Translations under genes and position numbers: made by a program | The notes under the pieces: generated by a model | Databases searched by the model: none | The model's input: the letters and a program-made list of their open reading frames with translations, nothing else | What the model was told of the DNA's origin: nothing | DNA from: Candidatus Babeliales bacterium | GTDB lineage: Bacteria; Babelota; Babeliae; Babelales; JANWKD01 | Assembly (NCBI GenBank): GCA_963701665.1 | Contig: OY969622.1 | Coordinates: 768,001-832,000 of the forward strand | DNA: 64,000 bases | Direction of reading: 5' to 3' | Part shown: positions 1-64,000 of the stretch, piece after piece | Layout: each line of letters opens with the position of its first letter | Position numbering within the stretch: position 1 is the stretch's first letter

Positions 1-399
1 CTTAGTAGTTGGTTCTTGTAATCTACAGCGCGAGTCATATTTAAAATAACTTTCACCATCAGCGGCAGTAGCTTGCACCGGGCAATAACAACGATAGGCT
101 TTCCCATTTTGGACCAATGTTTCAATCATTCTTTTATGTTCAGCAAGAAATTCTGATTGAATGTGCAACGGTTCATCGCTCATAATGTCAGTCCATTGTA
201 AAGAATCAATGATTGATCGCACATATTCAGCTTTTGATCGTGCAAAGTCAGTATCCTCAATGCGAATTACAAAAGAGCCTTTATTATGGCGTGCAAAGAG
301 AAAGTTAAACAAAGCCGTACGCAATCCACCAATATGCAAATGTCCCGTAGGCGAGGGCGCAAAACGCACGCGTATAGATGATGATGCTGAAATACTCAT
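1..399 (-). CDS. gltX: glutamate--tRNA ligase (5' part; runs off window start)
   Basis: Manual translation from ATG at 399: MSISASSSIRVRFAPSPTGHLHIGGLRTALFNFLFARHNKGSFVIRIEDTD (RFAPSPTG plus HIGH-type motif). Confidence 0.93.
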   Translation of the reverse strand, partial: MSISASSSIRVRFAPSPTGHLHIGGLRTALFNFLFARHNKGSFVIRIEDTDFARSKAEYVRSIIDSLQWTDIMSDEPLHIQSEFLAEHKRMIETLVQNGKAYRCYCPVQATAADGESYFKYDSRCRLQEPTTK

Positions 400-406
400 G
401 AATTCC

Positions 407-1075
407 TTAAACGCGCTCTATTGCTTGTAATTTTTCTTGCGCAAGTGCAGCCCAAGGTGACGTTGCTTGACCACCTTCGGGGAATGAAACGACTAGATTA
501 TGAAAAATTTCTTTTGCGCGAGCAAAATCACTGAGGTTTTCATAATAGGTTGCTAAATAAAAAAGCGCTTGATCTCTATTTTTATTTTTTGTGTTCATCG
601 CCAATGCTTCTAAATCCCGTAGCCCAGTATTTTTTACGGTGTCATCTGTGCTATCCATTTTGATCGCCGCAGATTCGATCGCATAAAGATAATATAATGG
701 CGAACTTTTTGAAATTGAACTCAATACACGGTCCAAAGTCGTTATCGCTTCTGCCGACTTTCCTTCTGCAACGAGCGATTGCGCTTCAATAGCAAGAAAA
801 TAGGGCGCAAGTGATGAATTACTATGTTGACGATATCCCGTAACACTAGCAAGATTCACATTAGGCCATTGCGTCTCATCGTGAACCGCATTTTTTAATT
901 CTTCCAAACAAGTACTCAATGCCGCTTGAGCTGCTTCTTCCTGGTGCACACGATATAACCAATACCCATAGCCTGCTGCAACGGCACCGGCGATTAAAGC
1001 TACAGCAAATAGGGATTCTTTGACATGTTTTTTTACATAATCTTGTATAGAATTTACTGAAATGAATGAGAGCAT
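407..1075 (-). CDS. membrane-anchored TPR protein (YfgM-like)
   Basis: N-terminal TM helix ending GYGYWLY; helical TPR-like repeats (ALFYLATYY...AKEIFHNLV...SPWAALAQEKL). Confidence 0.65.
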   Translation of the reverse strand: MLSFISVNSIQDYVKKHVKESLFAVALIAGAVAAGYGYWLYRVHQEEAAQAALSTCLEELKNAVHDETQWPNVNLASVTGYRQHSNSSLAPYFLAIEAQSLVAEGKSAEAITTLDRVLSSISKSSPLYYLYAIESAAIKMDSTDDTVKNTGLRDLEALAMNTKNKNRDQALFYLATYYENLSDFARAKEIFHNLVVSFPEGGQATSPWAALAQEKLQAIERV

Positions 1076-1152
1076 AATGAATATTTCTCCTTGCTATAAA
1101 TGTTCAATGTTACCAAACCTTAGCATACTCCGCTAAAAACTCAAGTTGGATG

Positions 1153-2208
1153 CTAGACGAGCGTTAGATCACGAGAGGTGCTTGATCGCGCCACAGAATG
1201 AGCAGCTAGACGTTCGGCGAGTGATGTATTAAAAGTCTCTAAGATTTTTTTCTGAACCACACTGTGTGCATAAAGAATGGCATTTTCTATTGCCTGTTCA
1301 TTTGAGCACCCGTGAGCAACTATGAGCGGTTTTTGAAGTCCCAAAAGTAATGCCCCACCATGTTTGCGATAATCAATTTTATGTCTTAAGGGCTTCATGA
1401 GAGATTTTGAAAGGTAACCAATCAAAAGACCATACCATGAGGTCGAATAAGCTTGCTTGATCCAATCAAAAATCGCTTGACCAGTACCCTGAATTGATTT
1501 TAAGAGAATATTACCGACAAAACCATCACATACCACGACATCGGCTAATCCATTAAAGAGAGCACGCGATTCTAAATTGCCTATGAAATTCAATAAAGGT
1601 GTTTCCTGAAGCAAATCATACGCAGCTTTTACTGCCTGACTTCCTTTATATGGTTCCTCCCCATTAGCTAGAAGTGCTACCCGAGGATGCCGGCATGAAG
1701 TTGTTTGTTGCACAAAAAGACTGCCCATAAGGGCAAATTGACGTAGATGTTCGGCTTTGCAATCAGTGTTGGCCCCAACATCAATAACAAAGATAGGATC
1801 TTTTTTTGTGGGTAAAAATGTACCGAGAGCAGGTCTTAAAAGCCCCGCTATCCTACCCAAAACCATAATGCCACCAACGAGAGCCGCACCTGAATTTCCT
1901 GCCGAGACAACCGCTTGCGCTGTACCTTCAGAAGCTGCATGTAACGCGCGAAAGAGTGATGAATCTTTTTTTCTAAGCAAATCTCTTGTAGGCTCGTCGC
2001 CCATATCCACCACCGTTGTACAGTCAACAATAGAAATAGGCAGTTTGGCCCAGTTTTGATCACAATCAGATAAGATTCCTTCTATGACATCCTGGTAACC
2101 AAACAGCGTAACTGCGATCGAGCCGGAAGAATTTTTCACTGCATTGAAGGCCCCTTGAACGGCAACTTTAGGAGCAAAATCACCACCCATAGCATCAACA
2201 GCGATCAT
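1153..2208 (-). CDS. plsX: phosphate acyltransferase PlsX
   Basis: IAVDAMGGDFAP, VSAGNSGA, DVGAN, DVVVCDGFVGNI motifs; directly downstream of rpmF. Confidence 0.97.
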   Translation of the reverse strand: MIAVDAMGGDFAPKVAVQGAFNAVKNSSGSIAVTLFGYQDVIEGILSDCDQNWAKLPISIVDCTTVVDMGDEPTRDLLRKKDSSLFRALHAASEGTAQAVVSAGNSGAALVGGIMVLGRIAGLLRPALGTFLPTKKDPIFVIDVGANTDCKAEHLRQFALMGSLFVQQTTSCRHPRVALLANGEEPYKGSQAVKAAYDLLQETPLLNFIGNLESRALFNGLADVVVCDGFVGNILLKSIQGTGQAIFDWIKQAYSTSWYGLLIGYLSKSLMKPLRHKIDYRKHGGALLLGLQKPLIVAHGCSNEQAIENAILYAHSVVQKKILETFNTSLAERLAAHSVARSSTSRDLTLV

Positions 2209-2211
2209 ATC

Positions 2212-2478
2212 TTATTCTTCAGATTTTGTATCGATAGGTGCTTCTTTAGCTGCTTTTGCTGAACGAACTTGATGAGTTTCGGCACGCTTAAGACCACGTT
2301 CAACTTTAGTTTCAAGTACCTTTGCTCCTTTATAAAAACCACAGCTTTTGCAAGCTTGATGAGGCGCTAGGGCTGCTTTGCATTGAGCACAGCTGGTAAA
2401 AGCTTGGACTTTGAGACCTTTATTGGCAAATCTTTTATCTCTGCGGGCTTTCGACCGCTTCCGTTTTGGTACTGGCAT
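2212..2478 (-). CDS. rpmF: 50S ribosomal protein L32
   Basis: MPVPKRKRSKARRDKR; CxxC...PHxxCxxCGFYKG. Confidence 0.96.
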   Translation of the reverse strand: MPVPKRKRSKARRDKRFANKGLKVQAFTSCAQCKAALAPHQACKSCGFYKGAKVLETKVERGLKRAETHQVRSAKAAKEAPIDTKSEE

Positions 2479-2615
2479 ACGTAAATACTCCGAAATAACA
2501 CGAATAAAAAAAGGCTTTTAAGCCATAAATTTTACTGTTTACTTTAGCAGATTTGGCAAAAAAGACAATTTTTAGCCATTAAAAAAGATCGAATAATCTT
2601 CTTATCAGGGCTTAA

Positions 2616-3032
2616 CTAGCCTATTTTTGTAGATAATCTAATAAGCGATGTATGGAGGTTTTTTAGTGCTTTGGTAAGACGCTTCGCTTTAATGCGCGCC
2701 TCCCGTTCTCTCATTCCTCTCGCTATTGGTTCCGTTGTTGCAGCAATACGCTTCCTCGCCGCTCTATGTTCCATTTCAAGTTCAGCTCTTTCTTCTAATT
2801 CTTTTCGCCTGGTCTGTTCTCTGCGCAATAACCGCTCCTCGTCCATTAATTGTCCAGGTAAAACCCCATTCATCTGCTCTGATATGCCTTCTATTTCTCC
2901 CAACCTTCTAGTAATTTGATCATTGGGCCAGTTCTTAATTTTTTCTATGAACGGCGCCCCCATACTGAATAAATGAGAAAAGAATGCACACATAATCATA
3001 AAAAATAATTTTTTAACATTCTGCTTCATCAA
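2616..3032 (-). CDS. hypothetical exported coiled-coil protein
   Basis: Signal-peptide-like N-terminus, RBS aggagg, charged helical body. Confidence 0.6.
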   Translation of the reverse strand: MMKQNVKKLFFMIMCAFFSHLFSMGAPFIEKIKNWPNDQITRRLGEIEGISEQMNGVLPGQLMDEERLLRREQTRRKELEERAELEMEHRAARKRIAATTEPIARGMREREARIKAKRLTKALKNLHTSLIRLSTKIG

Positions 3033-3061
3033 GCCCTCCTTAAAATGAGTCCATTTAATTT

Positions 3062-3958
3062 TTATAAGCTATTGGCTATATGTAATAAGCTGATATTTAA
3101 TTGTTGCAGTGCTTTTTTTAACTGCTCTTCTTTTTCTCGTTGTATTACCAGTTCTTTTCTAATTCGTCCGGGAGATTTTAATGATGGCGATACTTTGGTA
3201 GCTCCTGGTTTTCTTAATGGTTTTAAAGGCTCGTGAATAATTTTTTCGCCGGGGGCTAATATTAACAATTCTTCTTGAGTTTTTGGCTTGCGTTCTTTCT
3301 CTATACGTCTGGCTTCATGTTTAGCCTTTAAGAGTCTTTTTCGCTCTTCTAATTTTTTTCTTACTTCTTCCATAGTAAGCTTTTTAGGTTCCGCTTTTGG
3401 CTCTTCAGGCAATTCTAGAAGAAGCTTTTCCTGTTCTGCTCTGAGTCTTTCCTCGCGAGCTTTTATATTTTTTTGTTTTGTCATTCCCATTTCAAGGAAA
3501 CCACCTGCACTCGCTTGATATAATCTTCTATAAGGAGCATTTTCAGGTTCTTGAAATGCAAATCCACCAGGTCCCTGCTTTGTCTTCTCTAGTTGAACAT
3601 TCAATTTTTCTAGTTGCGCATTCAATTTTTGCTTAGTTTCATAAATTTGATCGCCTTCACTAATCAATTCATCAAATCTTTTTTTATCTTCCGCGTGAGC
3701 AAAAACACCATATTTTTTTTGATAATCAGCCAAACGAGTGAATTCTGCTGTAATTTCAGAATATCTTTCTTCTAAACTTTCATATTTTTTCTCCAAATCT
3801 CTTATTTTTTTTTCAACCCTTTGTTGATACGTTAGTGCTATTGTTGGTCTTGGTTTTTTTTGTGAAGGCACAAAGCTTCTTGAAACAACACTACAATCAG
3901 TTTCCAAAGAACTTAGTAAAGTAACCATGAAAATTATAAGGGAAAGAGTCAACTTCAT
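3062..3958 (-). CDS. hypothetical exported coiled-coil protein
   Basis: MKLTLSLIIF signal-like start; K/E-rich heptads; 298-aa ORF. Confidence 0.65.
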   Translation of the reverse strand: MKLTLSLIIFMVTLLSSLETDCSVVSRSFVPSQKKPRPTIALTYQQRVEKKIRDLEKKYESLEERYSEITAEFTRLADYQKKYGVFAHAEDKKRFDELISEGDQIYETKQKLNAQLEKLNVQLEKTKQGPGGFAFQEPENAPYRRLYQASAGGFLEMGMTKQKNIKAREERLRAEQEKLLLELPEEPKAEPKKLTMEEVRKKLEERKRLLKAKHEARRIEKERKPKTQEELLILAPGEKIIHEPLKPLRKPGATKVSPSLKSPGRIRKELVIQREKEEQLKKALQQLNISLLHIANSL

Positions 3959-4027
3959 TTTATAACCTTTTTTTTAATGCACATTATCAGCAATAACAGT
4001 AAAAAAAGGCGATTAGAAAAGTCAATA

Positions 4028-5149
4028 TTAGGAAGATCGTTGCCACATGCCCATGAAATTTTGCGTAACTTTTCCAGCAAGTTGCAAATCAAATAATTGC
4101 GTTTGCAATTCTAAAAGAGAAAGGCCCGTTTTTTGTTCAAGTTCATCGATAGAGACAGGATATTTACATAAGTGAAGCAGTTGAGGGTTTTTATCAGACA
4201 CGTGCATTTGTGCACTCGTTTCATCTTCTTGAACGCGTGTATCATCATCCGCTCGTTCCGCACTCTGATATCCGCACTCGCGTAAAATATCGGTTGCACT
4301 CGTTGCGACATGAGCACCTTGGCGCATCAGTTCATGACAACCCGCGCTCAACGGATCATCAAAAAGTCCAGGAACGGCAAAAACTTCTTTGCCTTGTTCA
4401 AGCGCATGCGATGCCGTAATTAAGGAGCCGCTTTTTGATGCAGCTTGCACAACAACGCACGCTTTGCTTAATCCCGCAATGATACGGTTTCGTGCAGGAA
4501 AATTAGCCGGTAGGGGATACATGTTCATAGGATAGGAAGTAACGAGCGTACCACCATGTTCAATAATAGAAGAAAATAAGCGTACGTTTTGCACCGGATA
4601 AAGATTGTTAAAACCCGCGCCTAATACAACAACAGTTTTGCCGCGTGCATTAAGAGCAGCTTGATGCGCAAAAGTATCAATGCCGCGCGCACCACCACTC
4701 ACGATGGTAATGCCGCACTCGACTAATGGGGGAATAAATGTATCAACACACGTTTTTCCATATGAAGTTGCCTTGCGTGCGCCCACAAAAGCAATACTTT
4801 CAGCGTGATCTGATAAAGGAGTACCTTTTACATACAACACCGCAGGCGGAACATGAATAGAACGGAGCATCGCTGGGTAGGCATCATCTACAAACATAAC
4901 TATGCTCACTCGTTCTTTCTGGATTAATGTTAATTCTTGATCAAGCTTTGCACGATCAAGCAATCCTTCCACAATGAGATGTGCACTTTTTTCAGCGATA
5001 CCACACCGATGCATAAGATCTGTAACTGAAAAATTGTACACTTCAGCAAGAGTATCGTGAGGAATTTTTTCCAGAATGCGATTGATCAGTGCAGGACCAA
5101 CATTATCGATTAATGAGAGGTGCAGTATAAAATCGTGAATGTTCATCAT
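4028..5149 (-). CDS. dprA: DNA-processing protein DprA
   Basis: VGARKAT.YG, IVSGGARGID, FPARNRIIAGLS, SGSLITA, VFAVPG motifs; C-terminal winged helix. Confidence 0.96.
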   Translation of the reverse strand: MMNIHDFILHLSLIDNVGPALINRILEKIPHDTLAEVYNFSVTDLMHRCGIAEKSAHLIVEGLLDRAKLDQELTLIQKERVSIVMFVDDAYPAMLRSIHVPPAVLYVKGTPLSDHAESIAFVGARKATSYGKTCVDTFIPPLVECGITIVSGGARGIDTFAHQAALNARGKTVVVLGAGFNNLYPVQNVRLFSSIIEHGGTLVTSYPMNMYPLPANFPARNRIIAGLSKACVVVQAASKSGSLITASHALEQGKEVFAVPGLFDDPLSAGCHELMRQGAHVATSATDILRECGYQSAERADDDTRVQEDETSAQMHVSDKNPQLLHLCKYPVSIDELEQKTGLSLLELQTQLFDLQLAGKVTQNFMGMWQRSS

Positions 5150-7756
5150 TAGATAAAGTCTAAGCTATCATCCTCTTTGCTAGAATCCGAAGATGGTACA
5201 TCATTCTGTTCCTCTTGCCCAATGAAAATAAAATGCGAATCTTCAAACCCAGAAGCTTTGATCGGCGTATTCTTAGGCGCTTTTGGTGCGTTTGCATTTT
5301 CTTCATGATCAACTGTTGGTTCTTCAAAAGAAACAACTGCCGATAATCTTTGATCTTCATTTAAGCGAATGAGACGCACACCTTGTGCTTGACGGCCCAT
5401 AGTACGAATTTCTGTTGGTGAAAGACGAATAATTTTTCCGGTGGTATCAATAAGCAACACATTTGAACTATCGGTGACAACGGTCAAGCCAATGACATTA
5501 CCATTACGCTCGGTCGTTGGGATAGTGCGTACGCCATAGCCACCGCGATGCGCCACGCGGAAATCATCAGCTTTCACGCGTTTACCATACCCTCGTTCTG
5601 TTGCAAATAAGATATCATTATCATCGTGAATAACTTCCATACCCACCACAAAATCTTTTGATTTCAAGCGAATACCCATCACGCCAGAGGCTTGGCGGCC
5701 CATTTGCCGCACTTCAGTTTCTTTGAAGCGAATTCCTTGGCCTTTTGCTGTTGCAATAACAATTGAATCATTGCCTGAACTGAGTGCACAGAAGACTAAA
5801 TGATCATTGTCACGCAAATTAATTGCACGAATACCTGAGCTTCTAATTTTTGCAAATGCCATTGCATCCGTACGCTTAATAATACCTTCTCGCGTTAACA
5901 ATACTAACGATTTGCCTTCCAAATCACGTGCAGGCAATAATTTTACCACTGTTTCATCCGGCGCTAATGGCAATAAATTAACTATAGCGCGGCCTTTTGC
6001 AATACGAGATCCTTCAGGAACTTCAAACACATTTAAACTATACACGCGGCCTAAATTGGTGAAGAACAGAAGTTCATCATGGGTTTTTGCAACAAAAATA
6101 TCTTGAATTAAATCACCTGATTCATCGAGTGCCGTCATACCCATCTTCCCGCTTCCACCACGATGTTGTACGCCATACGTTCCCAGCGGCACGCGTTTGA
6201 TATAGCCTTTGCTTGTGAGGGTAACGACCACTTCTTCATCAGGAATTAAATCTGCTTCAGTCAGAATATCAATTGGCCCTTCAATTTTGGTGCGACGAGC
6301 ATCAGCATATTCACTTTTAATGGCGATTAATTCTGCTTTTACTTCAGTACGCAAAATAGTTCTATCGGCAAGAATTGATTTATAATATTGAATCGTTTTT
6401 TTCAACTCTTCCATTTCAGTGTAAATTTTTTCTTGCTCCATCCCCGTCAAACGTTGTAAACGCAATTCAAGAATCGCTTTACCTTGTTCAAGTGTTAGTA
6501 AGAAGCGTTTATTAAGGTGAGCAATGGCTTCTTCGGCAGAACGCGACTGTTTGATCAACGCAATAACTTCATCAATATTATTCAAAGCAATGATAAAACC
6601 AGCAAGAATATGCTCGCGCATTTCTGCTTTTTTAAGATCATACACCGTACGCTTATAAATAATCTCATGACGATGTACTAAGAATTCATGCAATAATTGA
6701 CGTAGGGTAAAAACAGATGGCTTATTATCGAGCAACGCTAGCATCAAAATCGATATCGTTGATTGCAAGGAGGTGTATTTAAATAACTGATTGAGCACCA
6801 CGTGATGGAATTTCACCACGTTTGAGTTCAATAACTAAACGCATACCCTTTTTATCAGATTCATCACGAATATTTGAAATACCTTCAATAATCTTATTCT
6901 TTACTAAATCAGCAATTTTAATTGCTAACTCAGCTTTATTAACTTGGAATGGTAATTCAGTGACAATGAGTGCGGAGCCTTTTTTTGTTTCTTCAGTTTC
7001 AACCACACCGCGCAAAATAAGATTCCCTCGTCCCGTTTTATACGCGCGCACAATGCCCGCTCGTCCGCAAATAATGCCACCCGTTGGAAAATCTGGCGCG
7101 GGAATGAGTTGAAAGAGAGCCTCGTCATCGATTGTTTCATTATCAAGATATGCAAGACACGCATCGATAATTTCGCCTAAATTGTGCGGTGGCACGGCGG
7201 TTGCCATACCAACAGCAATACCAGCAGTACCGTTCACTAATAAATTGGGTAATCTGCTTGGCAAAATAACTGGCTCAACGGTTGAATCATCAAAGTTAGG
7301 CACAAAATCAACCGTCTCTTTATCAAGATCAGCTAAAATTTCGCTGGCAATTTTTGCCATACGCACTTCGGTATAACGCATTGCTGCTGCATTATCGCCA
7401 TCGACCGAACCCCAGTTACCTTGACCATCCAGCAATGGATATCGTTTTGAAAAATTTTGGACAAGCCCAACCATACTATTGTAGACAGCCTGATCGCCAT
7501 GCGGATGGTATTTACCAAGAACATCACCCACAACACGCACCGATTTGTGATAGGGCTTATTGTGATAGAAACCAAGTTGTGCCATGGTATAAAGAATACG
7601 CCGATGCACGGGTTTCAACCCGTCACGCACATCAGGTATTGCACGACTGACTATAACCGACATGGCATAATCAAGAAACGACGTCTTTAATTCTTCTTCA
7701 ATAAGAACCGGCTTAATGCCTAACTTTGAAACTTTTTCTTGAGTATCACTTGCCAT
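5149..7756 (-). CDS. gyrA: DNA gyrase subunit A, split by one extra base near 6805
   Basis: ORF 6779..7756 ([24 protein letters not shown]) and ORF 5149..6831 (GyrA-box QHRGGSG, beta-pinwheel repeats) join into 868 aa if one base at 6805/6806 is removed. Confidence 0.95.
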
Positions 7757-8071
7757 TGAAGGTGACCTTTCGTCAGAATCAAATTTAATTTTTATTTGTT
7801 ACAAAAAGTATAACGAAAATTGTTTTTTTAACAAGGATGGGAGAAGTACATTGGTTTTAAATTAATTGATCTAAGTTAGTCAAGGAATGCAAAAAAAATA
7901 TTAAAATAAAATTGTCTGGTAGCACGAAAAATACTTACTTGTTTTTTCTATATTTTCTATAGGGTATCTCTAAAAGAAGTATCGCGATTGTAACGCTCAG
8001 TAAAATTACTGAGCCAATAAGAGAGTACCAAAAATAGGCTTTGAGAAAAGAAAAAAAAGTCCATTATTTTT

Positions 8072-8269
8072 TTATTTCTTTTTATTTTTATAGTGCATCA
8101 AGGCTTTTTCAAAAAATAAGCTAAAAATAGGCACAAGAATTCCAACTATGACTCCATAGGCCATTGCATGAAAAATAGTAAAATCTTTACAATATTTACT
8201 TAACAACCCTGCACCAAGGCCAACAAGTGCTCCAGAAAGCAATGTACGAATAAAGATTGTAGTATTCAT
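8072..8269 (-). CDS. small two-TM membrane protein
   Basis: 65 aa, two hydrophobic helices, basic tail, purine-rich RBS upstream. Confidence 0.5.
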   Translation of the reverse strand: MNTTIFIRTLLSGALVGLGAGLLSKYCKDFTIFHAMAYGVIVGILVPIFSLFFEKALMHYKNKKK

Positions 8270-8384
8270 ATAAACGGTTCCTTTCCCCCCCGAATTTTAT
8301 TAATTTTTCAAATTTTGCTATGCTATATAGTATCATTTTTACTAGAAAAGATAAACTATATAAACTAAGCCGATCACACAATTC

Positions 8385-10208
8385 ATGGATCCAAAAAAGC
8401 AAAAATTACAGGATTTTACTCCTGATAAAATCAGAAATTTCTCAATTATAGCCCATATTGATCATGGTAAATCAACCTTGGCAGACCGCCTTCTTGAAGT
8501 CACAGGCACCTTAACTGATAGAAAACGCCACGAGCAATTTCTTGATAAGTTACAGGTAGAAAAAGAACGCGGCATCACGGTGAAGGCGCAGACTGCCTCC
8601 ATGTTTTATGAATATAAAGGGCAAACCTATTTATTAAATCTTATTGATACTCCAGGTCATGTGGATTTTAGTTATGAGGTTTCGCGCTCGCTCTATGCCT
8701 GCCAAGGTGCCTTATTGCTCGTCGATGCTTCTCAGGGCGTACAAGCGCAAACCATGGCGAATTTTTACCTAGCTTTTGATCAAGATCTAACGATCGTACC
8801 CGTCATTAATAAAATCGATATGGCTGCTGCTAACCCTGAAAAAGTTGCTAGTGAGCTAAAAACTTTATTTGATATTCAACCACAGGAAAACGTTCTTGCC
8901 TCAGCAAAAAATGGTATTGGTATTGATACAATTTTAGAAGCCATTATTACGCGCATGCCTGCACCAAAATCACAAACAGATGCCCCCCTGAAAGCACTGC
9001 TTTTTGATTCCTGGTTCAATGACTATAAAGGGGTAATTTGTTTAATTGCGATCAAAGATGGCTGCATAGCAAAGGGTGATCAAATAACGTTGGCTCAAAC
9101 GGGACAATCCTATGAAGTCCTCGAACTTGGGCTCATGTATCCTGATGAAACACCGATGGATGCTTTATATGCGGGACAAGTTGGTTATCTCATTGCGGGA
9201 ATGAAAACCGTTAAAGAAGCGCGTGTCGGTGATACGCTCTACCACACAAAAGATCCCGTAACCCCGTTTCCAGGATTCAAACCCTCAAAGCCTATGGTTT
9301 TTGCAGGAATTTTCCCCCTCGACACCTCAGAATTTGATGTATTACGTGACGCGATTGAAAAATTAACGCTCAATGATGCGAGTGTAACGGTTGAAAAAGA
9401 AACATCAGTTTCTCTCGGCCTTGGATTTCGATGCGGCTTTTTAGGCTTATTGCACTTGGATGTTTTCAAGCAACGTTTAGAGCAAGAATATAACGTTACT
9501 GCCATTATTACACCTCCGAGCGTGTTATATCGTGTCAAAATGAAATACACCGGTGACATGGTCGATATTGAAAGCCCCGCTGATTTTCCTGAAGCACAAA
9601 AAATTGATGAAATTTTAGAGCCTATGATTAATGCCACTATTATTTTACCAAAACAGTATTTGGGAAATATTCTCAAGTTATGCCAAGATAAACGTGGTAA
9701 ACAAATAGAGATGAACTTTTTAAATGAAGATCGTTTGATTTTGCGCTATAAATTTCCCTTGAATGAAGTTGCTACCGATTTTTATGATAGCTTAAAATCA
9801 CTGAGCTCTGGATACGCTAGCTTTGATTATGAAGAAGCTGATTTTGAAGTAGCTGATCTAGTAAAAATGGATATCTTGATTAATGGACGTCCTGTTGATG
9901 CATTAGCCGTTATCGTTCACAACGATAATGCCTATTATCTTGGTAGAGATTTTGTTGCACGCTTGAGAAAATTAATTCCTCGACAGATGTTTGAAGTTGC
10001 GATACAAGCAGCTTTAGGCTCAAAAGTCATCGCACGTGAAACTATACAAGCGTTTCGCAAAGACGTTATTGCAAAATGTTATGGCGGTGACATAACACGA
10101 AAACGTAAATTGCTTGAAAAGCAAAAAGAAGGTAAAAAGAAGATGAAACAAGTCGGAAATGTTGAAATTCCGCAAGAAGCATTTTTTGCCGTTCTTAAAA
10201 AAGAATAA
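8385..10208 (+). CDS. lepA: elongation factor 4 (LepA)
   Basis: IRNFSIIAHIDHGKSTLADR, LIDTPGHVDF, KCYGGDITRKRKLLEKQKEGKKKMK. Confidence 0.98.
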   Translation: MDPKKQKLQDFTPDKIRNFSIIAHIDHGKSTLADRLLEVTGTLTDRKRHEQFLDKLQVEKERGITVKAQTASMFYEYKGQTYLLNLIDTPGHVDFSYEVSRSLYACQGALLLVDASQGVQAQTMANFYLAFDQDLTIVPVINKIDMAAANPEKVASELKTLFDIQPQENVLASAKNGIGIDTILEAIITRMPAPKSQTDAPLKALLFDSWFNDYKGVICLIAIKDGCIAKGDQITLAQTGQSYEVLELGLMYPDETPMDALYAGQVGYLIAGMKTVKEARVGDTLYHTKDPVTPFPGFKPSKPMVFAGIFPLDTSEFDVLRDAIEKLTLNDASVTVEKETSVSLGLGFRCGFLGLLHLDVFKQRLEQEYNVTAIITPPSVLYRVKMKYTGDMVDIESPADFPEAQKIDEILEPMINATIILPKQYLGNILKLCQDKRGKQIEMNFLNEDRLILRYKFPLNEVATDFYDSLKSLSSGYASFDYEEADFEVADLVKMDILINGRPVDALAVIVHNDNAYYLGRDFVARLRKLIPRQMFEVAIQAALGSKVIARETIQAFRKDVIAKCYGGDITRKRKLLEKQKEGKKKMKQVGNVEIPQEAFFAVLKKE

Positions 10209-10220
10209 AAAAGGGAATTT

Positions 10221-11300
10221 ATGACTGAGCAAACTATTAATCAAGAAGTTTTTTCTGGTAACGTCTTTATTTTTCAGGCTTTTGATGTTGGCGAAGATGT
10301 CAATTTAGATCGTATCAGGCAGTCACATTCAGTCATTACGCGTCCTCTTTCCTTATCAAAATACTTTAAAAATTATCACACGCCATTGCCGATTGATTTA
10401 CCACATCCTCATGCAAGCTCACGGTGCATCAGTGCCAACATTCACAGTTTCGGCGTAATTTCATTAGTATATAAAATTCCTTTCAAAGACACCCTCGAGC
10501 AGTTGCGAAAAGGATTCAACACGCTTGATGCTGAATTCCAAGAGCAAGGTGTCATTGATGCTGGATCAATTTTCAAAGCTATTCATGGCGATATTAAACA
10601 GCCTCGTTTTTTCCATTTACGGACCTCATATGTTGTTATCCAAGTTGATTCTCAGCCATCGTTATCAACCGTGACGCTAAAAGATGCTTACGGTAGTACT
10701 ATCGCATCCCTTTTGCGTTTTGAAACAGAAAATTTAAGTGAATATCAAAAAAATGAGATTCTTGATTCAGCTATTGGTTATTATCGAGGTGATTTATTTA
10801 TTGTCGATACCCAAGCAGCATTCGTCTATGACGAAGAATACGGTGAGATTTTAGACCTTTTTGAATTTGCTAATATTCAACAATTAGAATTACAATACTT
10901 CGATCGAATGCTCGATCAACAACTGAATGTTGTCTATCAACGTGAAGTGCGTGCCTTACCATTTAAAGCATACATGCCTTTCATTGGTTCAATGTCAAAA
11001 GATCTTGTTGGTTCATTAAACAATTTAAAGGTTGATATTTCAGTCATCATAGAACGGCTAGAAAGTAGTATTAAGTTGGCGGGTGAAGAATATATTTCCG
11101 AATTATATGCTTTACTCGTTGATCGTTTGGACATTGATAACTGGAAAGCATCTGTCGACGATAAATTGAAAATCATTCAAGACATTAACTCTGTCTATCA
11201 AGCAAAAATTGACACAATTCGCGAAGATTCTCTCTCCGTGCTCATTATTCTTCTTATTTTTATTGAACTTGTCGTTGGTATTTTAAATTATTTTAAATAA
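10221..11300 (+). CDS. conserved hypothetical protein with C-terminal TM helix (RMD1/DUF155-like)
   Basis: 359 aa; FDVG.. start, LFEFANIQQLELQYFD, ends VLIILLIFIELVVGIL. Confidence 0.5.
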   Translation: MTEQTINQEVFSGNVFIFQAFDVGEDVNLDRIRQSHSVITRPLSLSKYFKNYHTPLPIDLPHPHASSRCISANIHSFGVISLVYKIPFKDTLEQLRKGFNTLDAEFQEQGVIDAGSIFKAIHGDIKQPRFFHLRTSYVVIQVDSQPSLSTVTLKDAYGSTIASLLRFETENLSEYQKNEILDSAIGYYRGDLFIVDTQAAFVYDEEYGEILDLFEFANIQQLELQYFDRMLDQQLNVVYQREVRALPFKAYMPFIGSMSKDLVGSLNNLKVDISVIIERLESSIKLAGEEYISELYALLVDRLDIDNWKASVDDKLKIIQDINSVYQAKIDTIREDSLSVLIILLIFIELVVGILNYFK

Positions 11301-11488
11301 AGCAAATTCGATACGTAAATTTTGCTATGCAAAGTAACATTGAAAACCAAATCGTCATTGCGAGGCCTCGAAGAGGGCGTGGCAATCTAATTATAAAATT
11401 TGTTCCTTTAAGGAATTAATTAAAGTTTGGATCCCCACGGCTAAAGCCTCGGGATGACATTCTTACTGATTGTAGCGAACTCGCCTCA
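11298..11488. repeat. palindromic miniature element, copy 1
   Basis: Core 11354-11458 GTCATTGCGAG..GTGGCAATCT / TGGATCCCCACG..CGGGATGAC; end motif TAAAGCAAATTCGAT at 11298; degenerate right end near 11474-11488. Confidence 0.8.
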
Positions 11489-11581
11489 AGAAGAACTCTT
11501 CTTAAAAAATATTGCAAACGATGAAATTCATATTTTAGACTACTCTTGATTGATATCTATTATAGAGAAAGGAAACGATTC

Positions 11582-11761
11582 ATGTTTTTAAATTGGGCTT
11601 TTATTTTTCTTGTCCTAGCACTCGTTGCAGGATATTTTGGTTTTTTCGGACTTGCTGCTGAAAGCGCTGGCATAGCAAAAATCTTATTTTTCCTGTTTAT
11701 CGCAATTTTTGTTATCTCATTCATTATGAATATGTTACGCGGCAAAAATCCACCCGGATAA
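11582..11761 (+). CDS. DUF1328 (YtjA/UPF0391) small membrane protein
   Basis: WAFIFLVLALVAGYFGFFGLAAESAGIAKILFFLF matches the family pattern. Confidence 0.85.
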   Translation: MFLNWAFIFLVLALVAGYFGFFGLAAESAGIAKILFFLFIAIFVISFIMNMLRGKNPPG

Positions 11762-11765
11762 TGTA

Positions 11766-12050
11766 CTAGAAGGTCCATGGTTGACGAAGAAACTCTTCGT
11801 AACCTACTTCTAAGGCATCCCACCAAATTTCAGCCGATTCTTGAGGGAGTAGTTTGCCAGTTGTATGATCAATTGCAAAATAACCTGGATCATGTATGCC
11901 ACGAAATTGTTTGGCAGCATATACATCCTCAGTTTCATAGATTACCCACCCGTCTTCATATTCTTTTTTTTCAATAACGCCTCCAGCATACGAAGATTTT
12001 TGCATTAAGATTAGGCTCATTGCTATAACAGAAAGAAATCGTACTTTCAT
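11766..12050 (-). CDS. small hypothetical exported protein
   Basis: Signal peptide ending SSYA; RBS aaagga. Confidence 0.5.
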   Translation of the reverse strand: MKVRFLSVIAMSLILMQKSSYAGGVIEKKEYEDGWVIYETEDVYAAKQFRGIHDPGYFAIDHTTGKLLPQESAEIWWDALEVGYEEFLRQPWTF

Positions 12051-12075
12051 AAAATTTCCTTTTTATATCAGGACC

Positions 12076-12558
12076 TTAAAATATGCTCATTTCGCTCAGT
12101 TTTTTTTCCACACTACTAAAATTATCACAATGAATTGAACGTATGCCAGTGTCATGGGCAGCTTGAACGTTTTCTAGCGCATCATCAATAAAAATACAAT
12201 TATTTGCGGTGACCAAGAATTTTTCAAGAAAATGTTGATAAATGCGCCGATCAGGTTTTGCAAAACCAACATCCCCTGAAATAACATAACCATCAAATAA
12301 GCTAAATACATCTTGATGTTTTTCGCTCAGCGCTAAAAAATTATGGGTCTTCCAATTGGAAAGAATATATAACTTATGTAGCTTGTTGCCAGCATCATCT
12401 CGTTGTTGAGAACATTTTCTTAATAATTCTATCCCTTGAATAATAGGAACATAGTATTTAACAAGTTGATCCCGCTGCTCTGCTTGAAAAAGGACGCCCC
12501 CAATATCAAATAGAATGTTAGTAGGAATCAAAGATTTTATATTATTCGCTGACATCAT
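12076..12558 (-). CDS. HAD-family phosphatase (YihX-like, minimal cap)
   Basis: FDIGGVL, LSN, KPDRRIY, FIDD motifs. Confidence 0.85.
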   Translation of the reverse strand: MMSANNIKSLIPTNILFDIGGVLFQAEQRDQLVKYYVPIIQGIELLRKCSQQRDDAGNKLHKLYILSNWKTHNFLALSEKHQDVFSLFDGYVISGDVGFAKPDRRIYQHFLEKFLVTANNCIFIDDALENVQAAHDTGIRSIHCDNFSSVEKKLSEMSIF

Positions 12559-12575
12559 ACTCCCCTTTATATAAT

Positions 12576-13118
12576 TTATTGCGCGATACTTACTTTGGCG
12601 GGACGAATAACCGCTCCTTTAAAACGATATCCCTTTTGCAAAACTTCTACAATATTTCCTGAGGAGACGTTAGGAGCTTCAACGGTCATAACAGCTTCAT
12701 GAAGTTCAGGATCGAACGTAGTTGTTTCTTTTATTTCTTGCACACCACTATTGATAAGATACTTTTGCAATTCTTTATCAATGAGCATGATACCTTTAAA
12801 CCATGATTGCAATTCTTGGGGCAATTCTTCCATTTTTTTTTGATGCAACGCTCGTTCAAAATTATCAAATATAGGCAAAAGTCCGGTGATCAATTCTGTT
12901 TGAGCGTACCGCGACGTTTGAAGTCGAATCTTTTCTTCGCGTCGCTTGAAATTGTCAAAATCGGCTGTTGCACGCAAACATCGTTCTTTCCATTCTTGCA
13001 TTTCTTGTAAGCAACTCGTCAGTTTTTGATCAACTGAAGATTCTTGCGTTTGCATGTCGTTGTTTGCTGTTTCTTTGTGCGCATCATTACTATCCGCGAT
13101 GTGTTCAGTCATATACAT
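12576..13118 (-). CDS. grpE: nucleotide exchange factor GrpE
   Basis: RATADFDNFKRR, LLPIFDNFERA, FDPELHEAV, QKGY...IRPAKV. Confidence 0.96.
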   Translation of the reverse strand: MYMTEHIADSNDAHKETANNDMQTQESSVDQKLTSCLQEMQEWKERCLRATADFDNFKRREEKIRLQTSRYAQTELITGLLPIFDNFERALHQKKMEELPQELQSWFKGIMLIDKELQKYLINSGVQEIKETTTFDPELHEAVMTVEAPNVSSGNIVEVLQKGYRFKGAVIRPAKVSIAQ

Positions 13119-13284
13119 AGGAAAACCTTTATTATTTCTGCTTGAGTACCGGTAGATTATAGGTTAAAATCATACAAAATTTAAGTATACCATGCCATAA
13201 AATCGTGACAAGCAGTAATTGTTTCGCGCATTATCATGGCAACATTCATGCGCAATAAAAAAATAGCTTAGAAAGTTAACATTA

Positions 13285-14553
13285 GTGATGAATATACAAT
13301 TTTTATCCATTTTTATAAGTACACTTCTGGCAGTTCTACCTTTGGTCGCCATTGATAATCCTCATTTTTATCGTGCTAATTTTTTTTGGGGCGAACCTCG
13401 TTTGGAAAAGCCCTCATTGAGTACGTATGAAGTTAATTTTGCTGGGGGCACCACAAAAACAGCTTTCAATGATGAAGGTAAAAAAGTTCCCTTATTAAAT
13501 ATTTTTGGTTTTCAAAATATGCGTGTGTTGGGGGAAAATGTTCCTACCTTAGACCCAACAAACCCTCTTGACGAGATCCTTTTAGCGTTGCTGGAAATTC
13601 CTGCTCGTGAAAATTTTGGAGAACTTGAATATTTTGGCCGTTTTTCAATCTTTGAGACAACGATTAATTATTACCAGAACGCAACCAATGGCTTTTTTTT
13701 CCAAGCTTATTTACCCGTACGATACCTGCGTATCGGCGATATTTCATTTGCCGATCAATCGCCAACTGATGACATTTTCCCGAACAGCACAACGCCTGAG
13801 TGGGTAGCATTTTTAGAAAATTTTAGCTCAATTCTCACGCGCTACAACCTTTCTACAAAAACACAATCACGCGCCGGCCCAGGCGATTTTTCCATCCTTG
13901 CTGGCTGGGCATGCAACTATGAAGAAACTGAGTATATTGATTATATTGATGTGGATGCAAAAATTGGCGTTCTCTTTCCCACCGCAAAAAAAAGAAATGA
14001 AAACGAGGTTTTCTCTTTGCCACTCGGCTATAATGGCCATTTTGGAGTACCATTAAAGTTTGACTGCTCGTTCGGTTACTGGGATTGGCTTACCCTCGGC
14101 TTACATATTGGTGCCCTATTTTTAATTGAAAAAAACCGAGTCATTCACATGCAAACTTCGACAGAACAAAACGGTTTTTTTGATTTACTCAAAGGAAAAG
14201 CCAAAGTTGATCCTGGCACCATTTGGGAAATTTCACCGTATGTGAAGGCTGATCATTTTGCCAAAGGATTTTCTTTGTTATTCGGCTATTGTTATACGCA
14301 AAAAGATCGCGATTGTATACAGCCAAATAACACAACGCTTTTTAATCCAATTGCTGTTAATGCTGATCAACGCTTTCGATCTTGGAATATGCATGTTTTA
14401 CACTTTATGGCAGAATATGACTTTGCTAAAAAGGCTACCGATGTCCTGCCACGAATAGGCTTTTTTTATAATTATATTGTAAGTGGTAAACGAATTTTTG
14501 ATACCAGTATTGTTAGTTCCTATGGAGTTCTTGATTGTTCATGGGAGTTCTAA
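13285..14553 (+). CDS. putative outer-membrane beta-barrel protein
   Basis: Signal peptide; aromatic-rich alternating strands; C-terminus LDCSWEF with terminal Phe. Confidence 0.5.
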   Translation: MMNIQFLSIFISTLLAVLPLVAIDNPHFYRANFFWGEPRLEKPSLSTYEVNFAGGTTKTAFNDEGKKVPLLNIFGFQNMRVLGENVPTLDPTNPLDEILLALLEIPARENFGELEYFGRFSIFETTINYYQNATNGFFFQAYLPVRYLRIGDISFADQSPTDDIFPNSTTPEWVAFLENFSSILTRYNLSTKTQSRAGPGDFSILAGWACNYEETEYIDYIDVDAKIGVLFPTAKKRNENEVFSLPLGYNGHFGVPLKFDCSFGYWDWLTLGLHIGALFLIEKNRVIHMQTSTEQNGFFDLLKGKAKVDPGTIWEISPYVKADHFAKGFSLLFGYCYTQKDRDCIQPNNTTLFNPIAVNADQRFRSWNMHVLHFMAEYDFAKKATDVLPRIGFFYNYIVSGKRIFDTSIVSSYGVLDCSWEF

Positions 14554-14616
14554 CACTACACTTTTTCCAAGAAAAAGTGTTTTTTTCTATGAAACTTACA
14601 CAATAAAAACAAGAAT

Positions 14617-14777
14617 GTCTTCCCGAGGAGCAAAGCGACGTGGGGATCCAGAACTTTAATTAATCCTTTAAAGGAACTAATTTTATAAGCTGGGTTGCCA
14701 CGCTTTCGCTCGCAATGACAATTTTGTTTTCCAATATGCATTTCCTGCGGCACAGTTACTCATCGAATTTGCGTTAA
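14617..14777. repeat. palindromic miniature element, copy 2 (inverted relative to copy 1)
   Basis: Core 14617-14719 GTCTTCCCGAG..CGTGGGGATCCA / TGGGTTGCCACG..CTCGCAATGAC; end motif ATCGAATTTGCGTTA at 14762-14776. Confidence 0.8.
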
Positions 14778-15277
14778 GCACTAAAAAAGTCGATATCATA
14801 GGCATTAATTTCGCGATTACAGGCGATAACTTTTTGCAAATTTTTTCTATTTTCTTGCATAATTCTTTGAAGGCAGACGCGAATAGCTCGTTGAGTCTTA
14901 GTATCAGGATATGATTCATTCCAAAGATTAAAGCGCTCTTCTACACTCATAAATAGGTCACTTAAATAAGCGTAATCCTCTTTTAAATAAATGCGTGCCT
15001 CTTCTTCATTTTCCAATAGATTACAAAGGGCTTCTTGCAAGGCAACTAATTGATCTGAAATATAGCCCATTTGCTCAATCCAAGATTTAGAACCCGATTG
15101 TGCATCAAATTTCATCACCGATAGATCATTAATAACGTCTCTGCAAAGCGTTTCAACCTTATAAAAATTGGAAGTTTGATACGTATTCCATGCATAGGCA
15201 TCACTACCGCGCAAAAAAAAATAGATAAAAAGGCTCATAATAAAAATGATTTTCAAGAAAAAGCGTATAACAAACAT
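14774..15277 (-). CDS. hypothetical exported protein
   Basis: Hydrophobic N-terminus ending DAYA; helical body. Confidence 0.55.
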   Translation of the reverse strand: MFVIRFFLKIIFIMSLFIYFFLRGSDAYAWNTYQTSNFYKVETLCRDVINDLSVMKFDAQSGSKSWIEQMGYISDQLVALQEALCNLLENEEEARIYLKEDYAYLSDLFMSVEERFNLWNESYPDTKTQRAIRVCLQRIMQENRKNLQKVIACNREINAYDIDFFSA

Positions 15278-15364
15278 ATTTTTGCCCCTACGTAGCGTGC
15301 GTCTTCACTTTGTAGGATGACAAAAATATATTCAACTTGTCAAGAAATGACTTATTTTTTTGAT

Positions 15365-16150
15365 CTATTGTGTCTTATTAAAGGGGAGTTGATTAGAAAT
15401 GTGATATACCATTGTTGTTGATTCCTCATTATTTTTCAGGGTTTCGATCCAATTGGTATATACTTGAATGCGTTTATTGGCAGAAAAAACTTGAGCGCCA
15501 GCCTTAGTAATAACGGGTAACGTTATCAAGGTACCTAAAGCCCCTAGAATTAATGCACTATAACCAAGTTTGGAATAATTTTTTAGCAGTAATCCTAGGC
15601 CCATACTTGTTACAACACAACAATTTAATCCCAAACATCCTGAAGTAATACAATCTAACCACTGCCATTTTAAACCAAGGTTATCGTTTCTTATTTTTTC
15701 TAAAATCTTATTTTCGAAAAAAATTTGCACATCAGAGTGCATGTTATTATTTTTGTGCTGCGATAACTTAGTAAACATATACTCACAAAATTGATCATTT
15801 TCAAGAAGAGAATTAGCAATATAGACATTAATAGTATTATTATATTCAGATTCAGTTTTATGATCGTAAGTATCTCTGAAATATTGATAGGCAAGATATT
15901 CGCGTATAGTGCCGGTTTCTGGCAACGCTAGCGATCTATCTAAAAATCCTTTGGGATCATCCCCTATAAGTGACGCAAAATCAGTCAAAAAATCAGTCGG
16001 CAATTTTTCTTCGCTGCCATTTAATAACTGAGAAGAATTATTTCTATTTCTATGTGACTTAGGTGAGGTTTCATCAGGATAAGTCAACATTGAAAAAAGT
16101 TGATTAGGGATGATAAGTGAAAAAAGAAATATGTATGCCAGTAACTTCAT
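15365..16150 (-). CDS. hypothetical exported protein with hydrophobic hairpin
   Basis: Signal peptide (..NQLFS-M); two adjacent hydrophobic helices near the C-terminus. Confidence 0.6.
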   Translation of the reverse strand: MKLLAYIFLFSLIIPNQLFSMLTYPDETSPKSHRNRNNSSQLLNGSEEKLPTDFLTDFASLIGDDPKGFLDRSLALPETGTIREYLAYQYFRDTYDHKTESEYNNTINVYIANSLLENDQFCEYMFTKLSQHKNNNMHSDVQIFFENKILEKIRNDNLGLKWQWLDCITSGCLGLNCCVVTSMGLGLLLKNYSKLGYSALILGALGTLITLPVITKAGAQVFSANKRIQVYTNWIETLKNNEESTTMVYHISNQLPFNKTQ

Positions 16151-16173
16151 TACTAATCTACTTATAAATATGG

Positions 16174-16842
16174 TTATTTTTCTTTTTGTGAATCAAGCTT
16201 GGCATGCCAATCACTATATTGTTGCTCTTCTACTGTGGTTATGCGCCACATTGCAAAGTTCTTAATTAAGGAAGGAACAGCATAAAATAATCCAACGCAG
16301 CCTCCAGCAACTGCAGAATAACTTAATGTAGAGTTATTTTCTTTATTTAATAAAGATCTTATACCTAAAATCGTTGGAAAACTTGAAACACCTGCTCTTA
16401 AAATAGATTTTAATATATTATTTATGTGTTTTTTTCTTTTTGTTTCTAATAAACGTTTTTTACTCAACACATTATGGGTAAGAATTCTTTTTATTTCTGC
16501 TTCTTCTTTAGTTAATTTTTGGTTCCCTAAAAAAAATTTAACTGCCTTCATTGAAAACTCGGGATAACCTTCAAAGAAAATTCGAGCTTTATTTTCATTA
16601 TTAAATTGTGAATGCTTTAACGGCACATTTTGGTTTATGTATGTGTTCTCGACTATTTCTTTAGGTAGCCCACAAGCACCCGCTAACGCAGAGAAAAAAT
16701 CACTTTCTTCGTTATGATCAGACCTAGAACTTTCTAGAAACGTTTGAGCTCTAACCAGAACATCTTCAGCATTGTCTACTACGTCTGATGCCTGTATACC
16801 AAATGAACTCAACATTAGCCCCGTTAATAGTATCTTTTTCAT
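16174..16842 (-). CDS. hypothetical exported protein with hydrophobic hairpin (probable paralog of 15365..16150)
   Basis: MKKILLTGLMLSSFGIQA signal; shares LxYSA and Y-x-x-W motifs with neighbour. Confidence 0.6.
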   Translation of the reverse strand: MKKILLTGLMLSSFGIQASDVVDNAEDVLVRAQTFLESSRSDHNEESDFFSALAGACGLPKEIVENTYINQNVPLKHSQFNNENKARIFFEGYPEFSMKAVKFFLGNQKLTKEEAEIKRILTHNVLSKKRLLETKRKKHINNILKSILRAGVSSFPTILGIRSLLNKENNSTLSYSAVAGGCVGLFYAVPSLIKNFAMWRITTVEEQQYSDWHAKLDSQKEK

Positions 16843-17231
16843 GATGTTATTTTCGTAGATAGGAACTCTTTTATTCTCGTTAAATTTGTATCTTCACATT
16901 CAGGGTGATCGTGAAAATATTGCATCGTCTTCTCAATGTTCTCTTTATCAGAGAATATAAACTCTAAATCTTCGATCTCTAAATAAGGCGTTGAATTATA
17001 CCTACTTTCAAAGAGGTAATATTTTGAATAATAATCTTCGTCACTTTCACCAAGCACTCGGGCGAGTGCTTGCCGATCTGCAGGTAAGTCTTCTTTCTCA
17101 AGCTGCCGATTTGCTACAGCTTTTGATGCAAAATATTTTCTTGCCCTTGGTTCAGCTTCACGCACTTTGTGCATGGAAAAAACGGCAAAGTTAAAAAGAA
17201 AAATATATAAAAAAAATACTTTTTTAATCAT
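16839..17231 (-). CDS. hypothetical exported protein
   Basis: Signal peptide (..FAVFS-M); ATGA overlap with the next gene. Confidence 0.55.
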   Translation of the reverse strand: MIKKVFFLYIFLFNFAVFSMHKVREAEPRARKYFASKAVANRQLEKEDLPADRQALARVLGESDEDYYSKYYLFESRYNSTPYLEIEDLEFIFSDKENIEKTMQYFHDHPECEDTNLTRIKEFLSTKITS

Positions 17232-17237
17232 AAAATC

Positions 17238-17768
17238 CTAAAATGGTAAATCATCTTGGAATGGCGGTTCATCTTTGAAAGCAAATTCGCCAGAATTTTC
17301 ATTTGTTGCAGATTTTTTCTTACTTGTTTTGACTTTACTGAGCATCGATTCAGCTGCTAAAACTGCGGGGTCATTACTCACGGGCATTGCTTGTGCATCA
17401 AGATCACCGATTTCAGCGTCAGCGCCAGCTTGCACTGCTGAACCCAAGAAGACAACCCGATCTGCCACCACTGAATGTTTACTGCGTGTTTGGCCATCGG
17501 GCGTTTGCCATGTATCAAATTTTAAACGACCTTCAACTAAAACTGGGCGCCCTTTTTGTAAATATTGACGACAACTTTCTGCTTGCGGCCCAAAAACATC
17601 AATATCGATAAAGCACACTTCTTGCACCATAGCGCCCGTTTGCTTATTTTTATATTGACGATTCACAGCAAGTCCTAAACGACATACTGCTTGCCCAGAA
17701 GGAAGCTGTTTATATTCAGGATCACGCGTTAAGTTTCCAATTAATACAATGCGATTATAACTTGCCAC
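17238..17768 (-). CDS. ssb: single-stranded DNA-binding protein
   Basis: NRIVLIGNLTRDPE, LQKGRPVLVEGRL, C-terminal DDLPF. Confidence 0.97.
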   Translation of the reverse strand: MASYNRIVLIGNLTRDPEYKQLPSGQAVCRLGLAVNRQYKNKQTGAMVQEVCFIDIDVFGPQAESCRQYLQKGRPVLVEGRLKFDTWQTPDGQTRSKHSVVADRVVFLGSAVQAGADAEIGDLDAQAMPVSNDPAVLAAESMLSKVKTSKKKSATNENSGEFAFKDEPPFQDDLPF

Positions 17769-17863
17769 AATAATGACCTTTCATGCGAGTGAGAAGAGAA
17801 ATTTTTGAATTAAGGATAACAAAATACTAGTATTATTCAAAGCACAAACATTAAATTTACAAT

Positions 17864-19234
17864 TTAGGAAATGATACAACGTTTGCGACGCGCATTATCA
17901 GGTCCTTTCTCATCCAGCTTCTCCTGTATTCTGTAACGTAATATATCTGGTTGCGGGAATGAAGATAAGGTGGCTTCATCGCTAAGCAAACGCGTTAATA
18001 TATCTTTTCTATTATGGTCAATTGCCTTTTCAACAGCAAGTTTAAACGCCAGCTTATACACTGAATCAATGGTTAGCTTTTCAGGAACGCAGAAAATATC
18101 GACCTGCTGATCTTTAGATTCATAATCAACATTTATAAAACTAGGAAAATTATTCTGATCGGCAACAAAATAACACGGATTATCCCCCAATGAGCTTCTT
18201 ATGGTGAATTTTTTAAGCAACTTACCATGAATATCGTATCCCAAAAGGTCACCATATTGGCCTGATGTTATAACTACGTTATTTTTTATGCAAAGTACAA
18301 TTCCATCGATAGACTCCTCTTTTTCAGGTATTTCTTTTTTAGCCATTATTTTTGTTTTTTTTGTATGATGTTCTGCAATTGCTACGATTGAATCATCATC
18401 AGCAATAATAATACGATCGATTTTTTCTTCCGGTATCTCTTCCACCATTTTACTTGCTAAACAGATTTTATAGGATGGTTTTTTTTCGCAGCCAACATAA
18501 AGAAATTGATTATCATGCGTTAACGCAAGAGATTTGATTGGATTATCAACGCTCTTAATCCTATTGTTAAAAAAGCTAAGTTCAGCCAAACTCTGGCTTT
18601 CAATAGATGTTTGATCTTTAATGCCATCGCAGGGAAACGTTAAGATTTTATGCCGAGTAGCTATATACACCACTGGTTTCTTGTCAGTTGAAACGACACA
18701 GTCCTTTTCTTCATTTAATTCTTTTTTCCCCAAAAATCTCAATGGAATTTCGGACGAAAAAAATGAAATTGCTTGCTCAGAAATCCCGAGTAATAAAGCG
18801 ATGTTAGGCACCCGCTCGATATACTGAATTGGATCATTTCTATCCTGATTATTTTTTTGATAGGTAATTTTATTCTCGCTATCGTGCACAAAAAATCCTA
18901 AAGAATTACACCCAAAATGGCATGATTTATATTTTGTTAAAGAGTGCAAATAATAACGTTCATGCAATGAGCGCGTCACTTCTTGCCACTGCGGACATAG
19001 CATAAAATCAATGCGTTCAATAACTTTTTCTTGCAAGGAATCTGGCAAAGATTCTAGGGTGCCCTTAATTCTTTTAACCTCTTTAAATAAAGGCTCATCT
19101 AGATTAAAATTGTCGTAGAAATAATGTGCAGCTGGGCTAATGCAGATAGTTAGGAGCGAAGGCACTTCCATCGCATCGAGACTGAAAAATAAACCCGCTA
19201 AAAAAATTGGTATGAAATTTCTATTCATAGTCAT
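17864..19234 (-). CDS. putative effector: signal peptide, BC-box/SOCS-like motif, degenerate beta-propeller, C-terminal CaaX
   Basis: ..SLDA-MEVPSLLTICISPA..; IKSLALTHDNQFLYVG blade; ends RRKRCIIS. Confidence 0.6.
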   Translation of the reverse strand: MTMNRNFIPIFLAGLFFSLDAMEVPSLLTICISPAAHYFYDNFNLDEPLFKEVKRIKGTLESLPDSLQEKVIERIDFMLCPQWQEVTRSLHERYYLHSLTKYKSCHFGCNSLGFFVHDSENKITYQKNNQDRNDPIQYIERVPNIALLLGISEQAISFFSSEIPLRFLGKKELNEEKDCVVSTDKKPVVYIATRHKILTFPCDGIKDQTSIESQSLAELSFFNNRIKSVDNPIKSLALTHDNQFLYVGCEKKPSYKICLASKMVEEIPEEKIDRIIIADDDSIVAIAEHHTKKTKIMAKKEIPEKEESIDGIVLCIKNNVVITSGQYGDLLGYDIHGKLLKKFTIRSSLGDNPCYFVADQNNFPSFINVDYESKDQQVDIFCVPEKLTIDSVYKLAFKLAVEKAIDHNRKDILTRLLSDEATLSSFPQPDILRYRIQEKLDEKGPDNARRKRCIIS

Positions 19235-19611
19235 TATTTTTTAAAACAACGATTCCTTATAGCTTGTTGTTCAACAATACATCGAGAACATTCTTTCAAT
19301 GCATTTCGCATTTTTTGCGTACATTCATCATATTGATGTCGCTGCTGCTGCGAAGCATCTTTGACAAAATTTGGTTTTTCTTGACTGATTGTTGCCCGTA
19401 CATCATTGTGCGTAGCATCTAGGAGTTCTGTAACATTTTTCAGATGTGTTGTTATGTCTTGTAGAAGATCACCATCACCGGCAATAATGTGTTCGGGCGT
19501 AATGCGCGGCTTTTTTTTGGTGCTTTCTTTTTTTGATAAGACAAAAGTATCTGCACCCAAAATAGTAAGCACAATACCTCCCATGGCAAGCGTATATACT
19601 ATTTTTTTCAT
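19234..19611 (-). CDS. hypothetical exported protein
   Basis: Signal-like N-terminus; overlaps both neighbouring genes. Confidence 0.55.
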   Translation of the reverse strand: MKKIVYTLAMGGIVLTILGADTFVLSKKESTKKKPRITPEHIIAGDGDLLQDITTHLKNVTELLDATHNDVRATISQEKPNFVKDASQQQRHQYDECTQKMRNALKECSRCIVEQQAIRNRCFKK

Positions 19612-20216
19612 ACGTCTTCTCTAGATTCATCGGTAATTTTTAACAAATTAGTTGCAATGAGCGTGTAATGCACTAAGCATGCTCCACTTAAAATGCTCAA
19701 GAGCCCTAGCATAAAAAAATAGGTTTTAACCGGCATCCAATTAAAAAAATAACAAGAAAAAAGCCAAATAATAAAGCAAATTTGTACAAACGTAGTCATT
19801 TTACCAAGGGTAGTTGGGCGTATTTCAAGAAATCCTTTCAGCCAATACACAAGGCATGAACCAACGATCATGACAAGTTCTTTAATTAAAACTAATGAAA
19901 CAAACCAACGGGGAATAGAAAAAAGCGGAGAATTGATAAAAGCGAGGGTAGTAAAACAACTCAAAAGCAGTAATTTATCTGCTAATGCATCTAAACACGC
20001 GCCTAAAAATGTTTTTACATTCCACCAGCGAGCGAGTGCACCGTCGATCAAATCCGTGCACGCGGCCATTAAAAAAAGATAAAAGCTCACACCCCATTGT
20101 TGCTGCATCATGGTAACTATAATCCAAGGGACAAGAAAAAGACGCGTGATGGTAAAAAGCGTGGGTATAGTAATACGCCACTCGTTGTTGCTGCTATAAG
20201 AATAGAATGAGTTCAA
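19608..20216 (-). CDS. CDP-alcohol phosphatidyltransferase (PgsA-like)
   Basis: TDLIDGALAR...GACLDALADK motif; multiple TM helices. Confidence 0.9.
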   Translation of the reverse strand: MNSFYSYSSNNEWRITIPTLFTITRLFLVPWIIVTMMQQQWGVSFYLFLMAACTDLIDGALARWWNVKTFLGACLDALADKLLLLSCFTTLAFINSPLFSIPRWFVSLVLIKELVMIVGSCLVYWLKGFLEIRPTTLGKMTTFVQICFIIWLFSCYFFNWMPVKTYFFMLGLLSILSGACLVHYTLIATNLLKITDESREDV

Positions 20217-20305
20217 GAGAAAGCCCTATACTATAATAATGTTGAGTGCACAAGCTAAGTACTTTTTAAGAATAGCACAAAAAACAGTAATGAAAATAAG
20301 CTTTT

Positions 20306-21364
20306 TTATGAACTTTTTTCAATTCTCCCACTGCCAAGGCAAATAGGCCCATCATATAAAGCTGCAAATTGTCCCGGCGCAATGCCTTGATCATGATCAT
20401 TGAGCGTCAGATATGCCTTTTGACCCTCAAAGGTTACGTGCGCTTCATGTTTGTGCGCCCCGTGACGAAGTTTTACCCAAAGACGCGCGGCATTTGGACG
20501 CTCGCCTGAGATCCAATTGAAATGAGCAACTTCGCACGCGTTCCGTTTTTTATCTGGCGCATAATACGCGCGGGAAATGTAGACAATGTTTGCTTCAGGA
20601 TCTTTGGCGACCACATACCACGGCCCTCCCGCCAAACCAATACCCTGCCGTTGCCCAATGGTGTAATACCAAAAACCTTGATGGGTTCCCATGCGTTCAC
20701 CCGTTTCAATTTCAACGAGATCGCCCGGTTTTTTGCCCAGATGGAACGATAAAAATTCATCGAATTTTAGTTTGCCAAGAAAGCAGATTCCTTGGCTATC
20801 TTTTCTTTGCTTGGTCGGCAAATCATAGTCATGTGCTAGCGCACGCACTTGCACTTTTGTCAGATGCCCGATCGGAAATAAAGCGCGCGAAAGTTGTTGT
20901 TGGCTGAGGTGGGATAAAAAATAGGTCTGATCTTTGATAGGATCTGGTGCTTGCACAAGAGAAAAAATACCGTTTTCTTCCACTACTTGGGCATAATGGC
21001 CGGTAGCCACTTTATCAAATTCATCGCCAATGACATCATAAAAAGCACCGAATTTGACCTGCTGATTACATAAAATATCAGGATTGGGAGTCAAACCCGC
21101 TTTTACTTGATTGATCGTATAGGAAACCACGCGTTCCCAATACTCTTTTTGCAAAGAAACCACGCGCAATGGCACATCCAATTTTTGGCACACGCCCTCG
21201 ACATACTGAAGATCCTCTTGCCAAGGACAATTGCCTAAAAAAGAAAGTTCATCTTCAAGCCAAATTTTTAAATAGAAGGCGGTAAGCTCATGCCCCTGAT
21301 TTTTTAAAACCTGTAGGGCTACCGAGCTATCAACGCCACCGGAAACTAACACTGCTATTTTCAT
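20306..21364 (-). CDS. mnmA: tRNA 2-thiouridylase MnmA
   Basis: SGGVDSSVA, TPNPDILCN, ATGHYA, KDQTYFL, DSQGICF, PGQ. Confidence 0.97.
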   Translation of the reverse strand: MKIAVLVSGGVDSSVALQVLKNQGHELTAFYLKIWLEDELSFLGNCPWQEDLQYVEGVCQKLDVPLRVVSLQKEYWERVVSYTINQVKAGLTPNPDILCNQQVKFGAFYDVIGDEFDKVATGHYAQVVEENGIFSLVQAPDPIKDQTYFLSHLSQQQLSRALFPIGHLTKVQVRALAHDYDLPTKQRKDSQGICFLGKLKFDEFLSFHLGKKPGDLVEIETGERMGTHQGFWYYTIGQRQGIGLAGGPWYVVAKDPEANIVYISRAYYAPDKKRNACEVAHFNWISGERPNAARLWVKLRHGAHKHEAHVTFEGQKAYLTLNDHDQGIAPGQFAALYDGPICLGSGRIEKSS

Positions 21365-21521
21365 TATATCTCTCTATGAGTTGAACTTATGAGATAGTGT
21401 ATAACAACAACCAAAAATTGTCTATTTGGCTAAAATTCAAAAAACTAAATATATCGTTACAAATGGCTTATTTTTTGTTATTATATAGAAATAATTAAAT
21501 CCATAAAAAGAGGTTCATTTC

Positions 21522-22094
21522 ATGTTGAGAAAAATAGTTTTAATTCTATGCTTAGCGCCTTTAACAATCTGCCCTTATCAAGATAAAACTCTCCAAGATA
21601 CCTTCAATAAACAAGAAGGCATCTTTCTTGCCTCAGTTCAAGAAGCAGCGAAGGACACTCCTAAAGAAATACTACGCTGTGGAGTAACATTAGGTGCTCT
21701 TATTAAGAAAGCACTTATAAAAATCAAAAAACACACTATTCATTATTATACTCGTTCAAATGGATACGATAAAAATCTCTATAAAGAAAACCTAAAAAAA
21801 ATTGAAAAAAATATTGGAAATAAGCTGTTCAAAAATATTCTTGAGATGGATATTAAATACAAAACATACAATGCAATGACCAATGATATGACTAAGTTAG
21901 CAGCGCTCAACAAAAGTCTTGATCAATTATTTCAATTACTTGAAAAAAAATATGCAAAACAACTTACCATCATTAAGAGAAAACACCTTCATGAAATATC
22001 TGAATATCTCCCGTATGAAGAGATTAAAGAAATAATAGAATATATCGAGTCATTAGTTGATAAAGTAACGCAAGAATTTAAAAAAGCATTATAA
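21522..22094 (+). CDS. hypothetical exported helical protein
   Basis: Signal peptide; RBS gagg; low GC. Confidence 0.6.
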   Translation: MLRKIVLILCLAPLTICPYQDKTLQDTFNKQEGIFLASVQEAAKDTPKEILRCGVTLGALIKKALIKIKKHTIHYYTRSNGYDKNLYKENLKKIEKNIGNKLFKNILEMDIKYKTYNAMTNDMTKLAALNKSLDQLFQLLEKKYAKQLTIIKRKHLHEISEYLPYEEIKEIIEYIESLVDKVTQEFKKAL

Positions 22095-22109
22095 AAAAAT
22101 AGGCCCGCT

Positions 22110-22592
22110 ATGTTAAAAAAATCATTACTTACGTTTTTAATTTTAATCACAACGCTACAAACATTCTCCCATCAAGACAACCAAGCTGAAATTAATAAAC
22201 AAGAAGCAATTTTGCTTGCGTCAATAAAAAATTTCAATCCAGAAGAATTAAGCATAGTAAAAGAATATATAAAAACCTTAAGAAAAATAGTTATTTACAT
22301 GGATAGTTATCTTAATAATGAACCACTCAGAGCAAAAAATCCTGAACCGGCTTCAGTATTTAATACGAGAATAAGCACAAGCTCAATGAAGATAGCAAAG
22401 CTGAAAGACCTTTATGGCTTTATACAAAATATATATATACAAATTTGTGCCCTATCTTCTTTAGTACTAAATAAACATCTTGAGTATAATGGTGAAATAA
22501 TTCCTTTTGATGAAGAAGGAAAATCATTACATTATATGGCAGAATTGATAGAAAAAATGCTCGATGAAATTAGAAAATTGCAAGCAAACTAA
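22110..22592 (+). CDS. hypothetical exported helical protein (paralog of 21522..22094)
   Basis: NKQEAILLASI vs NKQEGIFLASV; similar IP/LP-x-D/E-E C-terminal region. Confidence 0.6.
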   Translation: MLKKSLLTFLILITTLQTFSHQDNQAEINKQEAILLASIKNFNPEELSIVKEYIKTLRKIVIYMDSYLNNEPLRAKNPEPASVFNTRISTSSMKIAKLKDLYGFIQNIYIQICALSSLVLNKHLEYNGEIIPFDEEGKSLHYMAELIEKMLDEIRKLQAN

Positions 22593-22593
22593 A

Positions 22594-22669
22594 GTGACAT
22601 TCGCCCATTTTTGTTTATGCTAATCTGAGTACCATAAATAATATCTTTGCAGTCGTAGCGAATTTCAAT
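22594..22669 (+). repeat. 76-bp direct repeat, copy 1 (duplicated argS upstream region)
   Basis: 3 mismatches relative to 23135..23210. Confidence 0.9.
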
Positions 22670-22682
22670 AAGGAATTTTAAT

Positions 22683-23123
22683 ATGGCAATGACTTTACAA
22701 GAAATTTCAGATCGTTTTGAGATAATGGATTTATTAACTGCTTATTGTTCTGCTATTGATTCTAAAGACATTGATGCTCTGGACCTTGTTTTTACTGATG
22801 ATGCTTGCATTGACTATTCAAAGGCAGGCGGGCCGAAGGCTGATTTGAAAACTATTAAAAAATTTTTACGCGAAAACTTAGGCAATTTGCCACGCCAACA
22901 TATTATTTCCAACTTCCAAATACAGATCAACGGTGATTCGGCAGATGTGCGTTCTCTTTGTTATAATCCATTGGAACTACCAAGCCAAGGAGATGTTCCT
23001 GAGGTAGCAATTTGGGGATTTTGGTATAATGACAAGCTAATTCGTACCTCAAATGGTTGGCGAATTAAAGAAAAAATCACTGAGCCTTGCTATAACTGGA
23101 AGATTCAAAGAACCAGTTCTTAG
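22683..23123 (+). CDS. NTF2/SnoaL-like family protein
   Basis: ISDRFEIMDLLTAYCSAIDSKD..VFTDDA.IDY; WYNDKLIRTSNGWRI. Confidence 0.85.
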   Translation: MAMTLQEISDRFEIMDLLTAYCSAIDSKDIDALDLVFTDDACIDYSKAGGPKADLKTIKKFLRENLGNLPRQHIISNFQIQINGDSADVRSLCYNPLELPSQGDVPEVAIWGFWYNDKLIRTSNGWRIKEKITEPCYNWKIQRTSS

Positions 23124-23134
23124 TTCAGACTAGG

Positions 23135-23210
23135 GTGACATTCGCCTATTTTTGTTTATGCTAATCTGAGTACCGTAAATAATATCTTTGCAGTTGTAGC
23201 GAATTTCAAT
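23135..23210 (+). repeat. 76-bp direct repeat, copy 2 (probable argS promoter/5' region)
   Basis: GTGACA...TATGCTAATCT promoter-like elements; ends inside the argS ATG. Confidence 0.9.
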
Positions 23211-24864
23211 GAAGAAAAATTCTTTAGACACTCTCAAACAAGCTTTTTATCTCTATCTCACCCAAACGTTTTCTAATGTCGAATCATTGCTGCCAAGCAT
23301 CACCTTTGAGCTCAATGCTGATGAAACCAAAAAAGATTTTGGTGATATCAGCACCAATGCTGCACTCGTTCTAGCCAAAGCATTAAAAAAGAACCCTCGC
23401 GACGTTGCTCAAACGATCAGCAAAGATTTTGTCCATTCACACGTTCAAAAAAGTGAAATTGCGGGCCCGGGATTTATCAATTTTTTCCTCACCCAAGCAT
23501 CCATGGATGAGCTAGCACAAACTCTTTTTGAGAATCATACCCATTTTTTTTCAGAATCATTGTCACCAAACAAAAGATATTGCATTGAATTTGTAAGTGC
23601 CAATCCAACGGGGCCTTTGCATCTTGGGCATGGGCGTGGCGGCATTATCGGGGATGTACTTGGCAATGTACTGAAATTTTTAGGTAACGACGTCATTAAA
23701 GAATACTATATCAATGATGCTGGTTCTCAAATTATCAAACTTGGCATTTCACTCAAAATTCGCTGTCAACAAGCCTTGGGCTATGATGCTGTTATTCCCG
23801 AAGATGGTTACCACGGTGAGTATCTAAAAACAGTGGCACAAGAATGCATTGATGAATTTGGGCAAACGATTGTCAATGAACCCGATTCAATTCTTGCACA
23901 ACACGCGCAAACAAAATTATTGCGCCTTATTAAAAAAACACTCGAAGATTACGGCATTCATTTTGATATGTGGTTTTCTGAAAAAACATTGCATGATGCA
24001 CAATCAGTCAAAAAAGTTCTTGAACAGCTTGAAAAAGGCGAATTCACTTATTTTCAAGATGGCGCACGTTGGTTTAGTTCCACGCGTTTTGGCGATGATA
24101 AAGATCGCGTTTTACAGCGCGCGAATGGTGAATATACCTACATTGCCGCAGATGTTGCCTATTTAGAAAATAAATTGAAACGAGGGTTTGATAATCTCAT
24201 TTTAATTCTCGGGCAAGATCACCACAGTTATGTTATTCGCATGAAAGCCATCATGCAGGCACTCGGAGAAAATCCCGAGCGTTTGGACATCATTCTTTAT
24301 CAACTTGTTACGCTCAAGGAAGATGGCGAACTATTGCGCATGTCAAAACGCGCGGGCACCATGGTGAGTCTTCATGAAATTATTGAAACGGTCGGCACTG
24401 ATGTCGCGCGTTTCTTTTATTTGAATCGAAAAGCGGACGCGCATCTTGAATTCGATGTTGGGCTTGCACTCAAAAAGAGTGAAGAAAATCCGGTTTATTA
24501 TATTCAATATGCCTACGTGCGCATCTTAAGCATTTTAGAAAAAGCACAGCAAGAAGAAGCACTCAACAACTGTTCATTAAAAGATCTTATAAATCTTGAT
24601 GAAGATGAAAAAATGCTGCTCAAAAAGATTATCGCACTCAAATCGCTTCTTGCCACCATTCAAACAACCTTTCAAACGCATTTATTAGCCTATTATACTA
24701 TTGAACTTGCTCACGCATTCCACCGCTATTACAGCAAAAATCGAGTCATCGATACAAAACAGGTAGAAATAAGTCGTATGCGCTTAGCATTGTTGCATAT
24801 TTTACGTGATTCTTTTGAGTTATGTTTGAAGCTACTTGGTGTCAGTGCGCCAAAAATCATGTAA
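23209..24864 (+). CDS. argS: arginine--tRNA ligase
   Basis: EFVSANPTGPLHLGHGRG, MSKRAG, NPVYYIQYAYVRI, LLGVSAP. Confidence 0.98.
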   Translation: MKKNSLDTLKQAFYLYLTQTFSNVESLLPSITFELNADETKKDFGDISTNAALVLAKALKKNPRDVAQTISKDFVHSHVQKSEIAGPGFINFFLTQASMDELAQTLFENHTHFFSESLSPNKRYCIEFVSANPTGPLHLGHGRGGIIGDVLGNVLKFLGNDVIKEYYINDAGSQIIKLGISLKIRCQQALGYDAVIPEDGYHGEYLKTVAQECIDEFGQTIVNEPDSILAQHAQTKLLRLIKKTLEDYGIHFDMWFSEKTLHDAQSVKKVLEQLEKGEFTYFQDGARWFSSTRFGDDKDRVLQRANGEYTYIAADVAYLENKLKRGFDNLILILGQDHHSYVIRMKAIMQALGENPERLDIILYQLVTLKEDGELLRMSKRAGTMVSLHEIIETVGTDVARFFYLNRKADAHLEFDVGLALKKSEENPVYYIQYAYVRILSILEKAQQEEALNNCSLKDLINLDEDEKMLLKKIIALKSLLATIQTTFQTHLLAYYTIELAHAFHRYYSKNRVIDTKQVEISRMRLALLHILRDSFELCLKLLGVSAPKIM

Positions 24865-24865
24865 G

Positions 24866-25888
24866 CTATTTTTCAAAACTTATACGATATGTTTCTAATT
24901 CTTTAATCCACGCTGTTTTTTGTTCTGCTGATGCAAATGATGATGCAAATGAATTCCGTGCGCATTGTACAAGATCATTATGTGATAAGCCTATTTTGGC
25001 GAAAGCTGCTTCATAGTTTTCATTAATATAGCTGCAAAAAAAGGCCGGATCATCTGAATTGATACTCACCAGAATGCCAGCATCAAACATCTTTTTGAGC
25101 GGGTGATTACGCACGTCGCCTACAATACCAAGAGCAACATTTGATAAAGGACACACAGTAAAAGCAATATTTTTCTTAATCACTTCTTGCACTAACGCCT
25201 GATCCTCAAGCACGTGAATGCCATGATCAATGCGTTCCACATCAAGTAATTGAATAGTGTCTCGAATCATTCCTGCATCGCATTCGCCCGCATGTGCAAC
25301 ACGATGAAAGCCATGCTTTTTTGCTTGCGCAAAGACATCAACAAATTTTGAAGGCGGGTTACCTTTTTCTGTTGAGGCCAAACCAACGCCAATTACGTAT
25401 TGTTTAAACGGCAGCAAAAGTTCAAGTGCTTCATGAGCATTTGCTTCACTTAAATGCCGAATAAAGCACATAATCATTTCAGCTGACATGCCAAACATTT
25501 TTTTGGCATCTTCAATGGCATGATAAATACCCATAATGATCGTTTTAGCAGGTAGCGCGCGCGGCATGTATGTTTGCAGATCAAAAAAAATCTCCGCGTG
25601 CATCACCTGTTGAGCGTACGCTTTTTTTAAATAAGCGAGGGTGAGATCATAAAAATCTCGCTCGGTACATAAAACGCGCGTTATCTGAACGTACGCATCA
25701 ATAAATGATTGATAATCTGAAAATTGATAGGCCTGTTTTGCTTGTTCGAGCGTTGTATAAGGAATCTTAATTTTATTGCGCTCGGCAAAGAGCAAAAATT
25801 GCTCCGGTTCCATCGTACCTTCAAAATGCACATGCAACTCTGCTTTCGGCATGTTTTTTATAAAATTTTCTTCATTATTTTTGAACAT
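24866..25888 (-). CDS. add: adenosine/adenine deaminase
   Basis: PKAELHVHFEG, VAHAGE, RIDHG, TVCPLSN, NSDDPAFF. Confidence 0.92.
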   Translation of the reverse strand: MFKNNEENFIKNMPKAELHVHFEGTMEPEQFLLFAERNKIKIPYTTLEQAKQAYQFSDYQSFIDAYVQITRVLCTERDFYDLTLAYLKKAYAQQVMHAEIFFDLQTYMPRALPAKTIIMGIYHAIEDAKKMFGMSAEMIMCFIRHLSEANAHEALELLLPFKQYVIGVGLASTEKGNPPSKFVDVFAQAKKHGFHRVAHAGECDAGMIRDTIQLLDVERIDHGIHVLEDQALVQEVIKKNIAFTVCPLSNVALGIVGDVRNHPLKKMFDAGILVSINSDDPAFFCSYINENYEAAFAKIGLSHNDLVQCARNSFASSFASAEQKTAWIKELETYRISFEK

Positions 25889-26010
25889 TGGCTTTTAAAT
25901 ACCCCTTATTTTTAACCTACTTGTTTAACAATTGATACTTTAATAAGTTATGATATAGTATGCACAACATTTCAATAATAACTTTTTTTATACGCTGAAA
26001 GGATAGCTCA

Positions 26011-26784
26011 ATGATGGTTTTTAAAAAAAGTTTAGCTGCGTTATCTCTCATGATGTTTTTTCAGGCCTATGCAGGACTCACACAAGAAGCACGAGAAAAA
26101 GGATTTGTATATTTGAAAGACATCGATCCAACAATTCGTGTTTCATTGCGGTATTTCTCTTCAGAAAATTTTGTTGGCAAGCCGGTTGATAGTTATAACA
26201 GTGACGTATTAATTGTACACAAAAAAACAGCAAAAAAATTAAGAAGAGTACAACGAGATGTCCAAAAAGATGGGTATTCATTGGTTATTTATGATGCGTA
26301 TCGCCCTCAAGATGCCGTTAATCATTTCATGCGTTGGAGTGAAGATCCATCAGACCAAACAAAAAAAGAAGAATATTATCCTCGTGTTGATAAAGCAAAA
26401 GTTTTTGAACTTGGCTATGTTGCAAAAAAGTCAGGACATAGCAGAGGAAGCACGGTTGATTTAACGCTAATTAAAAATGATGCACAATTACATCCGATAG
26501 AAAAGAAAGAACGTACCCTATTAGATGGTTTTAAAATTTTCTTACTAGATGATGGAACCGTTGATATGGGTTCATCATTTGATTTATTTGATAAGGCCTC
26601 CCATTATGAAGGTAATGATGATCTTATTGAGCCGCAGTATAAGCAACGAAGAACTTATTTAAAAGAAAAAATGGAAGCTCATGAGTTCAATAACTATTCA
26701 GAAGAATGGTGGCACTATACCCATAAGAATGAACCGTATATACGCAGTGAAGAATCGAGCTATTTCAATTTCCCGGTAGAGTAA
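26011..26784 (+). CDS. D-Ala-D-Ala dipeptidase (M15, VanX/DdpX family) with signal peptide
   Basis: YDAYRPQ, SGHSRGSTVD (SxHxxGxxxD), EEWWH all intact. Confidence 0.93.
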   Translation: MMVFKKSLAALSLMMFFQAYAGLTQEAREKGFVYLKDIDPTIRVSLRYFSSENFVGKPVDSYNSDVLIVHKKTAKKLRRVQRDVQKDGYSLVIYDAYRPQDAVNHFMRWSEDPSDQTKKEEYYPRVDKAKVFELGYVAKKSGHSRGSTVDLTLIKNDAQLHPIEKKERTLLDGFKIFLLDDGTVDMGSSFDLFDKASHYEGNDDLIEPQYKQRRTYLKEKMEAHEFNNYSEEWWHYTHKNEPYIRSEESSYFNFPVE

Positions 26785-26807
26785 CACTTTTAATATTTTC
26801 TATAATA

Positions 26808-26840
26808 AAAAAAAGCCTGGCAAACAACCAGGCTTTTTTT
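26808..26840 (+). terminator. rho-independent terminator
   Basis: AAAAAAAGCCTGG-caaacaa-CCAGGCTTTTTTT. Confidence 0.85.
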
Positions 26841-26983
26841 ATTTGTGAGACACTTTCCCCGTCTAACTTATCAAATATGCATGTCAAAGAGAGATTATTC
26901 AGTTTTTTGATAATCAAAATTGCTACTTTATAATAGCTTATGCTAGAGTATGCACAATATTGTCATAACGTTTTAGCGAAAGG

Positions 26984-27802
26984 ATGCTTTCAATGGTATT
27001 GACGGAAAAAAAAGCATTTTTATTCTTACTCATACTATTAAGCTGTAGTATTGATCATACTCTGCAAGCAAAAAAATTAATTGCTTCAAACCTTGGAAAT
27101 GAAGCGCATTCAAAGGGCTTTGTATATTTGTGTAATATAAAAGATACAGATGACATCAAACCCTCTTTAAGGCTTGTTTCCTTACAAAATTTTGCCGGAA
27201 TGCGTATGAAAGGATTCTCAAGAAAAGATCAGGTAGTTCTTACTAAAAAAACAGCAAAAAAACTTAAAAAAGTACAACGAGATGTCCAAGAAGATGACTA
27301 TTCATTAGTTATTTATAATGCGTATCATCCTCAAGATACCGATGATCAACTCATGAATTGGGCTGCAGATCTTTCAGATCAAAAAAACAAAGCAGATTAC
27401 TATCCTAATGTGGATAAATCAGAATTAATTAACCTTGGTTATATAACTCCTACATCAGCCAATAGCGTAGGACGTACCGTTGAGGTAACCTTAATTGAAA
27501 AAAATAAAAAATTACAAACAATAGTTAAGAGAAAGCGAATATTACAAGATGGAAGTAGCATTGTGCTTCTCGATGATGGTACGGTTGATATGGGCTCATC
27601 GTATGGATTATTTGATAAGGCATCTCACACTGATGACAACGGGCTTCTTGCACCAAAATTCAAAAAACGAAGAATGTATTTGCGCCGGATGATGGCTGCA
27701 CACGGATTCGTTAACACTGATCCAACAAAATGGTGGCTTTTCACCCTTGTAGGTAAGCCCAATACAGATGACAATCAGCACTTCAACTTTCATGTTCAAT
27801 AA
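26984..27802 (+). CDS. VanX/DdpX paralog with substituted catalytic residues (pseudo-enzyme)
   Basis: Collinear with the upstream copy, but motifs read YNAYHPQ, SANSVGRTVE, TKWWL. Confidence 0.85.
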   Translation: MLSMVLTEKKAFLFLLILLSCSIDHTLQAKKLIASNLGNEAHSKGFVYLCNIKDTDDIKPSLRLVSLQNFAGMRMKGFSRKDQVVLTKKTAKKLKKVQRDVQEDDYSLVIYNAYHPQDTDDQLMNWAADLSDQKNKADYYPNVDKSELINLGYITPTSANSVGRTVEVTLIEKNKKLQTIVKRKRILQDGSSIVLLDDGTVDMGSSYGLFDKASHTDDNGLLAPKFKKRRMYLRRMMAAHGFVNTDPTKWWLFTLVGKPNTDDNQHFNFHVQ

Positions 27803-27825
27803 ATCAATTTCAAAAACTTATGGTA

Positions 27826-27856
27826 AAAAGGCTTGGTTTTTAAACCAGGCCCTTTT
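27826..27856 (+). terminator. probable terminator
   Basis: GGCTTGGTTT/AAACCAGGCC hairpin followed by TTTT. Confidence 0.6.
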
Positions 27857-27982
27857 ATATCCTTTTTGATCTCCTCCCTTGCCAAAGCCCTAGTTGCTCA
27901 AAATCAACATTTTTGGCACACTAGAAATTGGTATCCCTACCTTTATAATTACTTGTATTATCCCCTTCAGGAGTTTTTCACA

Positions 27983-28579
27983 ATGACTAAAATTAGCATT
28001 GAACTTATTCAACAATTACGCGATCGTACCGGCCTTGGCATGATGGATTGCAAAAAAGCACTTATTGAAGCTAATGGCGATCTAGAAAAGGCCGTAGAGC
28101 TTTTACGCAAAAAAGGTGCTTCAGTTGCTGCTAAACGTTCTGGTAACGTAACTGCTGAGGGTTTAGTTCATGCCTATATCCACCCAGGAAGCAAAGTCGG
28201 CGTATTATTAGAAGTTAATTGTGAAACCGATTTTGTCGCTAATACTGATACTATCAAGCAATTTGCTGCCGATGTCTGCCTTCACATTGCTGCTATGAAA
28301 CCTCTTTTTATTAATCCTGAAGATGTTGATGCTGCGCTCATTGAAAAAGAACGTGAAATTTTTAGAGCACAAATGGAAACTTCAGGAAAACCTGAAAAAA
28401 TTGTTGATCAAATTGTGCAAGGGAAAATAAACAAATTTTTTTCAGAAATTTGCCTCATGCAACAACCCTTCATAAAAAATGATAAGCTCACTATTGATGA
28501 ATACTTAAAAGAAACCGTCGGTAAATTGGGTGAAAATATCAAAATTAAACGTTTTGCGCGTTTTGAAGTTGGTCATTAA
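27983..28579 (+). CDS. tsf: elongation factor Ts (short form)
   Basis: LRDRTGLGMMDCKKAL, EVNCETDFVA; true start is probably the ATG at 27983. Confidence 0.97.
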   Translation: MTKISIELIQQLRDRTGLGMMDCKKALIEANGDLEKAVELLRKKGASVAAKRSGNVTAEGLVHAYIHPGSKVGVLLEVNCETDFVANTDTIKQFAADVCLHIAAMKPLFINPEDVDAALIEKEREIFRAQMETSGKPEKIVDQIVQGKINKFFSEICLMQQPFIKNDKLTIDEYLKETVGKLGENIKIKRFARFEVGH

Positions 28580-28587
28580 AGGTTATC

Positions 28588-29304
28588 ATGAAAGACTCTA
28601 TACCCAGCAAAAAGACTATTCTTTTAAAGCTTACGGGTGAAGTTTTTTTATCATCAACACGCACCTTGGACGCCTCTCTCATTAATTCCATAGCTCACCA
28701 AATCAAAGAGCTATCAGATCGGTATTACTTTGGTATTGTTATTGGCGGTGGCAATTTTTTTCGTGGCAACGTCCAAGGAAAAGCGCTGGGTTTATCTCCT
28801 TCAGTTGGTCACCAAATTGGTATGTTAGCCACCGTTATGAACGGTTTAATCATCAAAGATTTGTTCGAGCAACAAGGAGTGCAATCCGCCGTTTTTTGCG
28901 CATTACCTTCTTCTGAAATTGGTACCGCCATTTCGCAGCAAGCTATAAACAATGCCATTGAAAAAGGCACCTGTATCATTTTCACGGGCGGCACAGGAAA
29001 CCCTTTTTTCACCACGGACACCACAGCAGTGGTACGCGCGTTGCAAATGCAAGCTGATATGGTATGGAAAGCTACCCATGTCGAGGGCATTTATGATGCA
29101 GACCCTCGCCAAAAAGAAAACGCTCAACTATTGAAAACCATATCTTTCAAAGAAGTATTAGATAATAATTTAAAAATTATGGATTCAACTGCTTTCACCC
29201 TTGCGCGAGAACATCGTTTACCAATACGGGTATTTAATATTTTTCATGAAAATGCGTTATTAAAAGCAGCTGAATCATCTGATTTTGGCAGTATAATTCA
29301 GTGA
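28588..29304 (+). CDS. pyrH: UMP kinase
   Basis: LLKLTGE, VIGGGNFFRG, GTGNPFFTTDT, MDSTA. Confidence 0.96.
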   Translation: MKDSIPSKKTILLKLTGEVFLSSTRTLDASLINSIAHQIKELSDRYYFGIVIGGGNFFRGNVQGKALGLSPSVGHQIGMLATVMNGLIIKDLFEQQGVQSAVFCALPSSEIGTAISQQAINNAIEKGTCIIFTGGTGNPFFTTDTTAVVRALQMQADMVWKATHVEGIYDADPRQKENAQLLKTISFKEVLDNNLKIMDSTAFTLAREHRLPIRVFNIFHENALLKAAESSDFGSIIQ

Positions 29305-29323
29305 TTTTTCACAAAGGATTTAT

Positions 29324-29911
29324 ATGATAGATTTAAAACTTACCGATACAAATATAAAAGAATTTGAAAAAGCAGCGACTGGTGAAATGGATAAAGCTGT
29401 TAAACATTATGAACGAGAGCTTATAACCATTCGCACGGGAAGAGCACATCCCGCACTCGTTGAAGGCATCAAGTTCACCGCATATGGAACGAGCGTTCTA
29501 ACGATAAAAGAAGCAGCCTCGATTACTGTTCCTGAACCTCGCTTCATAGTAATTCAACCGTGGGATCAAAACACCATCCAAGATATTGAAAAAGCGCTTT
29601 CAACATCTGACGTAGGGTTAACGCCTGTTATTGACGGCAACATCATCCGCATTCGCTTGCCAGAAATGAGTACTGCACGTCGTGACGAGCTTGTAAAAAT
29701 TTTAAGTAAAAAAACAGAAGATTCACGCATCTCCGTACGCAATGTTCGTAAAGACTTTCATAATTTGATTCGTGATTCAGAAAAAAATAAATCGATCTCA
29801 GAAGATCATAGCAGAAGGCTCGCTGATACGTTACAAAAGATAACTGATAAATTTATTGGCACTATTGATCAGATGGCTCAGAAAAAAGAAAATGAGATTA
29901 AAACCGTATAA
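29324..29911 (+). CDS. frr: ribosome recycling factor
   Basis: IRTGRAHP, IQPWD, RISVRNVRKD; position after tsf-pyrH. Confidence 0.96.
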   Translation: MIDLKLTDTNIKEFEKAATGEMDKAVKHYERELITIRTGRAHPALVEGIKFTAYGTSVLTIKEAASITVPEPRFIVIQPWDQNTIQDIEKALSTSDVGLTPVIDGNIIRIRLPEMSTARRDELVKILSKKTEDSRISVRNVRKDFHNLIRDSEKNKSISEDHSRRLADTLQKITDKFIGTIDQMAQKKENEIKTV

Positions 29912-29986
29912 AACGCTTTTATTTCTTTCTTATTTTGTTAAACTTTGAAGAAGTAATTGAAGTATACGGTGGTATGCATATACAGA

Positions 29987-30062
29987 GGGCCGCTAGCTCA
30001 ATTGGTAGAGCGACAGACTCTTAATCTGCAGGTTATTGGTTCGATTCCAATGCGGCCCACCA
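29987..30062 (+). tRNA. tRNA-Lys(CTT)
   Basis: Acceptor GGGCCGC/GCGGCCC, anticodon loop CTCTTAA, TTCGATT T-loop, encoded CCA. Confidence 0.95.
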
Positions 30063-30066
30063 ATCT

Positions 30067-30329
30067 ACGCCTGCATGGGGAAAAACTTCGATGTGACGTT
30101 TGGCTACGATTGGCTACGCCATTTTCTTTACGGAGATGATAGCGTAGATTGCCCGTCGTAGCTTGCCAAGCCGGAAGGCGTGGATAAGCGAAGACTGGGC
30201 AGACGCCTGCATGGGGAAAAACTTCGATGTGACATTTGGCTACGATTGGCTACGCCATTTTCTTTACGGAGATGATAGCGTAGATTGCCCGTCGTAGCTT
30301 GCCAAGCCGGAAGGCGTGGATAAGCGAAG
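30067..30329 (+). repeat. tandem 127-bp repeat (period 136) directly after tRNA-Lys
   Basis: 30067..30193 equals 30203..30329 with one mismatch; contains CCCGTCGTAGC...GCGAAG hairpin motif. Confidence 0.9.
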
Positions 30330-30606
30330 GCGGAAGCTCAATTTCTCTTCGAAGACATTCCATTGCAAGCGAAGACTGGGCGAACCTGCTCTATGAGAAT
30401 GACTGGCAAGCCAGTTTCTTAATGGATATGTATTAAAATTTGAAATATGCGAGGTAGAGATCACTTTTTGAATCATTAATCGTGATGGGTTGCGCACTTT
30501 TATAAAAGTAACTATATTGACATTACTGTACGTAGCAACGATGGATTGCTTATGTAAAAATTGTTAACGTGTGTGGCAAGCCTTCGTTCTTTGAAGAAAG
30601 TTACCT

Positions 30607-30693
30607 GCAAGAGTGGCGGAATTGGTAGACGCGCTGGACTTAGGATCCAGTTCCCGAAAGGGAGTGGGGGTTCGATTCCCTTCTCTTGCACCA
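30607..30693 (+). tRNA. tRNA-Leu(TAG)
   Basis: Acceptor GCAAGAG/CTCTTGC, anticodon loop CTTAGGA, long variable arm, encoded CCA. Confidence 0.95.
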
Positions 30694-30711
30694 AAAAAAG
30701 GAGAACGTAGA

Positions 30712-32013
30712 ATGGCATTACCCAATCAAGGTCTACAATTCAAACTTCATCGTGATTTTCCACATCTCTATCGCGCGACCATTATTATCCCAGAGCTCAT
30801 TGTTAATGGTATTTATAATCAAGCAACACTCGCACATCGTAACATTGTGCACACGCATGGTTTTGCAAAAGGTGAGACACCACGCACCTACGTTGAAAAA
30901 AATTATCGCTCGAGCATTCTTGTCCATGTCAAAGAGTTTCTATTCAAATACCTTGTCATTGGTTTTTTATTTAACCAGATAAAACTGCAAAAAGTGGTCG
31001 TCGCTGGTGACCCTCGCTTGCTTGAAATTTCGATTGAACCAAATAAATCTGCTGAATTTGTGTTTGAACTTTCCATCGGCCCAACCATAAACTTAAAATC
31101 TTGGAAAAATATTGTTTTTAAGGCACCCAAGAGAAAAAATTACAAAGATATTGATCGACAAGTTGAAACATTCATTAAAGATGAACAAAATTTAATGAAA
31201 AAGTTTACCAATACTGCTATTCGCGTTGGCGATTGGGTATGTTTTGATATTCATATTCTTGGTGAAGATGCAACAGCAACTTTCAATGATTATCGTGAAA
31301 ATCTTTGGCTGCATATTGGCAATGAAGAAGCTGATGAGCCATTCCAATCACTTTTTATAGGAAAGAAAAAAGGTGATACATTCTGCACACGTCAGCAATG
31401 CCTACAGGAATATTTTAGTTCATCAATTGCAACTAACTATGAATTTTGCATCGAAGTAAAAGATGTCGTTCATAACTCTTATTTTTCGGTCGATCATTTG
31501 AAACATCATTTCCGACTAAAAACAAATAAAGATTTACAACAAAAACTTATTGAAGTTTTTTCGTACCGCAATGATTTATCACTACGGCGCGCAATTGTAG
31601 AAGAAGCACTCACCTTACTCATCAATAAACATGAATTTGATGTTCCCAATTATTTAGTATTGCGGGAACAACAGATCGTTCTTGAATCGGTGGTAACTAA
31701 TCCAGATTATTTAGTGTATAAAACACAACCCAATTTCAAAGATTACATTCACAAACTCGCGTTAAAACAAGCAAAAGAAACACTTATTATTGATCAATTA
31801 TGCTTTGAAGAAAATATAAGTGCATCAACTGAAGATATTAAAAGTTTGTTACATTTAACAAAAACACCAAGAACTAAAGAGTTTATTTACTTTAAATTGC
31901 CATCGACTAAACTTGAAGCACAAGAAGTGCCGGTTTCTGCGGCATTTTTTAAACAAAGTTGTTTACGCGAAAAAACATTGAATCATGTAATTTATCATTG
32001 GACAAAGAGATAG
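30712..32013 (+). CDS. tig: trigger factor (divergent)
   Basis: GFAKGETP (GFRxGxxP-like), GDWVCFD, FIGKKKGD; the usual tRNA-Leu-tig arrangement. Confidence 0.8.
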   Translation: MALPNQGLQFKLHRDFPHLYRATIIIPELIVNGIYNQATLAHRNIVHTHGFAKGETPRTYVEKNYRSSILVHVKEFLFKYLVIGFLFNQIKLQKVVVAGDPRLLEISIEPNKSAEFVFELSIGPTINLKSWKNIVFKAPKRKNYKDIDRQVETFIKDEQNLMKKFTNTAIRVGDWVCFDIHILGEDATATFNDYRENLWLHIGNEEADEPFQSLFIGKKKGDTFCTRQQCLQEYFSSSIATNYEFCIEVKDVVHNSYFSVDHLKHHFRLKTNKDLQQKLIEVFSYRNDLSLRRAIVEEALTLLINKHEFDVPNYLVLREQQIVLESVVTNPDYLVYKTQPNFKDYIHKLALKQAKETLIIDQLCFEENISASTEDIKSLLHLTKTPRTKEFIYFKLPSTKLEAQEVPVSAAFFKQSCLREKTLNHVIYHWTKR

Positions 32014-32018
32014 AACTC

Positions 32019-32954
32019 ATGACACAAGAAACTGTTCATAAACTCATCATCCTTGGTGCTGGACCTGCGGGTTTAACAGCGGGTATTTATGCTGGACGTG
32101 CCCTTCTTGCCCCACTCATTATTGAGGGAAAAAATCCGGGAGGCCAGCTCATGGGGACATCATATGTTGAAAATTGGCCAGGAGAAAAACATATTCTAGG
32201 CCCTAAGCTCATGATTAACATTCAAGAACATGCTAAAGCGTCTGGCTGTTTATTTTTGCAAGAAGAAGTTGTGTCAGTTGATTTCAAGAAACGTCCGTTT
32301 ACTATCGTTACGAATAAAAATAAAACATTATTGGCACATGCAATTATTATTGCGACGGGTGCAACCCCAAAACGCTTAGGATGCCCCGGTGAAGATACCT
32401 ATTGGGGAAAAGGAGTATCAACCTGTGCAGTATGCGATGGGGCTTTTTATAAAGATCAACCTGTTGTCATTATTGGTGGTGGCGATACAGCCATGGAAGA
32501 TGCATCTTTCATGAGCAATTTCACCAAAGATATAACCATTATTCATATTGGTGAAGCTTTCACGGCATCACCTGCAATGCAAGAACGCATCAAAAATATG
32601 AATTTTATTAAAATTATATATCAAAGTACGGTCACTGAGATTAAGGGCGATGGTAATCACGTTACGAGTGTTATCGTTACTCACCAAAAAACGCACGAAA
32701 AAACTACATTAAAAGTTGATGCTGCGTTCCTAGCTATTGGCTTAACGCCTAACACTGCGCCATTTAAAGGTCAAATTGATCTACTCAATAATGGTTATCT
32801 CAAGGTTACTAACCACACCTATACATCGGTACCGGGTGTTTTTAGTGCTGGTGATGTTGCCGATTTTAGATATCGTCAAGCAATAACCTCTGCCGGGTCA
32901 GGATGCATGGCAGCCTTAGATGCTGAACGCTATCTAAAAGAACAGCAAAAATAA
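32019..32954 (+). CDS. trxB: thioredoxin-disulfide reductase
   Basis: GAGPAGLTA, GKGVSTCAVCDG, GGGDTAMED, FSAGDV, RQAITSAGSG. Confidence 0.97.
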   Translation: MTQETVHKLIILGAGPAGLTAGIYAGRALLAPLIIEGKNPGGQLMGTSYVENWPGEKHILGPKLMINIQEHAKASGCLFLQEEVVSVDFKKRPFTIVTNKNKTLLAHAIIIATGATPKRLGCPGEDTYWGKGVSTCAVCDGAFYKDQPVVIIGGGDTAMEDASFMSNFTKDITIIHIGEAFTASPAMQERIKNMNFIKIIYQSTVTEIKGDGNHVTSVIVTHQKTHEKTTLKVDAAFLAIGLTPNTAPFKGQIDLLNNGYLKVTNHTYTSVPGVFSAGDVADFRYRQAITSAGSGCMAALDAERYLKEQQK

Positions 32955-33019
32955 AATTAATTCCTTTAAGGATGTATTAAAATTCTGGATCCCCACGGCG
33001 CTTCGCGCCTCGGGATGAC
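32951..33019. repeat. palindromic miniature element, half copy
   Basis: TTCCTTTAAGGA spacer plus CTGGATCCCCACGG..CCTCGGGATGAC between convergent genes. Confidence 0.75.
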
Positions 33020-33028
33020 AACTTAGGT

Positions 33029-33586
33029 TTATTTTATGCCTAAATAATATTTAATCGTGTCCCATAAAGAATATTGCATCATTGCATCTTGTTTTACTTC
33101 TTCTTTTGCTGGCAATAATTCCCATTCTTCTAGGCCTTTTTCAGTTTCATCGAGTGGGCTCTCAATGCACGCAACCTCTTTGTGTATAGTGCATAGATTG
33201 TCATACGCGGGCATCATGGCGCCATGATGCAATAAAAGATCAATGATATTAGATCCCTTGTTATGTTTTTTAGCGAATTCTAATGGACTCATCGAACTGA
33301 CATCAACGAGATTTGGATTCGCACCATGCTTTAATAACTCACGTATAACCATGGCCTCATGACCATTAGACTTATACAACGCTATCATCAAGGCTGTTTT
33401 ACCCTCATATGTTGCATTTGGATTCGCTCCTTCTTCAAGAAGCTTTTTTAAGGTAATGATATCGTTTCGCACAACTGCATCAAAAAGATCATAAGAAAGC
33501 GTTTCATCAAAGGTTTGATCAGAAACTGCACGCAATAAACATACGAAAAGACATAATATTGACGCATATTTTATCATAGGATTCAT
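33029..33586 (-). CDS. exported ankyrin-repeat protein
   Basis: Signal peptide; LLEEGANPN..GKTALMIA, LLKHGANPN; tail EEWELLP...SLWDTIKYYLG. Confidence 0.9.
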   Translation of the reverse strand: MNPMIKYASILCLFVCLLRAVSDQTFDETLSYDLFDAVVRNDIITLKKLLEEGANPNATYEGKTALMIALYKSNGHEAMVIRELLKHGANPNLVDVSSMSPLEFAKKHNKGSNIIDLLLHHGAMMPAYDNLCTIHKEVACIESPLDETEKGLEEWELLPAKEEVKQDAMMQYSLWDTIKYYLGIK

Positions 33587-33609
33587 AGTTGATAATAGCT
33601 TTCGTTTAT

Positions 33610-34179
33610 TTAATACCCTAAATAATACTTAACAACATCCCATAGCGAACGTTGCTTTGATGCTTCTTCTTCCGCTATTTCTTCTTTCGTTGGTAAGAAT
33701 TCCCATTCTTTTAGCTCTTGCTCGGCTTGCTCATAAGGACATTCTTGAGGTGCAACTGCGCCGGGGGTATAACCAGCACTCGCGCGTGGCGTAATTTGAG
33801 CGCCATATTGCAACAAAAGATTAATAACTTTAGGATCTTTTTGATATTGAGTCGCATATTCTAATGGACTCATCAAGCTTGCATCAACAAGATTAGGATT
33901 AGCACCGTTTTTGAGTAATTCATCAACAATAACAACCTCATTGCCATTTGATGTATGGAGGGCCACCATCAATGGTGTTTTACCTTCATATTTTGCATTA
34001 AGATTAGCTCCTTGATTAATGAGCTTTTTCAACGTAACGCTATCATTTCGTTCGACGGCATTTAAAAGATCATATGAAAGCAGGTCATGAGTAACTTGTC
34101 GCGAAAAAGGGCGTTCTACTGCATGTAAAGCAACCATAAAAACGCTTAATACTAATACATATTTCATATTAAACTTCAT
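33610..34179 (-). CDS. exported ankyrin-repeat protein (paralog of 33029..33586)
   Basis: GKTPLMVA, LLKNGANPN; tail KEWEFLP...SLWDVVKYYLGY. Confidence 0.9.
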   Translation of the reverse strand: MKFNMKYVLVLSVFMVALHAVERPFSRQVTHDLLSYDLLNAVERNDSVTLKKLINQGANLNAKYEGKTPLMVALHTSNGNEVVIVDELLKNGANPNLVDASLMSPLEYATQYQKDPKVINLLLQYGAQITPRASAGYTPGAVAPQECPYEQAEQELKEWEFLPTKEEIAEEEASKQRSLWDVVKYYLGY

Positions 34180-34723
34180 ATTTACCTCCTACTTCAATAA
34201 GTGTCCAATCTTCTTCTTCAGGATTGATCTCAATAAATTCCTTTTGCAATCTTGCTAATTCGCGTTCTTTTCTCTCTTTTTCTCGTTGCACACGATTTGT
34301 TGCAAGATAATCATCCATAGTTTTGCCATAGGCGTCTTTCACCTCGGAATCAGCACCTGCGGAAAGTAATAAATTCATAGGATCTGTATAGCCAAAATCA
34401 GCAGCAAAGGTTAATGCCGTCATGCCATTGCCGGCGATAAAATCTAATCCATTATTTTTTCGGGCCGTTTCCAATAAATATTCTAAAATACTCGCATCAA
34501 CGCGATCAGTAAAATTTTCAATTTGATGCATAATTGCAGTTTTTCCATCCCTTTGAGCATTAGGATTAGCCCCTAAAAGTAATAATGTTTCTACCATAGT
34601 AGGTCGATTAGAACCTCTTTGAAGAATTACATCAATTAATTGCTGATCCCGTTCAGAATTTGCATACATGGCTCCTGTTAAAAAAGCCAGTATTATCACT
34701 ACTATCTTTTTCATTACCCTCAC
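34169..34723 (-). CDS. exported ankyrin-repeat protein
   Basis: LLLLGANPN..GKTAIM, GMTALTFAA, LLSAGAD; tail EEEDWTLI. Confidence 0.88.
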   Translation of the reverse strand: MRVMKKIVVIILAFLTGAMYANSERDQQLIDVILQRGSNRPTMVETLLLLGANPNAQRDGKTAIMHQIENFTDRVDASILEYLLETARKNNGLDFIAGNGMTALTFAADFGYTDPMNLLLSAGADSEVKDAYGKTMDDYLATNRVQREKERKERELARLQKEFIEINPEEEDWTLIEVGGKYEV

Positions 34724-34936
34724 TCCTTTTAAGGTAGCTACCTTCTTTTAATATTAACTGTATCAAAATATTATTTCACATTGCAATTAAATGTTTTATT
34801 TTTAAACAAAATCATTTCTTGGCCAAGGTTATTCCTACAAAACAGAAGGGATAATTTGAAAAAAAATCTTTTTAAACATATACTTTTAGTACAATTTAAC
34901 AAAAGAAACACCTGTTTTTGTAAGGATCTTTTAATC

Positions 34937-35071
34937 ATGTCAATTACCTACAAGCCAAGCCGCCGTAAACGAAGTAGAAAGCACGGATTTCGTAAAAGAA
35001 TGTCGACAAAAGATGGCAGAAAAATAGTTAATCGCCGTCGGTCAAAAGGAAGAAAACGTCTAACGGTTTAA
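34937..35071 (+). CDS. rpmH: 50S ribosomal protein L34
   Basis: [39 protein letters not shown]. Confidence 0.97.
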
Positions 35072-35073
35072 TC

Positions 35074-35424
35074 GTGAACGAAAAACCTTCTTTTGGTATC
35101 CTGAGCAGTTTTAACAAGCAAGAAATAAAAAGATTGTTTAGAACTGCTCAAACGGTATATCAAACACCCGGCGTTATAATTAAAAAAGCACCTAAACTAG
35201 GCACTTTTGGCAGAATTTTAATAGTTACGCCTAAAAAAGCCGGTACTGCTCCTGTGCGCAATCTTATTCGACGTCGCCTAAAACATATTTTTTTTACCAA
35301 TCAGTTATATGAAAAGCCGTATGATATTATAGTGTTAGTAGCAGCACCTGCACAAACACTTTCATTCTCCACATTGCAAGAACTTCTCATCAACCTCTAT
35401 GACAAAAAAAACACCCCTCATTAA
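35074..35424 (+). CDS. rnpA: ribonuclease P protein component
   Basis: KKAGTAPVRNLIRRRLK (RNR-like motif); follows rpmH. Confidence 0.9.
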   Translation: MNEKPSFGILSSFNKQEIKRLFRTAQTVYQTPGVIIKKAPKLGTFGRILIVTPKKAGTAPVRNLIRRRLKHIFFTNQLYEKPYDIIVLVAAPAQTLSFSTLQELLINLYDKKNTPH

Positions 35425-35608
35425 CAGTTTTTTCATTATCCTTTTTAAAACATTCCGCCCTTTTCTAGGCCCTGCTTACTGTACCTTTTACCTTTCCTGT
35501 GGCCATTTTGCATGCCAAGAGCTAGCAGAAAAGAATATTATTACTGCTGCATGGTCAATCACAAAACGCCTAGTCGCCTGTACATTCTCGTTTAAAAAAT
35601 CAGAGTAA
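35399..35608 (+). CDS. yidD: membrane protein insertion efficiency factor YidD (divergent)
   Basis: C-x-F-x-x-S-C and RLVAC three-Cys pattern; follows rnpA. Confidence 0.7.
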   Translation: MTKKTPLINSFFIILFKTFRPFLGPAYCTFYLSCGHFACQELAEKNIITAAWSITKRLVACTFSFKKSE

Positions 35609-37027
35609 TCGACTTACAAGATTACTCAATTCACTACGTTCACTGCATTCAAGGAAGACCATGCCAAAAAGATGTTCCCCTTTAAATTTACTGCTAGCGA
35701 CAACAAGACCATTACTACTAAAATCTAAATATGGCGTATCAATCTGATAAGGGTCACCCGCTAAAACAATTTTACTTCCCTCGCCTACGCGACTGATTAA
35801 TGTTTTTACTTCATGCGGAGTTAGATTTTGTACTTCATCAAGCAAGATATACTGAAACGGTATTGATCGACCACGCATATAGGTGATTGCTTCGAGGCTA
35901 ATTTTTCCTTCACGAATAAGATGATCGAGTGAATCTAACGGCCTACTATGTTTTTTATTATGATGTTTTTGATGTTTTAAATGTTTTTCAAATTGCTTAC
36001 GATTCATACCCTTTTTACCCGAATAAAAAGGCTGCTCCTGATAATAGTGTTCTTCTTCATGCTGCGAAATATTAGCAGCGTAGCTACTAATAAATTCCAT
36101 ATTATCATACATTGGCTGCATCCAACTGCGTAATTTTTCCTCTATGGTTCCTGGCAAATAACCAATATCAGGACCTAATGGAATAACAGGACGAGAAATG
36201 AGCATCTTTTTATACTGATCACTCACAAGAATTTGCTGCAGCCCAGCTAGAAGCGCCAAAAATGTTTTTCCTGTTCCCGCAGGTCCGATGAGACTCACTA
36301 ACGGTATGGCAGGATCTAATAATAAATCTAATGCCATAGCTTGTTGGGGATTTCTCGCTTCCAATGGCCAGCGCAATGAAGGGGGTTGAAACCGTTTAAA
36401 ATTTTTACCACCAAGATACCGAAATAGTTTATAATTCATTGGATTGTTACGGCTTGTAACTAAAATAAATTCATTGTAGGTTAATGTTTTTTCTCTGGCT
36501 AACTCAAGGAGATCATCAGGAAATTCTTTTTTCAATTGCATGGCAGGAACTTCTAAATGGCGCCACCCCTTATAAATTTTTTCTTTAGAAACACCATTTT
36601 TTTCATAATCTAAACTTTTTAACCCTATAACATCAGCCTTCACGCGCGCGTTTAGATCTTTCGAAACAAAATAAACTTCATAACCCTGCTTTTTTAAACA
36701 AAGCCCGGTCATCAGGATTTCGTTATCGGCAATGTCCGTCTTGAGCGGCATGGGGCACGGTTCATCAGGCAAAAAAAGAACCTTTACAATACTCCCGTTT
36801 TCTAAATGAACACCCGTTCGTAAAGACCCTCGTTTACGCAATCCATCTAATCTACGGATAACTGCACGCGTTCCTGCTCCGCGCTCGGTACTTTCAACTT
36901 TAAACTTATCTAATTCTTCAAGCACAATAATTGAAATGCCCACTAATTCTTTCTCGAAGTTTAATAATGATTCTGGGTCATAAATCAACACACTGGTATC
37001 TAAAAGATATATTCTTTTTTCTGCCAT
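35600..37027 (-). CDS. PIN-PhoH family protein (PhoH2/YlaK-like)
   Basis: YLLDTSVL, LEELD, VSKDLNARVKA (PIN); GPAGTGKT, YMRGRS, DEVQN, GDPYQID (PhoH). Confidence 0.92.
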   Translation of the reverse strand: MAEKRIYLLDTSVLIYDPESLLNFEKELVGISIIVLEELDKFKVESTERGAGTRAVIRRLDGLRKRGSLRTGVHLENGSIVKVLFLPDEPCPMPLKTDIADNEILMTGLCLKKQGYEVYFVSKDLNARVKADVIGLKSLDYEKNGVSKEKIYKGWRHLEVPAMQLKKEFPDDLLELAREKTLTYNEFILVTSRNNPMNYKLFRYLGGKNFKRFQPPSLRWPLEARNPQQAMALDLLLDPAIPLVSLIGPAGTGKTFLALLAGLQQILVSDQYKKMLISRPVIPLGPDIGYLPGTIEEKLRSWMQPMYDNMEFISSYAANISQHEEEHYYQEQPFYSGKKGMNRKQFEKHLKHQKHHNKKHSRPLDSLDHLIREGKISLEAITYMRGRSIPFQYILLDEVQNLTPHEVKTLISRVGEGSKIVLAGDPYQIDTPYLDFSSNGLVVASSKFKGEHLFGMVFLECSERSELSNLVSRLL

Positions 37028-37258
37028 TAGCTTCCTTAGTAACGTAGTAATTTCTCGTACCTGTGAACTCTACTACCTCCTCTTATACTTAAAAACAAGC
37101 ATACATGAGCTAAAGCTCTCCTTTTATTTATGTTGTACGTATTCCTGCATTGCCATTGCTGAATAAACTATCTTCCGATAAGAAAATCTACGTAATTTTG
37201 ATTATAAAATGCAATTGCCTGACATATAATTGAGCATTCAGCACGAAAAGTACGTTAA

Positions 37259-37287
37259 TTGACAAATTTTACTTAAACAACTATGCT
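37259..37287 (+). promoter_or_regulatory. sigma70-type promoter upstream of the thrS leader
   Basis: TTGACA-17 nt-TATGCT. Confidence 0.6.
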
Positions 37288-37330
37288 ATATTTATAGCTA
37301 AAACACCTTAAAAATACTTAAGGAGTCTCG

Positions 37331-37429
37331 ATGCAACGCCATACATTGCATGGTAATCTCTCTCTCATCTCATATATACTTAGCAAGACGTTCTTTTACG
37401 CTACTCCTAGAGCTCAAACAACTGCCTAA
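37331..37429 (+). CDS. candidate 32-aa upstream ORF / leader peptide
   Basis: AAGGAG RBS; MQRHTLHGNLSLISYILSKTFFYATPRAQTTA; stop codon forms the loop of hairpin ACTGCC-TAA-GGCAGT. Confidence 0.35.
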   Translation: MQRHTLHGNLSLISYILSKTFFYATPRAQTTA

Positions 37430-37580
37430 GGCAGTACACTATTTTTAAAAAAATTATTATTCTTTAAGCACATACATATTTTGCTCGTTATCTAAGAAAA
37501 ATTGCCTCTACAATAGTACTAGCCGTATCTATAGATCAGCTGTTTAGTTCTATTAAAAAAATTATGTAAGGAATTTGACT

Positions 37581-39284
37581 ATGAGTTCTTCAGAAAAATT
37601 ACAGATATTACGTCACTCCACTGCACATCTTTTGGCACAAGCAATCCTTGAATTATACCCAAAAACAATATTAACAATTGGTCCGGCAACAAAGGATGGC
37701 TTTTTTTATGATGTTTTACCAGAACGAAACTTCAAAGAAGAAGATTTACCTATTCTTGAAGCACGAATGCACGAGCTTTCAAAGAAAAATTACCCAATTA
37801 CCCATAAAGAAATTTCAAAAGAAAAAGCACGAGAAATATTTAAAAATAACCCTTTTAAACTTGAACTGATCGATAGTATTCCTGGTGATACGGTTGGATT
37901 ATCACAACAAGGAGATTTTTATGATCTTTGTCGTGGAGGCCACGTTGCATCAACAGGCGATATAAAATATTTTAAATTACTCAATATTTCCGGTTCCTAT
38001 TGGCGTGCCGATAGAAGTAATCAAGCATTACAGCGTATTACTGGTACAGCATTTTTAACCCAACAAGATTTTGATGAGCATGAGCGATTAAAACAAGAAG
38101 CTGAAAAGTACGACCATCGCAGGCTTGGAAAACAGATGGATCTTTTCTCATTTCATGATGAAGGTGTTGGTTTTCCTTTCTTTCATCCAAAAGGCAAACT
38201 CGTTATTAATCTTTTGACTAACTTTCTCAAAAAAATTCTTGAGCAGTACGATTATAAAGAAATTGCAACACCCATCATGCTCAGCGATGATTTGTGGAAG
38301 CAATCAGGCCATTATGCCCACTACAAAGACAACATGTATTTTTGTTCCATTGATGAAAAAACATACGCAATTCGTCCTATGAATTGTCCTGGCGCTATTT
38401 TGACGTATAAAGAACGCCCTCGATCATATCGCGAATTACCGCTCAAACTTGCAGAATTCGGACTTGTCCATCGGCATGAGTTATCCGGCGTATTACATGG
38501 ATTATTCCGTGTACGAGCATTTACGCAGGATGACGCTCATGTTTTTTGCACCGTTGATCAATTGCATCATGAAGTTGCTTCGATGGTCGCTATGATTTTC
38601 GATGTATACAAAAAATTTGATTTTACGGCAGTAAAAGTAGCAATTTCAACCAAACCTGCTCATGCTATGGGAAGTAACGAACTTTGGGACAAAGCAACCA
38701 CTGCTCTTAAACATGCTCTTGATGAAGCCGGCATCTCATACTCTATCAAGGAAGGTGAAGGAGCATTCTATGGACCAAAAATTGAATTTATCATACAAGA
38801 TTCCATGGGACGTGAATGGCAATGCGGCACTATTCAAGTCGACTTTGCTCAGCCCGAGAACTTCGATCTAAGCTATATTTCTCCTCAAGGTATCAAAGAA
38901 CGTCCAGTTATGATACATCGTGCTATTTACGGTTCAATGGAAAGATTTTTTGGCATTCTCCTGGAACATTATAAAGGGCATTTGCCATTCTGGCTGGCTC
39001 CTGTGCAAATAAGAATTCTCACTATCACCGATGAACAGAAGGAATATGCTAATTCCATCCTGGTAAAGCTAAAAGAATATGGGGTACGTGCAGAGATTGA
39101 TCATTCATCTGATCCTATTTCAGGGCAGATTAAATCAGCACAGATAGAAAAAGTACCCTGGATGTTGGTTTTGGGTAAAAAAGAGATGGCCTCTAATACC
39201 ATCACATTGCGTTATTTTGATGGTAAACAAGAAATGGGTTTAACCTTTGAAGAATTAGTTGCCAAGATAAAAGCTCATTCTTAA
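37581..39284 (+). CDS. thrS: threonine--tRNA ligase (no N-terminal TGS domain)
   Basis: LRHSTAHLLA, DLCRGGH, DHRRLG, RPMNCPG, FTQDDAH, GAFYGPK, IHRAIYGSMERF. Confidence 0.98.
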   Translation: MSSSEKLQILRHSTAHLLAQAILELYPKTILTIGPATKDGFFYDVLPERNFKEEDLPILEARMHELSKKNYPITHKEISKEKAREIFKNNPFKLELIDSIPGDTVGLSQQGDFYDLCRGGHVASTGDIKYFKLLNISGSYWRADRSNQALQRITGTAFLTQQDFDEHERLKQEAEKYDHRRLGKQMDLFSFHDEGVGFPFFHPKGKLVINLLTNFLKKILEQYDYKEIATPIMLSDDLWKQSGHYAHYKDNMYFCSIDEKTYAIRPMNCPGAILTYKERPRSYRELPLKLAEFGLVHRHELSGVLHGLFRVRAFTQDDAHVFCTVDQLHHEVASMVAMIFDVYKKFDFTAVKVAISTKPAHAMGSNELWDKATTALKHALDEAGISYSIKEGEGAFYGPKIEFIIQDSMGREWQCGTIQVDFAQPENFDLSYISPQGIKERPVMIHRAIYGSMERFFGILLEHYKGHLPFWLAPVQIRILTITDEQKEYANSILVKLKEYGVRAEIDHSSDPISGQIKSAQIEKVPWMLVLGKKEMASNTITLRYFDGKQEMGLTFEELVAKIKAHS

Positions 39285-39465
39285 AAAAGCCTTTATTTTA
39301 GCTGTTTTCTCACTCTATAAATTTTCTAAGTGGCATTATATTAGAAAACAAAAAAAAATAAATTTAAATTTGTTTTTGAAAAACCATTGACTTCACCTGG
39401 CTATACTGTTTACATTGAAAGTGTAGGTATGAAGTTGTAGTGTTAACATTTATCAAGGAGATACA

Positions 39466-39729
39466 ATGGTCGCAAAAAGAAAAAAAGCTGCATCAAAGAA
39501 AAAAAGAACAACAAAAAGAGCTACCAAACGTCGTGTAACAAAAAAACGTGCTGGCGCTAAGAGAAAAACAGCAAAAAGAGCTGGTGCAAAACGACGTACA
39601 GCTAAAAGAGCTGGTTCAAAACGCCGCGCATCAAAAAAACGCGCTGGTTCAAAAAGAAAAGTAGCTAAAAAAGCTAAAAGAAGACACAGCCATTTAAAAG
39701 TTGCGCTTAAAAACTTAATGGGTGCGTAA
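39466..39729 (+). CDS. histone H1-like Lys/Arg/Ala-rich basic protein
   Basis: Repeats of (A/K)KRAG(A/S)KR(K/R)x; AGGAG RBS; own terminator. Confidence 0.75.
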   Translation: MVAKRKKAASKKKRTTKRATKRRVTKKRAGAKRKTAKRAGAKRRTAKRAGSKRRASKKRAGSKRKVAKKAKRRHSHLKVALKNLMGA

Positions 39730-39748
39730 TTCTTTCTGAAGCTTAATC

Positions 39749-39798
39749 AAAAAAAGATAAAAGGCGATATAAACTTTTATGTTGCCTTTTATTTTTTT
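39749..39798. terminator. bidirectional terminator
   Basis: ATAAAAGGCGATATAAA/TTTATGTTGCCTTTTAT stem with A and T tracts, between convergent genes. Confidence 0.7.
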
Positions 39799-40459
39799 AT
39801 CTCATCTTTTTTACCCCATTCCGCTCACAGAGATCAAAAATAGTGCACTGAGAACAGAATGGCGAAACTGGCACACAAATATTTTGTCCCCACATGACCA
39901 ATAACTTATTCCATTCAATCCAATACTCTTCAGGTAAAATTTGTTTAAGTTCCTTTTCAGTATCCTCAGGTCTTTTAGTTTTCACTAACCCTAAACGATT
40001 TGAGATACGATGCACATGAATATCAACGCATATAGCTGGTATTTTAAAAGCCACGCCAAGCACTAAATTTGCCGTTTTTGGGCCAACACCTTTTATTGAG
40101 CGCAAATCCTTGTAGGTGCATGGCACCTTACCCCCAAATCGAGTAAGAAGTTCATGGCTCACCTCTTTTAATATTTGAGCTTTTCTTTTGTAAAAACCGA
40201 TAGGTCTAATTTCATTTTCAAGCTCTGATAGCGGCATTTCGAGCAATTCTTGAGGTGTTATTACTTTTTTAAATAATGACATACTCACTTTATAAGTCAT
40301 AACATCACGAGAACGTAAGCTCAATAAACAACTAATAAGTATAATAAAAGGATCATGGCCAAATTTTTGTGCTAAATCTTCACTCATAGGTAGAGCCATT
40401 CCTCGCGTAGCCTTACGCAACATATGAATTATGGCGAGTGCCTTCTCCGTTTTATTCAT
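39797..40459 (-). CDS. nth: endonuclease III
   Basis: IKGVGPKTANLVL (HhH), VDIHVHRISNRLG, C-x6-C-x2-C-x5-C cluster motif. Confidence 0.95.
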   Translation of the reverse strand: MNKTEKALAIIHMLRKATRGMALPMSEDLAQKFGHDPFIILISCLLSLRSRDVMTYKVSMSLFKKVITPQELLEMPLSELENEIRPIGFYKRKAQILKEVSHELLTRFGGKVPCTYKDLRSIKGVGPKTANLVLGVAFKIPAICVDIHVHRISNRLGLVKTKRPEDTEKELKQILPEEYWIEWNKLLVMWGQNICVPVSPFCSQCTIFDLCERNGVKKMR

Positions 40460-40573
40460 GCAAAGATCTTTCTTGCAACATATTTTATTTCTTTATACAT
40501 ATAGTATGCCCTTATGGCAAAAAAAGGTGTACTCTTTTAAAATAAACGATCAACCTATCTGCAGGAGATCATC

Positions 40574-41500
40574 ATGAACCTTATAGAATTTTTGCGACTA
40601 AAAGAAGAATTTCTTACCTATATTGATGTTGAAAAAAATCTTTCAGAAAATACCTACCGGGCTTATGAAAGTGATTTAGACCAATTTATACTTTTTTGGA
40701 AAACCATAGAGGATAATAAAAACCCTCAAGAAATCCCCCTCAGAAGGGCTTTAGAACGATTCCTTGTATCCCTTTATCATAAAAAGATAGATAAAAGCAG
40801 TATTGCGCGTAAATTATCCTGCTTACAATCATTTGAAAAATATGCCCAAAAACAAGGAATTTCCCTTAATTTAAACGTAAAACGCCCTCGCCTTGATAAG
40901 AAATTACCCCTTTATTTGAGTATTGATGAAATCACCTACTTGCTCGATGATATAAAAAACGAAGAATTACCGACAAAAAGCCCTTTTCGTGATAAAGCCA
41001 TTTTTGAGCTTCTCTATGCCACCGGCGTACGCTGCTCAGAACTTATTGCCATACGTTTAACTGATATTGATTTTGAACAAAAAATCATAAAGATCATGGG
41101 TAAAGGCAAGAAAGAACGCATTGTGCTCTTCGGCACAAAAGCATTAAAAAAAGTGCGCGATTATTTAGATTTTGAACGAAATATATACACACCAGAATCC
41201 CCTTTTCTATTTTTAAATAACAGAAACGAGCAGTTAACCAGCAGATCTGTCCAAAGGATTTTGGAAATGTTTAGAACATTTCTTAAAATTGAACGAAAAA
41301 TTACGCCACACAAAATCCGTCATTCTTTTGCAACACATTTATTACATCAGGGCGCCGATTTGCGCACGGTACAAGAACTTTTAGGACATAAAACTATTGC
41401 AAGCACAGAAAGATATACGCATCTTGGCACGCAAGAGCTCATTGATATGTGTGATACGATCCATCCATTACACTCGTTTGAAAACAATGACACTGAATAA
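40574..41500 (+). CDS. xerC: tyrosine recombinase XerC/XerD
   Basis: LYATGVRCSE, GKGKKER, TPHKIRHSFATHLL, LLGH, TERY. Confidence 0.85.
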   Translation: MNLIEFLRLKEEFLTYIDVEKNLSENTYRAYESDLDQFILFWKTIEDNKNPQEIPLRRALERFLVSLYHKKIDKSSIARKLSCLQSFEKYAQKQGISLNLNVKRPRLDKKLPLYLSIDEITYLLDDIKNEELPTKSPFRDKAIFELLYATGVRCSELIAIRLTDIDFEQKIIKIMGKGKKERIVLFGTKALKKVRDYLDFERNIYTPESPFLFLNNRNEQLTSRSVQRILEMFRTFLKIERKITPHKIRHSFATHLLHQGADLRTVQELLGHKTIASTERYTHLGTQELIDMCDTIHPLHSFENNDTE

Positions 41501-43218
41501 TGAAATTATATAGTAATTATACTAAAAAAATTATTTCGCTGGCACACGGATTCATCTTTTTTTTGAGTATTATACTTGTACGCCTCGTATATTTACAAAT
41601 TATTTCCGCACACAGTTTTAACGCACTCAGTATTAAAAATTTTTTGCGTGTAGAATCAATTGCGTGCCCTCGAGGCAATATTCTTGATTGTAATGGCACA
41701 CTTTTGGCAACCAACCGTCCCGTAACAACAATTTATTGGCAAGGTTCAGGTAATAAAACATTTACCGAGCCACAATGCGTAATCATAGAAAAAGTAAGTG
41801 AAATACTTACTATCCCCGTTGAAAATCTTACTCGATCATTACACTATGCTGAAAAAACAGCAACCATTGCTACGATCGCCTCAGACGTCTCATTCAAAGA
41901 GCTAAGCCTTATTATTGAACAGTTTCCTATGACACAGAATATTTATATCGATACGAGTTATAAGCGATTTTATCCCTACAAAAATGTCGCAAGCCATATT
42001 CTTGGTCATTTAAATAAAATGGATAAAGATACACAGGGGAAAATGGGCTTAGAAAAAATTTTACATACACAGCTGCAAGGCCAAGAAGGTCAGCTACAAA
42101 AAACAATCAATTCCGTGGGCAGTAAAATTCAAGAAACAGAGTTGAAAAAAGCACTCGCCGGCGATGATATTATAACAACGATCGATCTCCCCCTACAATT
42201 ATTAGCAGAATCACTTTTTCCCGATGGCTACGCGGGCACACTCATTCTCATGAATCCAAAAGATGGTGCCATTAAGGCACTCGTTTCAAAACCAAATTTT
42301 GATCCGAGCCTCTTTTTAGATGGCATCAAGCTTCCTGATTGGCAAGATTTACAACAAGGAAAACCGTTTTTAAATCGAGCGTTTGATACCTGCTATCCGC
42401 CCGCGTCTACGTTCAAATTAATTACCATAAGCGCGGCACTCGAGCAAGGTATCGTAAAACCGGATGATTGTCTTTATTGCACCGGCTACTTCAATTTTTT
42501 CGGCAGACGGTATTATTGTGATAAACGCTCGGGCCATGGACAAATTTCAGTAAAAGAGGCTGTTGCAAAATCATGCAACATATTATTTTATTACATCGCG
42601 ACTAAAATTTCAGTTGATCTCCTGGCCCATTATGCACACATTTTCGGCTTTGGCTCAAAAACAAATATTATTTTCCCTGAAAAATCCGGCCTCGTTCCCT
42701 CGTGTGAATGGAAACTCAAGGAAAAAGGCGAACGTTGGTGGCAGGGAGAAACATTATCATGTGCCATTGGACAAAGCTATTTATTGGCAACACCAATTCA
42801 AATCATGCGCATGATTTCCAGCATTTTCGAAGGCTATTTAGTGACACCGCGGATTCTTGAACAGGAGCCTATTGCGCGCGATCCCCTTCAACTTCAAGAA
42901 TCTACGCGAAAATTTCTAAAAAAATACATGAAATTAGCAGTAAAAATCGGCACGTGCGCCAAGTTAAAATCACTTAATGGTTTAAAAATATTTGCAAAAA
43001 CAGGAACTGCACAAACGTGCAGTTTATCGCGCGCTAAAAATATGGGACCAAATTCGATTCCTCATGCATGGTTTGTTTGTTATTTTTATTATGAAAAGGA
43101 CGAACCGCTTACCCTCGTTATTCTCATTGAACACGCGGGCAGTTCACGCGTTGCAACTTCCGTTGCAAAAGAATTTCTCAATGGGTATTACGCACAAAAA
43201 ATTTCATTCAAACAATAA
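41500..43218 (+). CDS. mrdA: penicillin-binding protein 2 (class B transpeptidase)
   Basis: PRGNILD, YPPASTFK (SxxK), SCN, KTGTAQ, HAWF. Confidence 0.9.
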   Translation: MKLYSNYTKKIISLAHGFIFFLSIILVRLVYLQIISAHSFNALSIKNFLRVESIACPRGNILDCNGTLLATNRPVTTIYWQGSGNKTFTEPQCVIIEKVSEILTIPVENLTRSLHYAEKTATIATIASDVSFKELSLIIEQFPMTQNIYIDTSYKRFYPYKNVASHILGHLNKMDKDTQGKMGLEKILHTQLQGQEGQLQKTINSVGSKIQETELKKALAGDDIITTIDLPLQLLAESLFPDGYAGTLILMNPKDGAIKALVSKPNFDPSLFLDGIKLPDWQDLQQGKPFLNRAFDTCYPPASTFKLITISAALEQGIVKPDDCLYCTGYFNFFGRRYYCDKRSGHGQISVKEAVAKSCNILFYYIATKISVDLLAHYAHIFGFGSKTNIIFPEKSGLVPSCEWKLKEKGERWWQGETLSCAIGQSYLLATPIQIMRMISSIFEGYLVTPRILEQEPIARDPLQLQESTRKFLKKYMKLAVKIGTCAKLKSLNGLKIFAKTGTAQTCSLSRAKNMGPNSIPHAWFVCYFYYEKDEPLTLVILIEHAGSSRVATSVAKEFLNGYYAQKISFKQ

Positions 43219-43286
43219 TCACTTCTCATGGATCATTTAAAAAAATTATACTTTGTACTAATAACATTAATTAGTGTGAGGTAGTT

Positions 43287-44324
43287 ATGAATAACATTTG
43301 CTTTGTTATGCACATTTTTTTATTGAATACAATCCTTTTACATGCGCAAGATAATGAAGGTAAAAACGTAACACGGCCAAGATCTGCATCAACTGATTAT
43401 GCATTCACATCAAACAAGTCTCCCAAACGTTTTAAAAATCCCCAATTACAACAAGAAGCAGAAAACTATAACAAAACAATAGAAGATGGCGAGTGCTTAC
43501 AATGGGTTTTAAAACAAAAGCAATCAAATACTATTAAGGATAAACGTGCTCAATTTAGATGTGCCTTAAGATTATTCACTCACTATCAAACAGGTAATCT
43601 CGATGCAATTAACGAAGAAATACTACCTGATTTTAAGAAGGGAGTTTATGGTTTAGGTGCCGATTATCATTATAATCTGGGGTTGTATCATGAAAAAAAA
43701 GCTTTACAACATTTGAAGAACTATGGAGAACAATCACCTCGAACAAAAGTCACCCATCAAGTATTACGTAAAGCAATAAGTCGATGTGAAAAGGCACGAT
43801 TGGCAATACACGATGCTCATAGTATGAATGACGATCCAATAATTAAAGAAAAATTACATGAGATAAATGCATTGTACTTTAGGTTAAGTAGCATGTTAGA
43901 AAAAACACCTGAATATCGACAAGGCATTGAAAAAGCCAAGCTCGCTTATAAGAAACAAGAATCAGGTAAAGACAGCCTCAAACGATCTCAAGCAAAGACA
44001 CTCCAACAAACTACTTATTTGGACCTATTGGGCGAGGCTAAAAAGAGTCTCTTTGCCGCTGCCGATAATTATTTGGATTCTGCTCAGCTTATCTTAGACA
44101 GACACACATTAAGGGCTGCAGAAAAAAATTTAGACCAAATTCTCGACATTGAGACGGAACTCTATGAATCAAATCCAAATACCTACACTACTGAGCCTAG
44201 AATAAAAAGAGTACAAGAAACATTGGCAACATTAAAAGCAAAACTTAAAGATCAAGAAATGGGCATAAGTAGCGTTGAAGATAGCCTTGAATTTCCCGTT
44301 GATCATGAAAAAAGAAACTCATAG
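43287..44324 (+). CDS. hypothetical exported helical protein
   Basis: Signal peptide ending LLHA; 345 aa. Confidence 0.6.
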   Translation: MNNICFVMHIFLLNTILLHAQDNEGKNVTRPRSASTDYAFTSNKSPKRFKNPQLQQEAENYNKTIEDGECLQWVLKQKQSNTIKDKRAQFRCALRLFTHYQTGNLDAINEEILPDFKKGVYGLGADYHYNLGLYHEKKALQHLKNYGEQSPRTKVTHQVLRKAISRCEKARLAIHDAHSMNDDPIIKEKLHEINALYFRLSSMLEKTPEYRQGIEKAKLAYKKQESGKDSLKRSQAKTLQQTTYLDLLGEAKKSLFAAADNYLDSAQLILDRHTLRAAEKNLDQILDIETELYESNPNTYTTEPRIKRVQETLATLKAKLKDQEMGISSVEDSLEFPVDHEKRNS

Positions 44325-44428
44325 ACAATGCATTTATTTCTTTAAATCATAAGATTATATTCATTTTTATCTGATAAAACGTGTAGTATCATTTCAGATT
44401 AATGTTGCTATTTAGGTAAAGGGAATAC

Positions 44429-45553
44429 ATGAAAAAAATTATTTTTATCTTTGTTGTATTTCTTAATTTTAGTATTTATCCCATGAAAGATGATGATAAA
44501 AATAATGACTCATCTCATGCGCACCAAGCACAATCATTGAGCAGAGGTGATAACTCTTTAGGTGAATTGAAGAGGCACAGAAGACGAAGATCTTTGACTG
44601 ATAGCACAGCTAAAAAAATTATAAAAAAAAAAGATCTCACTGTACCTGAAAATTTAGTTTACCCCAGAAAACACCCAAAAGATACAACGCCAACTTTTTT
44701 ACATCCTATACTCTATATGGTAGGAAAACGTCCCGGAGCTAGGGCGCAAGCGCAGGGATTACAAATTTTAAAATTTTTTATTGAAAAGTACGACGATCCA
44801 TATAAAAAAGAATGCCTTATAGAGATCACAGAATATTTCATACGTCTTCATAAAGTAAAATGTAATAAGTATCTAAAGGAAAGCGAACTCTACTTTAACG
44901 CAGAAAAAATCCCCAATGCAAGCACACGGCAAATACAATTACTCAAAGCACAACAAAAAACAAAACAAGCTTTAAAACATCTCCAATTGGAGGCAAATTT
45001 AAGGCAAGAAAAAGTTGAAAAATTGCCAGAATTCCAAGAAACAACTAACCAGATGCAACAAATACAAAAAGAATTGGGTTCAACGCCGAATTATACGATA
45101 ATATCTGAGCTTCAAGCTAAAGCTGAAGCAAAAGAAAGATTAGCCCAAGAACAGTTAAGGGCTGCTCTTGAAGCAAAAAGTGAATCAACATCCTATCCTG
45201 AGGCTGCAGAGTTATCAAAAAATAATAAATCAACGAAATCGGGAGTGCTCACGATCTTAGCGGATAAAAGGAAAAATTTAGAACTATTACGTGAAAAAAA
45301 AGGGGGATCATTAACTTCATTTTTGATGAGAAAACCCGAATCGCACGATAAAGAGGTCAGTGTAGTTTCACCGAATGTAGGTCAACATACATTTGATGCC
45401 TTTCCACCCAATCCACAAAAAAAAGTAAGGAAATTTCAAGTTACCCACGAACAATCACAAGGTAAGGCAGTTACTCTTGAACGAAAAGTACACCAAGGGG
45501 ATAAGAAAAAAGGACAGGAGAAAAACTCAAGTTCGGATGAGGAAAGCGCATAA
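44429..45553 (+). CDS. hypothetical exported protein with basic clusters
   Basis: Signal peptide (..SIYP-M); KRHRRRRS...KKIIKKK; coiled coil. Confidence 0.6.
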   Translation: MKKIIFIFVVFLNFSIYPMKDDDKNNDSSHAHQAQSLSRGDNSLGELKRHRRRRSLTDSTAKKIIKKKDLTVPENLVYPRKHPKDTTPTFLHPILYMVGKRPGARAQAQGLQILKFFIEKYDDPYKKECLIEITEYFIRLHKVKCNKYLKESELYFNAEKIPNASTRQIQLLKAQQKTKQALKHLQLEANLRQEKVEKLPEFQETTNQMQQIQKELGSTPNYTIISELQAKAEAKERLAQEQLRAALEAKSESTSYPEAAELSKNNKSTKSGVLTILADKRKNLELLREKKGGSLTSFLMRKPESHDKEVSVVSPNVGQHTFDAFPPNPQKKVRKFQVTHEQSQGKAVTLERKVHQGDKKKGQEKNSSSDEESA

Positions 45554-45555
45554 AA

Positions 45556-45587
45556 AAAAGGAGAATAACTATAATCGTTCTCCTTTT
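45556..45587. terminator. bidirectional terminator
   Basis: AAAAGGAGAA/TTCTCCTTTT between convergent genes. Confidence 0.7.
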
Positions 45588-45595
45588 AACAACGC

Positions 45596-45868
45596 TTACT
45601 TTTTATTTGCAGCATTAATTTTTTTTGCAAGACGACTTACTTTTCGTGAAGCCGATTTAGGATGCAGCGTATTTTTACCTTTAGCGCGTGCCAACTTTGA
45701 TTCAGCATCTCTAAGAAGTGATTGCAAGGTAGTGCTATCTTCTTTGCTTTCGAGAGCCACTAACACTTTTTTAACTGCTGTTTTGAGAGATGTTTTGCGA
45801 ATGAGATTTTTCTGGCGACGAGTAATATTTTTTCGTGCCTGTTTTTTTGCTGATTTTGTATTTGCCAT
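45596..45868 (-). CDS. rpsT: 30S ribosomal protein S20
   Basis: MANTKSAKKQ..., LHPKSASRKVSRLAK. Confidence 0.96.
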   Translation of the reverse strand: MANTKSAKKQARKNITRRQKNLIRKTSLKTAVKKVLVALESKEDSTTLQSLLRDAESKLARAKGKNTLHPKSASRKVSRLAKKINAANKK

Positions 45869-45887
45869 TGTTTAGTGAACCCTATTT

Positions 45888-46085
45888 CTAAATTACTTTT
45901 TCAACTTTGCCCGCTTTGACACATTTAGTACATACTGCGCCACGTTTAACATTTTTAGTACCAGTCATGGTGAATGAAATTTTATGAACGTTTGGGTAGG
46001 TCCAACGTTTAACTCTATTTCGAGCATGACTGACTAAGTTGCCAACATGAGGGCGTTTCGTACATACAACACAAATTCTTGACAT
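45888..46085 (-). CDS. rpmB: 50S ribosomal protein L28
   Basis: MSRICVVC..GNLVSHARNRVKR..PN, VCTKCVK. Confidence 0.95.
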   Translation of the reverse strand: MSRICVVCTKRPHVGNLVSHARNRVKRWTYPNVHKISFTMTGTKNVKRGAVCTKCVKAGKVEKVI

Positions 46086-46177
46086 GATGCCCAAAATCCT
46101 TTCATAGACTAATAAATCTTTATAAGTATAGCTTATATACCTATTTTTTCAACACACTAATTCCCGCATATAAGCTT

Positions 46178-48820
46178 TTAAGACAACTTAAAATCCTGAC
46201 GAGGTTCAATCCCAAGAAGGGCGTAAATTTCACTGGCAAATAATGTTTCTTTTTCATATAAAACGTTAGCCAACTTCTCGAGCTTATCACGATTGTTTTT
46301 CAAGAGTTGAATAACCTTTTGGTAAGAGCTTTCAAGCAACTTTTGTACCTCAGCATCGATACGTTCAGCTGTTTTTTGGGAGTATTGGTATTCACCCTGG
46401 TTTTGGGTATATACCACTGGCCCCATTTCCTCTGACATACCATAATGGCATACCATTTTACGCGCTATTTCAGTAGCTTTTTCAAAATCATTAGAAGCCC
46501 CGGTAGCAAGCACATTAAAGACTAATTCTTCAGCCGCTCGCCCGCCTAAGCATACCATGATTACCGCAAGCATTTCCTCCCTCGTTTGAGTATATTTGTC
46601 TTTCTCCGGTAGCGAGTGCGTTACTCCTAACGCTCGACCACGCGGAATAATAGTAACTTTATGGAGTGGGTCACTATGTTCTGGCATCAGTAATCTAACG
46701 AGCGCATGTCCTGATTCATGAAATGCGGTAATTTTTCGTTCTTCTGGGGAAAGTATAATAGTCTTAAGTGCTTTACCCAGCATCATTTTATCACTCGCTT
46801 CTTCAAAATCATGAACGGTAACAAATTCTTGTTGCGGATCTTTTGAAGCATTTAAAGCAGCTTCATTGACTAAATTAGCTAGATCAGCGCCCGAAAATCC
46901 TGGTGTTCCGCGAGCAATTTTGCTCAAGTCAACGGCAACATCTAATTTTACATTTTTAGCATGGAGCTTTAATATTTTTTCTCGACAGGTAATATCGGGA
47001 TAAGGAACTTCTACACGTCTATCAAATCTGCCCGGTCGTAAAAGTGCTTTATCGAGTGTTTCTGGTCTGTTTGTTGCAGCCATAACAATCACCGATGTTC
47101 CTTCAGTATCAAAGCCATCCATTTCTGTTAATAACTGATTGAGGGTTTGGTTACGTTCTTCATGGCCACCAATACCAGTCACCCGTTTAGCACCAACTGC
47201 ATCAATTTCATCAATGAATATGATACTTGGATTGTGCTTGCGCGCCTGGTTAAATAAATCACGCACGCGTGAAGCGCCAACACCAACATACATTTCAACA
47301 AATTCCGAAGCACTCACCGAAAAGAAAGGGCAATTTGCTTCGCCAGCAACTGCCTTTGCGAGCAATGTTTTACCATTACCCGGCTCACCGACAAGCAAAA
47401 TACCACGGGTGATTTTAGCACCAAGGCGCTTATAGCGTTCGGGATTCTTCAAAAAGTCGACGACATCTTTTAATTCTTCTTTTGCTTCTTCAACACCAGC
47501 TACATCAGCAAAGGTACATTTGACTTGAGATGGCATAAATAATTTTGCTTTTGCATTGCCTTTTGCTGCAGTACTAAGATTTGATGATTGATTTCTTTGC
47601 GATTCAAGCATAACTTTATGCGCTTCTTCAAGATCCTGCTGATCAACACATTCTTTATTTTTTTTAGAAGCATTAATTGCTGCTTTATTCATAAGATTTG
47701 CAAGATCAGCACCGCTAAAGCCTGCAGTTTCTTCAGCAACTTTTTTTAAGTTAACATCCGCACTCATCTTCAATGCTTGAGCGTTTATTGCTAAAATTTG
47801 TTCTCGGCTTGGCGTATCAGGAAATGAAACTTCAACACGGCGATCAAATCTTCCTGGTCGTAAAAGCGCTTTATCTAAAACATCAGGCATATTTGTTGCG
47901 GCAATAACAATGACTGAAGATCCAGCCGTATCAAAACCATCCATTTCAGTAAGTAATTGGTTGAGCGTTTGCTCACGTTCATCGTGACCCCCGCCAAAAC
48001 CACTCCCTCGTTGACGACCAATAGCATCTATTTCATCAATGAAAACAATACTTGGCGCGTGTTTACGAGCTTGTGCAAAAAGATCACGCACGCGTGCAGC
48101 ACCAACGCCAACAAAAACCTCGATAAAATCTGAACCAGTAATACTGAAAAACGGGCAATTTGCTTCGCCAGCGACTGCTTTTGCAAGTAAGGTTTTACCA
48201 TTCCCTGGCTCACCTATCAATAAAACACCGCGGGTAACTTTAGCCCCTAATCGCTTGTATTTTTCGGGATTTTTCAAGAAATCTACAACATCTTTAAGCT
48301 CTTCTTTTGCGTCGTGGGCACCTGCCACCGATTTAAAGGTAACTTTTATCGTAGAAGGCATAAACATTTTTGCTTTACTTTTGCCCATACTAAAGATATT
48401 ACTGCCGCCGCCTGAACCACGACTTTGTTTGAAGAAATACCAAAAACCAAGTGGCATAAGAAGGAAAGAAGCAATCAACAGTAAATGCCAGAAACTAAAC
48501 TGTGATGATAACGGCGCGACTGAGAATTGAACATTATGGTCACGCAAGAGATCAAGATTCTTTGGATTATCAGCAACGACGGTTTCAAAATGGGTATCAT
48601 CTTTCATGATGCCATACACATCTTGACCATTGATATGTACTGATTTTACTTCATTATTTTCAATTGCATCCAAATACTTTGAATAAGAAATATTTTTTAC
48701 TTGTCGCGTGTAATCAGTTAATTTAGTGAGTAACGCGATAGATATTACAAAGAAAAGGACTACAAAGACTAAGTGTTTAGGCCCGCGTGCAAAAGGATTA
48801 TTTTTTAATTTGTGTCTCAT
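46178..48820 (-). CDS. ftsH: ATP-dependent zinc metalloprotease FtsH with tandem AAA+ domains
   Basis: Two TM helices; two [24 protein letters not shown] sets 825 bp apart; one HESGH M41 domain. Confidence 0.96.
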
Positions 48821-48997
48821 AATACACCCATTCTTACTTAAATTTTCACATAAAATTGGAGCATAAGCCATTTCGTGACAGAATCATGAAATGGATCTGA
48901 TAATATATTCTAATTGTACTATAAAATATAAAAAATTGAAAGTTCTGAGTAATTATATTATAAAAGATGCGTACTGTCGATCTTTTCTGAAGAAAAA

Positions 48998-50305
48998 TTA
49001 GGCGAAAATACCTATATCAGCATACTTGCCGGACCAGGCAGGGTAACTACATTCTTCGCCCTCTTTTGTTAAGAAAAACCGTTCTTGGGTAATCATATTT
49101 TGGACAGCGATTCTGCTTTTCTGCCCTTCTTTATAGACATACGCAAGATAATTCCCACAGGGTGACCAGGTACATTCATCCTTACTCCCTCGGTCAAAAG
49201 TAAGCTGATAATGTTCATTGGTAGTCCTATTATACACGAAAATTTGCATATCGTTACCAATTAACTTTGAATAGGCCACTCTGCCTGTTTTATCACATAC
49301 TTGGGGCGAAGCACAATACCCCCCCTGGGTTATCCGCCTTATAAGGCCAGTATCATGGCTTAGAAGGTAAATTTGTGGGCTTTTGGTTTCATAATCAGAG
49401 CAAAAAATAATGTCCCCATTGGCACAAATGTTGGGGGAAGTATTATTTCCTTGGTTAAACGTTATACGCCGATTAACGCCCTTTCTTGATGTGGCATCTA
49501 TATAATAAAGGTATATCTGGCAACTATTTTTGTGCGAGGCACAATAGGCCACTTTTTGACCGTCGGGAGAAAAGTTGGCTAGCATAGTCAATCCATCACC
49601 ATTCGATATGATTTTCCTCTTGCCATCCAACTGAGCAGCCATCAATCTAATATTGGCTGGTGTTACTTCAGAATATAATACCGAAGGATTGTTATTATCT
49701 TTATTCCAACGGGGTCCTAATAGTTTACCACCCTGCACCAAGGTAACTGGTACATCATGAGCGCATGGATCTTGAATGACAATGTTCTTTAAACATTTTT
49801 TACCTTTTTTGACGGTAGTGCAATACGCAATCTTCGTTAAAAAAACACTTTCTTGTCCCGTTAATACCTGCCAGATTTGATCTGCAACACTATGAGCAGT
49901 TGCTTTTGCTGATTTTTGTAAACGCACTTTTTTGCCATCAAGCATGGTACCATTCTGAGTATCGTATATACGCCATTCAACAGTATCGCCACTATACGAA
50001 AGAAAAATTACTACCGAAAAGCCTTGGTCAAAAAAAGTTCGTATTGTTTTTTTTGTTGGTATTTTGGCTAGTACATCCCAATGAACATTAAACCCACTCA
50101 GTTTTTGCTCGGAACATGTTAAATCTTGTGCAACTTTTTTTACAATTGCGCCTAACTCTTGGGAAGTATCCAATGCGATAAGCAGCAATTTCATTTTTTC
50201 TTGCTGTTGACGTGTTGCATCAACTTTTATCGTTTGCTTTGGCATTTGCATAGCATGCACACACCAAATGCTTCCCGCCAACCAAATTAAATGCATCAAT
50301 TTCAT
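48998..50305 (-). CDS. tolB: Tol-Pal beta-propeller protein TolB
   Basis: AHSVADQIWQVLTG..F.TKIAY; FSPDG/WSP repeats; operon order tolQ-R-A-B. Confidence 0.85.
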   Translation of the reverse strand: MKLMHLIWLAGSIWCVHAMQMPKQTIKVDATRQQQEKMKLLLIALDTSQELGAIVKKVAQDLTCSEQKLSGFNVHWDVLAKIPTKKTIRTFFDQGFSVVIFLSYSGDTVEWRIYDTQNGTMLDGKKVRLQKSAKATAHSVADQIWQVLTGQESVFLTKIAYCTTVKKGKKCLKNIVIQDPCAHDVPVTLVQGGKLLGPRWNKDNNNPSVLYSEVTPANIRLMAAQLDGKRKIISNGDGLTMLANFSPDGQKVAYCASHKNSCQIYLYYIDATSRKGVNRRITFNQGNNTSPNICANGDIIFCSDYETKSPQIYLLSHDTGLIRRITQGGYCASPQVCDKTGRVAYSKLIGNDMQIFVYNRTTNEHYQLTFDRGSKDECTWSPCGNYLAYVYKEGQKSRIAVQNMITQERFFLTKEGEECSYPAWSGKYADIGIFA

Positions 50306-50324
50306 AACGTTGCCCCTCGGATGA

Positions 50325-51113
50325 TTAAAAAATTAATTCAATTTCGGTATGCCATAACGCGCGCGGGAAAGGATATTGAGCGACAAAATTCTTTACCATA
50401 ATATCAAGAGCGAGCGCGTGCGATGACTTCACAATGGTCACCGTACGCTCGGTTTCAGAACGTACGCATACTTTTACATGACATTGTTCAGTCGAGGGTA
50501 TATTCGTCGGACGTCGCCATGTTTTTGCGATGCCCGCTTTTATTTCGTTACACAAGGTAATTAATGCTAAATCATAATGACCAACTTGCTGTAGAGTTGT
50601 TGTCGTTGTAGCAGTATCGATCATCGCAGGCATTTTCTGCGAGGGTTGAGCTCGAACTACCGGTTCGATTTTTTTAGTTTTTTCTTTTTTAATGTCAGGT
50701 TTTTTTTCTACTTCTTTTTTTACCGATTTTTGTGGTTCGGGTATCGGTAATTTTTTGGCAGGTTCCTCTTTTTTCTTTTGAGGCTCTTGAATTTTCTTTG
50801 GCTGTAATTCTTTTGCTATCTGCGTCGTTGGCTGTGCACTCGGAACTTTTTTTTGTGCACGCGTTTCTTTTACTGCCTGCGCACGCGTTTGTGCGTTTGG
50901 CGTAATAGTTTTTATAAGCGGCACTAAGACAACCGTTGTACCATCAGAAATATCATGCAAGCGCACTATGTGGGCCAATCGCCACGATTGCACCATCATA
51001 AGTGCAAGAAAAAAAATCAGATGTAAGGTTGCTGAAAAAAATACGAGCTTTGTAAGAAAGATTGTTTTTCTAGGCAGCTTTGGTAGCAAGCTTTTCAGTT
51101 GCAATGGCAACAT
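50325..51113 (-). CDS. TolA/TonB-like energy transducer
   Basis: TM helix with S-x3-H (SATLH), K/P/E-rich linker, C-terminal domain with WRRP. Confidence 0.7.
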   Translation of the reverse strand: MLPLQLKSLLPKLPRKTIFLTKLVFFSATLHLIFFLALMMVQSWRLAHIVRLHDISDGTTVVLVPLIKTITPNAQTRAQAVKETRAQKKVPSAQPTTQIAKELQPKKIQEPQKKKEEPAKKLPIPEPQKSVKKEVEKKPDIKKEKTKKIEPVVRAQPSQKMPAMIDTATTTTTLQQVGHYDLALITLCNEIKAGIAKTWRRPTNIPSTEQCHVKVCVRSETERTVTIVKSSHALALDIMVKNFVAQYPFPRALWHTEIELIF

Positions 51114-51516
51114 CTTTCACTCCTCCAACTACCTTGATTTGATCAATGACGCTTATTAAGATATTTGCTGAACAGGATTGTTGACGATCAACACGCACCC
51201 ATACACGTTTTGACTGTGCAGGATTGCCCACTGCTGAAAGACATTGTTTGATTTCTTGCCCAATAGTTTCAAGCGTTACCGGCTTATTATTGCAATAAAT
51301 TTTTTCTTCTTTATCAATAGAGATAACAATTTCTTGTTGTTCTTTACCAGCTTCTTGCGCAGCTCCTTTTGGCAAATCAATTTTGATAGAATTCTGAAGC
51401 ATGGGCGTTGTAACCATAAAAATTATAAGCAAGGTCAATGCCGTATCGATCAACGGCGTCAGCGTAATTTCCAGTGAAGGTGAAAGAGATTTTTTTCTTC
51501 GTCTCAATGATTGCAT
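51070..51516 (-). CDS. tolR: TolR/ExbD family protein
   Basis: ITLTPLIDTALTLLIIFMVTTP, IDLPK. Confidence 0.88.
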   Translation of the reverse strand: MQSLRRRKKSLSPSLEITLTPLIDTALTLLIIFMVTTPMLQNSIKIDLPKGAAQEAGKEQQEIVISIDKEEKIYCNNKPVTLETIGQEIKQCLSAVGNPAQSKRVWVRVDRQQSCSANILISVIDQIKVVGGVKDVAIATEKLATKAA

Positions 51517-51520
51517 GCAA

Positions 51521-52228
51521 TCAATCTCCTTTCAATAATTCCTTGCGAACAAAAATTTTTTGGATAATCCAATGAAATTTATCAGCTACTTTATAGAGCT
51601 CGTGTTCAACAATGCGAATTTGCGCAATCAAAAAATGGTACATAACGAGCGCAGGAACTGCAACAAGCAAACCAGCGAGGGTGGTAATCAACGCTTCTGC
51701 AATACCGGGTGCTACCGTGGCGATGTCGGCTGATTGTTTTTCACTTATGCGAATGAACGCGTGTACTAATCCCCACACAGTACCGAACAATCCTAATAAT
51801 GGTGAAACTGATGCACTCGTAAATAAAAATGGTAAGTATGATTCTTCCGTACGCATTAAATCTTCGAGCGTTTCTTCAAGTTGTTGTCGTAAATAAGAAC
51901 ATTCTTGCTGCGTAAGATGTGTTTTGCCAGCATCATGCTCAAGAAGTGATTTTAAAATGATGAGATTTCTTTTTAAAAAATAACCGGGCAACGTATCGAT
52001 CATGGCTGAAGCAACCATTCTCATTTCTTCAAACGTTTGCACTTCCCGTAACCGTTCCAGCATCATTGAAAGTTGTCTTTTTTTCAGGCGTAACAAGATG
52101 ACTTTATAAAGAAAAATTGTCCAACAGATAATCGACATACACAAAAGTGTTAGCAGAACAAGCTTTGTTACAAAATCTGATTGAATTACTAATAACCATA
52201 GTGCATTGCCATTCAAATTATACCACAT
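51521..52228 (-). CDS. tolQ: TolQ/ExbB/MotA proton channel protein
   Basis: SPLLGLFGTVWG, VAPGIAEALITTLAGL.VAVPA. Confidence 0.9.
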   Translation of the reverse strand: MWYNLNGNALWLLVIQSDFVTKLVLLTLLCMSIICWTIFLYKVILLRLKKRQLSMMLERLREVQTFEEMRMVASAMIDTLPGYFLKRNLIILKSLLEHDAGKTHLTQQECSYLRQQLEETLEDLMRTEESYLPFLFTSASVSPLLGLFGTVWGLVHAFIRISEKQSADIATVAPGIAEALITTLAGLLVAVPALVMYHFLIAQIRIVEHELYKVADKFHWIIQKIFVRKELLKGD

Positions 52229-52302
52229 ATTTTTTAAATCCTTTTATTCAAGGGTAGTTTATGCATCTTAGTGTAACGCAGAGTGAGGGTTATTAACAAG
52301 AA

Positions 52303-53727
52303 TCATTTTTTTTCTTTTTTTAGACATTGTAGCACTCGTTTTTTAAGTACACTTTTATCATGAATATTTTCATCAAGTTGAATTTTGTACGCTTCTTTTA
52401 CTAATGTTCCCATGAGCGGCCCTGGCTCAATTTCCGGCATCAGATCTTTTCCTTGCAAAATTTTTGCTTCAACACCAAGATACGCGTGTGCCTTTTTTGC
52501 GTTACGAATAAACTCATCGACTTCAGGTAGCGCGTGTTTCAAAGGCCCATTTTTTTTTGGGTTGCGCGCTCGTTTATCAGCAACAACAAGTTTTGCGAGC
52601 GTTTCAAGTGTTATTTGAGGTGATAATGTCAATGCGAGGCGTTTATATGCTTTACTGCTTGCGTTTCCAGCAACAAGCTGCAAAGGATACATATGCGCAC
52701 GCACCAGCTTTGCAACCGATTGAATAATCACTTGTGTATTCATAATTCTTTTTAATAATTTTTTTGCCAAAGCAACACCGGCTATTTCATGCCGATAACT
52801 GGTAATAGCACCATCTTTGATAACGGTTGTTTTTGCTTTCCCCAAATCATGACATAACGCCGCATACATAATAATGAGTTTTTCTAGTTCAGAATCGTAG
52901 GAAAGCTCTGCTGCAGCATCTATTGCTTGCTTAGTATGTTCATAGACATCGCCTTCAGGATGCCATTTAGGGTTTTGTTTAACCCCTTTCAATGCAGCAA
53001 CCTCGGGAAGCACATCCGTTAATCGTTTAATCTTGTCTAACCAATCAAGCGCACGCGACGGATGCATTGATTTTAATAATAATTTTTTAAATTCACTTTC
53101 AATACGTTCGCGAGAAACTTTTGAAATATCCATTTTTTTGCATAATGCATTCAACATATGATCAGGCGACATTTCAAAACGTCCAACAAATTGCATAACA
53201 CGAAAAAAACGCAAAGGATCTTCGCCAAAAGTTTTTTTGTTGGTCGCTCGTAAAATACCTTTTTTTAAATCTTGTAAGCCATGAAATGGATCAACAAGCT
53301 CACATGTAATCAGATCGATACCCATTGCATTCATGGTAACATCACGACGCTCAAATGCTTTTTTAATATCCATGAGTGGATCAAGCGTTACTTGTGGCTT
53401 GCGCCCCGCTTTATCAGAACGAGGGATTGACCAATCAATGTCGAGCGTTTCCAAGCGAAGAACGCCGTACGCTTTGCCTACATAATTCACACGCCCAAAT
53501 TTTTGTAAAATTTTTTCAAGCTGCGCTAATTGAAGGCCATGAACTTCAATATCCAGATCTTTCACGGGTAAACCAAGCATAAGATCACGCACGGCACCGC
53601 CAACTAAATAAGATGCACCGCCAGCTTCATGAATATCTTGAATAATCGCCAAAAGAGATGCATGTTTGCTCAGGAGATTTTTTAATTTTTTTTGTATCGT
53701 TATACTAACTTTTGTAAACTTCACCAT
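52303..53727 (-). CDS. cca: tRNA nucleotidyltransferase with HD domain
   Basis: LVGGAVRD..KDLDIE, RRDVTMNA, EDPLR, ERI, HPEGDVYEH, HDLGK. Confidence 0.9.
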   Translation of the reverse strand: MVKFTKVSITIQKKLKNLLSKHASLLAIIQDIHEAGGASYLVGGAVRDLMLGLPVKDLDIEVHGLQLAQLEKILQKFGRVNYVGKAYGVLRLETLDIDWSIPRSDKAGRKPQVTLDPLMDIKKAFERRDVTMNAMGIDLITCELVDPFHGLQDLKKGILRATNKKTFGEDPLRFFRVMQFVGRFEMSPDHMLNALCKKMDISKVSRERIESEFKKLLLKSMHPSRALDWLDKIKRLTDVLPEVAALKGVKQNPKWHPEGDVYEHTKQAIDAAAELSYDSELEKLIIMYAALCHDLGKAKTTVIKDGAITSYRHEIAGVALAKKLLKRIMNTQVIIQSVAKLVRAHMYPLQLVAGNASSKAYKRLALTLSPQITLETLAKLVVADKRARNPKKNGPLKHALPEVDEFIRNAKKAHAYLGVEAKILQGKDLMPEIEPGPLMGTLVKEAYKIQLDENIHDKSVLKKRVLQCLKKEKK

Positions 53728-53764
53728 GTATTCCTTTAACTAACCTTTTTTTAGAAAGTATGCT

Positions 53765-54553
53765 ATGAAATTAGGATTTTTTATACTGAGCGCATTATCA
53801 TTAAGTACCTACGTGCAGTATACACAAACTGTCGACTTTACTCTAAAAGGTATCACAACTTGGATTACGGGAATAAAAGAAGAACCTGTCATCAAAGAAT
53901 CATTTTTTGATTTTGATGGCACGGTCATCCTTGAAAATAATAATCAAGGAACCGTAACGGTAAAAACATGGAGTTTGCCAAAAATTGCACTCGAAGCAAT
54001 AAAAAAAGCGCCAGAAAAAGATCTTGAAGCTCTCGCAATCATCATGGATGTCCACAACAATAAAGCTACCATAACATCAACATTAAAGAACACTCGTTCT
54101 TCAATCGATTATCATCTCATGGTACCTTTCAAAACGAACGTTACCATTAAAAATAAAGGTCCTATAAAAATTAAAAATGTCGAGGGAAATATTATCGCAA
54201 CATCTTCTGAAAATGCACTCGTTATTCGCGGTGCTGCTGCTGATGTCACAGCGCGCGCTCAAGGAGAAGTTAACCTATCGTTCTTATCACTACCACTCGA
54301 CACGACAGTCAATGCAACGAGTTTAAAGAGTTCTATTACGCTTGGATTACCAAAAGATATTCATGCCAATGTGTACGCAAAAACAATGTATAATATGGTG
54401 CATTCAGATCATTATATTATGTTGAATCCTATAACAGTTTTGCTCAATAAACAAACATGGAATCGGTTACAGCGCGAGATAACAGGAATGATTGGCAATG
54501 GAGGCGCCCATCTTTTCTTGAACGCCTATAATGGGATCACCATAACGTGGTAA
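53765..54553 (+). CDS. DUF4097-like beta-strand-repeat exported protein
   Basis: Signal peptide; short beta repeats (GTVTVKTW, GPIKIKNVEGNI, NGITI). Confidence 0.55.
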   Translation: MKLGFFILSALSLSTYVQYTQTVDFTLKGITTWITGIKEEPVIKESFFDFDGTVILENNNQGTVTVKTWSLPKIALEAIKKAPEKDLEALAIIMDVHNNKATITSTLKNTRSSIDYHLMVPFKTNVTIKNKGPIKIKNVEGNIIATSSENALVIRGAAADVTARAQGEVNLSFLSLPLDTTVNATSLKSSITLGLPKDIHANVYAKTMYNMVHSDHYIMLNPITVLLNKQTWNRLQREITGMIGNGGAHLFLNAYNGITITW

Positions 54554-54564
54554 AACGCAGTACC

Positions 54565-55872
54565 TTATGATACTGCGCACCATGTTGATGATTTTTCAGG
54601 AACAAGATAAGGCTGCAAAATAGCTGCTAATATGGGCTTATTCTGCATAAGATTCTTAACAGCTTCTTTAACAAGCGAAGGTGCTTTATTGAGTTGAACT
54701 TTTTCATCAATAGTTATCATCTCGAGCAACCATCGCAAGGTTAACGCATCTTCGATTGATAATTTTTGTATATCTGGTTGTAAATCTGGATTTGTTATAT
54801 GCCATTTTTCAACGATTCTTTGATAGGCCATAGTCTTATCACAGATCAACTGATTTTGACTGTCGTACCCTACTGCCTTCTGGGTAGTATACTTTTTAAT
54901 ATTTTCAAGTGAAGCAGCATCCCATATTTGTATTAACCATTTTTTTGTATCTAGTAATGATGATGTTACTAAGTTTGCACCATTTGGTGAGAATGAAACA
55001 GAATGTGCTGGCCCTTGTGAAGTAGCCAGCAATTGACACTTTTGTGTCGCTAAATTCCAAAGGCGTACAATTTTGTCTTCCGTTGCGACTGCTAATATCT
55101 TGTTAGAAGGGGAAAAACGTAATGCAGTAACACATTTTCTGCTTGCGAATTCCGCAATCATACTATCTTCTTGTATACTCCATACAACCACTTTAGAACA
55201 ATTATTCATAGCAAGCGCTATAAGTGATTTATCATCTGAGAAAACGAAGTGTGATGGCGAATTATTTTTTATTTCATCAATAAGTAATTTAGGTAATGTA
55301 TGACTAGCATTAAAACCGTATTTTTTTGCCATTGTTGAAGCAACAAACAAAGACATTTCTGCTGGCATCGTGTCTGAGGGTGGCGCAGTAAATGTTTGCG
55401 TAATTTTAAGCATTTTTTCAAGATGCGTAGTATTAAATTCTTTTATGAGAACATTACTCAACAAATCTGAAGCTATGTTCATAAGAGTACAACAGTCTAA
55501 ATAGTTAGCTGTATTTAATAAAGGTATCAGTGCGTTTAACGATAGTTTTTTTGCTGCGAGGAAAGCTTTGCATTTTTTAAGTATTTCTTCTTTAGATAAA
55601 GTTTTTGATTGTTGAACTAAAAAGTCACTTAATTCTTTAATAATAGACATCTCGCGTGAAGTAACAACATCTGATACTACCAAAGGATTTTGAGTTGTGT
55701 CATCACAGTCTGCGATCATATGAGTAAGTAGTTTTGATTCTTGTATGGTTTCATCGGTAAAGGTAAATTTTCCACCGTCTCGCGTTTCCACCACTATTTC
55801 CATAGCAGAAAGTGAGAATGCGGTATTTATGAGAAACAACATTAAATTTTTTATTACTTTTTTACTAAGCAT
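54565..55872 (-). CDS. putative effector: signal peptide, Skp1/elongin-C-like domain, WD40 repeats, C-terminal CaaX
   Basis: IVVETRDGGKF..SKLLTHMIAD..LLNTANYLD..L; VTALRFSPSNKILAVATEDKIVRLWN; ends WCAVS. Confidence 0.8.
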   Translation of the reverse strand: MLSKKVIKNLMLFLINTAFSLSAMEIVVETRDGGKFTFTDETIQESKLLTHMIADCDDTTQNPLVVSDVVTSREMSIIKELSDFLVQQSKTLSKEEILKKCKAFLAAKKLSLNALIPLLNTANYLDCCTLMNIASDLLSNVLIKEFNTTHLEKMLKITQTFTAPPSDTMPAEMSLFVASTMAKKYGFNASHTLPKLLIDEIKNNSPSHFVFSDDKSLIALAMNNCSKVVVWSIQEDSMIAEFASRKCVTALRFSPSNKILAVATEDKIVRLWNLATQKCQLLATSQGPAHSVSFSPNGANLVTSSLLDTKKWLIQIWDAASLENIKKYTTQKAVGYDSQNQLICDKTMAYQRIVEKWHITNPDLQPDIQKLSIEDALTLRWLLEMITIDEKVQLNKAPSLVKEAVKNLMQNKPILAAILQPYLVPEKSSTWCAVS

Positions 55873-56105
55873 TATATCTCCTTTTTATCTAATTTTTGCT
55901 TATCTCCCTAGCATCAAATAATGTCATAAATAAGCTTATCAAATACAGAAAATATGTCAATATGAAATTATTTCTACTGGTTTACAGGGATAAAATACCC
56001 TAAAATTCAATGCCATATTTATGCGTTTTTTATGAATAAATATAAATAAAATATGTAGAGTTGCTGCTCATTTGTTCATAGAATTATTTCAATTCACCCT
56101 GAACA

Positions 56106-56359
56106 TAATTAACGTGAATTCGATATATAAAAACATAAATTTAGCCTAAGAAAATAATGTTAAAATCAGAATTGTCATTGCGAACCTACGTAGCTTTTAG
56201 CGGAGTAGGTGTGGCAACCCAGATAATAAAATTAATTCATTAAAAAAGGAATTTATTAAAGTTCTGGGTCACCACGTCACTACGTTCCTCGTGATGACAT
56301 TTCGAGATATTTTTGTCGGTAATAAGTCGATAATTTTTTTATCGAATTCACGTTAATTA
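56106..56359. mobile_element. complete MITE-like palindromic element with 20-bp terminal inverted repeats
   Basis: TAATTAACGTGAATTCGATA (56106-56125) / TATCGAATTCACGTTAATTA (56340-56359) enclose core 56174-56298 GTCATTGCGA...GTGATGAC. Confidence 0.8.
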
Positions 56360-56469
56360 GGATAAAAGGCGTATACTTCTTGCCGGTTCAAAATTCTGTT
56401 GCTATTTTTTTTATTAACCTTCTACTATATAAAAAAATTCGATGGAGTAAAAAATAGGAAAGGAACTTA

Positions 56470-59400
56470 ATGAAGCGATCCCCCGTTTTCTACATTATTA
56501 TATTGGGCGCTCTATTTTGCACTTCAGCGATTTCGGCTTCCACAGATATAATGCACCATCCAGATTTCAGTACTGATATTATAGTTGATAAAGACTGTAA
56601 ACAGTTTATCCAAGATATTATCAAAGAAGCACTCATTGATAATACGTATGAACAGCTTTCCGAGGGATTATTACATTGTTACGAAAGAATTCAATGCGAT
56701 CCTGAATGTTGCACATTACCCCTTAATGATCTTATAGATGCCTTCCCTGAATTAGTTGCAAAATTAAAAGAGAAGCTTAAAGCTCCCCGCCCTCCTCAGG
56801 GCAATCATGCTATTGTTGGCAGCAATACCATTGATTTTGGATCTCTTATAGCATTACTAATACGATTAGAATTTCTGATCAATCAACTAGCGCAACAACA
56901 AAGCTCTTGCTGTAGCCAGATACTCTCTGACTTTCAGCAAACATGGTCTATCCTTGATCATCTCTCATTTACTACTACGGTGGATCTTTCTTCCGTGTTT
57001 ACGGCGCTCAATGCATGCTGCTCAAATATAACCTCGGAATTCCAACAAACATGGACCATCCTTGATCATCTCTCACTTACTATTACGGCGGATCTTTCTT
57101 CTGTGTTTACGGCGCTCAATGCATGCTGCTCAAACATAAATTCTGAATTCCAACAAACATGGACTATTTTAGCCGGTCTTTCACTAACTGCTACCGTTGA
57201 TCTTTCTTCTGTGTTTACGGGGCTCAACGCATGCTGCTCAAACATAAATTCTGAATTCCAGCAAACATGGACTATGTTAGCCGCCGGGTTTAATGGTACC
57301 TTCAGTACACTTAATAGTTTTAATACCACTGTTACCACAGATTTTTCATCAACCTGGACAATTATCAATACCGGATTCAATGGAACTTTCTCTGCGCTCA
57401 ATGCATGCTGCTCAAACATAAATTCTGAATTCCAACAAACATGGACTATTTTAGCTGCTGATTTCAATGGCACATTCTCTGCAATTAATGCGATCAACAC
57501 TAATGCAAATAACACGTTCACCGTAATCGCAGATCTAAAAACTACGGTGACCAATGACTTTGCTGCAACATGGACAATTATTAATGCTGGATTCAATGGA
57601 ACCTTCTCTGCGCTCAATGCTTGTTGCACGAATATAAATTCTGAGTTTCAACAAACTTGGACGATCTTAGCTGCTGATTTCAATGGCACATTCTCCGCAA
57701 TCAATGCGATCAACACTAATGCAAATAACACGTTCACCGTAATCGCAGATCTAACAACTACGGTGACCAATGACTTTGCCGCAACATGGACAATTATTAA
57801 TGCCGGATTCAACGGCACCTTCTCTGCACTCAATGCTTGCTGCACGAATATAAATTCCGAATTTCAACAAACATGGACAATTTTAGCCGCTGATTTCAAT
57901 GGCACATTCTCCGCAATCAATGCGATCAACACTAATGCAAATAACACATTCACCGTAATAGCAGATCTAACAACTACGGTGACCAATGACTTTGCTGCAA
58001 CATGGACAATTATTAATGCTGGATTCAATGGAACCTTCTCTGCACTTAATGCTTGCTGCAACAATATAAATTCCGAATTTCAACAAACATGGACTATCTT
58101 AGCTGCTGATTTCAATGGCACATTCTCTGCAATTAATGCGATCAACACTAATGCAAATAACACGTTCACCGTAATCGCAGATCTAAAAAACACTGTTACC
58201 AATGACTTTGCTGCAACATGGACAATTATTAATGCCGGATTTAATGGAACCTTTTCAGCGCTCAATGCTTGTTGCACGAATATAAATTCTGAGTTTCAAC
58301 AAACATGGACTATCTTAGCTGCTGATTTCAATGGCACATTCTCCGCAATCAATGCAATAAGCATAGATGCAAATGGCACCTTCTCTGCACTGGCAGATTT
58401 AAAAAATACAATCACCAATGACTTTGCTGCAACGTGGACAATTCTTAATGCTGGATTCAATGGAACTTTCTCTGCGCTCAATGCTTGCTGCACAACTATA
58501 AATTCTGAGTTTCAACAAACCTGGACTATCTTAGCTGCTGATTTCAATGGCACATTCTCCGCAATTAATGCGATCAACACCAATGCAAATAACACATTCA
58601 CCGTAATCGCAGATCTAACAACTACGGTGACCAATGACTTTGCTGCAACGTGGACAATTATTAATGCTGGATTCAACGGCACCTTCTCTGCACTCGATGC
58701 TTGTTGCAACAACATAAATTCTGAGTTTCAACAAACGTGGACTATCTTAGCTGCTGATTTCAATGGCACATTCTCTGCAATTAATGCGATCAACACTAAT
58801 GCAAATAACACGTTCACCGTAATCGCAGATCTAACAACTACGGTGACCAATGACTTTGCTGCAACGTGGACAATTATTAATGCTGGATTCAATGGCACGT
58901 TCTCTGCACTCAATGCCTGTTGCACAACTATAAATTCCGAATTTCAACAAACATGGACTATCTTAGCTGCTGATTTCAATGGCACATTCTCTGCAATTAA
59001 TGCGATCAACACTAATGCAAATAATACGTTCACCGTAATCGCAGATCTAAAAACTACGGTGACCAATGACTTTGCTGCAACATGGACAATTATTAATGCT
59101 GGATTTAATGGAACCTTCTCTGCACTCAATGCTTGTTGCAACAACATAAATTCTGAGTTTCAACAAACATGGACCATCTTAGCTGCTGATTTCAATGGCA
59201 CATTCAGTATGCTTTCAAATCTTTCTACTGCAGTGACCAATGACTTTGCTGCGACCTGGACCATTTTAGCTGCTGGCTTTAATGGAACCTTCAGCGCAAT
59301 TAATGCCATCACGCTTGATGCAAATGGCACCTTTAGCGCACTATTAGATTTGAAAAATACTATCACTAATGATTTTGCTGCAACGTGGACAATTTTAAAC

Positions 59401-61158
59401 GCTGAGTTCAATGGAACGTTCTCTGCACTCAATGCTTGTTGCACTAACATCAATTCTGAATTCCAACAAACATGGACTATCTTAGCTGCCGGATTTAATG
59501 GCACATTCAGCACACTCGCTACTATTCCTGGCGATTTTAACGCTACATGGACTATTTTGGCCTCTGGCTTTAATGGAACTTTCACAGCGCTCAATGCTTG
59601 TTGCACTAACATCAATTCCGAATTCCAACAAACTTGGACTATCTTAGGTGCTGGTTTCAATGGGACTTTCAGCACACTCGCTACTATTCTTGGCGATTTT
59701 AACGCTACGTGGACTATTTTAGCCTCTGGCTTTAACGGCACCTTCTCGGCACTCAACGCCTGTTGCACTAACATTACTTCTGAGTTCCAACAAACTTGGA
59801 CTATTTTAAATGTCTTAACCGAAAACCTTTCAAATCCGGTTATGATTACGCAAGCAAATTTTGGAACAGCAGGTGGAACGCCCTATATCATTTCAACGTC
59901 TGGCGTATATAGGTTGGGTAGCAATGTTGTTTTCACACCATCTATAACAACTACTGCTATACTTATTACGACAACCAACGTTGTCCTTGATCTACAACTC
60001 TTCACATTAAGCCAAGGAAATACCACCACGGGCGTGAATGCTATCGTCGTTAGTTCTGGTATGACCGATGTGTATATTCAAAATGGCACAATAAAAAACT
60101 TCACACGTTCTGCAATATCATTCCAAGGGAACAATCGAAGAGTAGGAATTGATCAAACCACCACCGTATCATGTGCGGTGCGCGGCATCGAGTTAATCTC
60201 ATCGAGCGCACCGAGCCAAAATGTTATCATTCAAAATTGCAATGTATACAATTGCTCAACAGCAGCAACCGCCGATAATGCATTAATTTTACAATCATGT
60301 AATAAAGGAATAATAAAGGATTGCACATTGAATGGTAATGGTGTTAATTCAAATACCATAAATGTACTTAATTTTAATAGCTGCATTGAATTTATTGTGT
60401 CAGATATCAGTATGTATGAAAATACTGCCTCTTCGCTCAACTGCATATCATTAGATAGCACGTCTTCACTTAATTACTTTGATAACTGTATCATGATGAA
60501 TAATCAATCCATTAATACTCTCAATGGGTTTACTATTTCTAGCAACGCCAATATTTTTAACAATTGCATCGTCAATGGAAATATAAGTTATTCGACAAAT
60601 ACCAGTCCTCTAAACGGATTCAATATAGCGGGATCTTTCAATACAATGACTAACTGCGCAGTATCCTTTAATCAAACACCAGTGCCGACAAGTTCGACGA
60701 CAGTTGCCCCTATTAATGCTTTTGACTTAAGCGGATCTGAAAACATCCTATCTAATTGTCAATCAATATTCAACCAGGCCAACAGTCGTTTTGAGGGATG
60801 TTTTATCTCTACTACGAGCAATATCATCGATCACTTTATAGCCGCTAATAATATAGGTTTCTTAGGTGTCTGTGCTGGCATTTTCATTAACAGCGCCTCA
60901 GCTGTTAACAATATAGTAAGGAATTGTTTATTCGTAAATAATCTTGGTTATACTACTGTGAGTGGACAACCCACCAATGGTTTCGGACTAGATAATGCGG
61001 CTACGGGATATTTAATCTATGACAATGTTGCGTATATAAATCAAACTACACAAATTTTTGGTGTCGCTGCAGGATCTTTAACAACGCCAACAGCACCAGC
61101 ATCACAAAACTTGGCAGCTGTTACAGGTGCCTGGACTAATTTAGCACTCGCTGCTTAA
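56470..61158 (+). CDS. giant repetitive exported fibre-like protein with C-terminal right-handed beta-helix
   Basis: Signal peptide; 72-aa (216-bp) repeats with FQQTWT/FNGTF/ACC; C-terminus ISTSGVYRL..NVVLDL..IQNGTI..IQNC. Confidence 0.85.
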   Translation: MKRSPVFYIIILGALFCTSAISASTDIMHHPDFSTDIIVDKDCKQFIQDIIKEALIDNTYEQLSEGLLHCYERIQCDPECCTLPLNDLIDAFPELVAKLKEKLKAPRPPQGNHAIVGSNTIDFGSLIALLIRLEFLINQLAQQQSSCCSQILSDFQQTWSILDHLSFTTTVDLSSVFTALNACCSNITSEFQQTWTILDHLSLTITADLSSVFTALNACCSNINSEFQQTWTILAGLSLTATVDLSSVFTGLNACCSNINSEFQQTWTMLAAGFNGTFSTLNSFNTTVTTDFSSTWTIINTGFNGTFSALNACCSNINSEFQQTWTILAADFNGTFSAINAINTNANNTFTVIADLKTTVTNDFAATWTIINAGFNGTFSALNACCTNINSEFQQTWTILAADFNGTFSAINAINTNANNTFTVIADLTTTVTNDFAATWTIINAGFNGTFSALNACCTNINSEFQQTWTILAADFNGTFSAINAINTNANNTFTVIADLTTTVTNDFAATWTIINAGFNGTFSALNACCNNINSEFQQTWTILAADFNGTFSAINAINTNANNTFTVIADLKNTVTNDFAATWTIINAGFNGTFSALNACCTNINSEFQQTWTILAADFNGTFSAINAISIDANGTFSALADLKNTITNDFAATWTILNAGFNGTFSALNACCTTINSEFQQTWTILAADFNGTFSAINAINTNANNTFTVIADLTTTVTNDFAATWTIINAGFNGTFSALDACCNNINSEFQQTWTILAADFNGTFSAINAINTNANNTFTVIADLTTTVTNDFAATWTIINAGFNGTFSALNACCTTINSEFQQTWTILAADFNGTFSAINAINTNANNTFTVIADLKTTVTNDFAATWTIINAGFNGTFSALNACCNNINSEFQQTWTILAADFNGTFSMLSNLSTAVTNDFAATWTILAAGFNGTFSAINAITLDANGTFSALLDLKNTITNDFAATWTILNAEFNGTFSALNACCTNINSEFQQTWTILAAGFNGTFSTLATIPGDFNATWTILASGFNGTFTALNACCTNINSEFQQTWTILGAGFNGTFSTLATILGDFNATWTILASGFNGTFSALNACCTNITSEFQQTWTILNVLTENLSNPVMITQANFGTAGGTPYIISTSGVYRLGSNVVFTPSITTTAILITTTNVVLDLQLFTLSQGNTTTGVNAIVVSSGMTDVYIQNGTIKNFTRSAISFQGNNRRVGIDQTTTVSCAVRGIELISSSAPSQNVIIQNCNVYNCSTAATADNALILQSCNKGIIKDCTLNGNGVNSNTINVLNFNSCIEFIVSDISMYENTASSLNCISLDSTSSLNYFDNCIMMNNQSINTLNGFTISSNANIFNNCIVNGNISYSTNTSPLNGFNIAGSFNTMTNCAVSFNQTPVPTSSTTVAPINAFDLSGSENILSNCQSIFNQANSRFEGCFISTTSNIIDHFIAANNIGFLGVCAGIFINSASAVNNIVRNCLFVNNLGYTTVSGQPTNGFGLDNAATGYLIYDNVAYINQTTQIFGVAAGSLTTPTAPASQNLAAVTGAWTNLALAA
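57432..59160 (+). repeat. about eight near-identical 216-bp intragenic tandem repeats
   Basis: Antisense shadow ORFs recur at 57648, 57864, 58080 ... 59160 (period 216). Confidence 0.9.
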
Positions 61159-61215
61159 AAGGAGATAAACACCATGGAACGTATTTCTCTTTTTAACATG
61201 TAGAAAAGGAACTTA

Positions 61216-64000
61216 ATGAAGCAATCCCTCGTTTTCTATACTATTATAATGGGTGCTCTATTTTGCACTTCAGCAATGCCAATTTCGATGGATATGCTGT
61301 ATCAGCAAGACTTTACTCCTGATATTATTATTGACAGCGAATGTAAAAAATTCATTCAAACTATTATTGAAGAAGCGCTCATTGAAAATACGCAGGAACA
61401 ACTTTCTGAGGGATTATTAAAATGTTACGCAACAATTCAACGAGACCCTGAATGTTGCACGTTACCGCTTAATGATCTCATAGACGCTTTCCCTGAATTA
61501 GTAGCAAAATTAGAAGATAAACTTAAAGCCCCTCGTCCACAACAAGGCGGTCATGCTATTGTTGGCGGCAACACCATTGATTTTGGACCCATTATAGCCT
61601 TATTACTACGGCTAGAATTTCTCATCAATCAAATAAACCAAAGCTCTTGTTGTAACCAGATACTTTCTGACTTTCAGCAAACATGGACAATCCTTAATCA
61701 TCTTTCATTTACAACTTCCGTTGATCTTTCTCCTGTATTTACCGCACTCAACGCATGCTGCTCAAACATAACCTCGGAATTCCAGCAAACATGGACTATT
61801 CTTGCTAATCTCTCAGTTACTGCTACCGTGGATCTTTCTCCCGTGTTTACGGCGCTTAATGCATGCTGCTCAAACATAACCTCGGAATTCCAACAAACAT
61901 GGACTATACTAGCCAATCTCTCGATTACTGCCACAGTGGATCTTTCTTCTGTGTTTACAGTACTCAATGCGTGCTGCTCAAATATAAATTCTGAATTTCA
62001 ACAAACATGGACTATCTTAGCCTCCGGATTTAATGGAACTTTTAGCATACTTTCAAATCTTACTACTAGTACTGCCGATTTTGCTGCAACATGGACAATT
62101 TTAAATGCCGGATTCAATGGAACTTTCTCTGCGCTCAACGCATGCTGCTCAAACATAAATTCTGAATTCCAACAAACATGGTCAATTTTAGCTGCTGATT
62201 TTAATGGAACTTTTAGCACTATCGCAAACATTAATGTCGAAACAAATGGTACTTTTACTGCAATTGCTGATTTAAAAAACACTATCACCACAGACTTTGC
62301 TGCAACGTGGACAATTTTAAACGCTGGTTTCAATGGAACCTTCTCCGCTCTCAATGCTTGTTGCACAACTATAAATTCTGAATTTCAACAAACATGGTCA
62401 ATTTTAGCTGCTGATTTCAATGGAACTTTCTCCGCAATCAATGCAATAAACACAGACGCAAATGGCACCTTTAGCGCAATTGCTGATTTAACAACTACTA
62501 TCACCAATGATTTTGCTGCAACGTGGACTATGCTTAACGCTGGTTTTAATGGCACCTTCTCTGCTCTCAGCGCATGTTGCACAACTATAAATTCAGAATT
62601 CCAACGAACATGGACTATTTTAGCCGCCGGCTTTAATGGAACTTTCTCTGCAATCAATGCAATTAATATTGATGCAAATGGCACCTTCACTGCCTTAGCA
62701 GATTTAACAACTACTATCACCAATGACTTTGCTGCAACGTGGACTATGCTTAACGCTGGTTTTAATGGCACCTTCAGCGCACTTAACGCATGCTGCACGA
62801 ATATAAACTCTGAGTTTCAACAAACATGGACTATTTTAGCTGCTGATTTCAATGGCACATTCTCTGCAATTAATGCCATCACTTTTGATGCAAATGGTAC
62901 CTTCTCTGCGATTGCTGATTTGAAAAACACTATCACCAATGATTTTGTTGGTACGTGGACTATTCTTAACGCTGGATTCAATGGAACCTTTTCTGCACTC
63001 AATGCTTGCTGTACAACTATAAATTCTGAATTCCAACAAACGTGGACTATCCTAGCTGCTGATTTCAATGGCACATTCTCTGCAATTAATGCCATCACTA
63101 TTGATGCAAATGGCACCTTCTCTGCAATTGCTGATTTGAAAAACACTATCACTAATGACTTTACTGCAACATGGACAATTCTTAATGCTGGATTCAATGG
63201 GACTTTCTCTGCGCTCAACGCCTGTTGCACAACTATAAATTCTGAATTTCAACAAACTTGGACTATCCTAGCCGCCGGGTTTAATGGTACATTCTCTGCA
63301 ATTAATGCCATCACTATTGATGCAAATGGCACTCTTACTGCGTTAGCAGATTTAAAAAATACTATCACTAATGATTTTGCTGCAACATGGACAATTCTTA
63401 ATGCTGGATTCAATGGAACCTTCTCTGCACTCAATGCTTGCTGTACAACTATAAATTCTGAATTCCAACAAACGTGGACTATCCTAGCTGCTGATTTCAA
63501 TGGCACCTTCAGCGCTATCGCAAACATTATTCCCGAAGCAAACGGTACTTTCACTGCATTAGCAGATTTAAAAAATACTATCACCAACGACTTTGCTGCA
63601 ACGTGGACAATTCTTAATGCCGGCTTTAATGGAACTTTCAGCGCACTCAATGCCTGCTGCACAACTATAAATTCTGAATTTCAACAAACATGGACAATTT
63701 TAGGCGCTGGTTTCAATGGAACTTTCAGCGCTATCGCAAACATTAATGCCGAAGCGAATGGTACTTTTACTGCGTTAGCAGATTTAACAACTACTATAAC
63801 CAATGACTTTGCCGCAACGTGGACAATTCTTAATGCTGGATTCAATGGAACTTTCTCTGCGCTCAATGCTTGTTGCACAACTATAAACTCCGAATTTCAA
63901 CAAACATGGACTATCTTAGCTGCTGGTTTTAATGGAACTTTTAGTATACTTTCAAATCTTACTACTACGGTGACCAATGATTTTGCTGCAACGTGGACTA
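61216..64000 (+). CDS. second giant repetitive fibre-like protein (paralog; runs off window end)
   Basis: Missing from the ORF track because it has no stop in the window; manual translation MKQSLVFYTIIMGALFCTSA..DPECCTLPLNDLIDAFPELV.., same repeats, same frame at 63961 (TTTVTNDFAATWT). Confidence 0.9.
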   Translation, partial: MKQSLVFYTIIMGALFCTSAMPISMDMLYQQDFTPDIIIDSECKKFIQTIIEEALIENTQEQLSEGLLKCYATIQRDPECCTLPLNDLIDAFPELVAKLEDKLKAPRPQQGGHAIVGGNTIDFGPIIALLLRLEFLINQINQSSCCNQILSDFQQTWTILNHLSFTTSVDLSPVFTALNACCSNITSEFQQTWTILANLSVTATVDLSPVFTALNACCSNITSEFQQTWTILANLSITATVDLSSVFTVLNACCSNINSEFQQTWTILASGFNGTFSILSNLTTSTADFAATWTILNAGFNGTFSALNACCSNINSEFQQTWSILAADFNGTFSTIANINVETNGTFTAIADLKNTITTDFAATWTILNAGFNGTFSALNACCTTINSEFQQTWSILAADFNGTFSAINAINTDANGTFSAIADLTTTITNDFAATWTMLNAGFNGTFSALSACCTTINSEFQRTWTILAAGFNGTFSAINAINIDANGTFTALADLTTTITNDFAATWTMLNAGFNGTFSALNACCTNINSEFQQTWTILAADFNGTFSAINAITFDANGTFSAIADLKNTITNDFVGTWTILNAGFNGTFSALNACCTTINSEFQQTWTILAADFNGTFSAINAITIDANGTFSAIADLKNTITNDFTATWTILNAGFNGTFSALNACCTTINSEFQQTWTILAAGFNGTFSAINAITIDANGTLTALADLKNTITNDFAATWTILNAGFNGTFSALNACCTTINSEFQQTWTILAADFNGTFSAIANIIPEANGTFTALADLKNTITNDFAATWTILNAGFNGTFSALNACCTTINSEFQQTWTILGAGFNGTFSAIANINAEANGTFTALADLTTTITNDFAATWTILNAGFNGTFSALNACCTTINSEFQQTWTILAAGFNGTFSILSNLTTTVTNDFAATWT

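Follow-up and report, generated by a model that had tools for sequence, protein, structure and literature searches.

A Babeliales WD40-propeller protein with a Sec-type signal peptide and a conserved CaaX-like C-terminus as a candidate for host prenylation

The locus described here raises the question of what a bacterial protein with a signal peptide at one end and a CaaX box at the other may do, and whether the helices and strands in between equip it to recruit a host ubiquitin ligase, as a sequence-only reading had proposed from a BC-box fit, the segment LESLPDSLQEKV (residues 60-71) and the terminal RRKRCIIS, all of which are indeed present in the minus-strand open reading frame (ORF). The protein, P0001, is encoded in the window (the whole stretch of DNA analysed, 64,000 nucleotides) within a 1.34 Mb, 93.6%-complete genome of Candidatus Babeliales (Dependentiae), the source bacterium being intracellular, in protist hosts. 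Dependentiae are widespread, almost uncultured protist parasites of which the effector biology is little known. A 454-aa protein starting at Met3 and 100% identical to P0001 is present in the protein collection, and word-indexed together with exhaustive protein searches disclose only four relatives among 1.84 billion representatives, with no further relative in genome-contig or metagenome-contig scans using the family alignment. In the ESM Atlas, the whole protein finds no usable match, and residues 22-85 reach scores of 0.82 and 0.78 to eukaryotic clusters, below the lead threshold. The analysis supports P0001 as an exported, eukaryote-directed protein that combines a propeller with a functional-looking CaaX anchor; the individual features are collected in Table 1.

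Table 1. Features of P0001 and of two further ORFs of the window, with window coordinates.
Feature	Coordinates	Strand	Remarks
P0001, whole ORF	17864..19234	-	456 aa; stop codon, 17864-17866, included
Signal peptide, residues 1-21 (MTMNRNFIPIFLAGLFFSLDA)	19172..19234	-	hydropathy 2.51 over 11 aa; predicted cleavage between A21 and M22
Three-helix module, residues 22-80	18995..19171	-	helices 27-41, 49-61, 65-78; pLDDT 84-95 in the full AF2 model
BC-box-like SLLTICISPA, residues 26-35	19130..19159	-	start of helix 1; consensus (S/T/P)LxxxCxxx(A/I/L/V)
LPDSLQEKV, residues 63-71, Cul2-box-like (PhiPxxPhixxxPhi)	19022..19048	-	start of helix 3
WD40-type beta-propeller, residues 83-384	18083..18988	-	roughly seven blades; 223-305 modelled with low confidence
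C-terminal helical module, residues 389-441 (...YKLAFKLAVEKAIDHNRKDIL...)	17912..18070	-	pLDDT 90-95; best conserved part of the family
Polybasic RRKR, residues 449-452	17879..17890	-	inside the disordered tail 444-456
CaaX box C453-I-I-S456	17867..17878	-	C453, I455 and S456 invariant in alignment A1
Upstream signal-peptide ORF, 125 aa	19234..19611	-	stop shares one base with the P0001 start
Other CaaX protein in the window	54565..55872	-	signal peptide, Skp1-like POZ domain, WD40, ...SSTWCAVS

P0001 terminates in ...ARRKRCIIS, with C453 at position -4, and CIIS conforms to a CaaX box, its a2 residue being aliphatic and its X residue one that farnesyltransferase accepts; X = S or Q directs farnesylation. 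A Cys at -4 is found in five of five relatives (P0003, P0004, P0005, P0006 and P0007), down to 23% identity, with tails of the form C-[I/A/L/S]-[I/L]-[S/Q] that comprise CIIS, CAIS, CLIS in P0006 and CSLQ in P0007; the residues ahead of the box vary among the relatives, whereas the CaaX itself is kept. The X position is described as flexible in excerpts of PMC9231725. In the AF2 model, residues 444-456 display pLDDT values below 50 and lack secondary structure, as expected of a flexible, accessible tail. The conservation of the tail exceeds chance, and, as read from the sequences, the CaaX of P0001 looks like a functional membrane anchor. The likeness to K-Ras suggested earlier for the tail holds for P0001 and its 86% relative and fails for the other members, the polybasic stretch being confined to two of the six CaaX-ending members (P0001 and P0004). 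Since the 93.6%-complete genome contains no detectable prenyltransferase repeats (PF00432), prenylation would need a eukaryotic enzyme.

Beyond the family, CaaX-like ends accumulate on proteins with signal-like N-termini across three Babeliales genomes. Compared per genome as ORFs that have a hydrophobic N-terminus but lack additional transmembrane segments vs ORFs with no hydrophobic N-terminus, and with both the ORF set (the longest ORFs, 80 aa or more) and the signal test (a hydropathy window) being crude heuristics, the counts are (i) 9/516 vs 1/534 in the genome of P0001, the lone exception lying just under the threshold, (ii) 7/550 vs 0/572 in genome G001, and (iii) 5/492 vs 0/436 in genome G022, the last being weak given a control maximum of 4. 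When the three genomes are pooled and further transmembrane segments are left in the hydrophobic class, the frequencies become 23/2102 vs 1/1542 (Fisher p 3.9e-5); shifted-register controls average 7.3 with a maximum of 15, against 23 in the true register, and the enrichment is lost once the register is moved by 1-20 residues. The CaaX regular expression was set after the list from the genome of P0001 had been seen, and therefore only G001 and G022 count as clean replications. The expectation that CaaX ends would be more frequent among signal-peptide proteins than in the background is thus borne out, with replication in two other Babeliales genomes, and so is the idea of a repeated design: the genome of P0001 encodes about ten CaaX proteins, all with signal-like N-termini, most of them small and devoid of a ligase-like module. 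The confinement of CaaX ends to signal-peptide proteins may provide a simple, testable handle for picking out the orphan proteins predicted to enter the cytosol of the host.

The N-terminus of P0001, judged by inspection and hydropathy only, shows the traits of a Sec signal peptide, including R5, a core spanning F7-L19 and L-D-A followed by M; as the hydrophobic segment ends at this junction, the mature N-terminus MEVPSLLTICISPA is plausible. The junction type [ASG]-M-[EQDN] is found in 220 of 696 ORFs with a hydrophobic N-terminus, and the signal peptide is disordered in the AF2 model, with pLDDT about 32. Among secretion genes, the genome encodes two secretins, and VirB4 is not detected in it. 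Excerpts of two sources report two gspD genes in every TM6 genome (PMC4776705) and signal peptides on 44% of the CDS of a Dependentiae isolate (PMC6561590).

The central part of P0001 adopts a WD40-type propeller. The AF2 model (mean pLDDT 70.9, pTM 0.68) contains about 28 strands in this region and retrieves at least 500 Foldseek matches at E <= 0.001, the best at 2.4e-9; in addition, VIA-align superposes it onto the THO subunit Tex1 (7apx_E) with a Z score of 18.8 and an rmsd of 4.4 Å over 291 aligned residues, and the family profile recovers Tex1 from PDB sequences at E 7.7e-4. The strands first described as propeller-like therefore belong to a real WD40-type propeller by AF2, Foldseek and VIA-align. 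On the Pfam level, no WD40 repeat of P0001 exceeds the gathering score, the propeller matches being weak (PF04053, 21.7 bits vs a cut-off of 57), and the paralog L005 passes the WD40 model at 30.4 vs a cut-off of 27. The propeller is flanked by two helical modules, the C-terminal one being matched by itself in other Babeliales ORFs. The three N-terminal helices are reproduced when this module is modelled in isolation and recur in other Babeliales proteins; in the genome of P0001, an HMM of the N-terminal module matched itself and the known paralog only.

Altogether, P0001 is probably a Sec-exported effector, farnesylated by the protist host and anchored on host membranes. According to this model, the signal peptide would be cleaved between A21 and M22, and the protein would exit by a Sec-dependent route, the genome having two secretins and no detected VirB4. 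A farnesyltransferase of the host cytosol would then lipidate C453 on the flexible tail, as suggested by the motif, its conservation and its enrichment, and the farnesyl group together with the RRKR patch could pin P0001 to a host membrane. The seven-bladed propeller, a fold seen in the model, would offer a binding platform for a host protein, and the N-terminal three helices together with the C-terminal helices may either connect that propeller with an adaptor of the host or act as nothing more than its cap. The proposed cullin-ligase link of P0001 is possible, not established.

P0001 could also be a scaffold or decoy that is anchored in a membrane but unconnected with ubiquitin ligases, its propeller sequestering or relocating a host protein at the membrane into which the farnesyl group inserts and its helices serving as a cap only; this is possible, if somewhat doubtful. 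Both helical modules are the best modelled and best conserved parts of the protein and mostly co-occur, including in paralogs that lack the CaaX box; no adaptor family could be tied to the N-terminal module, and the prevalence in the genome of small CaaX-tailed proteins devoid of a ligase-like module points in the same direction. On the other hand, the invariant Leu and Cys in the first turn of helix 1 would equally suit a docking helix, and a domain resembling ligase adaptors is in fact present in the second CaaX protein of the window.

The elongin-based explanation assigns more to the same helices: a BC-box in a VHL- or SOCS-type module would dock on elongin C of the host, together with elongin B, and on Cul2 or Cul5, so that P0001 would act as a membrane-anchored receptor directing ubiquitination of the target of its propeller. 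We consider it unlikely, even though several observations speak for it. The segment SLLTICISPA fits the consensus and opens helix 1 with Ser as its cap, and L27 and C31 are two of the three invariant columns of alignment A4, which comprises 10 divergent family N-termini from several genera; A4 leaves out L174, matched via the C-terminal module alone and with another spacing (TLFDKAVC), and one more N-terminal match, G002:C2:666353, lies outside it. Further on, LPDSLQEKV fits PhiPxxPhixxxPhi at the opening of helix 3. In addition, motifs of the type [ST]LKxxCLxx[ILV] stand after signal peptides and before ankyrin repeats in L165, L169 and L170 of the same genome, an arrangement recalling the ASB and WSB architectures treated in excerpts of PMC3355856. 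P0001 resembles VHL-box (Cul2) and SOCS-box (Cul5) receptors, including WSB1 and ASB proteins as outlined in that source, by a BC-box-like helix start, a later PhiPxxPhixxxPhi motif and a WD40 or ankyrin domain in the same chain.

Several observations speak against the elongin-based explanation. The BC-box expression occurs at chance level genome-wide (43 matches in 1230 ORFs vs 34.2 +/- 5.0 in shuffles), and the combined BC-box and Cul2-box pattern is not above shuffles either. The box of P0001 is N-terminal, unlike that of SOCS-box proteins, and LPDSLQEKV follows 27 aa past its end (A35), outside the range of 8-23 given in excerpts of PMC3355856; LP is kept in 5 of the 10 A4 rows, the motif lacking conservation across the family at large, and the Cul5-box LPxP, as defined in the same excerpts, is absent from P0001, which reads LPDS there. 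The Pfam SOCS_box model (PF07525) finds nothing at the P0001 locus at E <= 10 in a genome search, nor in any of the 10 N-termini or the relatives, and the VHL and F-box models match neither P0001 nor any of these 10 N-termini. Compared with PDB sequences, the N-terminal profile brings up neither SOCS nor VHL nor elongin-binding proteins; its best match there, dynein light chains at E 0.05, was judged spurious. The isolated three-helix module yields nothing in Foldseek at E <= 0.001 (best E 1.4), and the 50 VIA matches listed for it include no SOCS, VHL or F-box protein, the best, at Z 6.2, being a designed helical protein and the others generic helical bundles. The habitual co-occurrence of the N- and C-terminal modules is, moreover, what would be expected if they were mutually packed. 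The role of elongin BC/cullin receptor, as first put forward, therefore reduces to a motif match that faces the missing Pfam SOCS_box, VHL and F-box matches, the absence of a specific fold and the 27-aa gap.

Receptors of other cullin-RING ligases offer a further, very unlikely explanation, in which the helices form either a divergent F-box on Skp1 (that of the host or the secreted Skp1-like protein of the window) or a DCAF-type helix-loop-helix on DDB1. A short helical module directly N-terminal to a WD40 propeller is shared with Cdc4, FBXW8 and the DCAF CSA; three helices before WD40 reproduce the Cdc4/FBXW layout, 1nex_B, 3mks_D and 7z8b_F align over 434-484 columns in Foldseek, and the alignment of CSA begins at model residue 53 (4a11_B, Z 17.2, rmsd 4.1, 296 aligned). 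The genome itself encodes a secreted protein with a Skp1-like POZ domain, WD40 and a CaaX end, with which P0001 shares an hhalign probability of 13.8% and an alignment limited to the WD repeats. These structural matches, however, stem from the propeller, and dozens of unrelated WD40 proteins reach equal scores, at Z 17-18.8, the CSA chains scoring 17.2-17.7, whereas the module taken alone resembles only generic bundles. Neither an F-box nor an F-box-like Pfam match is found on P0001: hmmscan of P0001, its relatives and the A4 members returns no row for PF00646 or PF12937, and a genome search with PF12937 matches other loci, none above the cut-off and none at the P0001 locus.

The most far-reaching version of the ligase idea, quite unlikely on present evidence, would have Babeliales export via Sec a whole effector class that uses host prenylation, with P0001 as a farnesylated receptor docking its Leu/Cys helix on an adaptor of the elongin C/Skp1 fold, either that of the host or the CaaX-tailed Skp1-like protein of the bacterium encoded 36 kb away, and thereby assembling a cullin-RING ligase at a membrane of the host. 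If true, P0001 would be the first bacterial hijacker of BC-box type; binding of the N-terminal module to a cullin adaptor would extend to bacteria a mimicry so far known from viruses.

That the tail is no prenylation signal, P0001 staying in the periplasm or outer membrane and using its Cys for a disulfide or for a so far undescribed sorting step of the bacterium, is very unlikely. In favour of this reading, the Sec-type N-terminus is the sole targeting signal shown, SSWWC, SSWC or SSTWC precedes the box in several tails, outside the classical CaaX rule, and 8/24 CaaX-like tails have N, Y or I at X, none of them a classical residue there. Against it, the Cys is placed precisely at -4 and the a2 residue is aliphatic, the enrichment vanishes in shifted registers, X is S or Q in 13/24 of the tails, and the presence of WD40, ankyrin and Skp1-like domains speaks for eukaryotic targets.

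The proposed farnesylated, membrane-anchored effector has its closest known counterpart in AnkB of Legionella pneumophila, an effector with an F-box that, according to excerpts of PMC2916131 and PMC11323580, undergoes farnesylation by host enzymes and is thereby anchored on a host membrane. Both are proteins of amoeba-associated or protist-dwelling intracellular bacteria and combine a eukaryote-type repeat domain with a C-terminal CaaX. AnkB, however, carries an N-terminal cullin-ligase box described as a canonical F-box, whereas P0001 displays a BC-box-like motif with no match to F-box or SOCS-box models; AnkB has ankyrin repeats where P0001 has a WD40 domain, the two proteins are unrelated in sequence, and delivery is by type IV injection in the former, compared to a Sec signal peptide and no detected VirB4 in the latter. 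Excerpts of PMC13081727 and PMC13423502 also describe Legionella PelC and PelE and Salmonella GtgE as using a C-terminal CaaX for host prenylation and membrane association; these differ from P0001 in phylum, delivery system and domains, and none is described as WD40 in the excerpts. No published work tying Dependentiae to CaaX or prenylation was found in the literature. Host farnesylation of P0001 would mean that host prenylation is exploited beyond the Legionella and Salmonella paradigms, and with no need for an injection system.

At the level of the gene, a scan for promoter and terminator signals of P0001 gives nothing above shuffles. The ortholog from the same genus carries a frameshift, located at an A run, that interrupts it, pointing either to a possibly dispensable gene or to an error in that assembly. 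The 125-aa ORF upstream of P0001 retains its position in a genome of the same genus.

P0001 is flanked on one side by ssb and on the other by an ORF of 125 aa with a signal peptide, the stop of which shares 1 base with the P0001 start; further on are the genes for a CDP-alcohol phosphatidyltransferase and mnmA. The single other genome of the genus repeats this gene order, from ssb through the ortholog, the small ORF and the phosphatidyltransferase gene to mnmA. The genome comprises one contig of 1,337,192 bp (G+C 37.3%, completeness 93.6%). The strings quoted from P0001 in the sequence-only reading, including (i) SLLTICISPA at residues 26-35, (ii) LESLPDSLQEKV at residues 60-71, and (iii) the terminal ARRKRCIIS, are all found, and residues 1-21 are signal-like, terminating in LDA ahead of Met; the observation itself is thus confirmed.

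Coordinates and properties of P0001, its relatives and related features (G000, the genome under study; L-handles, individual loci)
Feature	Position	Strand	Length	Remarks
P0001 ORF	window 17864-19234	minus	456 aa	
ssb	window 17238-17768			adjoins P0001 on one side
Disordered N-terminus	P0001 1-24			AF2 model
Three helices	P0001 27-41, 49-61, 65-78			AF2 model, pLDDT 84-95
Strands, ~28	P0001 83 to 384			AF2 model
C-terminal helices	P0001 389-441			AF2 model, pLDDT >90
Disordered tail	P0001 444-456			AF2 model
Second CaaX protein	window 54565-55872	minus	435 aa	
L169, L170	G000:C1:605995-608660			exported ankyrin-repeat proteins, BC-box-like mature N-termini
L165	G000:C1:1073296-1074159			exported ankyrin-repeat protein, BC-box-like N-terminus, ends CILQ
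Ser/Trp-rich CaaX tails	G000:C1:42574-42984, 613653-614042, 1287967-1288512; window 54565-55872			
P0003				65% identity to P0001; exhaustive HMMER
P0004				~86-87% identity, partial; exhaustive HMMER
P0005				59% identity; word-indexed search
P0006				31% identity, same-genus ortholog; exhaustive HMMER
P0007				23% identity; exhaustive HMMER

The AF2 model of P0001, built from a 7-sequence alignment (mean pLDDT 70.9, pTM 0.68), returned at least 500 Foldseek matches in the PDB at E <= 0.001 (top E 2.4e-9). VIA-align superposes it on Tex1 of the THO complex (Z 18.8, rmsd 4.4 Å, 291 residues), with dozens of seven-bladed propellers within 1 Z unit of that match, so that the strands previously read as propeller-like form a WD40-type propeller in the model, in support of the propeller part of the original proposal. 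The sequence evidence is weak but consistent: the family profile matches Tex1 among PDB sequences (E 7.7e-4), Pfam propeller matches are sub-threshold, and the P0001 paralog clears the Pfam WD40 cut-off.

By sequence, P0001 is nearly an orphan, with three relatives in a word-indexed protein search and four in total in an exhaustive HMMER search of 1.84 billion representatives (E <= 0.001). In P0006, seven consecutive A residues interrupt the reading frame (about 2700-2730 of locus L004, genome G003), the upstream frame encoding a signal peptide and then AMRVPSLKDICL; both frames combined still encode the signal peptide, the SLKDICL box and all the remainder, which leaves a pseudogene or an error in that assembly as the two explanations. 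When 151 Babeliales genomes were searched with a profile, 7 gave matches, including P0001's own, several of the matches being limited to the N-terminal module alone or the C-terminal helical module alone, within proteins of 425-862 aa displaying a signal peptide, a WD40-like middle and no CaaX. P0001 is thus part of a small lineage-specific family comprising signal peptide, three-helix module, propeller and helical module, with the CaaX tail gained by one clade. Transposase/integrase-like ORFs adjoin truncated family members in another Babeliales genome (G001; L173 2530-3249, L181 1-1004).

The Cys at -4 is kept in all five CaaX-clade relatives (CIIS, CIIS, CAIS, CLIS and CSLQ); the residues ahead of the box vary, RRKR being restricted to P0001 and P0004. 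With crude ORF calling (the longest ORFs, 80 aa or more, chosen greedily without overlap) and a hydrophobic N-terminus defined by an 11-residue hydropathy window within the first 40-50 residues, 10 of 1230 ORFs in the genome end in a CaaX-like tetrapeptide: 9 of the 516 hydrophobic-N ORFs without a further transmembrane segment, against 1 of 534 without a hydrophobic N-terminus, this exception being the WD40 protein at window 54565-55872, which at 1.84 falls narrowly under the threshold of 2.0. In the 516-ORF class, register shifts of 1-20 residues left 0-4 such ends. Because the regex had been fixed after the own-genome list was seen, it was re-run unchanged on G001, from another genus of the same family (7/550 vs 0/572; register controls, mean 1.15, max 3), and on G022, from another family of the order (5/492 vs 0/436 over 1.2 of 1.23 Mb; mean 1.4, max 4). 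The three genomes pooled, with further transmembrane segments left in the hydrophobic-N class, give 23/2102 against 1/1542 (Fisher p 3.9e-5), and 15 against 1 under a stricter regex. Among the 24 tails, the X position is occupied by S in 9, by Q and N in 4 each, by Y in 3, by L in 2, and by F and I in 1 each.

This conservation and enrichment support the membrane-anchor part of the original proposal; together with the predicted disordered tail and the finding of no prenyltransferase repeat in the genome, they make host farnesylation of the P0001 tail the most economical reading. In four CaaX tails (SSWCTLY, SSSWWCSLQ, SSWWQKQCSLQ and SSTWCAVS) the Cys is closely preceded by residues rich in Ser and Trp, a feature which the classical CaaX rule does not include. 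G001 displays a cluster of small signal-peptide genes (C1:812523-826230) with five CaaX-like ends, CLLN, CLVS, CILF, CIIN and CLIS, and one further gene terminating in CNLY.

Besides its signal peptide and WD40 repeats, the second CaaX protein has a Skp1-like POZ domain (...LNTANYLDCCTLMNIASDLL...; Pfam Skp1_POZ E 4.4e-4, under the cut-off) and terminates in SSTWCAVS; its sole full-length relative (80% identity) keeps CAVS. P0001 resembles it in WD repeats only (hhalign probability 13.8%). Both are among ~10 predicted exported CaaX-tailed proteins of the genome, two of them with ankyrin repeats; since the majority are small and devoid of a ligase-like domain, the repeated design postulated for the two proteins holds as export plus CaaX, and not as the combination of cullin module, propeller and CaaX.

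The N-terminal module, proposed as an elongin BC-binding ligase box, carries a conserved motif yet matched no ligase-box family. In the AF2 model, helix 1 begins at the BC-box-like motif and helix 3 at LPDSLQEKV. Across ten modules from several genera, taken from profile-search proteins and cut by the L...C pattern, the only invariant columns are the motif Leu, the motif Cys and a later Pro, and in the unguided full-length alignment the paralog SLQAICL already stands opposite SLLTICI; three other proteins of the genome carry [S/T]LKxxCLxx[ILV] after the signal peptide and ahead of ankyrin repeats. On the other hand, a BC-box regex has 43 matches in 1230 ORFs against 34.2 +/- 5.0 in shuffled sequences, the BC-box then Cul2-box pattern is not enriched, and only half of the family members (5 of 10) retain LP. 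The N- and C-terminal helical modules mostly co-occur, a pattern compatible with both a docking site and a structural cap. The profile of the module found nothing relevant among PDB sequences, and for its isolated model (pLDDT 74) the top Foldseek E was 1.4, far from the 0.001 cut-off, and the top VIA Z was 6.2, to a designed helical protein. The nearest eukaryotic layout would be the ZYG11 family, some of the Cul2 receptors, with an N-terminal VHL box and a long spacer. The definitions in the available text of PMC3355856 give LPxP for the Cul5 box and 8-23 residues past the BC-box for the Cul2 box, whereas the Cul2-like motif of P0001 lies 27 residues past it. LPxP, so defined, is absent from P0001, and the Pfam SOCS_box, VHL and F-box models gave no score for this protein, for its relatives or for the ten modules.

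The organism, placed in Dependentiae by the closest relatives of its FtsH, thus belongs to a phylum not known other than as protist intracellular parasites. The available text on a cultured member describes signal peptides in 44% of CDS and many ankyrin proteins (PMC6561590). The sole targeting signal of P0001 is Sec-type; its genome encodes two secretins, as described for all TM6 genomes (PMC4776705), and no VirB4 was detected in it. Signal peptides of the genome show unusually frequent [A/S/G]-Met-[Glu/Gln/Asp/Asn] ends: of 696 hydrophobic-N ORFs, 220 carry the motif at residues 13-48, against 55 at residues 61-96, and 63 of 534 other ORFs carry it; G001 displays a like pattern, and P0001 conforms (LDA followed by ME, window 19166-19177). 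Conjecturally, a Met-acidic mature N-terminus may be chosen as non-destabilising in host cytosol.

Within the literature covered in available text, Legionella AnkB comes closest, as an effector with F-box and ankyrin domains that is host-farnesylated and vacuole-anchored (PMC2916131; PMC11323580), further prenylated effectors being PelC/PelE and GtgE. P0001 would resemble these in its predicted membrane anchor only, differing in phylum, WD40 body and the lack of a recognisable ligase box, and in its predicted delivery, with a Sec signal peptide cleaved ahead of Met in place of injection. Openly available full texts of main articles gave nothing for Dependentiae with prenylation or CaaX, nor for Babela with prenyl; Dependentiae and farnesyl merely co-occur in two papers, one whose farnesyl passage concerns Legionella, with no link drawn, and one on a plant endophyte.

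Elsewhere in the window, gyrA appears as two overlapping ORFs, window 5149-6831 and 6779-7756 (-), the N-terminal one (325 aa) covering DNA_topoisoIV positions 1-275 and the other (560 aa) positions 274-430 plus the C-terminal propeller. FtsH (897 aa, 46178-48871, -) comprises two AAA modules, with full-length relatives at 62-89% identity in Babeliales/Dependentiae. Three ankyrin-repeat genes of 184-189 aa stand in tandem at 33029-34723 (-). Two adjacent huge ORFs (56470-61158 and 61216-63999, +; 1562 aa and >928 aa) gave repetitive, low-specificity Pfam matches only, and recurring 137-aa shadow ORFs lie on their opposite strand.

Follow-up and report, generated by a model that had tools for sequence, protein, structure and literature searches.

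Three adjacent genes in a Candidatus Babeliales (Babelota) genome encode small ankyrin-repeat proteins with acidic tails, and the question raised by this locus is whether short peptides in those tails are LIR/AIM motifs, with which the proteins could dock on the ATG8 of a host cell. The source genome consists of one contig of 1.34 Mb (assembly GCA_963701665.1), from which we analyzed a stretch of 64,000 nucleotides, here called the window (contig OY969622.1, positions 768,001 to 832,000); all coordinates below are positions in it. Among its genes are two for secretins, matches to T2SSF and four matches to ATP/ADP translocase, which fits life as an intracellular parasite, and we infer that the organism is a Babelota parasite of protists. 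In the cited parts of earlier reports, type II secretion components belong to the core of the phylum (PMC4776705), growth takes place inside a vacuole in Babela (PMC4378268) and in the cytoplasm in Chromulinavorax (PMC6561590), FISH locates Babelota in the protist cytoplasm (PMC12172432) and the ATG8 of Acanthamoeba is functional (PMC10673212). No ATG8 above the cut-off was found in 201 genomes of the order, so a bacterial ATG8 was dismissed as partner and any ATG8 bound would be the host's. Judged from their sequences, we lean with modest confidence towards reading the three proteins as exported, non-enzymatic adaptors whose tail motifs would dock on host ATG8.

Locus and protein layout

The locus is flanked by what we take, from the translations, to be trxB on one side and rpmH/rnpA on the other, and all three genes lie on the minus strand. 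Gene 1 (P0003; 34169..34714, 181 aa) begins with a predicted signal peptide (34661..34714, residues ~1-18; called from the sequence and an in-house hydropathy heuristic), followed by an ankyrin region (34334..34609, residues 36-127; Pfam Ank_2, E 3.7e-9) modeled at pLDDT >90, a charged helix and two tail motifs, which we call A and B. Motif A, KEFIEI (34226..34243, residues 158-163, aromatic residue F160), ends a predicted helix at residues 133-163 and has Glu at +7, and motif B, EEEDWTLI (34196..34219, residues 166-173, W170), lies in predicted coil. Gene 2 (P0002; 33610..34179, 189 aa), whose gene overlaps that of P0003 by 11 nt, also has a predicted signal peptide and an ankyrin region (33787..34068, residues 38-131; Ank_2 E 7.3e-12), then motif A as KEWEFL plus PTKEEI (33676..33711; KEWEFL at residues 157-162, W159, Glu at +7) and a net basic C-terminal segment (33613..33648, residues 178-189) predicted to form an amphipathic helix, a candidate membrane anchor. 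Gene 3 (P0001; 33029..33586, 185 aa) has the layout of gene 2, of whose product it encodes a paralogue at 51% identity, with an ankyrin region (33218..33487, residues 34-123; Ank_2 E 3.7e-11), motif A as EEWELL (33113..33130, residues 153-158, W155, Glu at +7) and, by alignment, a candidate amphipathic helix at the C-terminus (33032..33070, residues 173-185; hydrophobic moment 0.41, net charge +1). The similarity of P0003 to the other two is confined to the ankyrin region, at 29-33% identity.

All three thus share one order, a predicted signal peptide followed by roughly three ankyrin repeats and then ~50 residues of charged tail, the signal peptides being basic-hydrophobic N-termini called by the in-house heuristic. 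The original prediction of three tandem ankyrin proteins is confirmed, with Pfam Ank_2 above the cut-off in 3/3, and the four peptides it quoted (EEWELL, KEWEFL, KEFIEI and EEEDWTLI) are all located in the translations, at tail sites outside the ankyrin fold as claimed. No catalytic domain was found in the three proteins, searching the PDB by sequence and by fold returned generic ankyrins and DARPins, and a protein atlas search with the tail gave no match above 0.81. A promoter scan was at the shuffled level (8 vs 7.8).

Conservation of the tail motifs

The family comprises 19 proteins: three here, three in genome G001, two in metagenome locus L090, three in genome G003 and the rest from databases. 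The database proteins number nine, P0004 and eight more, one of the eight being a gene also in L090. Pairwise identity among the 18 aligned members ranges from 19 to 92%, and is lowest (19-25%) between two subfamilies that the tree splits with support 97/95: F-type (n = 13), which includes P0003, and W-type (n = 6), which includes P0001 and P0002. The tree does not establish a single origin of the two. Family genes in G001 and L090 occupy the same genomic site as P0001-P0003, and those in G003 occupy another; in four loci the genes of both subfamilies are tightly arranged in a putatively co-transcribed layout. Three members (P0010, P0012 and P0358) were found as gene neighbors, not via the motif, and all carry it.

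Because the earlier search profile had contained tails, we re-ranked the matches with an ankyrin-only profile, covering 88 proteins. The 19 family members rank first, and the tail motif is present in 19/19 of them vs 4/69 of the other ankyrin matches, so conservation in homologues, proposed as a check with the original prediction, was borne out. F-type profile matches occur in 3 of 261 genomes, all from one taxonomic family, and a metagenome scan yielded one real new family locus (L090) among 34, with generic ankyrins in the eight of the other 33 that were translated. The matches listed in an all-protein HMM search, at least 150, were all very long ankyrin arrays of at least 1,080 aa.

Motif A, E-[F/W]-x-x-[I/L/V], is present in all 19 members. 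Position 0, where anchors were placed by hand on alignment A3 so that the aromatic tally is in part built in, is Phe in 14 and Trp in 5, and +3 is I/L/V in 18, the exception being Gly in P0010. Glu is found at -1 in 19/19 and at +7 in 15/19, P0001, P0002 and P0003 included, acidic features that are partly compositional because the family tails are 22-42% Asp/Glu. Motif B, an acidic run followed by W-x-x-[I/L/V], lies 10-43 residues downstream of motif A in 14 members (all 13 F-type proteins and P0014), with I/L/V at +3 in 14/14, Pro or Gly at -1 in 5/14 and, subject to the same compositional bias, Glu at -2 in 13/14 and at -3 in 11/14. Pro and Gly are absent from +1 and +2 of both motifs in every row (19 + 14). 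The commonest core of motif A is FEEI, other cores being WELL and FIEI in motif A and WTLI in motif B. Extra motif copies occur in P0012 and P0014; P0001 and P0002 have motif A alone.

This division modifies the claim that the motif is kept even in the divergent P0003. In the 18-sequence alignment it is indeed conserved, but EEWELL, KEWEFL and KEFIEI are all motif A, so the true positional counterpart is KEFIEI, which the original prediction had given in brackets, and EEEDWTLI is a second motif.

The six W-type proteins share a net basic C-end with many Trp, Tyr and Leu residues and a hydrophobic moment of 0.40-0.70 (0.64 in P0002), which makes it a candidate for a helix that binds membranes; the acidic C-ends of some F-type proteins score equally high, so that the moment alone is no proof of a membrane helix. 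The terminal W-x-x-I/V of P0001 and P0002 was considered as a second LIR and rejected, as it lacks acidic flanks and is net basic, and as the relative P0358 retains the amphipathic pattern.

Specificity of the motifs

Taken alone, the three proteins are weak evidence: shuffled tails of the same composition match [DE][WFY]xx[LIV] 21-26% of the time, as the earlier caution that short motifs arise by chance had anticipated, and across single family tails the rate is 15-42%. All 18 aligned tails hold the pattern, with 27 matches vs 4.8 expected, a count that expresses conservation and gives no p-value because related sequences are not independent trials. A match in every homologue tail nevertheless argues that the motif is more than chance.

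Within the genome, the strict motif is found in the last 40 residues of only P0001-P0003 among 35 ankyrin-like proteins and is absent there from the other 32. The two hfAIM patterns quoted in the cited part of PMC8634866 match 13/19 family members vs 28/1255 genome proteins in the last 50 residues; P0001 and P0003 match, and P0002 fits neither pattern. Among 456 predicted exported proteins the motif is found at C-ends 19 times vs 19.0 after shuffling, and on this ground we rejected both a LIR strategy spanning the genome and an export signal. Exported proteins do show an apparent excess of [DE][DE]W (36 vs 14.8), which was discarded as a tail signal, the sites being mainly N-terminal or mid-protein and several lying in paralogues.

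These counts bear on the idea that the tail serves these bacteria as a general signal for export or for chaperones, or that its motif arose by accident from an acidic composition passed down from a single ancestor. The chance rates for single tails are in line with it, and the members all trace to one or two ancestral genes, but with no C-terminal enrichment among exported proteins, and with motif columns that stay constant at 20-50% overall identity while the tail around them changes in sequence and in length, we regard it as very improbable.

Fit to known motif classes

The cited parts of the LIR/AIM literature describe an aromatic-x-x-aliphatic core with an acidic residue at -1/-2 and, at +7, an acidic residue that pairs with ATG8 Arg67/70 (PMC7615515, PMC8727931). 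Validated motifs include WEEI in NEDD4 and the C-terminal WEIV of PexRD54, and matches to the core consensus are frequent and in many cases false (PMC9907853). The core [W/F/Y]-x-x-[L/I/V] is present in all four motifs of P0001-P0003, in 18 of 19 rows for motif A and in all 14 for motif B, and acidic residues stand within -1 to -3, as Glu -1 in motif A and at -2 and -3 in motif B. The most canonical LIR/AIM-like site is EEEDWTLI. Motif A also resembles the subtype with a C-terminal helix, which has Glu/Asp at +7 (or +6), through its Glu at +7. In that subtype a partner hydrophobic residue is given at +8 or +11 (PMC8727931, cited part); in motif A rows, +8 is Leu in 2/19, +9 is L/I/V in 7/19 and +11 is Val in 2/19.

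Acidic-aromatic motifs have other readers, and the exported adaptors might dock mainly on the Claw of FIP200/Atg11 (through a FIR), on SUMO (through a SIM) or on some further reader of this kind, which we consider unlikely. The FIR consensus, [DEST][DEST][FWYILV]xx[ILV] with a required acidic -1, overlaps almost totally with LIR according to the cited part of PMC7615515, and the invariant Glu -1 of motif A agrees with it; EEWELL and EDWTLI match, and KEWEFL and KEFIEI do not because of Lys at -2. As described in the cited part of PMC12751080, a SIM consists of four core residues, three or more of them hydrophobic (mostly V/L/I), beside an acidic run. The family cores WTII, WEII and WVIL, each preceded by acidic residues, are SIM-like in this sense, WELL, FIEI and WTLI also have three hydrophobic residues, and homologues of Ulp1-like desumoylases are encoded by Babela (PMC4378268, cited part). 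Against docking elsewhere, position 0 is F/W in 33/33 motifs, albeit hand-anchored ones, where a FIR allows I/L/V and a SIM mostly has V/L/I; Glu is usual at +1 and frequent at +2 of motif A, which leaves two hydrophobic residues (as in FEEI) where a SIM typically has three; and five motif B rows carry Pro or Gly at -1. Dual LIR/FIR motifs exist, so a Claw partner and docking on ATG8 are compatible.

Predicted structure of the tails

A canonical LIR/AIM would be expected in disordered, accessible sequence. The ankyrin cores are modeled with confidence for both P0002 and P0003. In the P0003 model, the helix that ends on motif A has a pLDDT of ~80, and motif B is predicted coil with a pLDDT of 48-60. 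The P0002 model has a low-confidence tail, with one helix at residues 148-161 ending in motif A and a second at 165-187. Upstream of motif A, hydrophobic residues are found at -7 in 13/19 and at -3 in 12/19 members; hydrophobic residues at -7 and -3/-4 are in register with 0 and +3, so motif A may be a helical binding face. This model-based geometry is the chief evidence against motif A as a LIR. Burial in a folded helix had been named beforehand as grounds for refutation, and motif A, where a predicted helix ends, goes part of the way there, while motif B in coil does not. The LIR/AIM claim holds for sequence pattern, conservation and placement outside the ankyrin fold, and is weakened for motif A by its position at a helix end.

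The same geometry would suit a tail that is structural or serves bacterial partners, with motif A packing on a paralogue or another bacterial protein and motif B in an ankyrin groove, in the periplasm or envelope. A signal peptide by itself takes a protein just to the periplasm. Besides the helix predicted through motif A in both models and the hydrophobic stripe at -7, -3/-4, 0 and +3, the tight, putatively co-transcribed arrangement of both subfamilies at four loci points the same way, and there is a precedent in the self-protection ankyrin of Bdellovibrio (PMC4686830, cited part). However, the A-to-B spacing is highly variable, P0012 and P0014 have extra copies, a similar tail is found on a J-domain protein without ankyrin repeats, and neither model packs the tail on the ankyrin core with confidence. 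Overall we judge such a bacterial role to be quite unlikely.

Similar tails outside the family

The J-domain protein emerged when four genomes from the same taxonomic family were searched with the pattern, giving two matches 114 nt apart in a single gene of genome G004. The product of this gene combines a J domain (Pfam DnaJ, E 1.4e-16) with a predicted signal peptide, and EEWEII, EEWEVA and EEWEFI all lie in its acidic tail. This protein was found in 1 of 261 genomes. With the variable A-to-B spacing, its tail makes the motifs look like portable linear motifs. When the pattern was scanned across the order, 48 of 261 genomes gave 53 matches, of which 42 lie in ORFs of at least 100 aa and 10 end within 30 residues of the C-terminus. 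Besides the family member P0014, three of these were chosen by eye as new acidic-tail cases and are leads: L157, L158 (an ankyrin protein of a different, unrelated family with the C-end EEEWEEV) and L213 (a 116-aa protein with the C-end DEEWELV). The remaining six C-terminal matches are chance-like and include a pilin-like protein.

A wider reading, which we regard as speculative and rather improbable, is that Babeliales have a portable, multivalent ATG8-docking tail on interchangeable heads (two ankyrin subfamilies, a J domain and possibly more), making enzyme-free receptor mimics that would redirect ATG8 membranes or cargo to or from the parasite. If the receptor-mimic reading is true, the redirected cargo would include Hsp70 clients; if the tail binds ATG8, the two layouts with the J-domain fusion would represent modular evolution of an autophagy-docking tag.

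Proposed mode of action

If P0001-P0003 are adaptors for host ATG8, they would leave the cell by Sec export followed by type II secretion or vesicles. In the host, the aromatic residue at 0 and the aliphatic residue at +3 would occupy the two hydrophobic pockets of the LIR-binding site of ATG8, the acidic flanks would contact its basic residues and Glu +7 would pair with a conserved Arg (R67/R70). F-type proteins could gain avidity on ATG8-coated membranes from two motifs, and W-type proteins would combine one motif with an amphipathic, membrane-binding end. As a result, the ankyrin partner would be held at ATG8-coated membranes around the parasite, and the proteins may compete with host autophagy receptors. 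The outcome could be either delivery of cargo or a block of xenophagy. The vacuole in which Babela grows speaks against this reading, since the proteins would have to cross its membrane. Selective-autophagy receptors by definition hold cargo through a second domain, work in the cytosol of the host and are broken down together with that cargo. The selective-autophagy receptor mimic of the original prediction is one option here, beside a decoy or a membrane anchor.

Comparison with known systems

P0001-P0003 share with the Babelota ankyrin class a Babelota genome and Ank_2 in all three, and the heuristic flags their N-termini as candidate signal peptides. Up to ~100 exported ankyrin proteins are encoded per Babelota genome; if the tail binds ATG8, it would offer a molecular handle on how Babelota handle protist autophagy. 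Signal peptides are reported for 79 of 126 ankyrin proteins in Babela (PMC4378268) and 78% of 98 in Chromulinavorax (PMC6561590), and the cited parts of both papers describe repeats with a signal peptide, arrays and a presumed direction towards the host, and give no specific host target. The present family differs from these by its additional conserved tail. A literature search, with most subscription journals outside its scope, turned up no paper that connects the ankyrin proteins of Babelota with ATG8.

In their acidic +7 the family proteins resemble the ligands with a LIR core and C-terminal helix, such as FAM134B, FYCO1, the giant ankyrins B/G, SEC62 and Ede1 (PMC8727931, cited part), and in the W-type a predicted helix likewise follows motif A. 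The family departs from them in its hydrophobic residues, more often at +9 than at the +8 of the published ligands, and in the F-type, which has a second motif in place of the helix. In the giant ankyrins the LIR also lies outside the repeats (PMC8727931, cited part), but the shared name is coincidental and implies no homology.

The closest functional parallels are effectors of other pathogens. Legionella RavZ is also bacterial, aims at host ATG8 and combines tandem LIRs with a membrane-targeting part (PMC8634866, PMC6941762), but it is a Ulp-like protease, a 'cut' enzyme, delivered by Dot/Icm (PMC8634866), these descriptions resting on the cited parts of both papers. Unlike RavZ, P0001-P0003 are putative ATG8 ligands of ~180 aa with ankyrin repeats and predicted N-terminal signal peptides, and no catalytic domain was found in them. 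Legionella Lem26 is likewise an effector of a protist parasite and pairs a C-terminal W-x-x-L AIM with membrane sensing; it is described as an ADP-ribosyltransferase activated by ATG8 (PMC12977470, cited part), in contrast to the enzyme-free P0001-P0003. Both Legionella proteins are thus enzymes, and neither they nor PexRD54 are homologous to the ankyrin family. PexRD54 of Phytophthora is an oomycete RXLR effector with WY repeats, whose head is a repeat domain without enzyme activity. It is secreted and its C-terminal AIM, WEIV, is close to the family ends WEII and WTII, but its binding of plant ATG8 has been demonstrated and it is unrelated to P0001-P0003 by descent (PMC9907853, cited part). 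If our reading is true, a non-enzymatic, adaptor-type ATG8 ligand would join the bacterial examples RavZ and Lem26.

Acidic tails resembling the LIR/AIM motif, a [W/F/Y]-x-x-[L/I/V] core with acidic flanks, also occur outside the family of the three ankyrin proteins P0001–P0003. In the related genome G004, a minus-strand J-domain protein with a predicted signal peptide (L129:1492-2100, corresponding to G004:C1:266662-267270) carries three LIR-like motifs in its acidic tail, a combination found in 1 of 261 genomes; if real, it would couple ATG8 with host Hsp70. Two further minus-strand proteins, an ankyrin protein unrelated to the P0001–P0003 family (L158:1494-2033) and a 116-aa protein for which no Pfam family was matched (L213:1485-1832), come from other families within the same order, and each combines a predicted signal peptide with an acidic W-x-x-V tail at the C-terminus. 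The source genome itself holds, outside the window, a 127-aa predicted exported protein (G000:C1:76384-76767) whose C-terminal acidic F-x-x-I motif, DEDEFWLI, makes it a further LIR-like candidate. On the ATG8 side, ATG8-like ORFs were present in 54 viral-contig loci (L028–L081), many of them from giant-virus bins, and are mostly intact.

Directly beyond the P0001 stop lies a GC-rich 45-nt repeat (window 32975-33020) with 40 blastn matches genome-wide, which we regard as a REP-like intergenic element. In the related genome G001, an integrase-like IS gene (L016:7783-8778), its family recognized from the translation, separates the ankyrin cluster from trxB. The ankyrin clusters of this locus and of the G003 locus (L017) both have long, repeat-containing proteins nearby, for which signal peptides are predicted.

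Elsewhere in the window, gyrA is present as two minus-strand ORFs (6779-7756 and 5149-6744, spanning 5149-7756), with the Pfam topoisomerase IV domain shared out over both; the break is a frame change near 6780-6800, probably introduced by an indel in the assembly. Two Peptidase_M15 (D-Ala-D-Ala dipeptidase) genes whose products have hydrophobic N-termini are arranged in tandem at 26011-27802, and a 1,562-aa repeat protein (56470-61158) gave Pfam matches that, scored per stretch, were all under threshold. A minus-strand predicted exported protein at 54565-55872 combines a weak Skp1_POZ match, slightly below the Pfam cut-off, with subsequent WD40 repeats, and is possibly a ubiquitin-ligase adaptor mimic. 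An 87-aa ORF rich in Lys, Arg and Ala (39466-39729) has no Pfam match, and we take it to be similar to a histone-H1-like DNA-condensing protein.

Follow-up and report, generated by a model that had tools for sequence, protein, structure and literature searches.

A Babeliales FtsH with two tandem AAA modules at the housekeeping ftsH locus, and multi-module FtsH in other bacterial lineages

One-ring and two-ring AAA+ machines

Bacterial FtsH was described with one AAA+ domain in the part of a review that is drawn on here (PMC12067869), which bore out the one-ring canonical FtsH from which the original prediction for the present gene had started. Cdc48 and ClpA/B/C were named as two-module families in the cited section of another source (PMC7226402), and the prediction had correctly counted Cdc48 and ClpA among such families. 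According to the same section, ClpA, ClpB and ClpC combine a D1 of the classic clade with a D2 of the HCLR clade, and their peptidase is a separate protein. In the excerpted text of PMC7568338, D2 was the stronger motor of ClpA and D1 was needed for processivity. The description of FtsH as a weak unfoldase was presented as an open question in the portion of PMC9601784 used here. A catalytically dead N-terminal AAA copy was reported, in the consulted passages of PMC7159879, for the FtsH ternary protein, which is part of a conflict-system operon. Besides this protein, no other published two-copy FtsH-type protein was found in the literature.

Gene layout, locus and origin of the extra module

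The ftsH gene of an intracellular Babeliales bacterium (phylum Dependentiae/TM6), whose product is a membrane-bound protease of protein quality control, was analysed within a 64-kb window, i.e., the whole stretch of DNA under study. The ORF listing of the window gave a minus-strand ORF at 46178..48871 (897 aa), which opens with an in-frame ATG at 48871 and has an internal ATG at 48820 (M18 of the 897-aa frame). The true start is likely 48820 rather than the upstream ATG, because the orthologs were approximately 880 aa long and covered 98% of the query. The CDS is given as 46178..48820 (880 aa from M18, stop codon counted). Residue numbers refer to the 897-aa frame unless 880-aa numbering is stated, and all features described below lie on the minus strand. 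In the same window, gyrA was split into two overlapping ORFs. The ftsH product scored 1193.2 bits with TIGR01241 (FtsH_fam; cut-off 600) and 223 bits with Pfam Peptidase_M41 (cut-off 29.9). Pfam placed FtsH_ext at residues 36-119, two AAA domains at 215-~348 and 491-624, two AAA_lid_3 domains, and Peptidase_M41 at 706-884.

A membrane anchor of the FtsH type was present, with two TM helices around a periplasmic domain, and long helices also appeared in the AF2 model. TM helix 1 (approximately residues 31-56; 48704..48781) corresponded to hydropathy segment 27-56 and to AF2 helix 14-39 (880-aa numbering), and TM helix 2 (approximately residues 127-151; 48419..48493) corresponded to hydropathy segment 125-149 and to AF2 helix 110-134 (880-aa numbering). 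The periplasmic FtsH_ext domain lay between them (approximately residues 57-126; 48494..48703; PF06480 match to residues 36-119, E = 2.6e-10). The Gly-rich linker between TM helix 2 and D1 had pLDDT values below 50 at 134-144 in the AF2 model (880-aa numbering). The membrane-proximal AAA module D1 (residues 166-423; 47603..48376) was delimited from Pfam, motifs and BLASTP, and it carried Walker A GEPGNGKT (48191-48214), the pore loop FVG, Walker B FIDEID, sensor-1 [13 protein letters not shown] and a lid. The D1–D2 linker (residues 424-440; 47552..47602) was rich in Ser, Gly, Ala and Gln and poorly conserved, with a mean pairwise identity of 0.21 among orthologs, 0 of 17 columns invariant, and pLDDT below 50 (AF2). 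The protease-proximal AAA module D2 (residues 441-698; 46778..47551), delimited from the same three sources, carried Walker A (47366-47389), the pore loop YVG, Walker B, sensor-1, SRH and lid, and was followed by the Peptidase M41 domain (residues 699-897; 46181..46777; PF01434, E = 3e-66) with HESGH at 46706-46720. In the motif scan, GEPGNGKT was found at 220 and 495, FIDEID at 277 and 552, LLRPGRFDR at 336 and 610, FVGVG at 253 and YVGVG at 528, i.e., the paired motifs were about 275 residues apart, and HESGH occurred once, at 718. All motifs that the original prediction had quoted for both copies, together with the one HESGH, were present as written. The gene is a variant of the FtsH family that departs from one AAA module per protomer.

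The closest described systems share different parts of this architecture. Canonical FtsH (PDB 2dhr, 3kds, 7tdo and 7vhp) and mitochondrial AFG3L2 and YME1 combine, as the Babeliales protein does, two TM helices and a periplasmic domain with a classic-clade AAA module that includes the SRH and with an HExxH M41 domain, all in one chain. The Babeliales protein differs in having a further complete AAA module, which follows the membrane anchor and precedes the canonical module. Among the matches listed, all solved FtsH chains had at most 644 aa and one module. Cdc48/p97, VAT and NVL likewise have two classic-clade AAA modules in tandem, and these are spaced as in the Babeliales protein. Unlike Cdc48, the Babeliales protein is membrane-anchored, its protease is covalently fused, and its modules come from internal duplication of the FtsH module and nest inside FtsH modules in trees. 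The TIGR01243 CDC48 model gave 450.8 bits, below its cut-off of 802.65, and the Cdc48-type N-domain was not found in the protein in the 25 Pfam families shown; together with the nesting, these results led to the rejection of Cdc48/p97/VAT membership. ClpAP, the best-studied model of the effect of a second ring, has a two-tier motor feeding a self-compartmentalised peptidase, as proposed here for the Babeliales FtsH, whereas the Babeliales rings would be built of near-identical FtsH-type modules (70%) with the protease in the same chain. Membership in ClpA/ClpB/ClpC (Hsp100) was rejected as well, because both modules were FtsH-type and formed one clade with the single FtsH modules of the lineage. 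Two modules per chain with intact ATPase motifs, one mark of the type II AAA+ unfoldases, were found in 121/121 of the Babeliales-type FtsH sequences.

Unit 1 (residues 166-423) and unit 2 (residues 441-698) were identical at 181 of 258 positions (approximately 70%; BLASTP, E = 6e-137). Together with the 275-residue offset, this match confirmed the in-frame duplication of an approximately 275-aa unit that had been read earlier from the sequence. The DNA of the two units was 70.4% identical over 771 aligned bases, the longest stretch without a mismatch being 20 nt, and NG86 gave a dN of 0.24 and a dS of 1.23. A separate repeat search also detected the duplication, as direct repeats with 75% identity and spacings of 825 and 822 nt. 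The two units resemble each other far more than chance would allow, and their alignment marks them as old, diverged copies. An assembly or annotation artefact, such as a collapsed or expanded repeat or the read-through of two adjacent genes, would find some backing in the split gyrA gene, which makes local sequence errors possible. However, units with a DNA identity of only 70% and no exact run longer than 20 nt are too diverged for duplication or collapse by an assembler, the frame was open throughout, and the same architecture occurred in 120/120 listed relatives from many independent assemblies and at five intact genome loci. The artefact reading is effectively refuted, its chance being negligible, and the earlier argument from the divergence of the copies against an assembly duplication held, given the 70% DNA identity and an architecture present in 121/121 proteins.

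The flanks of the gene were then compared with those of related loci, in which both recur. The left, upstream flank contained tolQ-tolR-tolA-like-tolB (48998..52228; Pfam MotA_ExbB, ExbD and PD40), and the right flank contained rpsT, encoding ribosomal protein S20 (45596..45868; Pfam Ribosomal_S20p). The tolB–ftsH spacer held a promoter-like TCGACA-17-TATAAT (48952..48980), a consensus match only, at 11/12 positions; promoter and terminator scans of the region gave no excess over shuffled sequence (7 promoter-like sites found, 9.7 expected). Rfam and tRNA scans returned no match in or beside ftsH. The gene tolB lay upstream in 5/6 double-AAA loci, and rpsT lay downstream in 5/6. Both values were 11/12 for Dependentiae-type single-AAA loci (605-662 aa), and neither tolB nor rpsT was present at any of the 8 loci from other phyla. 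These counts came from a contig scan by exact peptide patterns that covered the best 80 of 272 confirmed relatives; they are no census of single versus double forms, and the scan leaves room for another ftsH copy at a different place in these genomes. The double-AAA gene is the positional ortholog of housekeeping ftsH. Since a single-AAA ftsH occupies the same locus in related genomes, the extra module arose by in-place internal duplication and not by foreign fusion. The existence of these single-module positional orthologs also implies that a second ring would not be essential to organisms of such kind. The earlier reading had not noticed them.

According to the module tree, Dependentiae-type modules (D1, D2 and single) formed one clade against 13 outgroup modules (SH-aLRT 99), and D1 formed one clade (19/19 rows, support 99). 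The free tree placed the singles beside D1 (support 84) with D2 paraphyletic, and singles and doubles were interleaved in the M41-domain tree, where most deep forks had support below 80. Hence, a single gain of the second module is unproven, and losses or repeated events are possible. A constrained tree that grouped D1 with D2 to the exclusion of the singles was not rejected (lnL 2.76 above the free tree, p-AU 0.564). As reconstructed in these trees, both modules were shown to descend from the FtsH AAA module of the lineage itself. On the alignment, it is one whole AAA module, comprising the pre-AAA segment, the large subdomain and the lid, that is duplicated in tandem within the gene.

Conservation of both modules and the putative double ring

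The ortholog set (n = 121) comprised the window protein and 120 listed matches from Babeliales/Dependentiae assemblies, on contigs of up to 1.35 Mb. The 120 relatives were 830-943 aa long, 56-94% identical to the query and covered 90-98% of it, and those bearing names were Babeliales, Babeliaceae or Dependentiae FtsH. Two AAA modules and one M41 domain were counted in 121/121 proteins. In the alignment, the Walker A Lys, the Walker B Asp-Glu, the sensor-1 Asn, both SRH arginines and the Phe of the DGF motif were kept in D1 and D2 of 121/121 sequences. The pore-loop residue was aromatic (Phe or Tyr) in both modules of all 121, and the H, E, G and H of the M41 zinc site were likewise kept in 121/121. 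A strict regex for all five motif sets matched 109/121, and the 12 misses were due to regex strictness. The mean pairwise identity among orthologs was 0.704 for D1, the most conserved region of the protein, 0.670 for D2, 0.543 for M41 and 0.403 for the N-terminal region. The dN/dS values were below 0.2 for both modules in 4/4 comparisons, although dS was saturated and the values are rough; four region comparisons gave no valid dS. On these measures, D1 and D2 were shown to be under strong purifying selection, with the predicted ATPase, arginine-finger, inter-subunit-signalling and pore-loop residues all kept, and both modules look catalytically active. There is little sign of a division of labour between them, because only two alignment columns distinguished D1 from D2 at ≥70% and none at ≥90%.

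The intact motifs also separate the protein from the two-copy FtsH-type ATPase of the MoxR-vWA "FtsH ternary" conflict systems (Kaur, Burroughs, Iyer, Aravind, eLife 2020). That component likewise has two FtsH-type AAA domains per chain in the passages cited (PMC7159879), but both Dependentiae copies were intact in 121/121 proteins and the gene is a housekeeping one, the positional ortholog of ftsH. Moreover, no MoxR or vWA was found among the window ORFs scanned (35.6-64 kb), and the neighbours are tolQRAB and rpsT. The Babeliales protein is almost certainly not such a component.

A further question is whether the D1 ring pulls at all. It might instead serve assembly, regulation, or the docking of substrate or adaptor, with all pulling done by D2. 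Non-motor roles of this kind are often described for D1 of p97 and D2 of NSF. Moreover, D2 with M41 alone is a complete canonical FtsH cytosolic part, and single-module orthologs suffice in related genomes. For ClpA, the substrate contacts important for unfolding were placed in D2, and segments within D1 were of little consequence, in the section of PMC11570520 consulted. However, the D1 Walker B Glu, sensor-1 Asn, arginine fingers and pore aromatic were kept in 121/121 proteins, and D1 combines the highest conservation with retention of the ancestral pore Phe. A ring with no role beyond structure should lose residues needed for hydrolysis or for the pore, as did the inactive N-terminal copy in the described part of PMC7159879. 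A non-translocating D1 ring is considered unlikely.

The spacing of the motifs was compared between double and single forms. In the 121 doubles, the median position of the first Walker A was residue 205; 10/12 singles had it at 203-206, and the remaining two had it at 214 and 258. From the last Walker A to HExGH, the five most frequent distances among the doubles were 220-224 residues, and 12/12 singles had 223. The two Walker A motifs of the doubles were 270-278 residues apart. The insert is exactly one module, D1 holding the canonical distance to the membrane and D2 the canonical distance to the protease. Over the first two thirds of the module, the singles (0.811 and 0.786 vs. 0.758 and 0.705 for D2) and the FtsH of other phyla were closer to D1, whose pore residue Phe is the ancestral state. 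Over the lid third, both were closer to D2 (0.601) than to D1 (0.493). This pattern of divergence indicates that each module stays ancestral on the side keeping its former neighbour, and the asymmetry between D1 and D2 would fit stacking.

D2 with M41 could be aligned over its full length with 2dhr_A, a solved cytosolic region of FtsH, and D1–D2 aligned in one collinear stretch with Cdc48 6oaa_B (12-516 vs. 211-714) and with VAT 5g4g_A (8-524 vs. 178-696). The D2–M41 model matched AFG3L2 and FtsH with TMt values of 0.77-0.89, the value for AFG3L2 6nyy_E being 0.89 at an rmsd of 2.5. The pTM of the AF2 monomer was 0.52 at full length and 0.53 for D1–D2 alone, values at which domain placement is low-confidence and the D1–D2 orientation is not fixed. 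The D1–D2 model could be superposed on protomers of p97 and NVL across 540-570 columns (TMt at most 0.69, TMq at most 0.65); the resemblance to p97 was modest (rmsd 6-9 Å) and may stem from the training of AF2 on p97. This weak resemblance of a monomer model is the only structural hint of a stacked double ring.

With the orientation left free at a pTM of 0.53, D1 and D2 could also lie side by side in one six-module ring, in which case three chains would form a pseudo-hexamer with three protease domains. Covalently linked ClpX subunits work in such an in-plane way, and the linker and pre-AAA segment, with 28-38 residues between the module envelopes, could reach the neighbouring ring position. 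However, the canonical spacings of D1 to the membrane and of D2 to the protease were kept, and the asymmetric divergence, which affects the lid in D1 and the large subdomain in D2, is more readily reconciled with a top-bottom interface than with an alternating ring. Furthermore, three M41 domains cannot close a six-fold chamber, which is the stable hexameric core of solved FtsH structures in the cited part of PMC12067869. Other lineages have three and four modules at a spacing of approximately 266-275 residues, and four modules do not tile a six-membered ring. The side-by-side arrangement is therefore held to be highly improbable.

A stacked double ring would be the best-supported model on the sequence data. 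Taken jointly, the results are probably explained by a housekeeping ftsH that underwent in-place tandem AAA duplication and whose product forms a hexamer with two stacked rings and a relay from D1 to D2 to M41. The hexamer would be assembled through the M41 ring, and its twelve AAA modules would form two stacked rings. The D1 ring would lie beneath the membrane, the normal place of the single ring, and the D2 ring would sit on the protease, at the docking place of the usual single ring. The substrate tail would enter D1, be passed to D2 and then be fed to the M41 chamber. If ClpA is a guide, a second ring may provide more grip and processivity, with fewer back-slips, on stable membrane and cytosolic proteins; it would also lengthen the substrate tail needed to reach the motor nearest the protease. 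The enzyme may be a stronger or more persistent protein-puller.

Multi-module FtsH in other lineages

Database entries for FtsH with two, three or four intact AAA modules were also found in Actinomycetota, Obscuribacterales and further lineages. As in Babeliales, the proteins of Actinomycetota and Obscuribacterales have the TM region first, then two to four AAA modules, and then M41. Three modules were present in 73/120 Actinomycetota among the matches listed and in 37/38 Obscuribacterales, and the median Walker A spacing was 272 and 266 residues, respectively. The Walker A Lys and both arginine fingers were kept in every module with few exceptions. The exceptions recorded, all in single proteins, were one Walker A alignment gap (Obscuribacterales module 1), two changes of the Walker B Glu and one change of the sensor-1 Asn. 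These modules formed their own clades (19 Actinomycetota rows, SH-aLRT 99; 40 rows, FastTree support 100), and the duplications were thus independent of the Dependentiae one. Five module clades with support of at least 96 were found across Dependentiae, Actinomycetota, Obscuribacterales and further lineages. A protein-atlas search returned only single-AAA FtsH clusters of approximately 600 aa.

The original prediction had allowed that the architecture might already be common and characterised. Common it is, being lineage-wide in part of Dependentiae and independent elsewhere, but no characterising paper was found. The literature search yielded no description of FtsH with at least two active AAA modules and no paper linking FtsH with Dependentiae. 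"FtsH" was absent from the main text of the TM6 genome papers PMC4776705, PMC4378268 and PMC6561590, the supplements of which could list ftsH. The multi-AAA FtsH design recurs in several bacterial phyla yet is undescribed in the literature found. Pipelines label such proteins just "FtsH" or "AAA family ATPase," which masks the architecture.

We put at about even the chance that the FtsH family repeatedly evolved stacks of two, three and four catalytically intact AAA rings on one M41 chamber, which would constitute an unrecognised class of multi-tier, membrane-anchored unfoldase-proteases. If this is true, part of Dependentiae would have exchanged its housekeeping FtsH altogether for the two-tier form, and the nearly constant spacing of approximately 270 residues from tier to tier would point to one geometric solution common to these proteins. 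Moreover, because single and double orthologs occur naturally at the same locus, the effect of an extra ring on unfolding force and processivity could be measured cleanly. That such proteins arose independently more than once suggests selection, which may be connected with a reduction of the chaperone and protease repertoire in lineages that depend on a host or grow slowly. Versions with two to four putative rings beside single-ring orthologs in sister genomes amount to a natural experiment, by which the relation of ring number to grip, processivity, needed tail length and membrane-protein extraction is directly testable.

Architecture and conservation of the double-AAA FtsH

The window ftsH was encoded on the minus strand by an ORF of 897 aa (48871 to 46178). 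Position 48820, at which the original prediction ended the gene, is the ATG of Met18 and was likely the true start because the relatives are approximately 880 aa long and 98% of the query was covered. The Pfam domains were arranged in the order FtsH_ext, AAA, AAA_lid_3, AAA, AAA_lid_3 and Peptidase_M41. GEPGNGKT occurred at residues 220 and 495, FIDEID at 277 and 552, and LLRPGRFDR at 336 and 610; the pore motifs were FVGVG at residue 253 and YVGVG at residue 528, and HESGH was present once, at residue 718. The membrane-proximal module (D1, unit 1; residues 166–423, window 47603–48376, minus strand) and the protease-proximal module (D2, unit 2; residues 441–698, window 46778–47551, minus strand) shared 181 of 258 residues (BLASTP, E = 6e-137), and an independent repeat search gave direct repeats spaced by 825 and 822 nt. 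The AAA and AAA_lid_3 pair found twice and this identity bear out the original prediction of an FtsH with two tandem AAA modules in frame, and all the motifs that it named were located. No further AAA or M41 ORF was found within the 64-kb window.

The two units were 70.4% identical in DNA, with an exact run of at most 20 nt, a dN of 0.24 and a dS of 1.23 (NG86). An assembler could not create or collapse copies that are only 70% identical. The 120 best relatives listed by a large protein search (830–943 aa, 56–94% identity, 90–98% query coverage) were drawn from numerous assemblies whose contigs reached 1.35 Mb, and those with a name were annotated as the FtsH protein of Candidatus Babeliales, Babeliaceae or Dependentiae. 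In the domain count, 121 of 121 proteins, including the window protein, had two AAA modules and a single M41 domain. The earlier argument that diverged copies speak against an assembly duplication was hence strengthened by both the DNA identity and the shared architecture, and an artefact is negligibly probable. The double-AAA ftsH is real, conserved and lineage-wide.

The Walker A Lys, the Walker B Asp and Glu, the sensor-1 Asn, both SRH arginines and the DGF Phe were invariant in D1 and D2 of the 121 proteins. The pore-loop residue was aromatic throughout (D1, Phe in 119 and Tyr in 2; D2, Tyr in 104 and Phe in 17), and the HExGH residues did not vary. The mean pairwise identity was 0.704 for D1, 0.670 for D2, 0.543 for M41, 0.403 for the N-terminal region and 0.21 for the linker; conservation was thus highest in the AAA modules. 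Against four orthologous genes, dN was 0.052, 0.109, 0.113 and 0.212 for D1 and 0.094, 0.159, 0.172 and 0.267 for D2, with dN/dS below 0.2 for both at saturated dS. Both modules look functional from these values. Arginine fingers and DGF function where neighbouring ring subunits meet, whereas pore aromatics line the central channel in which they work. The invariance of these inter-subunit and pore residues in D1 argues that D1 would be a working ring and not a loose appendage; a regulatory, non-translocating D1 ring is rather unlikely.

Genomic locus and origin of the second module

The window ftsH was preceded on its own strand by tolQ, tolR, a tolA-like gene and tolB, and followed by rpsT. 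A scan of species-representative genomes gave 272 confirmed relatives, of which the 80 best were considered. Six loci from Babeliales/Dependentiae MAGs (L001–L006, with L004 truncated at a contig end) carried the double form. Twelve loci (L007–L016, L021 and L025; two labelled Dependentiae) encoded single-AAA proteins of 605–662 aa with 62–69% identity to the query, and the remaining 62 were single-AAA loci of other phyla. Both tolB upstream and rpsT downstream were each found in 11 of the 12 Dependentiae-type single-AAA loci and in 5 of the 6 double-AAA loci; neither flank was found in the eight other-phylum loci checked. The shared flanks indicate that the single and double forms are positional orthologs. 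The window gene is the housekeeping ftsH of the organism, and the 12 single-AAA genes are its natural single-ring counterparts. Between a PBP gene and rpsT (43287–45553, plus strand) lay a pair of ORFs (345 and 374 aa) with hydrophobic N-termini and no Pfam family match. A relative of the 345-aa protein was detectable solely in L001 among 26 loci checked, so the spacer by rpsT is variable.

Other features of the window were as follows. On the minus strand, gyrA (5152–7756) was present as two overlapping ORFs (6782–7756 and 5152–6831) with a frame shift, read by eye, near 6805–6812, which may be either a sequencing error or a genuine frameshift in an essential gene; a 475-aa PIN-PhoH fusion protein was encoded at 35603–37027; and a WD40 beta-propeller protein at 54568–55872 matched eukaryotic-type propeller families in Pfam, with only the generic WD40 repeat above the cut-off. 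On the plus strand, two adjacent Peptidase_M15 (D-Ala-D-Ala dipeptidase) paralogues lay at 26011–27802. A 136-nt unit repeated 1.9 times with 99% identity (30067–30329) directly followed tRNA-Lys(ctt) (29987–30062) and preceded tRNA-Leu(tag) (30607–30693). Two adjacent very large ORFs, 56470–61158 (1562 aa) and 61216–63999 (at least 928 aa, continuing past the window end), contained 216-nt (72-aa) tandem repeats, 8.6 copies each, at 57350–59205 and 62080–63941, as well as 108-nt repeats; their Pfam matches were only spurious, low-complexity ones.

The module phylogeny proposed with the original prediction was built with IQ-TREE (quick) from 69 modules, 13 of them outgroup. D1, D2 and the single modules of Dependentiae type formed one clade against the outgroup (SH-aLRT 99), which shows that D1 and D2 both descend from the FtsH module of this lineage itself and that the second module arose by internal tandem duplication. 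Fusion with Cdc48 or Clp was rejected on this clade. The D1 rows were monophyletic (19 of 19, support 99). In the free tree, the singles stood beside D1 (support 84) and D2 was paraphyletic. A constrained tree with D1 and D2 together and the singles outside had a lnL 2.76 higher and was not rejected (p-AU 0.564); hence, one duplication after the split from a single-AAA lineage is compatible with the data, though not proven. The M41 tree gave no order of singles and doubles.

Predicted arrangement of the rings

In the doubles, the median position of the first Walker A was residue 205; of the 12 singles, 10 had it at 203–206 and the other two at 214 and 258. The distance from the last Walker A to HExGH was 220–224 in the doubles (the range of the five most frequent values) and 223 in each of the 12 singles, and the two Walker A motifs of the doubles were 270–278 residues apart. 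The insert is exactly one module. By these distances, D1 occupies the place of the single ring relative to the membrane, and D2 its place relative to the protease. The D1–D2 tandem aligned in one collinear stretch with the D1–D2 of Cdc48 (12–516 against 211–714 of 6oaa_B) and of VAT (8–524 against 178–696 of 5g4g_A), and D2 with M41 was alignable over its whole length with solved cytosolic regions of FtsH. The singles and other-phylum FtsH were nearer to D1 over the initial two thirds of the module and nearer to D2 over the lid third. Only two columns were diagnostic, namely the pore aromatic (ancestral Phe in D1) and a lid position (ancestral Pro in D2). Each module has thus stayed ancestral toward its old neighbour and drifted on the face that would meet the other ring, as a stack would predict. 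An in-plane arrangement, in which a trimer forms a pseudo-hexamer, is improbable.

The full-length AF2 model (74-sequence alignment) had well-folded domains, low-confidence linkers, a mean pLDDT of 82.3 and a pTM of 0.52; the values for D1–D2 alone were 84.1 and 0.53. In Foldseek, D2 with M41 matched AFG3L2 (TMt 0.89) and FtsH (0.77–0.78). The two-module part aligned with p97, CDC48 and NVL protomers over 540–570 columns (TMt at most 0.69, TMq at most 0.65, rmsd 6–9 Å). This likeness, which is not independent of the training of AF2, weakly supports a p97-like stack. The window FtsH quite probably forms a hexamer in which two active AAA rings are stacked and feed a single M41 chamber, although the pTM values are low, module-specific residues are nearly absent and single-ring orthologs exist in related genomes. 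A study of ClpA describes D2 as the main motor and D1 as required for processivity (PMC7568338). By analogy, D2 of the window FtsH could be the main motor with D1 needed for processivity, and the extra ring might add grip and processivity.

Multi-AAA FtsH in other lineages

The domain-architecture search suggested with the original prediction was run exhaustively with HMMER against 1.84 billion representatives, and multi-AAA proteins with M41 were recovered among the best 150 hits. One AAA with M41 was found in 125, two with M41 in 11 and three in 6; the rarer forms were one four-AAA protein (P0129), one three-AAA protein without M41 and four proteins without M41 by the thresholds used. Two others were whole (AAA-M41)x2 fusions (P0124, 1428 aa; P0227, 1021 aa), in which the FtsH parts were multiplied another way and which may be gene-calling read-through.

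Among 120 homologues of the triple form P0122, 73 had three modules, 41 two, 4 four, and 2 were partial; the named ones were Thermoleophilaceae, Solirubrobacterales, Gaiellaceae, Acidimicrobiales, Egibacteraceae and Mycobacteriales, with one Chloroflexi label. The P0131 homologues were triple in 37 of 38 cases, and two were named Candidatus Obscuribacterales. The median Walker A spacing was 272 and 266 in the two sets, respectively. Every module retained the Walker A Lys and its two arginine fingers, except for an alignment gap at Walker A in module 1 of a single Obscuribacterales protein. The Walker B Glu was changed in module 2 of 3 in one Actinomycetota and one Obscuribacterales protein, and the sensor-1 Asn in module 2 of 3 of a single Actinomycetota protein; the pore residue was more variable. 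Modules grouped by lineage and not by position in the chain, in agreement with FastTree. Single clades were formed by the modules of Actinomycetota (19 rows, SH-aLRT 99), P0129 with P0231 (99), P0179 (98), P0200 (96) and Dependentiae (99). This clustering indicates at least five independent origins of the multi-AAA architecture.

The original prediction had weighed whether such an architecture is already common and characterised. Common it appears to be, given these origins; as to characterised, the openly accessible full-text literature searched gave no description of an FtsH in which more than one AAA module is active. FtsH was not mentioned in the main text of Dependentiae genome papers, and there was no dedicated NCBIfam model for the double form, which is named plain FtsH. 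The nearest published case was the two-copy FtsH-type ATPase of MoxR-vWA conflict systems, which differs from the window ftsH in activity and genomic context (PMC7159879); membership of the window FtsH in such a system is exceedingly improbable. The main interest of the window ftsH is that it belongs to a recurrent, apparently undescribed class of multi-ring FtsH.

Follow-up and report, generated by a model that had tools for sequence, protein, structure and literature searches.

What do the giant repetitive genes at the end of this 64,000-nt stretch of DNA (the window) encode, and what could their products do for a Babeliales (Dependentiae) bacterium? Gene A (56470-61158, + strand) encodes a predicted exported protein of 1562 aa. 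Its paralog, gene B, starts at 61216 on the same strand and is 3'-open in the window (63999/64000); 928 of its 1549 residues lie inside, and the gene ends beyond the window at the equivalent of position 65865. The ORF list and the translations thus agree with the two tandem giant fibre-type ORFs of the preliminary description. A and B are indeed adjacent, but the array is larger than a pair, as they open a tandem series of four paralogs (A, B, C and D; genome 824470-843346), with C and D just past the window end. Eight more relatives are found elsewhere in the 1.34 Mb genome, and the family makes up 2.3% of it. No phage genes were seen among the ORFs flanking the array. dsbD stands beside the array only through backbone synteny; in the same-genus genome G110, the slot of the array is occupied by a single unrelated 397-aa ORF. 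A family search gave 532 matches at E ≤ 0.001 among 1.84 billion representatives; our literature search found no paper on this fibre family, which has no name.

The proteins consist of a signal peptide, a Cys-containing N-domain of ~95 aa, a stalk of ~1000 aa and a head of ~440 aa. The parts of genes A and B are listed below, the signal peptides being called by eye from the translations.

56470..56541, + strand: gene A signal peptide, residues 1-24 (charged start, 13-residue hydrophobic core, small-residue cleavage region, read from the translation)
56542..56823, + strand: gene A N-domain, residues 25-118 (family-specific, 5 Cys, conserved K-A-P-R-P linker at its end)
56824..59823, + strand: gene A stalk, residues 119-1118 (16 Cys-Cys pairs; three 36-aa, eight 72-aa and two 54-aa units plus irregular ones)
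59824..61155, + strand: gene A junction and head, residues 1119-1562 (right-handed parallel beta-helix model; conserved W-T-N-L motif at its end)
61216-61287, + strand: gene B signal peptide (from the translation)
61288-61569, + strand: gene B N-domain (from the translation)
from 61570, + strand: gene B stalk (Cys-Cys pairs at nearly the positions of A; tandem arrays)

A lipoprotein signal in gene A is unlikely, because paralogs E, F and G do not share the Cys in its hydrophobic core. The N-domain of gene A is probably helical. It had no match in Pfam and none among PDB sequences (best E 1.7), and an iterative search of the family proteins gathered in this analysis detected it in 64 proteins, with LL.CY, DL..A.PEL and APRP as conserved motifs. 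The Cys-rich N-domain had been described as conserved between paralogs; this holds among A-C (73-80% identity), but identity to D is only 31-33%.

The stalk is built of 36-, 54- and 72-aa repeats. Tandem Repeats Finder detected arrays of 108 nt x3.2, 216 nt x8.6 (90% matches) and 162 nt x2.5 in gene A (56926-57275, 57350-59205 and 59410-59808), and of 108 nt x3.1 and 216 nt x8.6 (84%) in gene B (61678-62015 and 62080-63941). As the preliminary description had read it, each unit carries one Cys-Cys pair, the 72-aa unit parses exactly as 11+14+18+11+18, and unit variants differ by whole modules, the Cys-Cys spacings of A being 36, 36, 36, 58, 72 (eight times), 101, 54 and 54. A, B and C each contain 17 Cys-Cys pairs at near-identical positions, and the repeat number is constant in the four paralogs. 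The 72-aa units of A are free of Pro, as had been claimed (the A stalk has one in 965 residues, 0.1%), but a few units of B and D carry Pro in the variable stretch. Among 31 72-aa units, variation is not periodic at 3.6 and is concentrated in one stretch of 8-14 residues, in some paralogs with Pro; at least this stretch may thus be non-helical.

The periodicity of the stalk argues for a helical rod. The hydrophobicity spectrum of the A stalk peaks at exactly 3.60 residues with a power of 670, whereas 50 shuffles never exceeded 72, and no 3.6 peak was given by the beta-helix head as a control. The 16 stalk Cys-Cys pairs of A keep a common phase at 3.60 (R = 0.935), a value equalled by 0 of 5000 random position sets, and those of B are similarly coherent (R 0.908); one-residue indels reduce the coherence at 3.60 to R 0.49 in C and 0.48 in D. 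In 44 of 48 divergent homologs with at least four Cys-Cys pairs, the top hydrophobic period of the stalk lies at 3.46-3.74. The commonest homolog spacings of Cys-Cys pairs (25, 36, 18, 43, 29, 11 and 32) each correspond to an integral number of helical turns, and 62% of 354 spacings fall within 0.14 turn of whole 3.6-residue turns, compared with 28% expected for evenly spread spacings. Since hydrophobicity and Cys-Cys spacing follow the 3.6-residue period in A and in 44 of the 48 homologs, we predict that the stalk runs as one uninterrupted amphipathic alpha-helix within a parallel coiled coil, a structure which we favour over a beta-solenoid. The hendecad/heptad reading of the preliminary description is thereby supported, and so is its length arithmetic: ~1000 residues at 0.15 nm each would give ~145 nm, if the stalk is helical.

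It should be pointed out that this stalk has an odd composition for a coiled coil (T 17.5, N 14.1, A 13.5, F 9.6 and I 8.6% in A; T+N+S+G 43%, charged residues ~6%). The stalk might instead be a beta-solenoid or another beta-rich rod, like ice-nucleation/antifreeze proteins or the triple beta-spiral shafts of phages and adenovirus, in which T-x-T and Asn-Gly motifs would supply the strands and the tight turns, and the Cys pairs would close internal disulfides. T, F, W, I and V account for 41% of the stalk and N, G, S and D for ~30%, which would suit such a rod, as would the T-aromatic-T/S motifs and the Asn-Gly dipeptides, both invariant in the stalk alignment; Asn-Gly is a poor helix former. 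Of 107 local 36-residue windows, the alpha-type signal beats the beta-type one in only 68, and the beta-type signal is stronger in 39. The sole prediction covering a stalk, a single-sequence AlphaFold2 model of paralog E, is of low confidence (pLDDT 38), mixes helix and strand in the repeats and sets strands on the FQQTWTI segments. Paralogs also conserve nearly all positions, polar ones included, and the unit lengths 36, 54 and 72 are all divisible by 18, which could be the length of a rung. However, the hydrophobic residues stand 3-4 apart (positions 1, 5, 8, 12, 15 and 19) without alternation, spectral power in the 3.4-3.8 band (705) is five times that in the 2.0-2.4 beta band (140), and the common spacings of 11, 25, 29, 43 and 58 stay in phase with the helix but do not fit an 18-residue rung. 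The repeats of homologs, moreover, are ordinary coiled-coil sequences without Gly and Pro: their 25-residue unit from one Cys-Cys to the next places large hydrophobics at 4, 8, 12, 15, 18 and 22, with ordinary charged flanks. When the stalk profile was compared with PDB sequences, the best matches, although weak (E 7.7e-5 and 0.07), were the helical HR1 trimeric coiled coils of coronavirus spikes, and one such alignment runs nearly gap-free over 65 residues, with the Gly-Phe of the stalk on that of the chain. The beta-rod alternative is therefore weakened, and we regard it as distinctly unlikely.

Two further assignments of the repeats were considered. The beta-solenoid ice-binding/ice-nucleation repeat class does not suit the sequence periodicity: the units differ in length by 7, 11 and 18 residues instead of keeping a constant rung, and the dominant period is 3.6, not the ~2 of alternation. 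Of all Pfam families, the stalk passed the cut-off only for Baculo_PEP_C (PF04513, C-terminus of the baculovirus polyhedron envelope protein; cut-off 38 bits). Gene B scored 40.8 bits in four stretches, gene A remained below at 23.2 bits, and three of 37 homologs exceeded it (P0016, 65.4; P0057, 44.4; P0122, 44.2 bits). All matches lie within the repeats and the context here is not baculovirus-like; the match probably reflects a shared polar helical periodicity, not descent.

The head could be modelled with confidence. AlphaFold2 with a 60-row alignment folded the A head as a right-handed parallel beta-helix (pLDDT 92.1, pTM 0.91), and the model confidently represents a right-handed solenoid of three-stranded rungs with the pectin-lyase fold. 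The preliminary description had likewise proposed a pectin-lyase-like beta-helix without an obvious terminal beta-barrel, and the C-terminus of the model is indeed the last beta-helix rung and its cap. By VIA-align, 163 chains matched at Z ≥ 8, led by the AlgE4 A-module (Z 33.8, rmsd 2.4 Å over 315 residues) and including phi29 gp12 (Z 32.7), and beta-helix epimerases, lyases, tailspikes and adhesins spanned Z 33.8-25; Foldseek against the PDB returned lyases and tailspikes at probability 1.00. Among solved structures, the head thus comes nearest to alginate epimerases, phage tailspikes/depolymerases and beta-helix adhesins. Pfam Beta_helix (PF13229) scored the A head at only 16.2-16.3 bits (E 0.008; curated cut-off 25.9 bits), paralog G at 49.9 bits, and 40 of 60 aligned family members at E ≤ 0.01 (best 1.6e-26).

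Several of these neighbours are enzymes, and the head might be a polysaccharide lyase, hydrolase or epimerase acting on the glycans of the host glycocalyx, cyst wall or food vacuole, and not a pure adhesin. Besides AlgE4, the top neighbours include the K5A lyase (Z 29.6), the CBA120, Dettilon and Klebsiella depolymerase tailspikes and PL6 lyases, and NosD or Beta_helix Pfam matches occur among family members. Identity to every structural neighbour is only 6-18%, however, and non-enzymatic beta-helix adhesins come nearly as close (Vag8, Z 29.2; PfbA, 26.5; pertactin, 23.7). Conserved head residues in the 60-row alignment are mostly Gly, Asn, Cys and hydrophobic ones, so that a binding or active site cannot be named; the middle rungs hold no conserved acidic pair, His, Lys or Arg, and apart from the Asn/Cys ladders, only three polar residues come close to invariance, namely Y42, D69 and Q77, all at the stalk-proximal end. 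Divergence within the protein is greatest in the distal half of the head (dN 0.45-0.71 between paralogs; 41-53% identity, falling to 23-33% in some 60-residue windows), a pattern that suits binding surfaces more than a fixed active site. An enzymatic head is, in our judgement, rather doubtful.

In the stalk, by comparison, paralogs differ little (dN 0.09-0.12, dS 0.8-1.16, dN/dS 0.11-0.12), and it is under strong purifying selection. With a conserved stalk and a divergent distal head half, the four genes thus read as one shaft with four different tips. Among relatives, 37 stalk-bearing homologs lack this head type; the tip is a Pfam Beta_helix in 19 of them and a WD40 propeller in four. Many other relatives of ~440 aa are head-only, with a signal peptide of their own but without a stalk.

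How the proteins would be exported and held was considered from the genome. The signal peptide is of the Sec type, and the genome encodes VKOR and full-length DsbD; no DsbA/DsbB was found with PF01323, PF13462 and PF02600. Disulfide stapling of the stalk is plausible. Two secretins are encoded, and export to the surface would use one of them; the N-terminus of the protein would serve as the anchor and face the cell. The YadA anchor (PF03895) had no match in A, B or the whole genome (93.6% complete), while the model matched the E. coli control, which supports the earlier expectation that the anchor of trimeric autotransporters is lacking. Neither genes A and B nor the 37 homologs matched a known anchor domain. 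The proteins might therefore not be surface fibres at all, but released effectors or scaffolds at work in the vacuole or cytosol of the host, or building blocks of the bacterial envelope. The search for an anchor indeed found no lipobox, barrel or known cell-wall binding domain, and the stalk-free, separately exported head-only relatives would fit this alternative as well, as would the very large share of proteins that Dependentiae export according to PMC6561590, where signal peptides are given for 44% of Chromulinavorax CDS. Nevertheless, a rigid spacer of ~145 nm under such selection and with a constant repeat number makes best sense as a setter of the distance between cell and target, and a constant shaft with variable tips is the typical pattern of receptor-binding fibres. 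We thus consider a location off the surface unlikely, and retain surface fibres as the preferred reading.

Repertoires of fibre adhesins are already known as a kind of system. Trimeric autotransporter adhesins (YadA, BadA, SadA; type Vc) are long fibres for host adhesion with polar, N/T/S/A/I-rich coiled-coil stalks of mixed periodicities and a beta head. The present proteins resemble them in their great length, their polar stalk of mixed periodicity and their beta-structured head, and would share host adhesion. They differ in having no C-terminal YadA-type barrel, a reversed polarity with the head at the C-terminus, periodic Cys-Cys pairs and a head modelled as a right-handed single-chain beta-helix rather than a left-handed trimeric beta-roll. 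In eukaryotic rods with interchain cystine knots or rings (the collagen III Cys-Cys knot, COMP, matrilins and fibrinogen), one or two knots lie at the rod ends. Cys likewise occupy fixed rod positions here, and would link chains, but the rod bears 16 Cys-Cys pairs spread over its length at intervals of 36-72 residues (25 in many homologs). Phage tailspikes and appendages (phi29 gp12, CBA120 TSP2/3, Sf6, HK620, Klebsiella K1 lyase) share the head fold (Z 26-33) and the principle of joining a variable beta-helix to an attachment part that stays constant; the genes described here, by contrast, are chromosomal and bacterial, with a Sec signal peptide and a 1000-residue stalk in place of the short particle-binding domain.

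Bdellovibrio MAT fibres, as described in PMC10769870, are located on the cell surface; behind their signal peptide comes a conserved ~130-aa N-domain, then a trimeric fibre that ends in variable C-terminal tips. Their shafts are intertwined trimeric beta-prisms, the N-domain is beta-rich and one subfamily ends in an S74 peptidase. Judged against that account, the likeness is one of architecture only: a signal peptide, a family-specific N-domain without known structural relative that is presumed to bind a surface element, a long fibre with variable tips, and many paralogs in one small genome of a cell-entering bacterium. The shaft here is instead predicted to be helical and putatively Cys-stapled, and the N-domain looks helical; no S74 chaperone-protease match occurred among the Pfam results for A and B.

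Taken together, we give an even chance to the reading that A-D form a repertoire of Sec-exported coiled-coil fibres with variable beta-helix tips, by which this obligate intracellular bacterium would touch its protist host before uptake. The hydrophobic seam at 3.6 residues per turn would bring several parallel chains (three being a guess) into a nearly straight coiled coil of ~145 nm. In each repeat one Cys of the pair would lie in the seam and the other beside it, and after oxidation in the cell envelope, disulfide rings could cross-link neighbouring chains every 5-11 nm. The stalk would then act as a conserved spacer for four tips, differing from gene to gene, that may bind, and possibly cut, glycans. 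By analogy with the way phage tailspikes and Bdellovibrio MAT fibres work, these tips would probably meet the protist host at its surface ahead of uptake, giving the fibres a role in host binding.

Four fibre paralogs (A to D) lie in tandem on one strand of the genome (824470-843346), a single contig of 1,337,192 bp that is 93.6% complete, and more distant relatives are found elsewhere in it. The twelve family genes together account for 30,630 bp (2.3% of the genome) and are arranged as follows:

Window 56470-61158, plus strand: gene A, an uninterrupted open reading frame of 1562 codons.
From window 61216 past the window end, plus strand: gene B, 57 bp downstream of A and 1549 aa long in the genome.
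Within genome 824470-843346, same strand as A and B: gene C, after B, 1554 aa.
Within genome 824470-843346, same strand as A to C: gene D, after C, about 1589 aa.
Genome 1.29 Mb: E and F, 843 and 867 aa, with the architecture of A and a short stalk.
Genome 0.10-0.11 Mb: G, 844 aa, with a beta-helix head of a different kind.
Genome 0.10-0.11 Mb: an open reading frame of 125 aa holding the N-domain only.
Genome 0.10-0.11 Mb: four head-less proteins, each about 300 aa.
Genome 823872-844280 (window 55872 onward): slot of the four-gene array, between a POZ-WD40 gene and dsbD.

The stretch from ftsH to the POZ-WD40 gene, as well as dsbD, is collinear with the same-genus genome G110 at 34-89% identity. 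The slot holds the 20-kb array in the present genome and one unrelated 397-aa open reading frame in G110, which makes the array an insertion or expansion specific to this lineage. The same comparison ruled out dsbD as a functional neighbour of the fibre genes: it lies directly 3' of gene D here and far from fibre genes in four other genomes, so the adjacency reflects backbone synteny. A promoter and terminator scan gave fewer promoter-like sites than in shuffled sequences and no plus-strand terminator between the genes. A search of sequencing runs listed no RNA run, and 31% of sampled words were shared by the best DNA run. The minus-strand gene immediately upstream of gene A (window 54565-55872) combines a Skp1/POZ-like N-terminus with WD40 repeats, a eukaryote-like pair typical of host-interaction proteins in intracellular bacteria. 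Ordinary FtsH has one AAA module; the 897-aa FtsH homolog at window 46178-48871 (minus strand) carries two AAA modules and two AAA lids in tandem, followed by an M41 peptidase, and its 880-aa ortholog in G110 is 89% identical.

The stalk of gene A spans residues 119-1118 and carries sixteen Cys-Cys pairs, successively spaced by 36, 36, 36, 58, eight times 72, 101, 54 and 54 residues; its DNA forms arrays with periods of 108, 216 and 162 nt. The partition of the 72-residue unit into modules of 11+14+18+11+18, as given in the preliminary description, was confirmed from the sequence, and each module starts with the same eight-residue motif (hydrophobic-x-x-Thr-aromatic-Thr/Ser-x-hydrophobic). The stalk is rich in Thr (17.5%), Asn (14.1%), Ala (13.5%), Phe (9.6%) and Ile (8.6%), with scarce charges and one Pro in 965 residues. 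The idea of N-glycosylation was dropped, as the three N-x-S/T sequons per 72-residue unit represent no enrichment over the roughly 2.4 expected from composition. Antisense open reading frames of 122-204 aa (window 57066-57629, 59160-59774 and 61998-63662, minus strand) lie within the stalk repeats; they recur with the repeat array and the antisense match contains eight TGA stops, and they were thus rejected as genes and regarded as by-products of the repeat.

The hydrophobicity spectrum of the stalk displayed one dominant peak at 3.60 residues, with a power of 670; the highest of 50 shuffles reached 72. The power reached 705 in the helical band versus 140 in the strand band, and the beta-helix head, serving as control, lacked such a peak. 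Because a tandem repeat forces some harmonic to stand out, evidence independent of the 72-residue period was sought. The irregular units of 36, 54, 58 and 101 residues stay in helical phase, and the circular concentration of the Cys-Cys pairs at 3.60 was 0.935 in A (16 pairs), a value reached in 0 of 5000 random sets, and 0.908 in B. Homologous stalks encoded in other genomes differ markedly in repeat length (commonest Cys-Cys spacings 25, 36, 18, 43, 29, 11 and 32), and in 44 of 48 the top period lay between 3.46 and 3.74. Moreover, 62% of their 354 spacings deviated by no more than 0.14 turn from an integral number of 3.6-residue turns, compared with 28% expected. Their units resemble ordinary coiled coils in that positions 4, 8, 12, 15, 18 and 22 are hydrophobic and the flanks are acidic or basic. 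The best PDB sequence matches of the stalk profile were the trimeric HR1 coiled coils of coronaviruses, weak matches (E 7.7e-5 and 0.07), one alignment of which is nearly gap-free across 65 residues and places Gly-Phe of the stalk opposite Gly-Phe of the chain.

Several observations speak against a helix, however. The helical band was favoured in only 68 of 107 windows of 36 residues, residues that favour strands and turns abound in the stalk, and its Asn-Gly is invariant. Variation among 31 units of 72 residues is aperiodic and concentrated in one short stretch, which contains Pro in some paralogs, and one-residue indels in C and D reduce the Cys-Cys coherence to about 0.49. The sole prediction spanning a stalk, a single-sequence AlphaFold2 model of paralog E, was unusable at pLDDT 38. 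A trimer model of two units (3 x 144 aa, 14-row alignment) gave a score of 0.23 and a mark of 0.42 and thus speaks neither for nor against a helix, and the best score of an ESM Atlas search with the stalk (0.79) was under the meaningful level. On balance, the stalk is probably a helical coiled coil, presumably of several chains.

On a 3.6-residue wheel, the hydrophobic seam includes the second Cys of each pair, and the first flanks that seam. A helix does not accommodate a vicinal disulfide inside a single chain; the pairs are most naturally read as linking neighbouring chains, by way of putative disulfides, and the interchain Cys links of the collagen III knot offer a parallel. By its putative signal peptide the protein is exported through Sec. 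As for redox enzymes, the genome encodes a full-length DsbD with its N-terminal, membrane and thioredoxin parts, and neither DsbA nor DsbB was found with three Pfam models. A VKOR homolog was identified (93.9 bits):

Genome 100967-101332 (L045:4941-5339 in the extracted locus), minus strand: the sole VKOR homolog, 132 aa, with no fused thioredoxin domain.

This gene overlaps the start of a nitroreductase-family gene and lies 3.5 kb from paralog G.

The head of gene A (residues 1119-1562) was modelled by AlphaFold2 from a 60-row alignment with pLDDT 92.1 and pTM 0.91, and its VIA-align matches were all right-handed beta-helices. The AlgE4 A-module ranked highest (Z 33.8, rmsd 2.4 A over 315 residues), followed by phi29 gp12 (32.7), NosD (31.2), CBA120 TSP3 (29.8), K5A lyase (29.6), Vag8 (29.2), PfbA (26.5) and pertactin (23.7), and Foldseek was concordant. 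Pfam Beta_helix matched 40 of the 60 alignment members, the head of gene A itself remaining under the cut-off. Gly, Asn, Cys and hydrophobic residues occupy most of the nearly invariant positions in this alignment, which therefore do not allow an active site to be assigned. The viral models that matched the head (window 59824-61155) best were Klosneuvirinae giant-virus proteins with TM up to 0.67, from Klosneuvirus, Barrevirus and Hyperionvirus, giant viruses of protists (E 5e-14 to 8e-9). Two of these matches consist of a beta-helix fused to a GMC-type oxidoreductase, and a GMC-oxidoreductase is the fibril protein of mimivirus. Single-protein scans of viral and genome contigs yielded no sequence relative.

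At the other end of gene A, residues 1-24 resemble a cleavable signal peptide, as read from the translation, and residues 25-118 form the N-domain with five Cys. Neither Pfam nor PDB sequence searches gave a meaningful match for this domain, and an NCBIfam search returned nothing meaningful. It recurs in 64 gathered proteins with the conserved motifs LL.CY, DL..A.PEL and K-A-P-R-P. Lipoprotein anchoring was rejected as unlikely, the signal-peptide Cys not being conserved among the paralogs.

The three regions differ in conservation. Among the four paralogs, identity was 82-86% in the stalk, 73-80% in the N-domain (31-33% to D), 47-77% in the proximal half of the head and 41-53% in its distal half. 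Some 60-residue windows were just 23-33% identical, and the last 60 residues were conserved better again. Between paralogs, the stalk showed a synonymous divergence of 0.80-1.16 with dN of 0.09-0.12. Therefore, purifying selection rather than recent copying between genes keeps the stalk. Repeats are more alike within a gene (nucleotide matches of 90% in A and 84% in B), which suggests that they are homogenised within each gene. Furthermore, A, B and C carry 17 Cys-Cys pairs each at almost identical positions, pointing to a constraint on stalk length.

An exhaustive HMMER search of 1.84 billion representatives with paralog E gave 532 matching proteins (E <= 0.001), while a word-based search with the head, covering proteins of near length, gave no match. 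Among the best 150 of the 532, 99 had the head without the N-domain, 15 the N-domain without this head, 4 both and 32 neither; 55 of the 99, with lengths of 415-520 residues, match the greater part of the head. Those head-only proteins inspected each carry a signal peptide of their own and terminate in a P-W-T-N-L/I motif. Within the phylum, paralog E was matched in 42 of 261 genomes and 24 of 145 genera (E <= 0.001), with open frames of up to 2944 aa, and the N-domain plus stalk in 21 genomes and 13 genera, the present genome included (E <= 1e-5). A search with the stalk alignment found five loci in Babeliales MAGs. The 37 stalk-bearing homologs lacking this head type included 19 with another Beta_helix tip and four with a WD40 propeller, and none had a known anchor domain. 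All source names seen among the relatives were 'hypothetical protein', and no paper on the family was found in the literature on Dependentiae. Tandem head-only genes, encoding their own signal peptides, follow full-length fibre genes in two genomes: five after a 1638-aa gene in another Babeliales genome (L057, G025:C1:1090000-1104000) and, in G110, two behind a gene of 2005 aa (L053, G110:C6:259000-270000). A further neighbour was observed directly after paralog F, where a 596-aa minus-strand open reading frame (L012:8868-10658, genome 1298867-1300657) holds five repeats of about 95 aa and has a C1q domain at its C-terminus (Pfam PF00386, E 3.7e-10). The motif I-V-(K/E)-R-D-x-S-G-N-F-x-A-G-T-I-T-A occurs in each repeat. 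This fibre-like protein is the second of its kind here and unrelated to the first; C1q/TNF-type heads are trimeric in known proteins.

The family probably comprises exported fibres in which the N-domain serves as a constant base, the stalk as a rigid spacer whose length is set, and the tips, which can be exchanged, recognise glycans; the four tandem genes may provide four specificities for contacting a protist host. Of the fibre initially proposed, the helical periodicity of the stalk and the beta-helix head were borne out; its base at the N-terminus, surface exposure, oligomeric state, disulfides and binding to a host are what we infer. Since the genome yielded neither a YadA anchor nor a TolC-family protein, export beyond the outer membrane would have to bypass type V and type I secretion; two secretins are present. 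The repertoire of mosaic adhesive trimer fibres of Bdellovibrio bacteriovorus is the closest worked-out parallel. Phages and Bdellovibrio are already known to have fibre repertoires that combine constant bases with mosaic tips, and the present one is not a new kind of system.

A more far-reaching reading, which as a whole we consider improbable, would have the stalks form covalently cross-linked, nearly unsupercoiled coiled-coil nanorods (18 residues per five turns) with a fixed length of about 145 nm. Such rods would enlarge and decorate the surface of a tiny intracellular parasite so that protists swallow the bacterium, and would be the bacterial equivalent of the fibril coat found on giant viruses with hosts of the same kind, the beta-helix heads being shared or exchanged with those viruses. 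If this were true, the periodic Cys-Cys rings would represent a means, not described before, of building a rigid protein ruler.

A vicinal Cys pair in every repeat and an exact 3.6-residue period over about 1000 residues are unusual features; together they would make the stalk a testable model of straight coiled coils that have a defined length and are stapled covalently. Dependentiae, which live as obligate parasites of protists, are widespread, and to our knowledge almost nothing is known of how they meet and enter their hosts. With 2.3% of a 1.34-Mb genome, a conserved shaft and variable tips, the family offers concrete candidates for this contact and entry.
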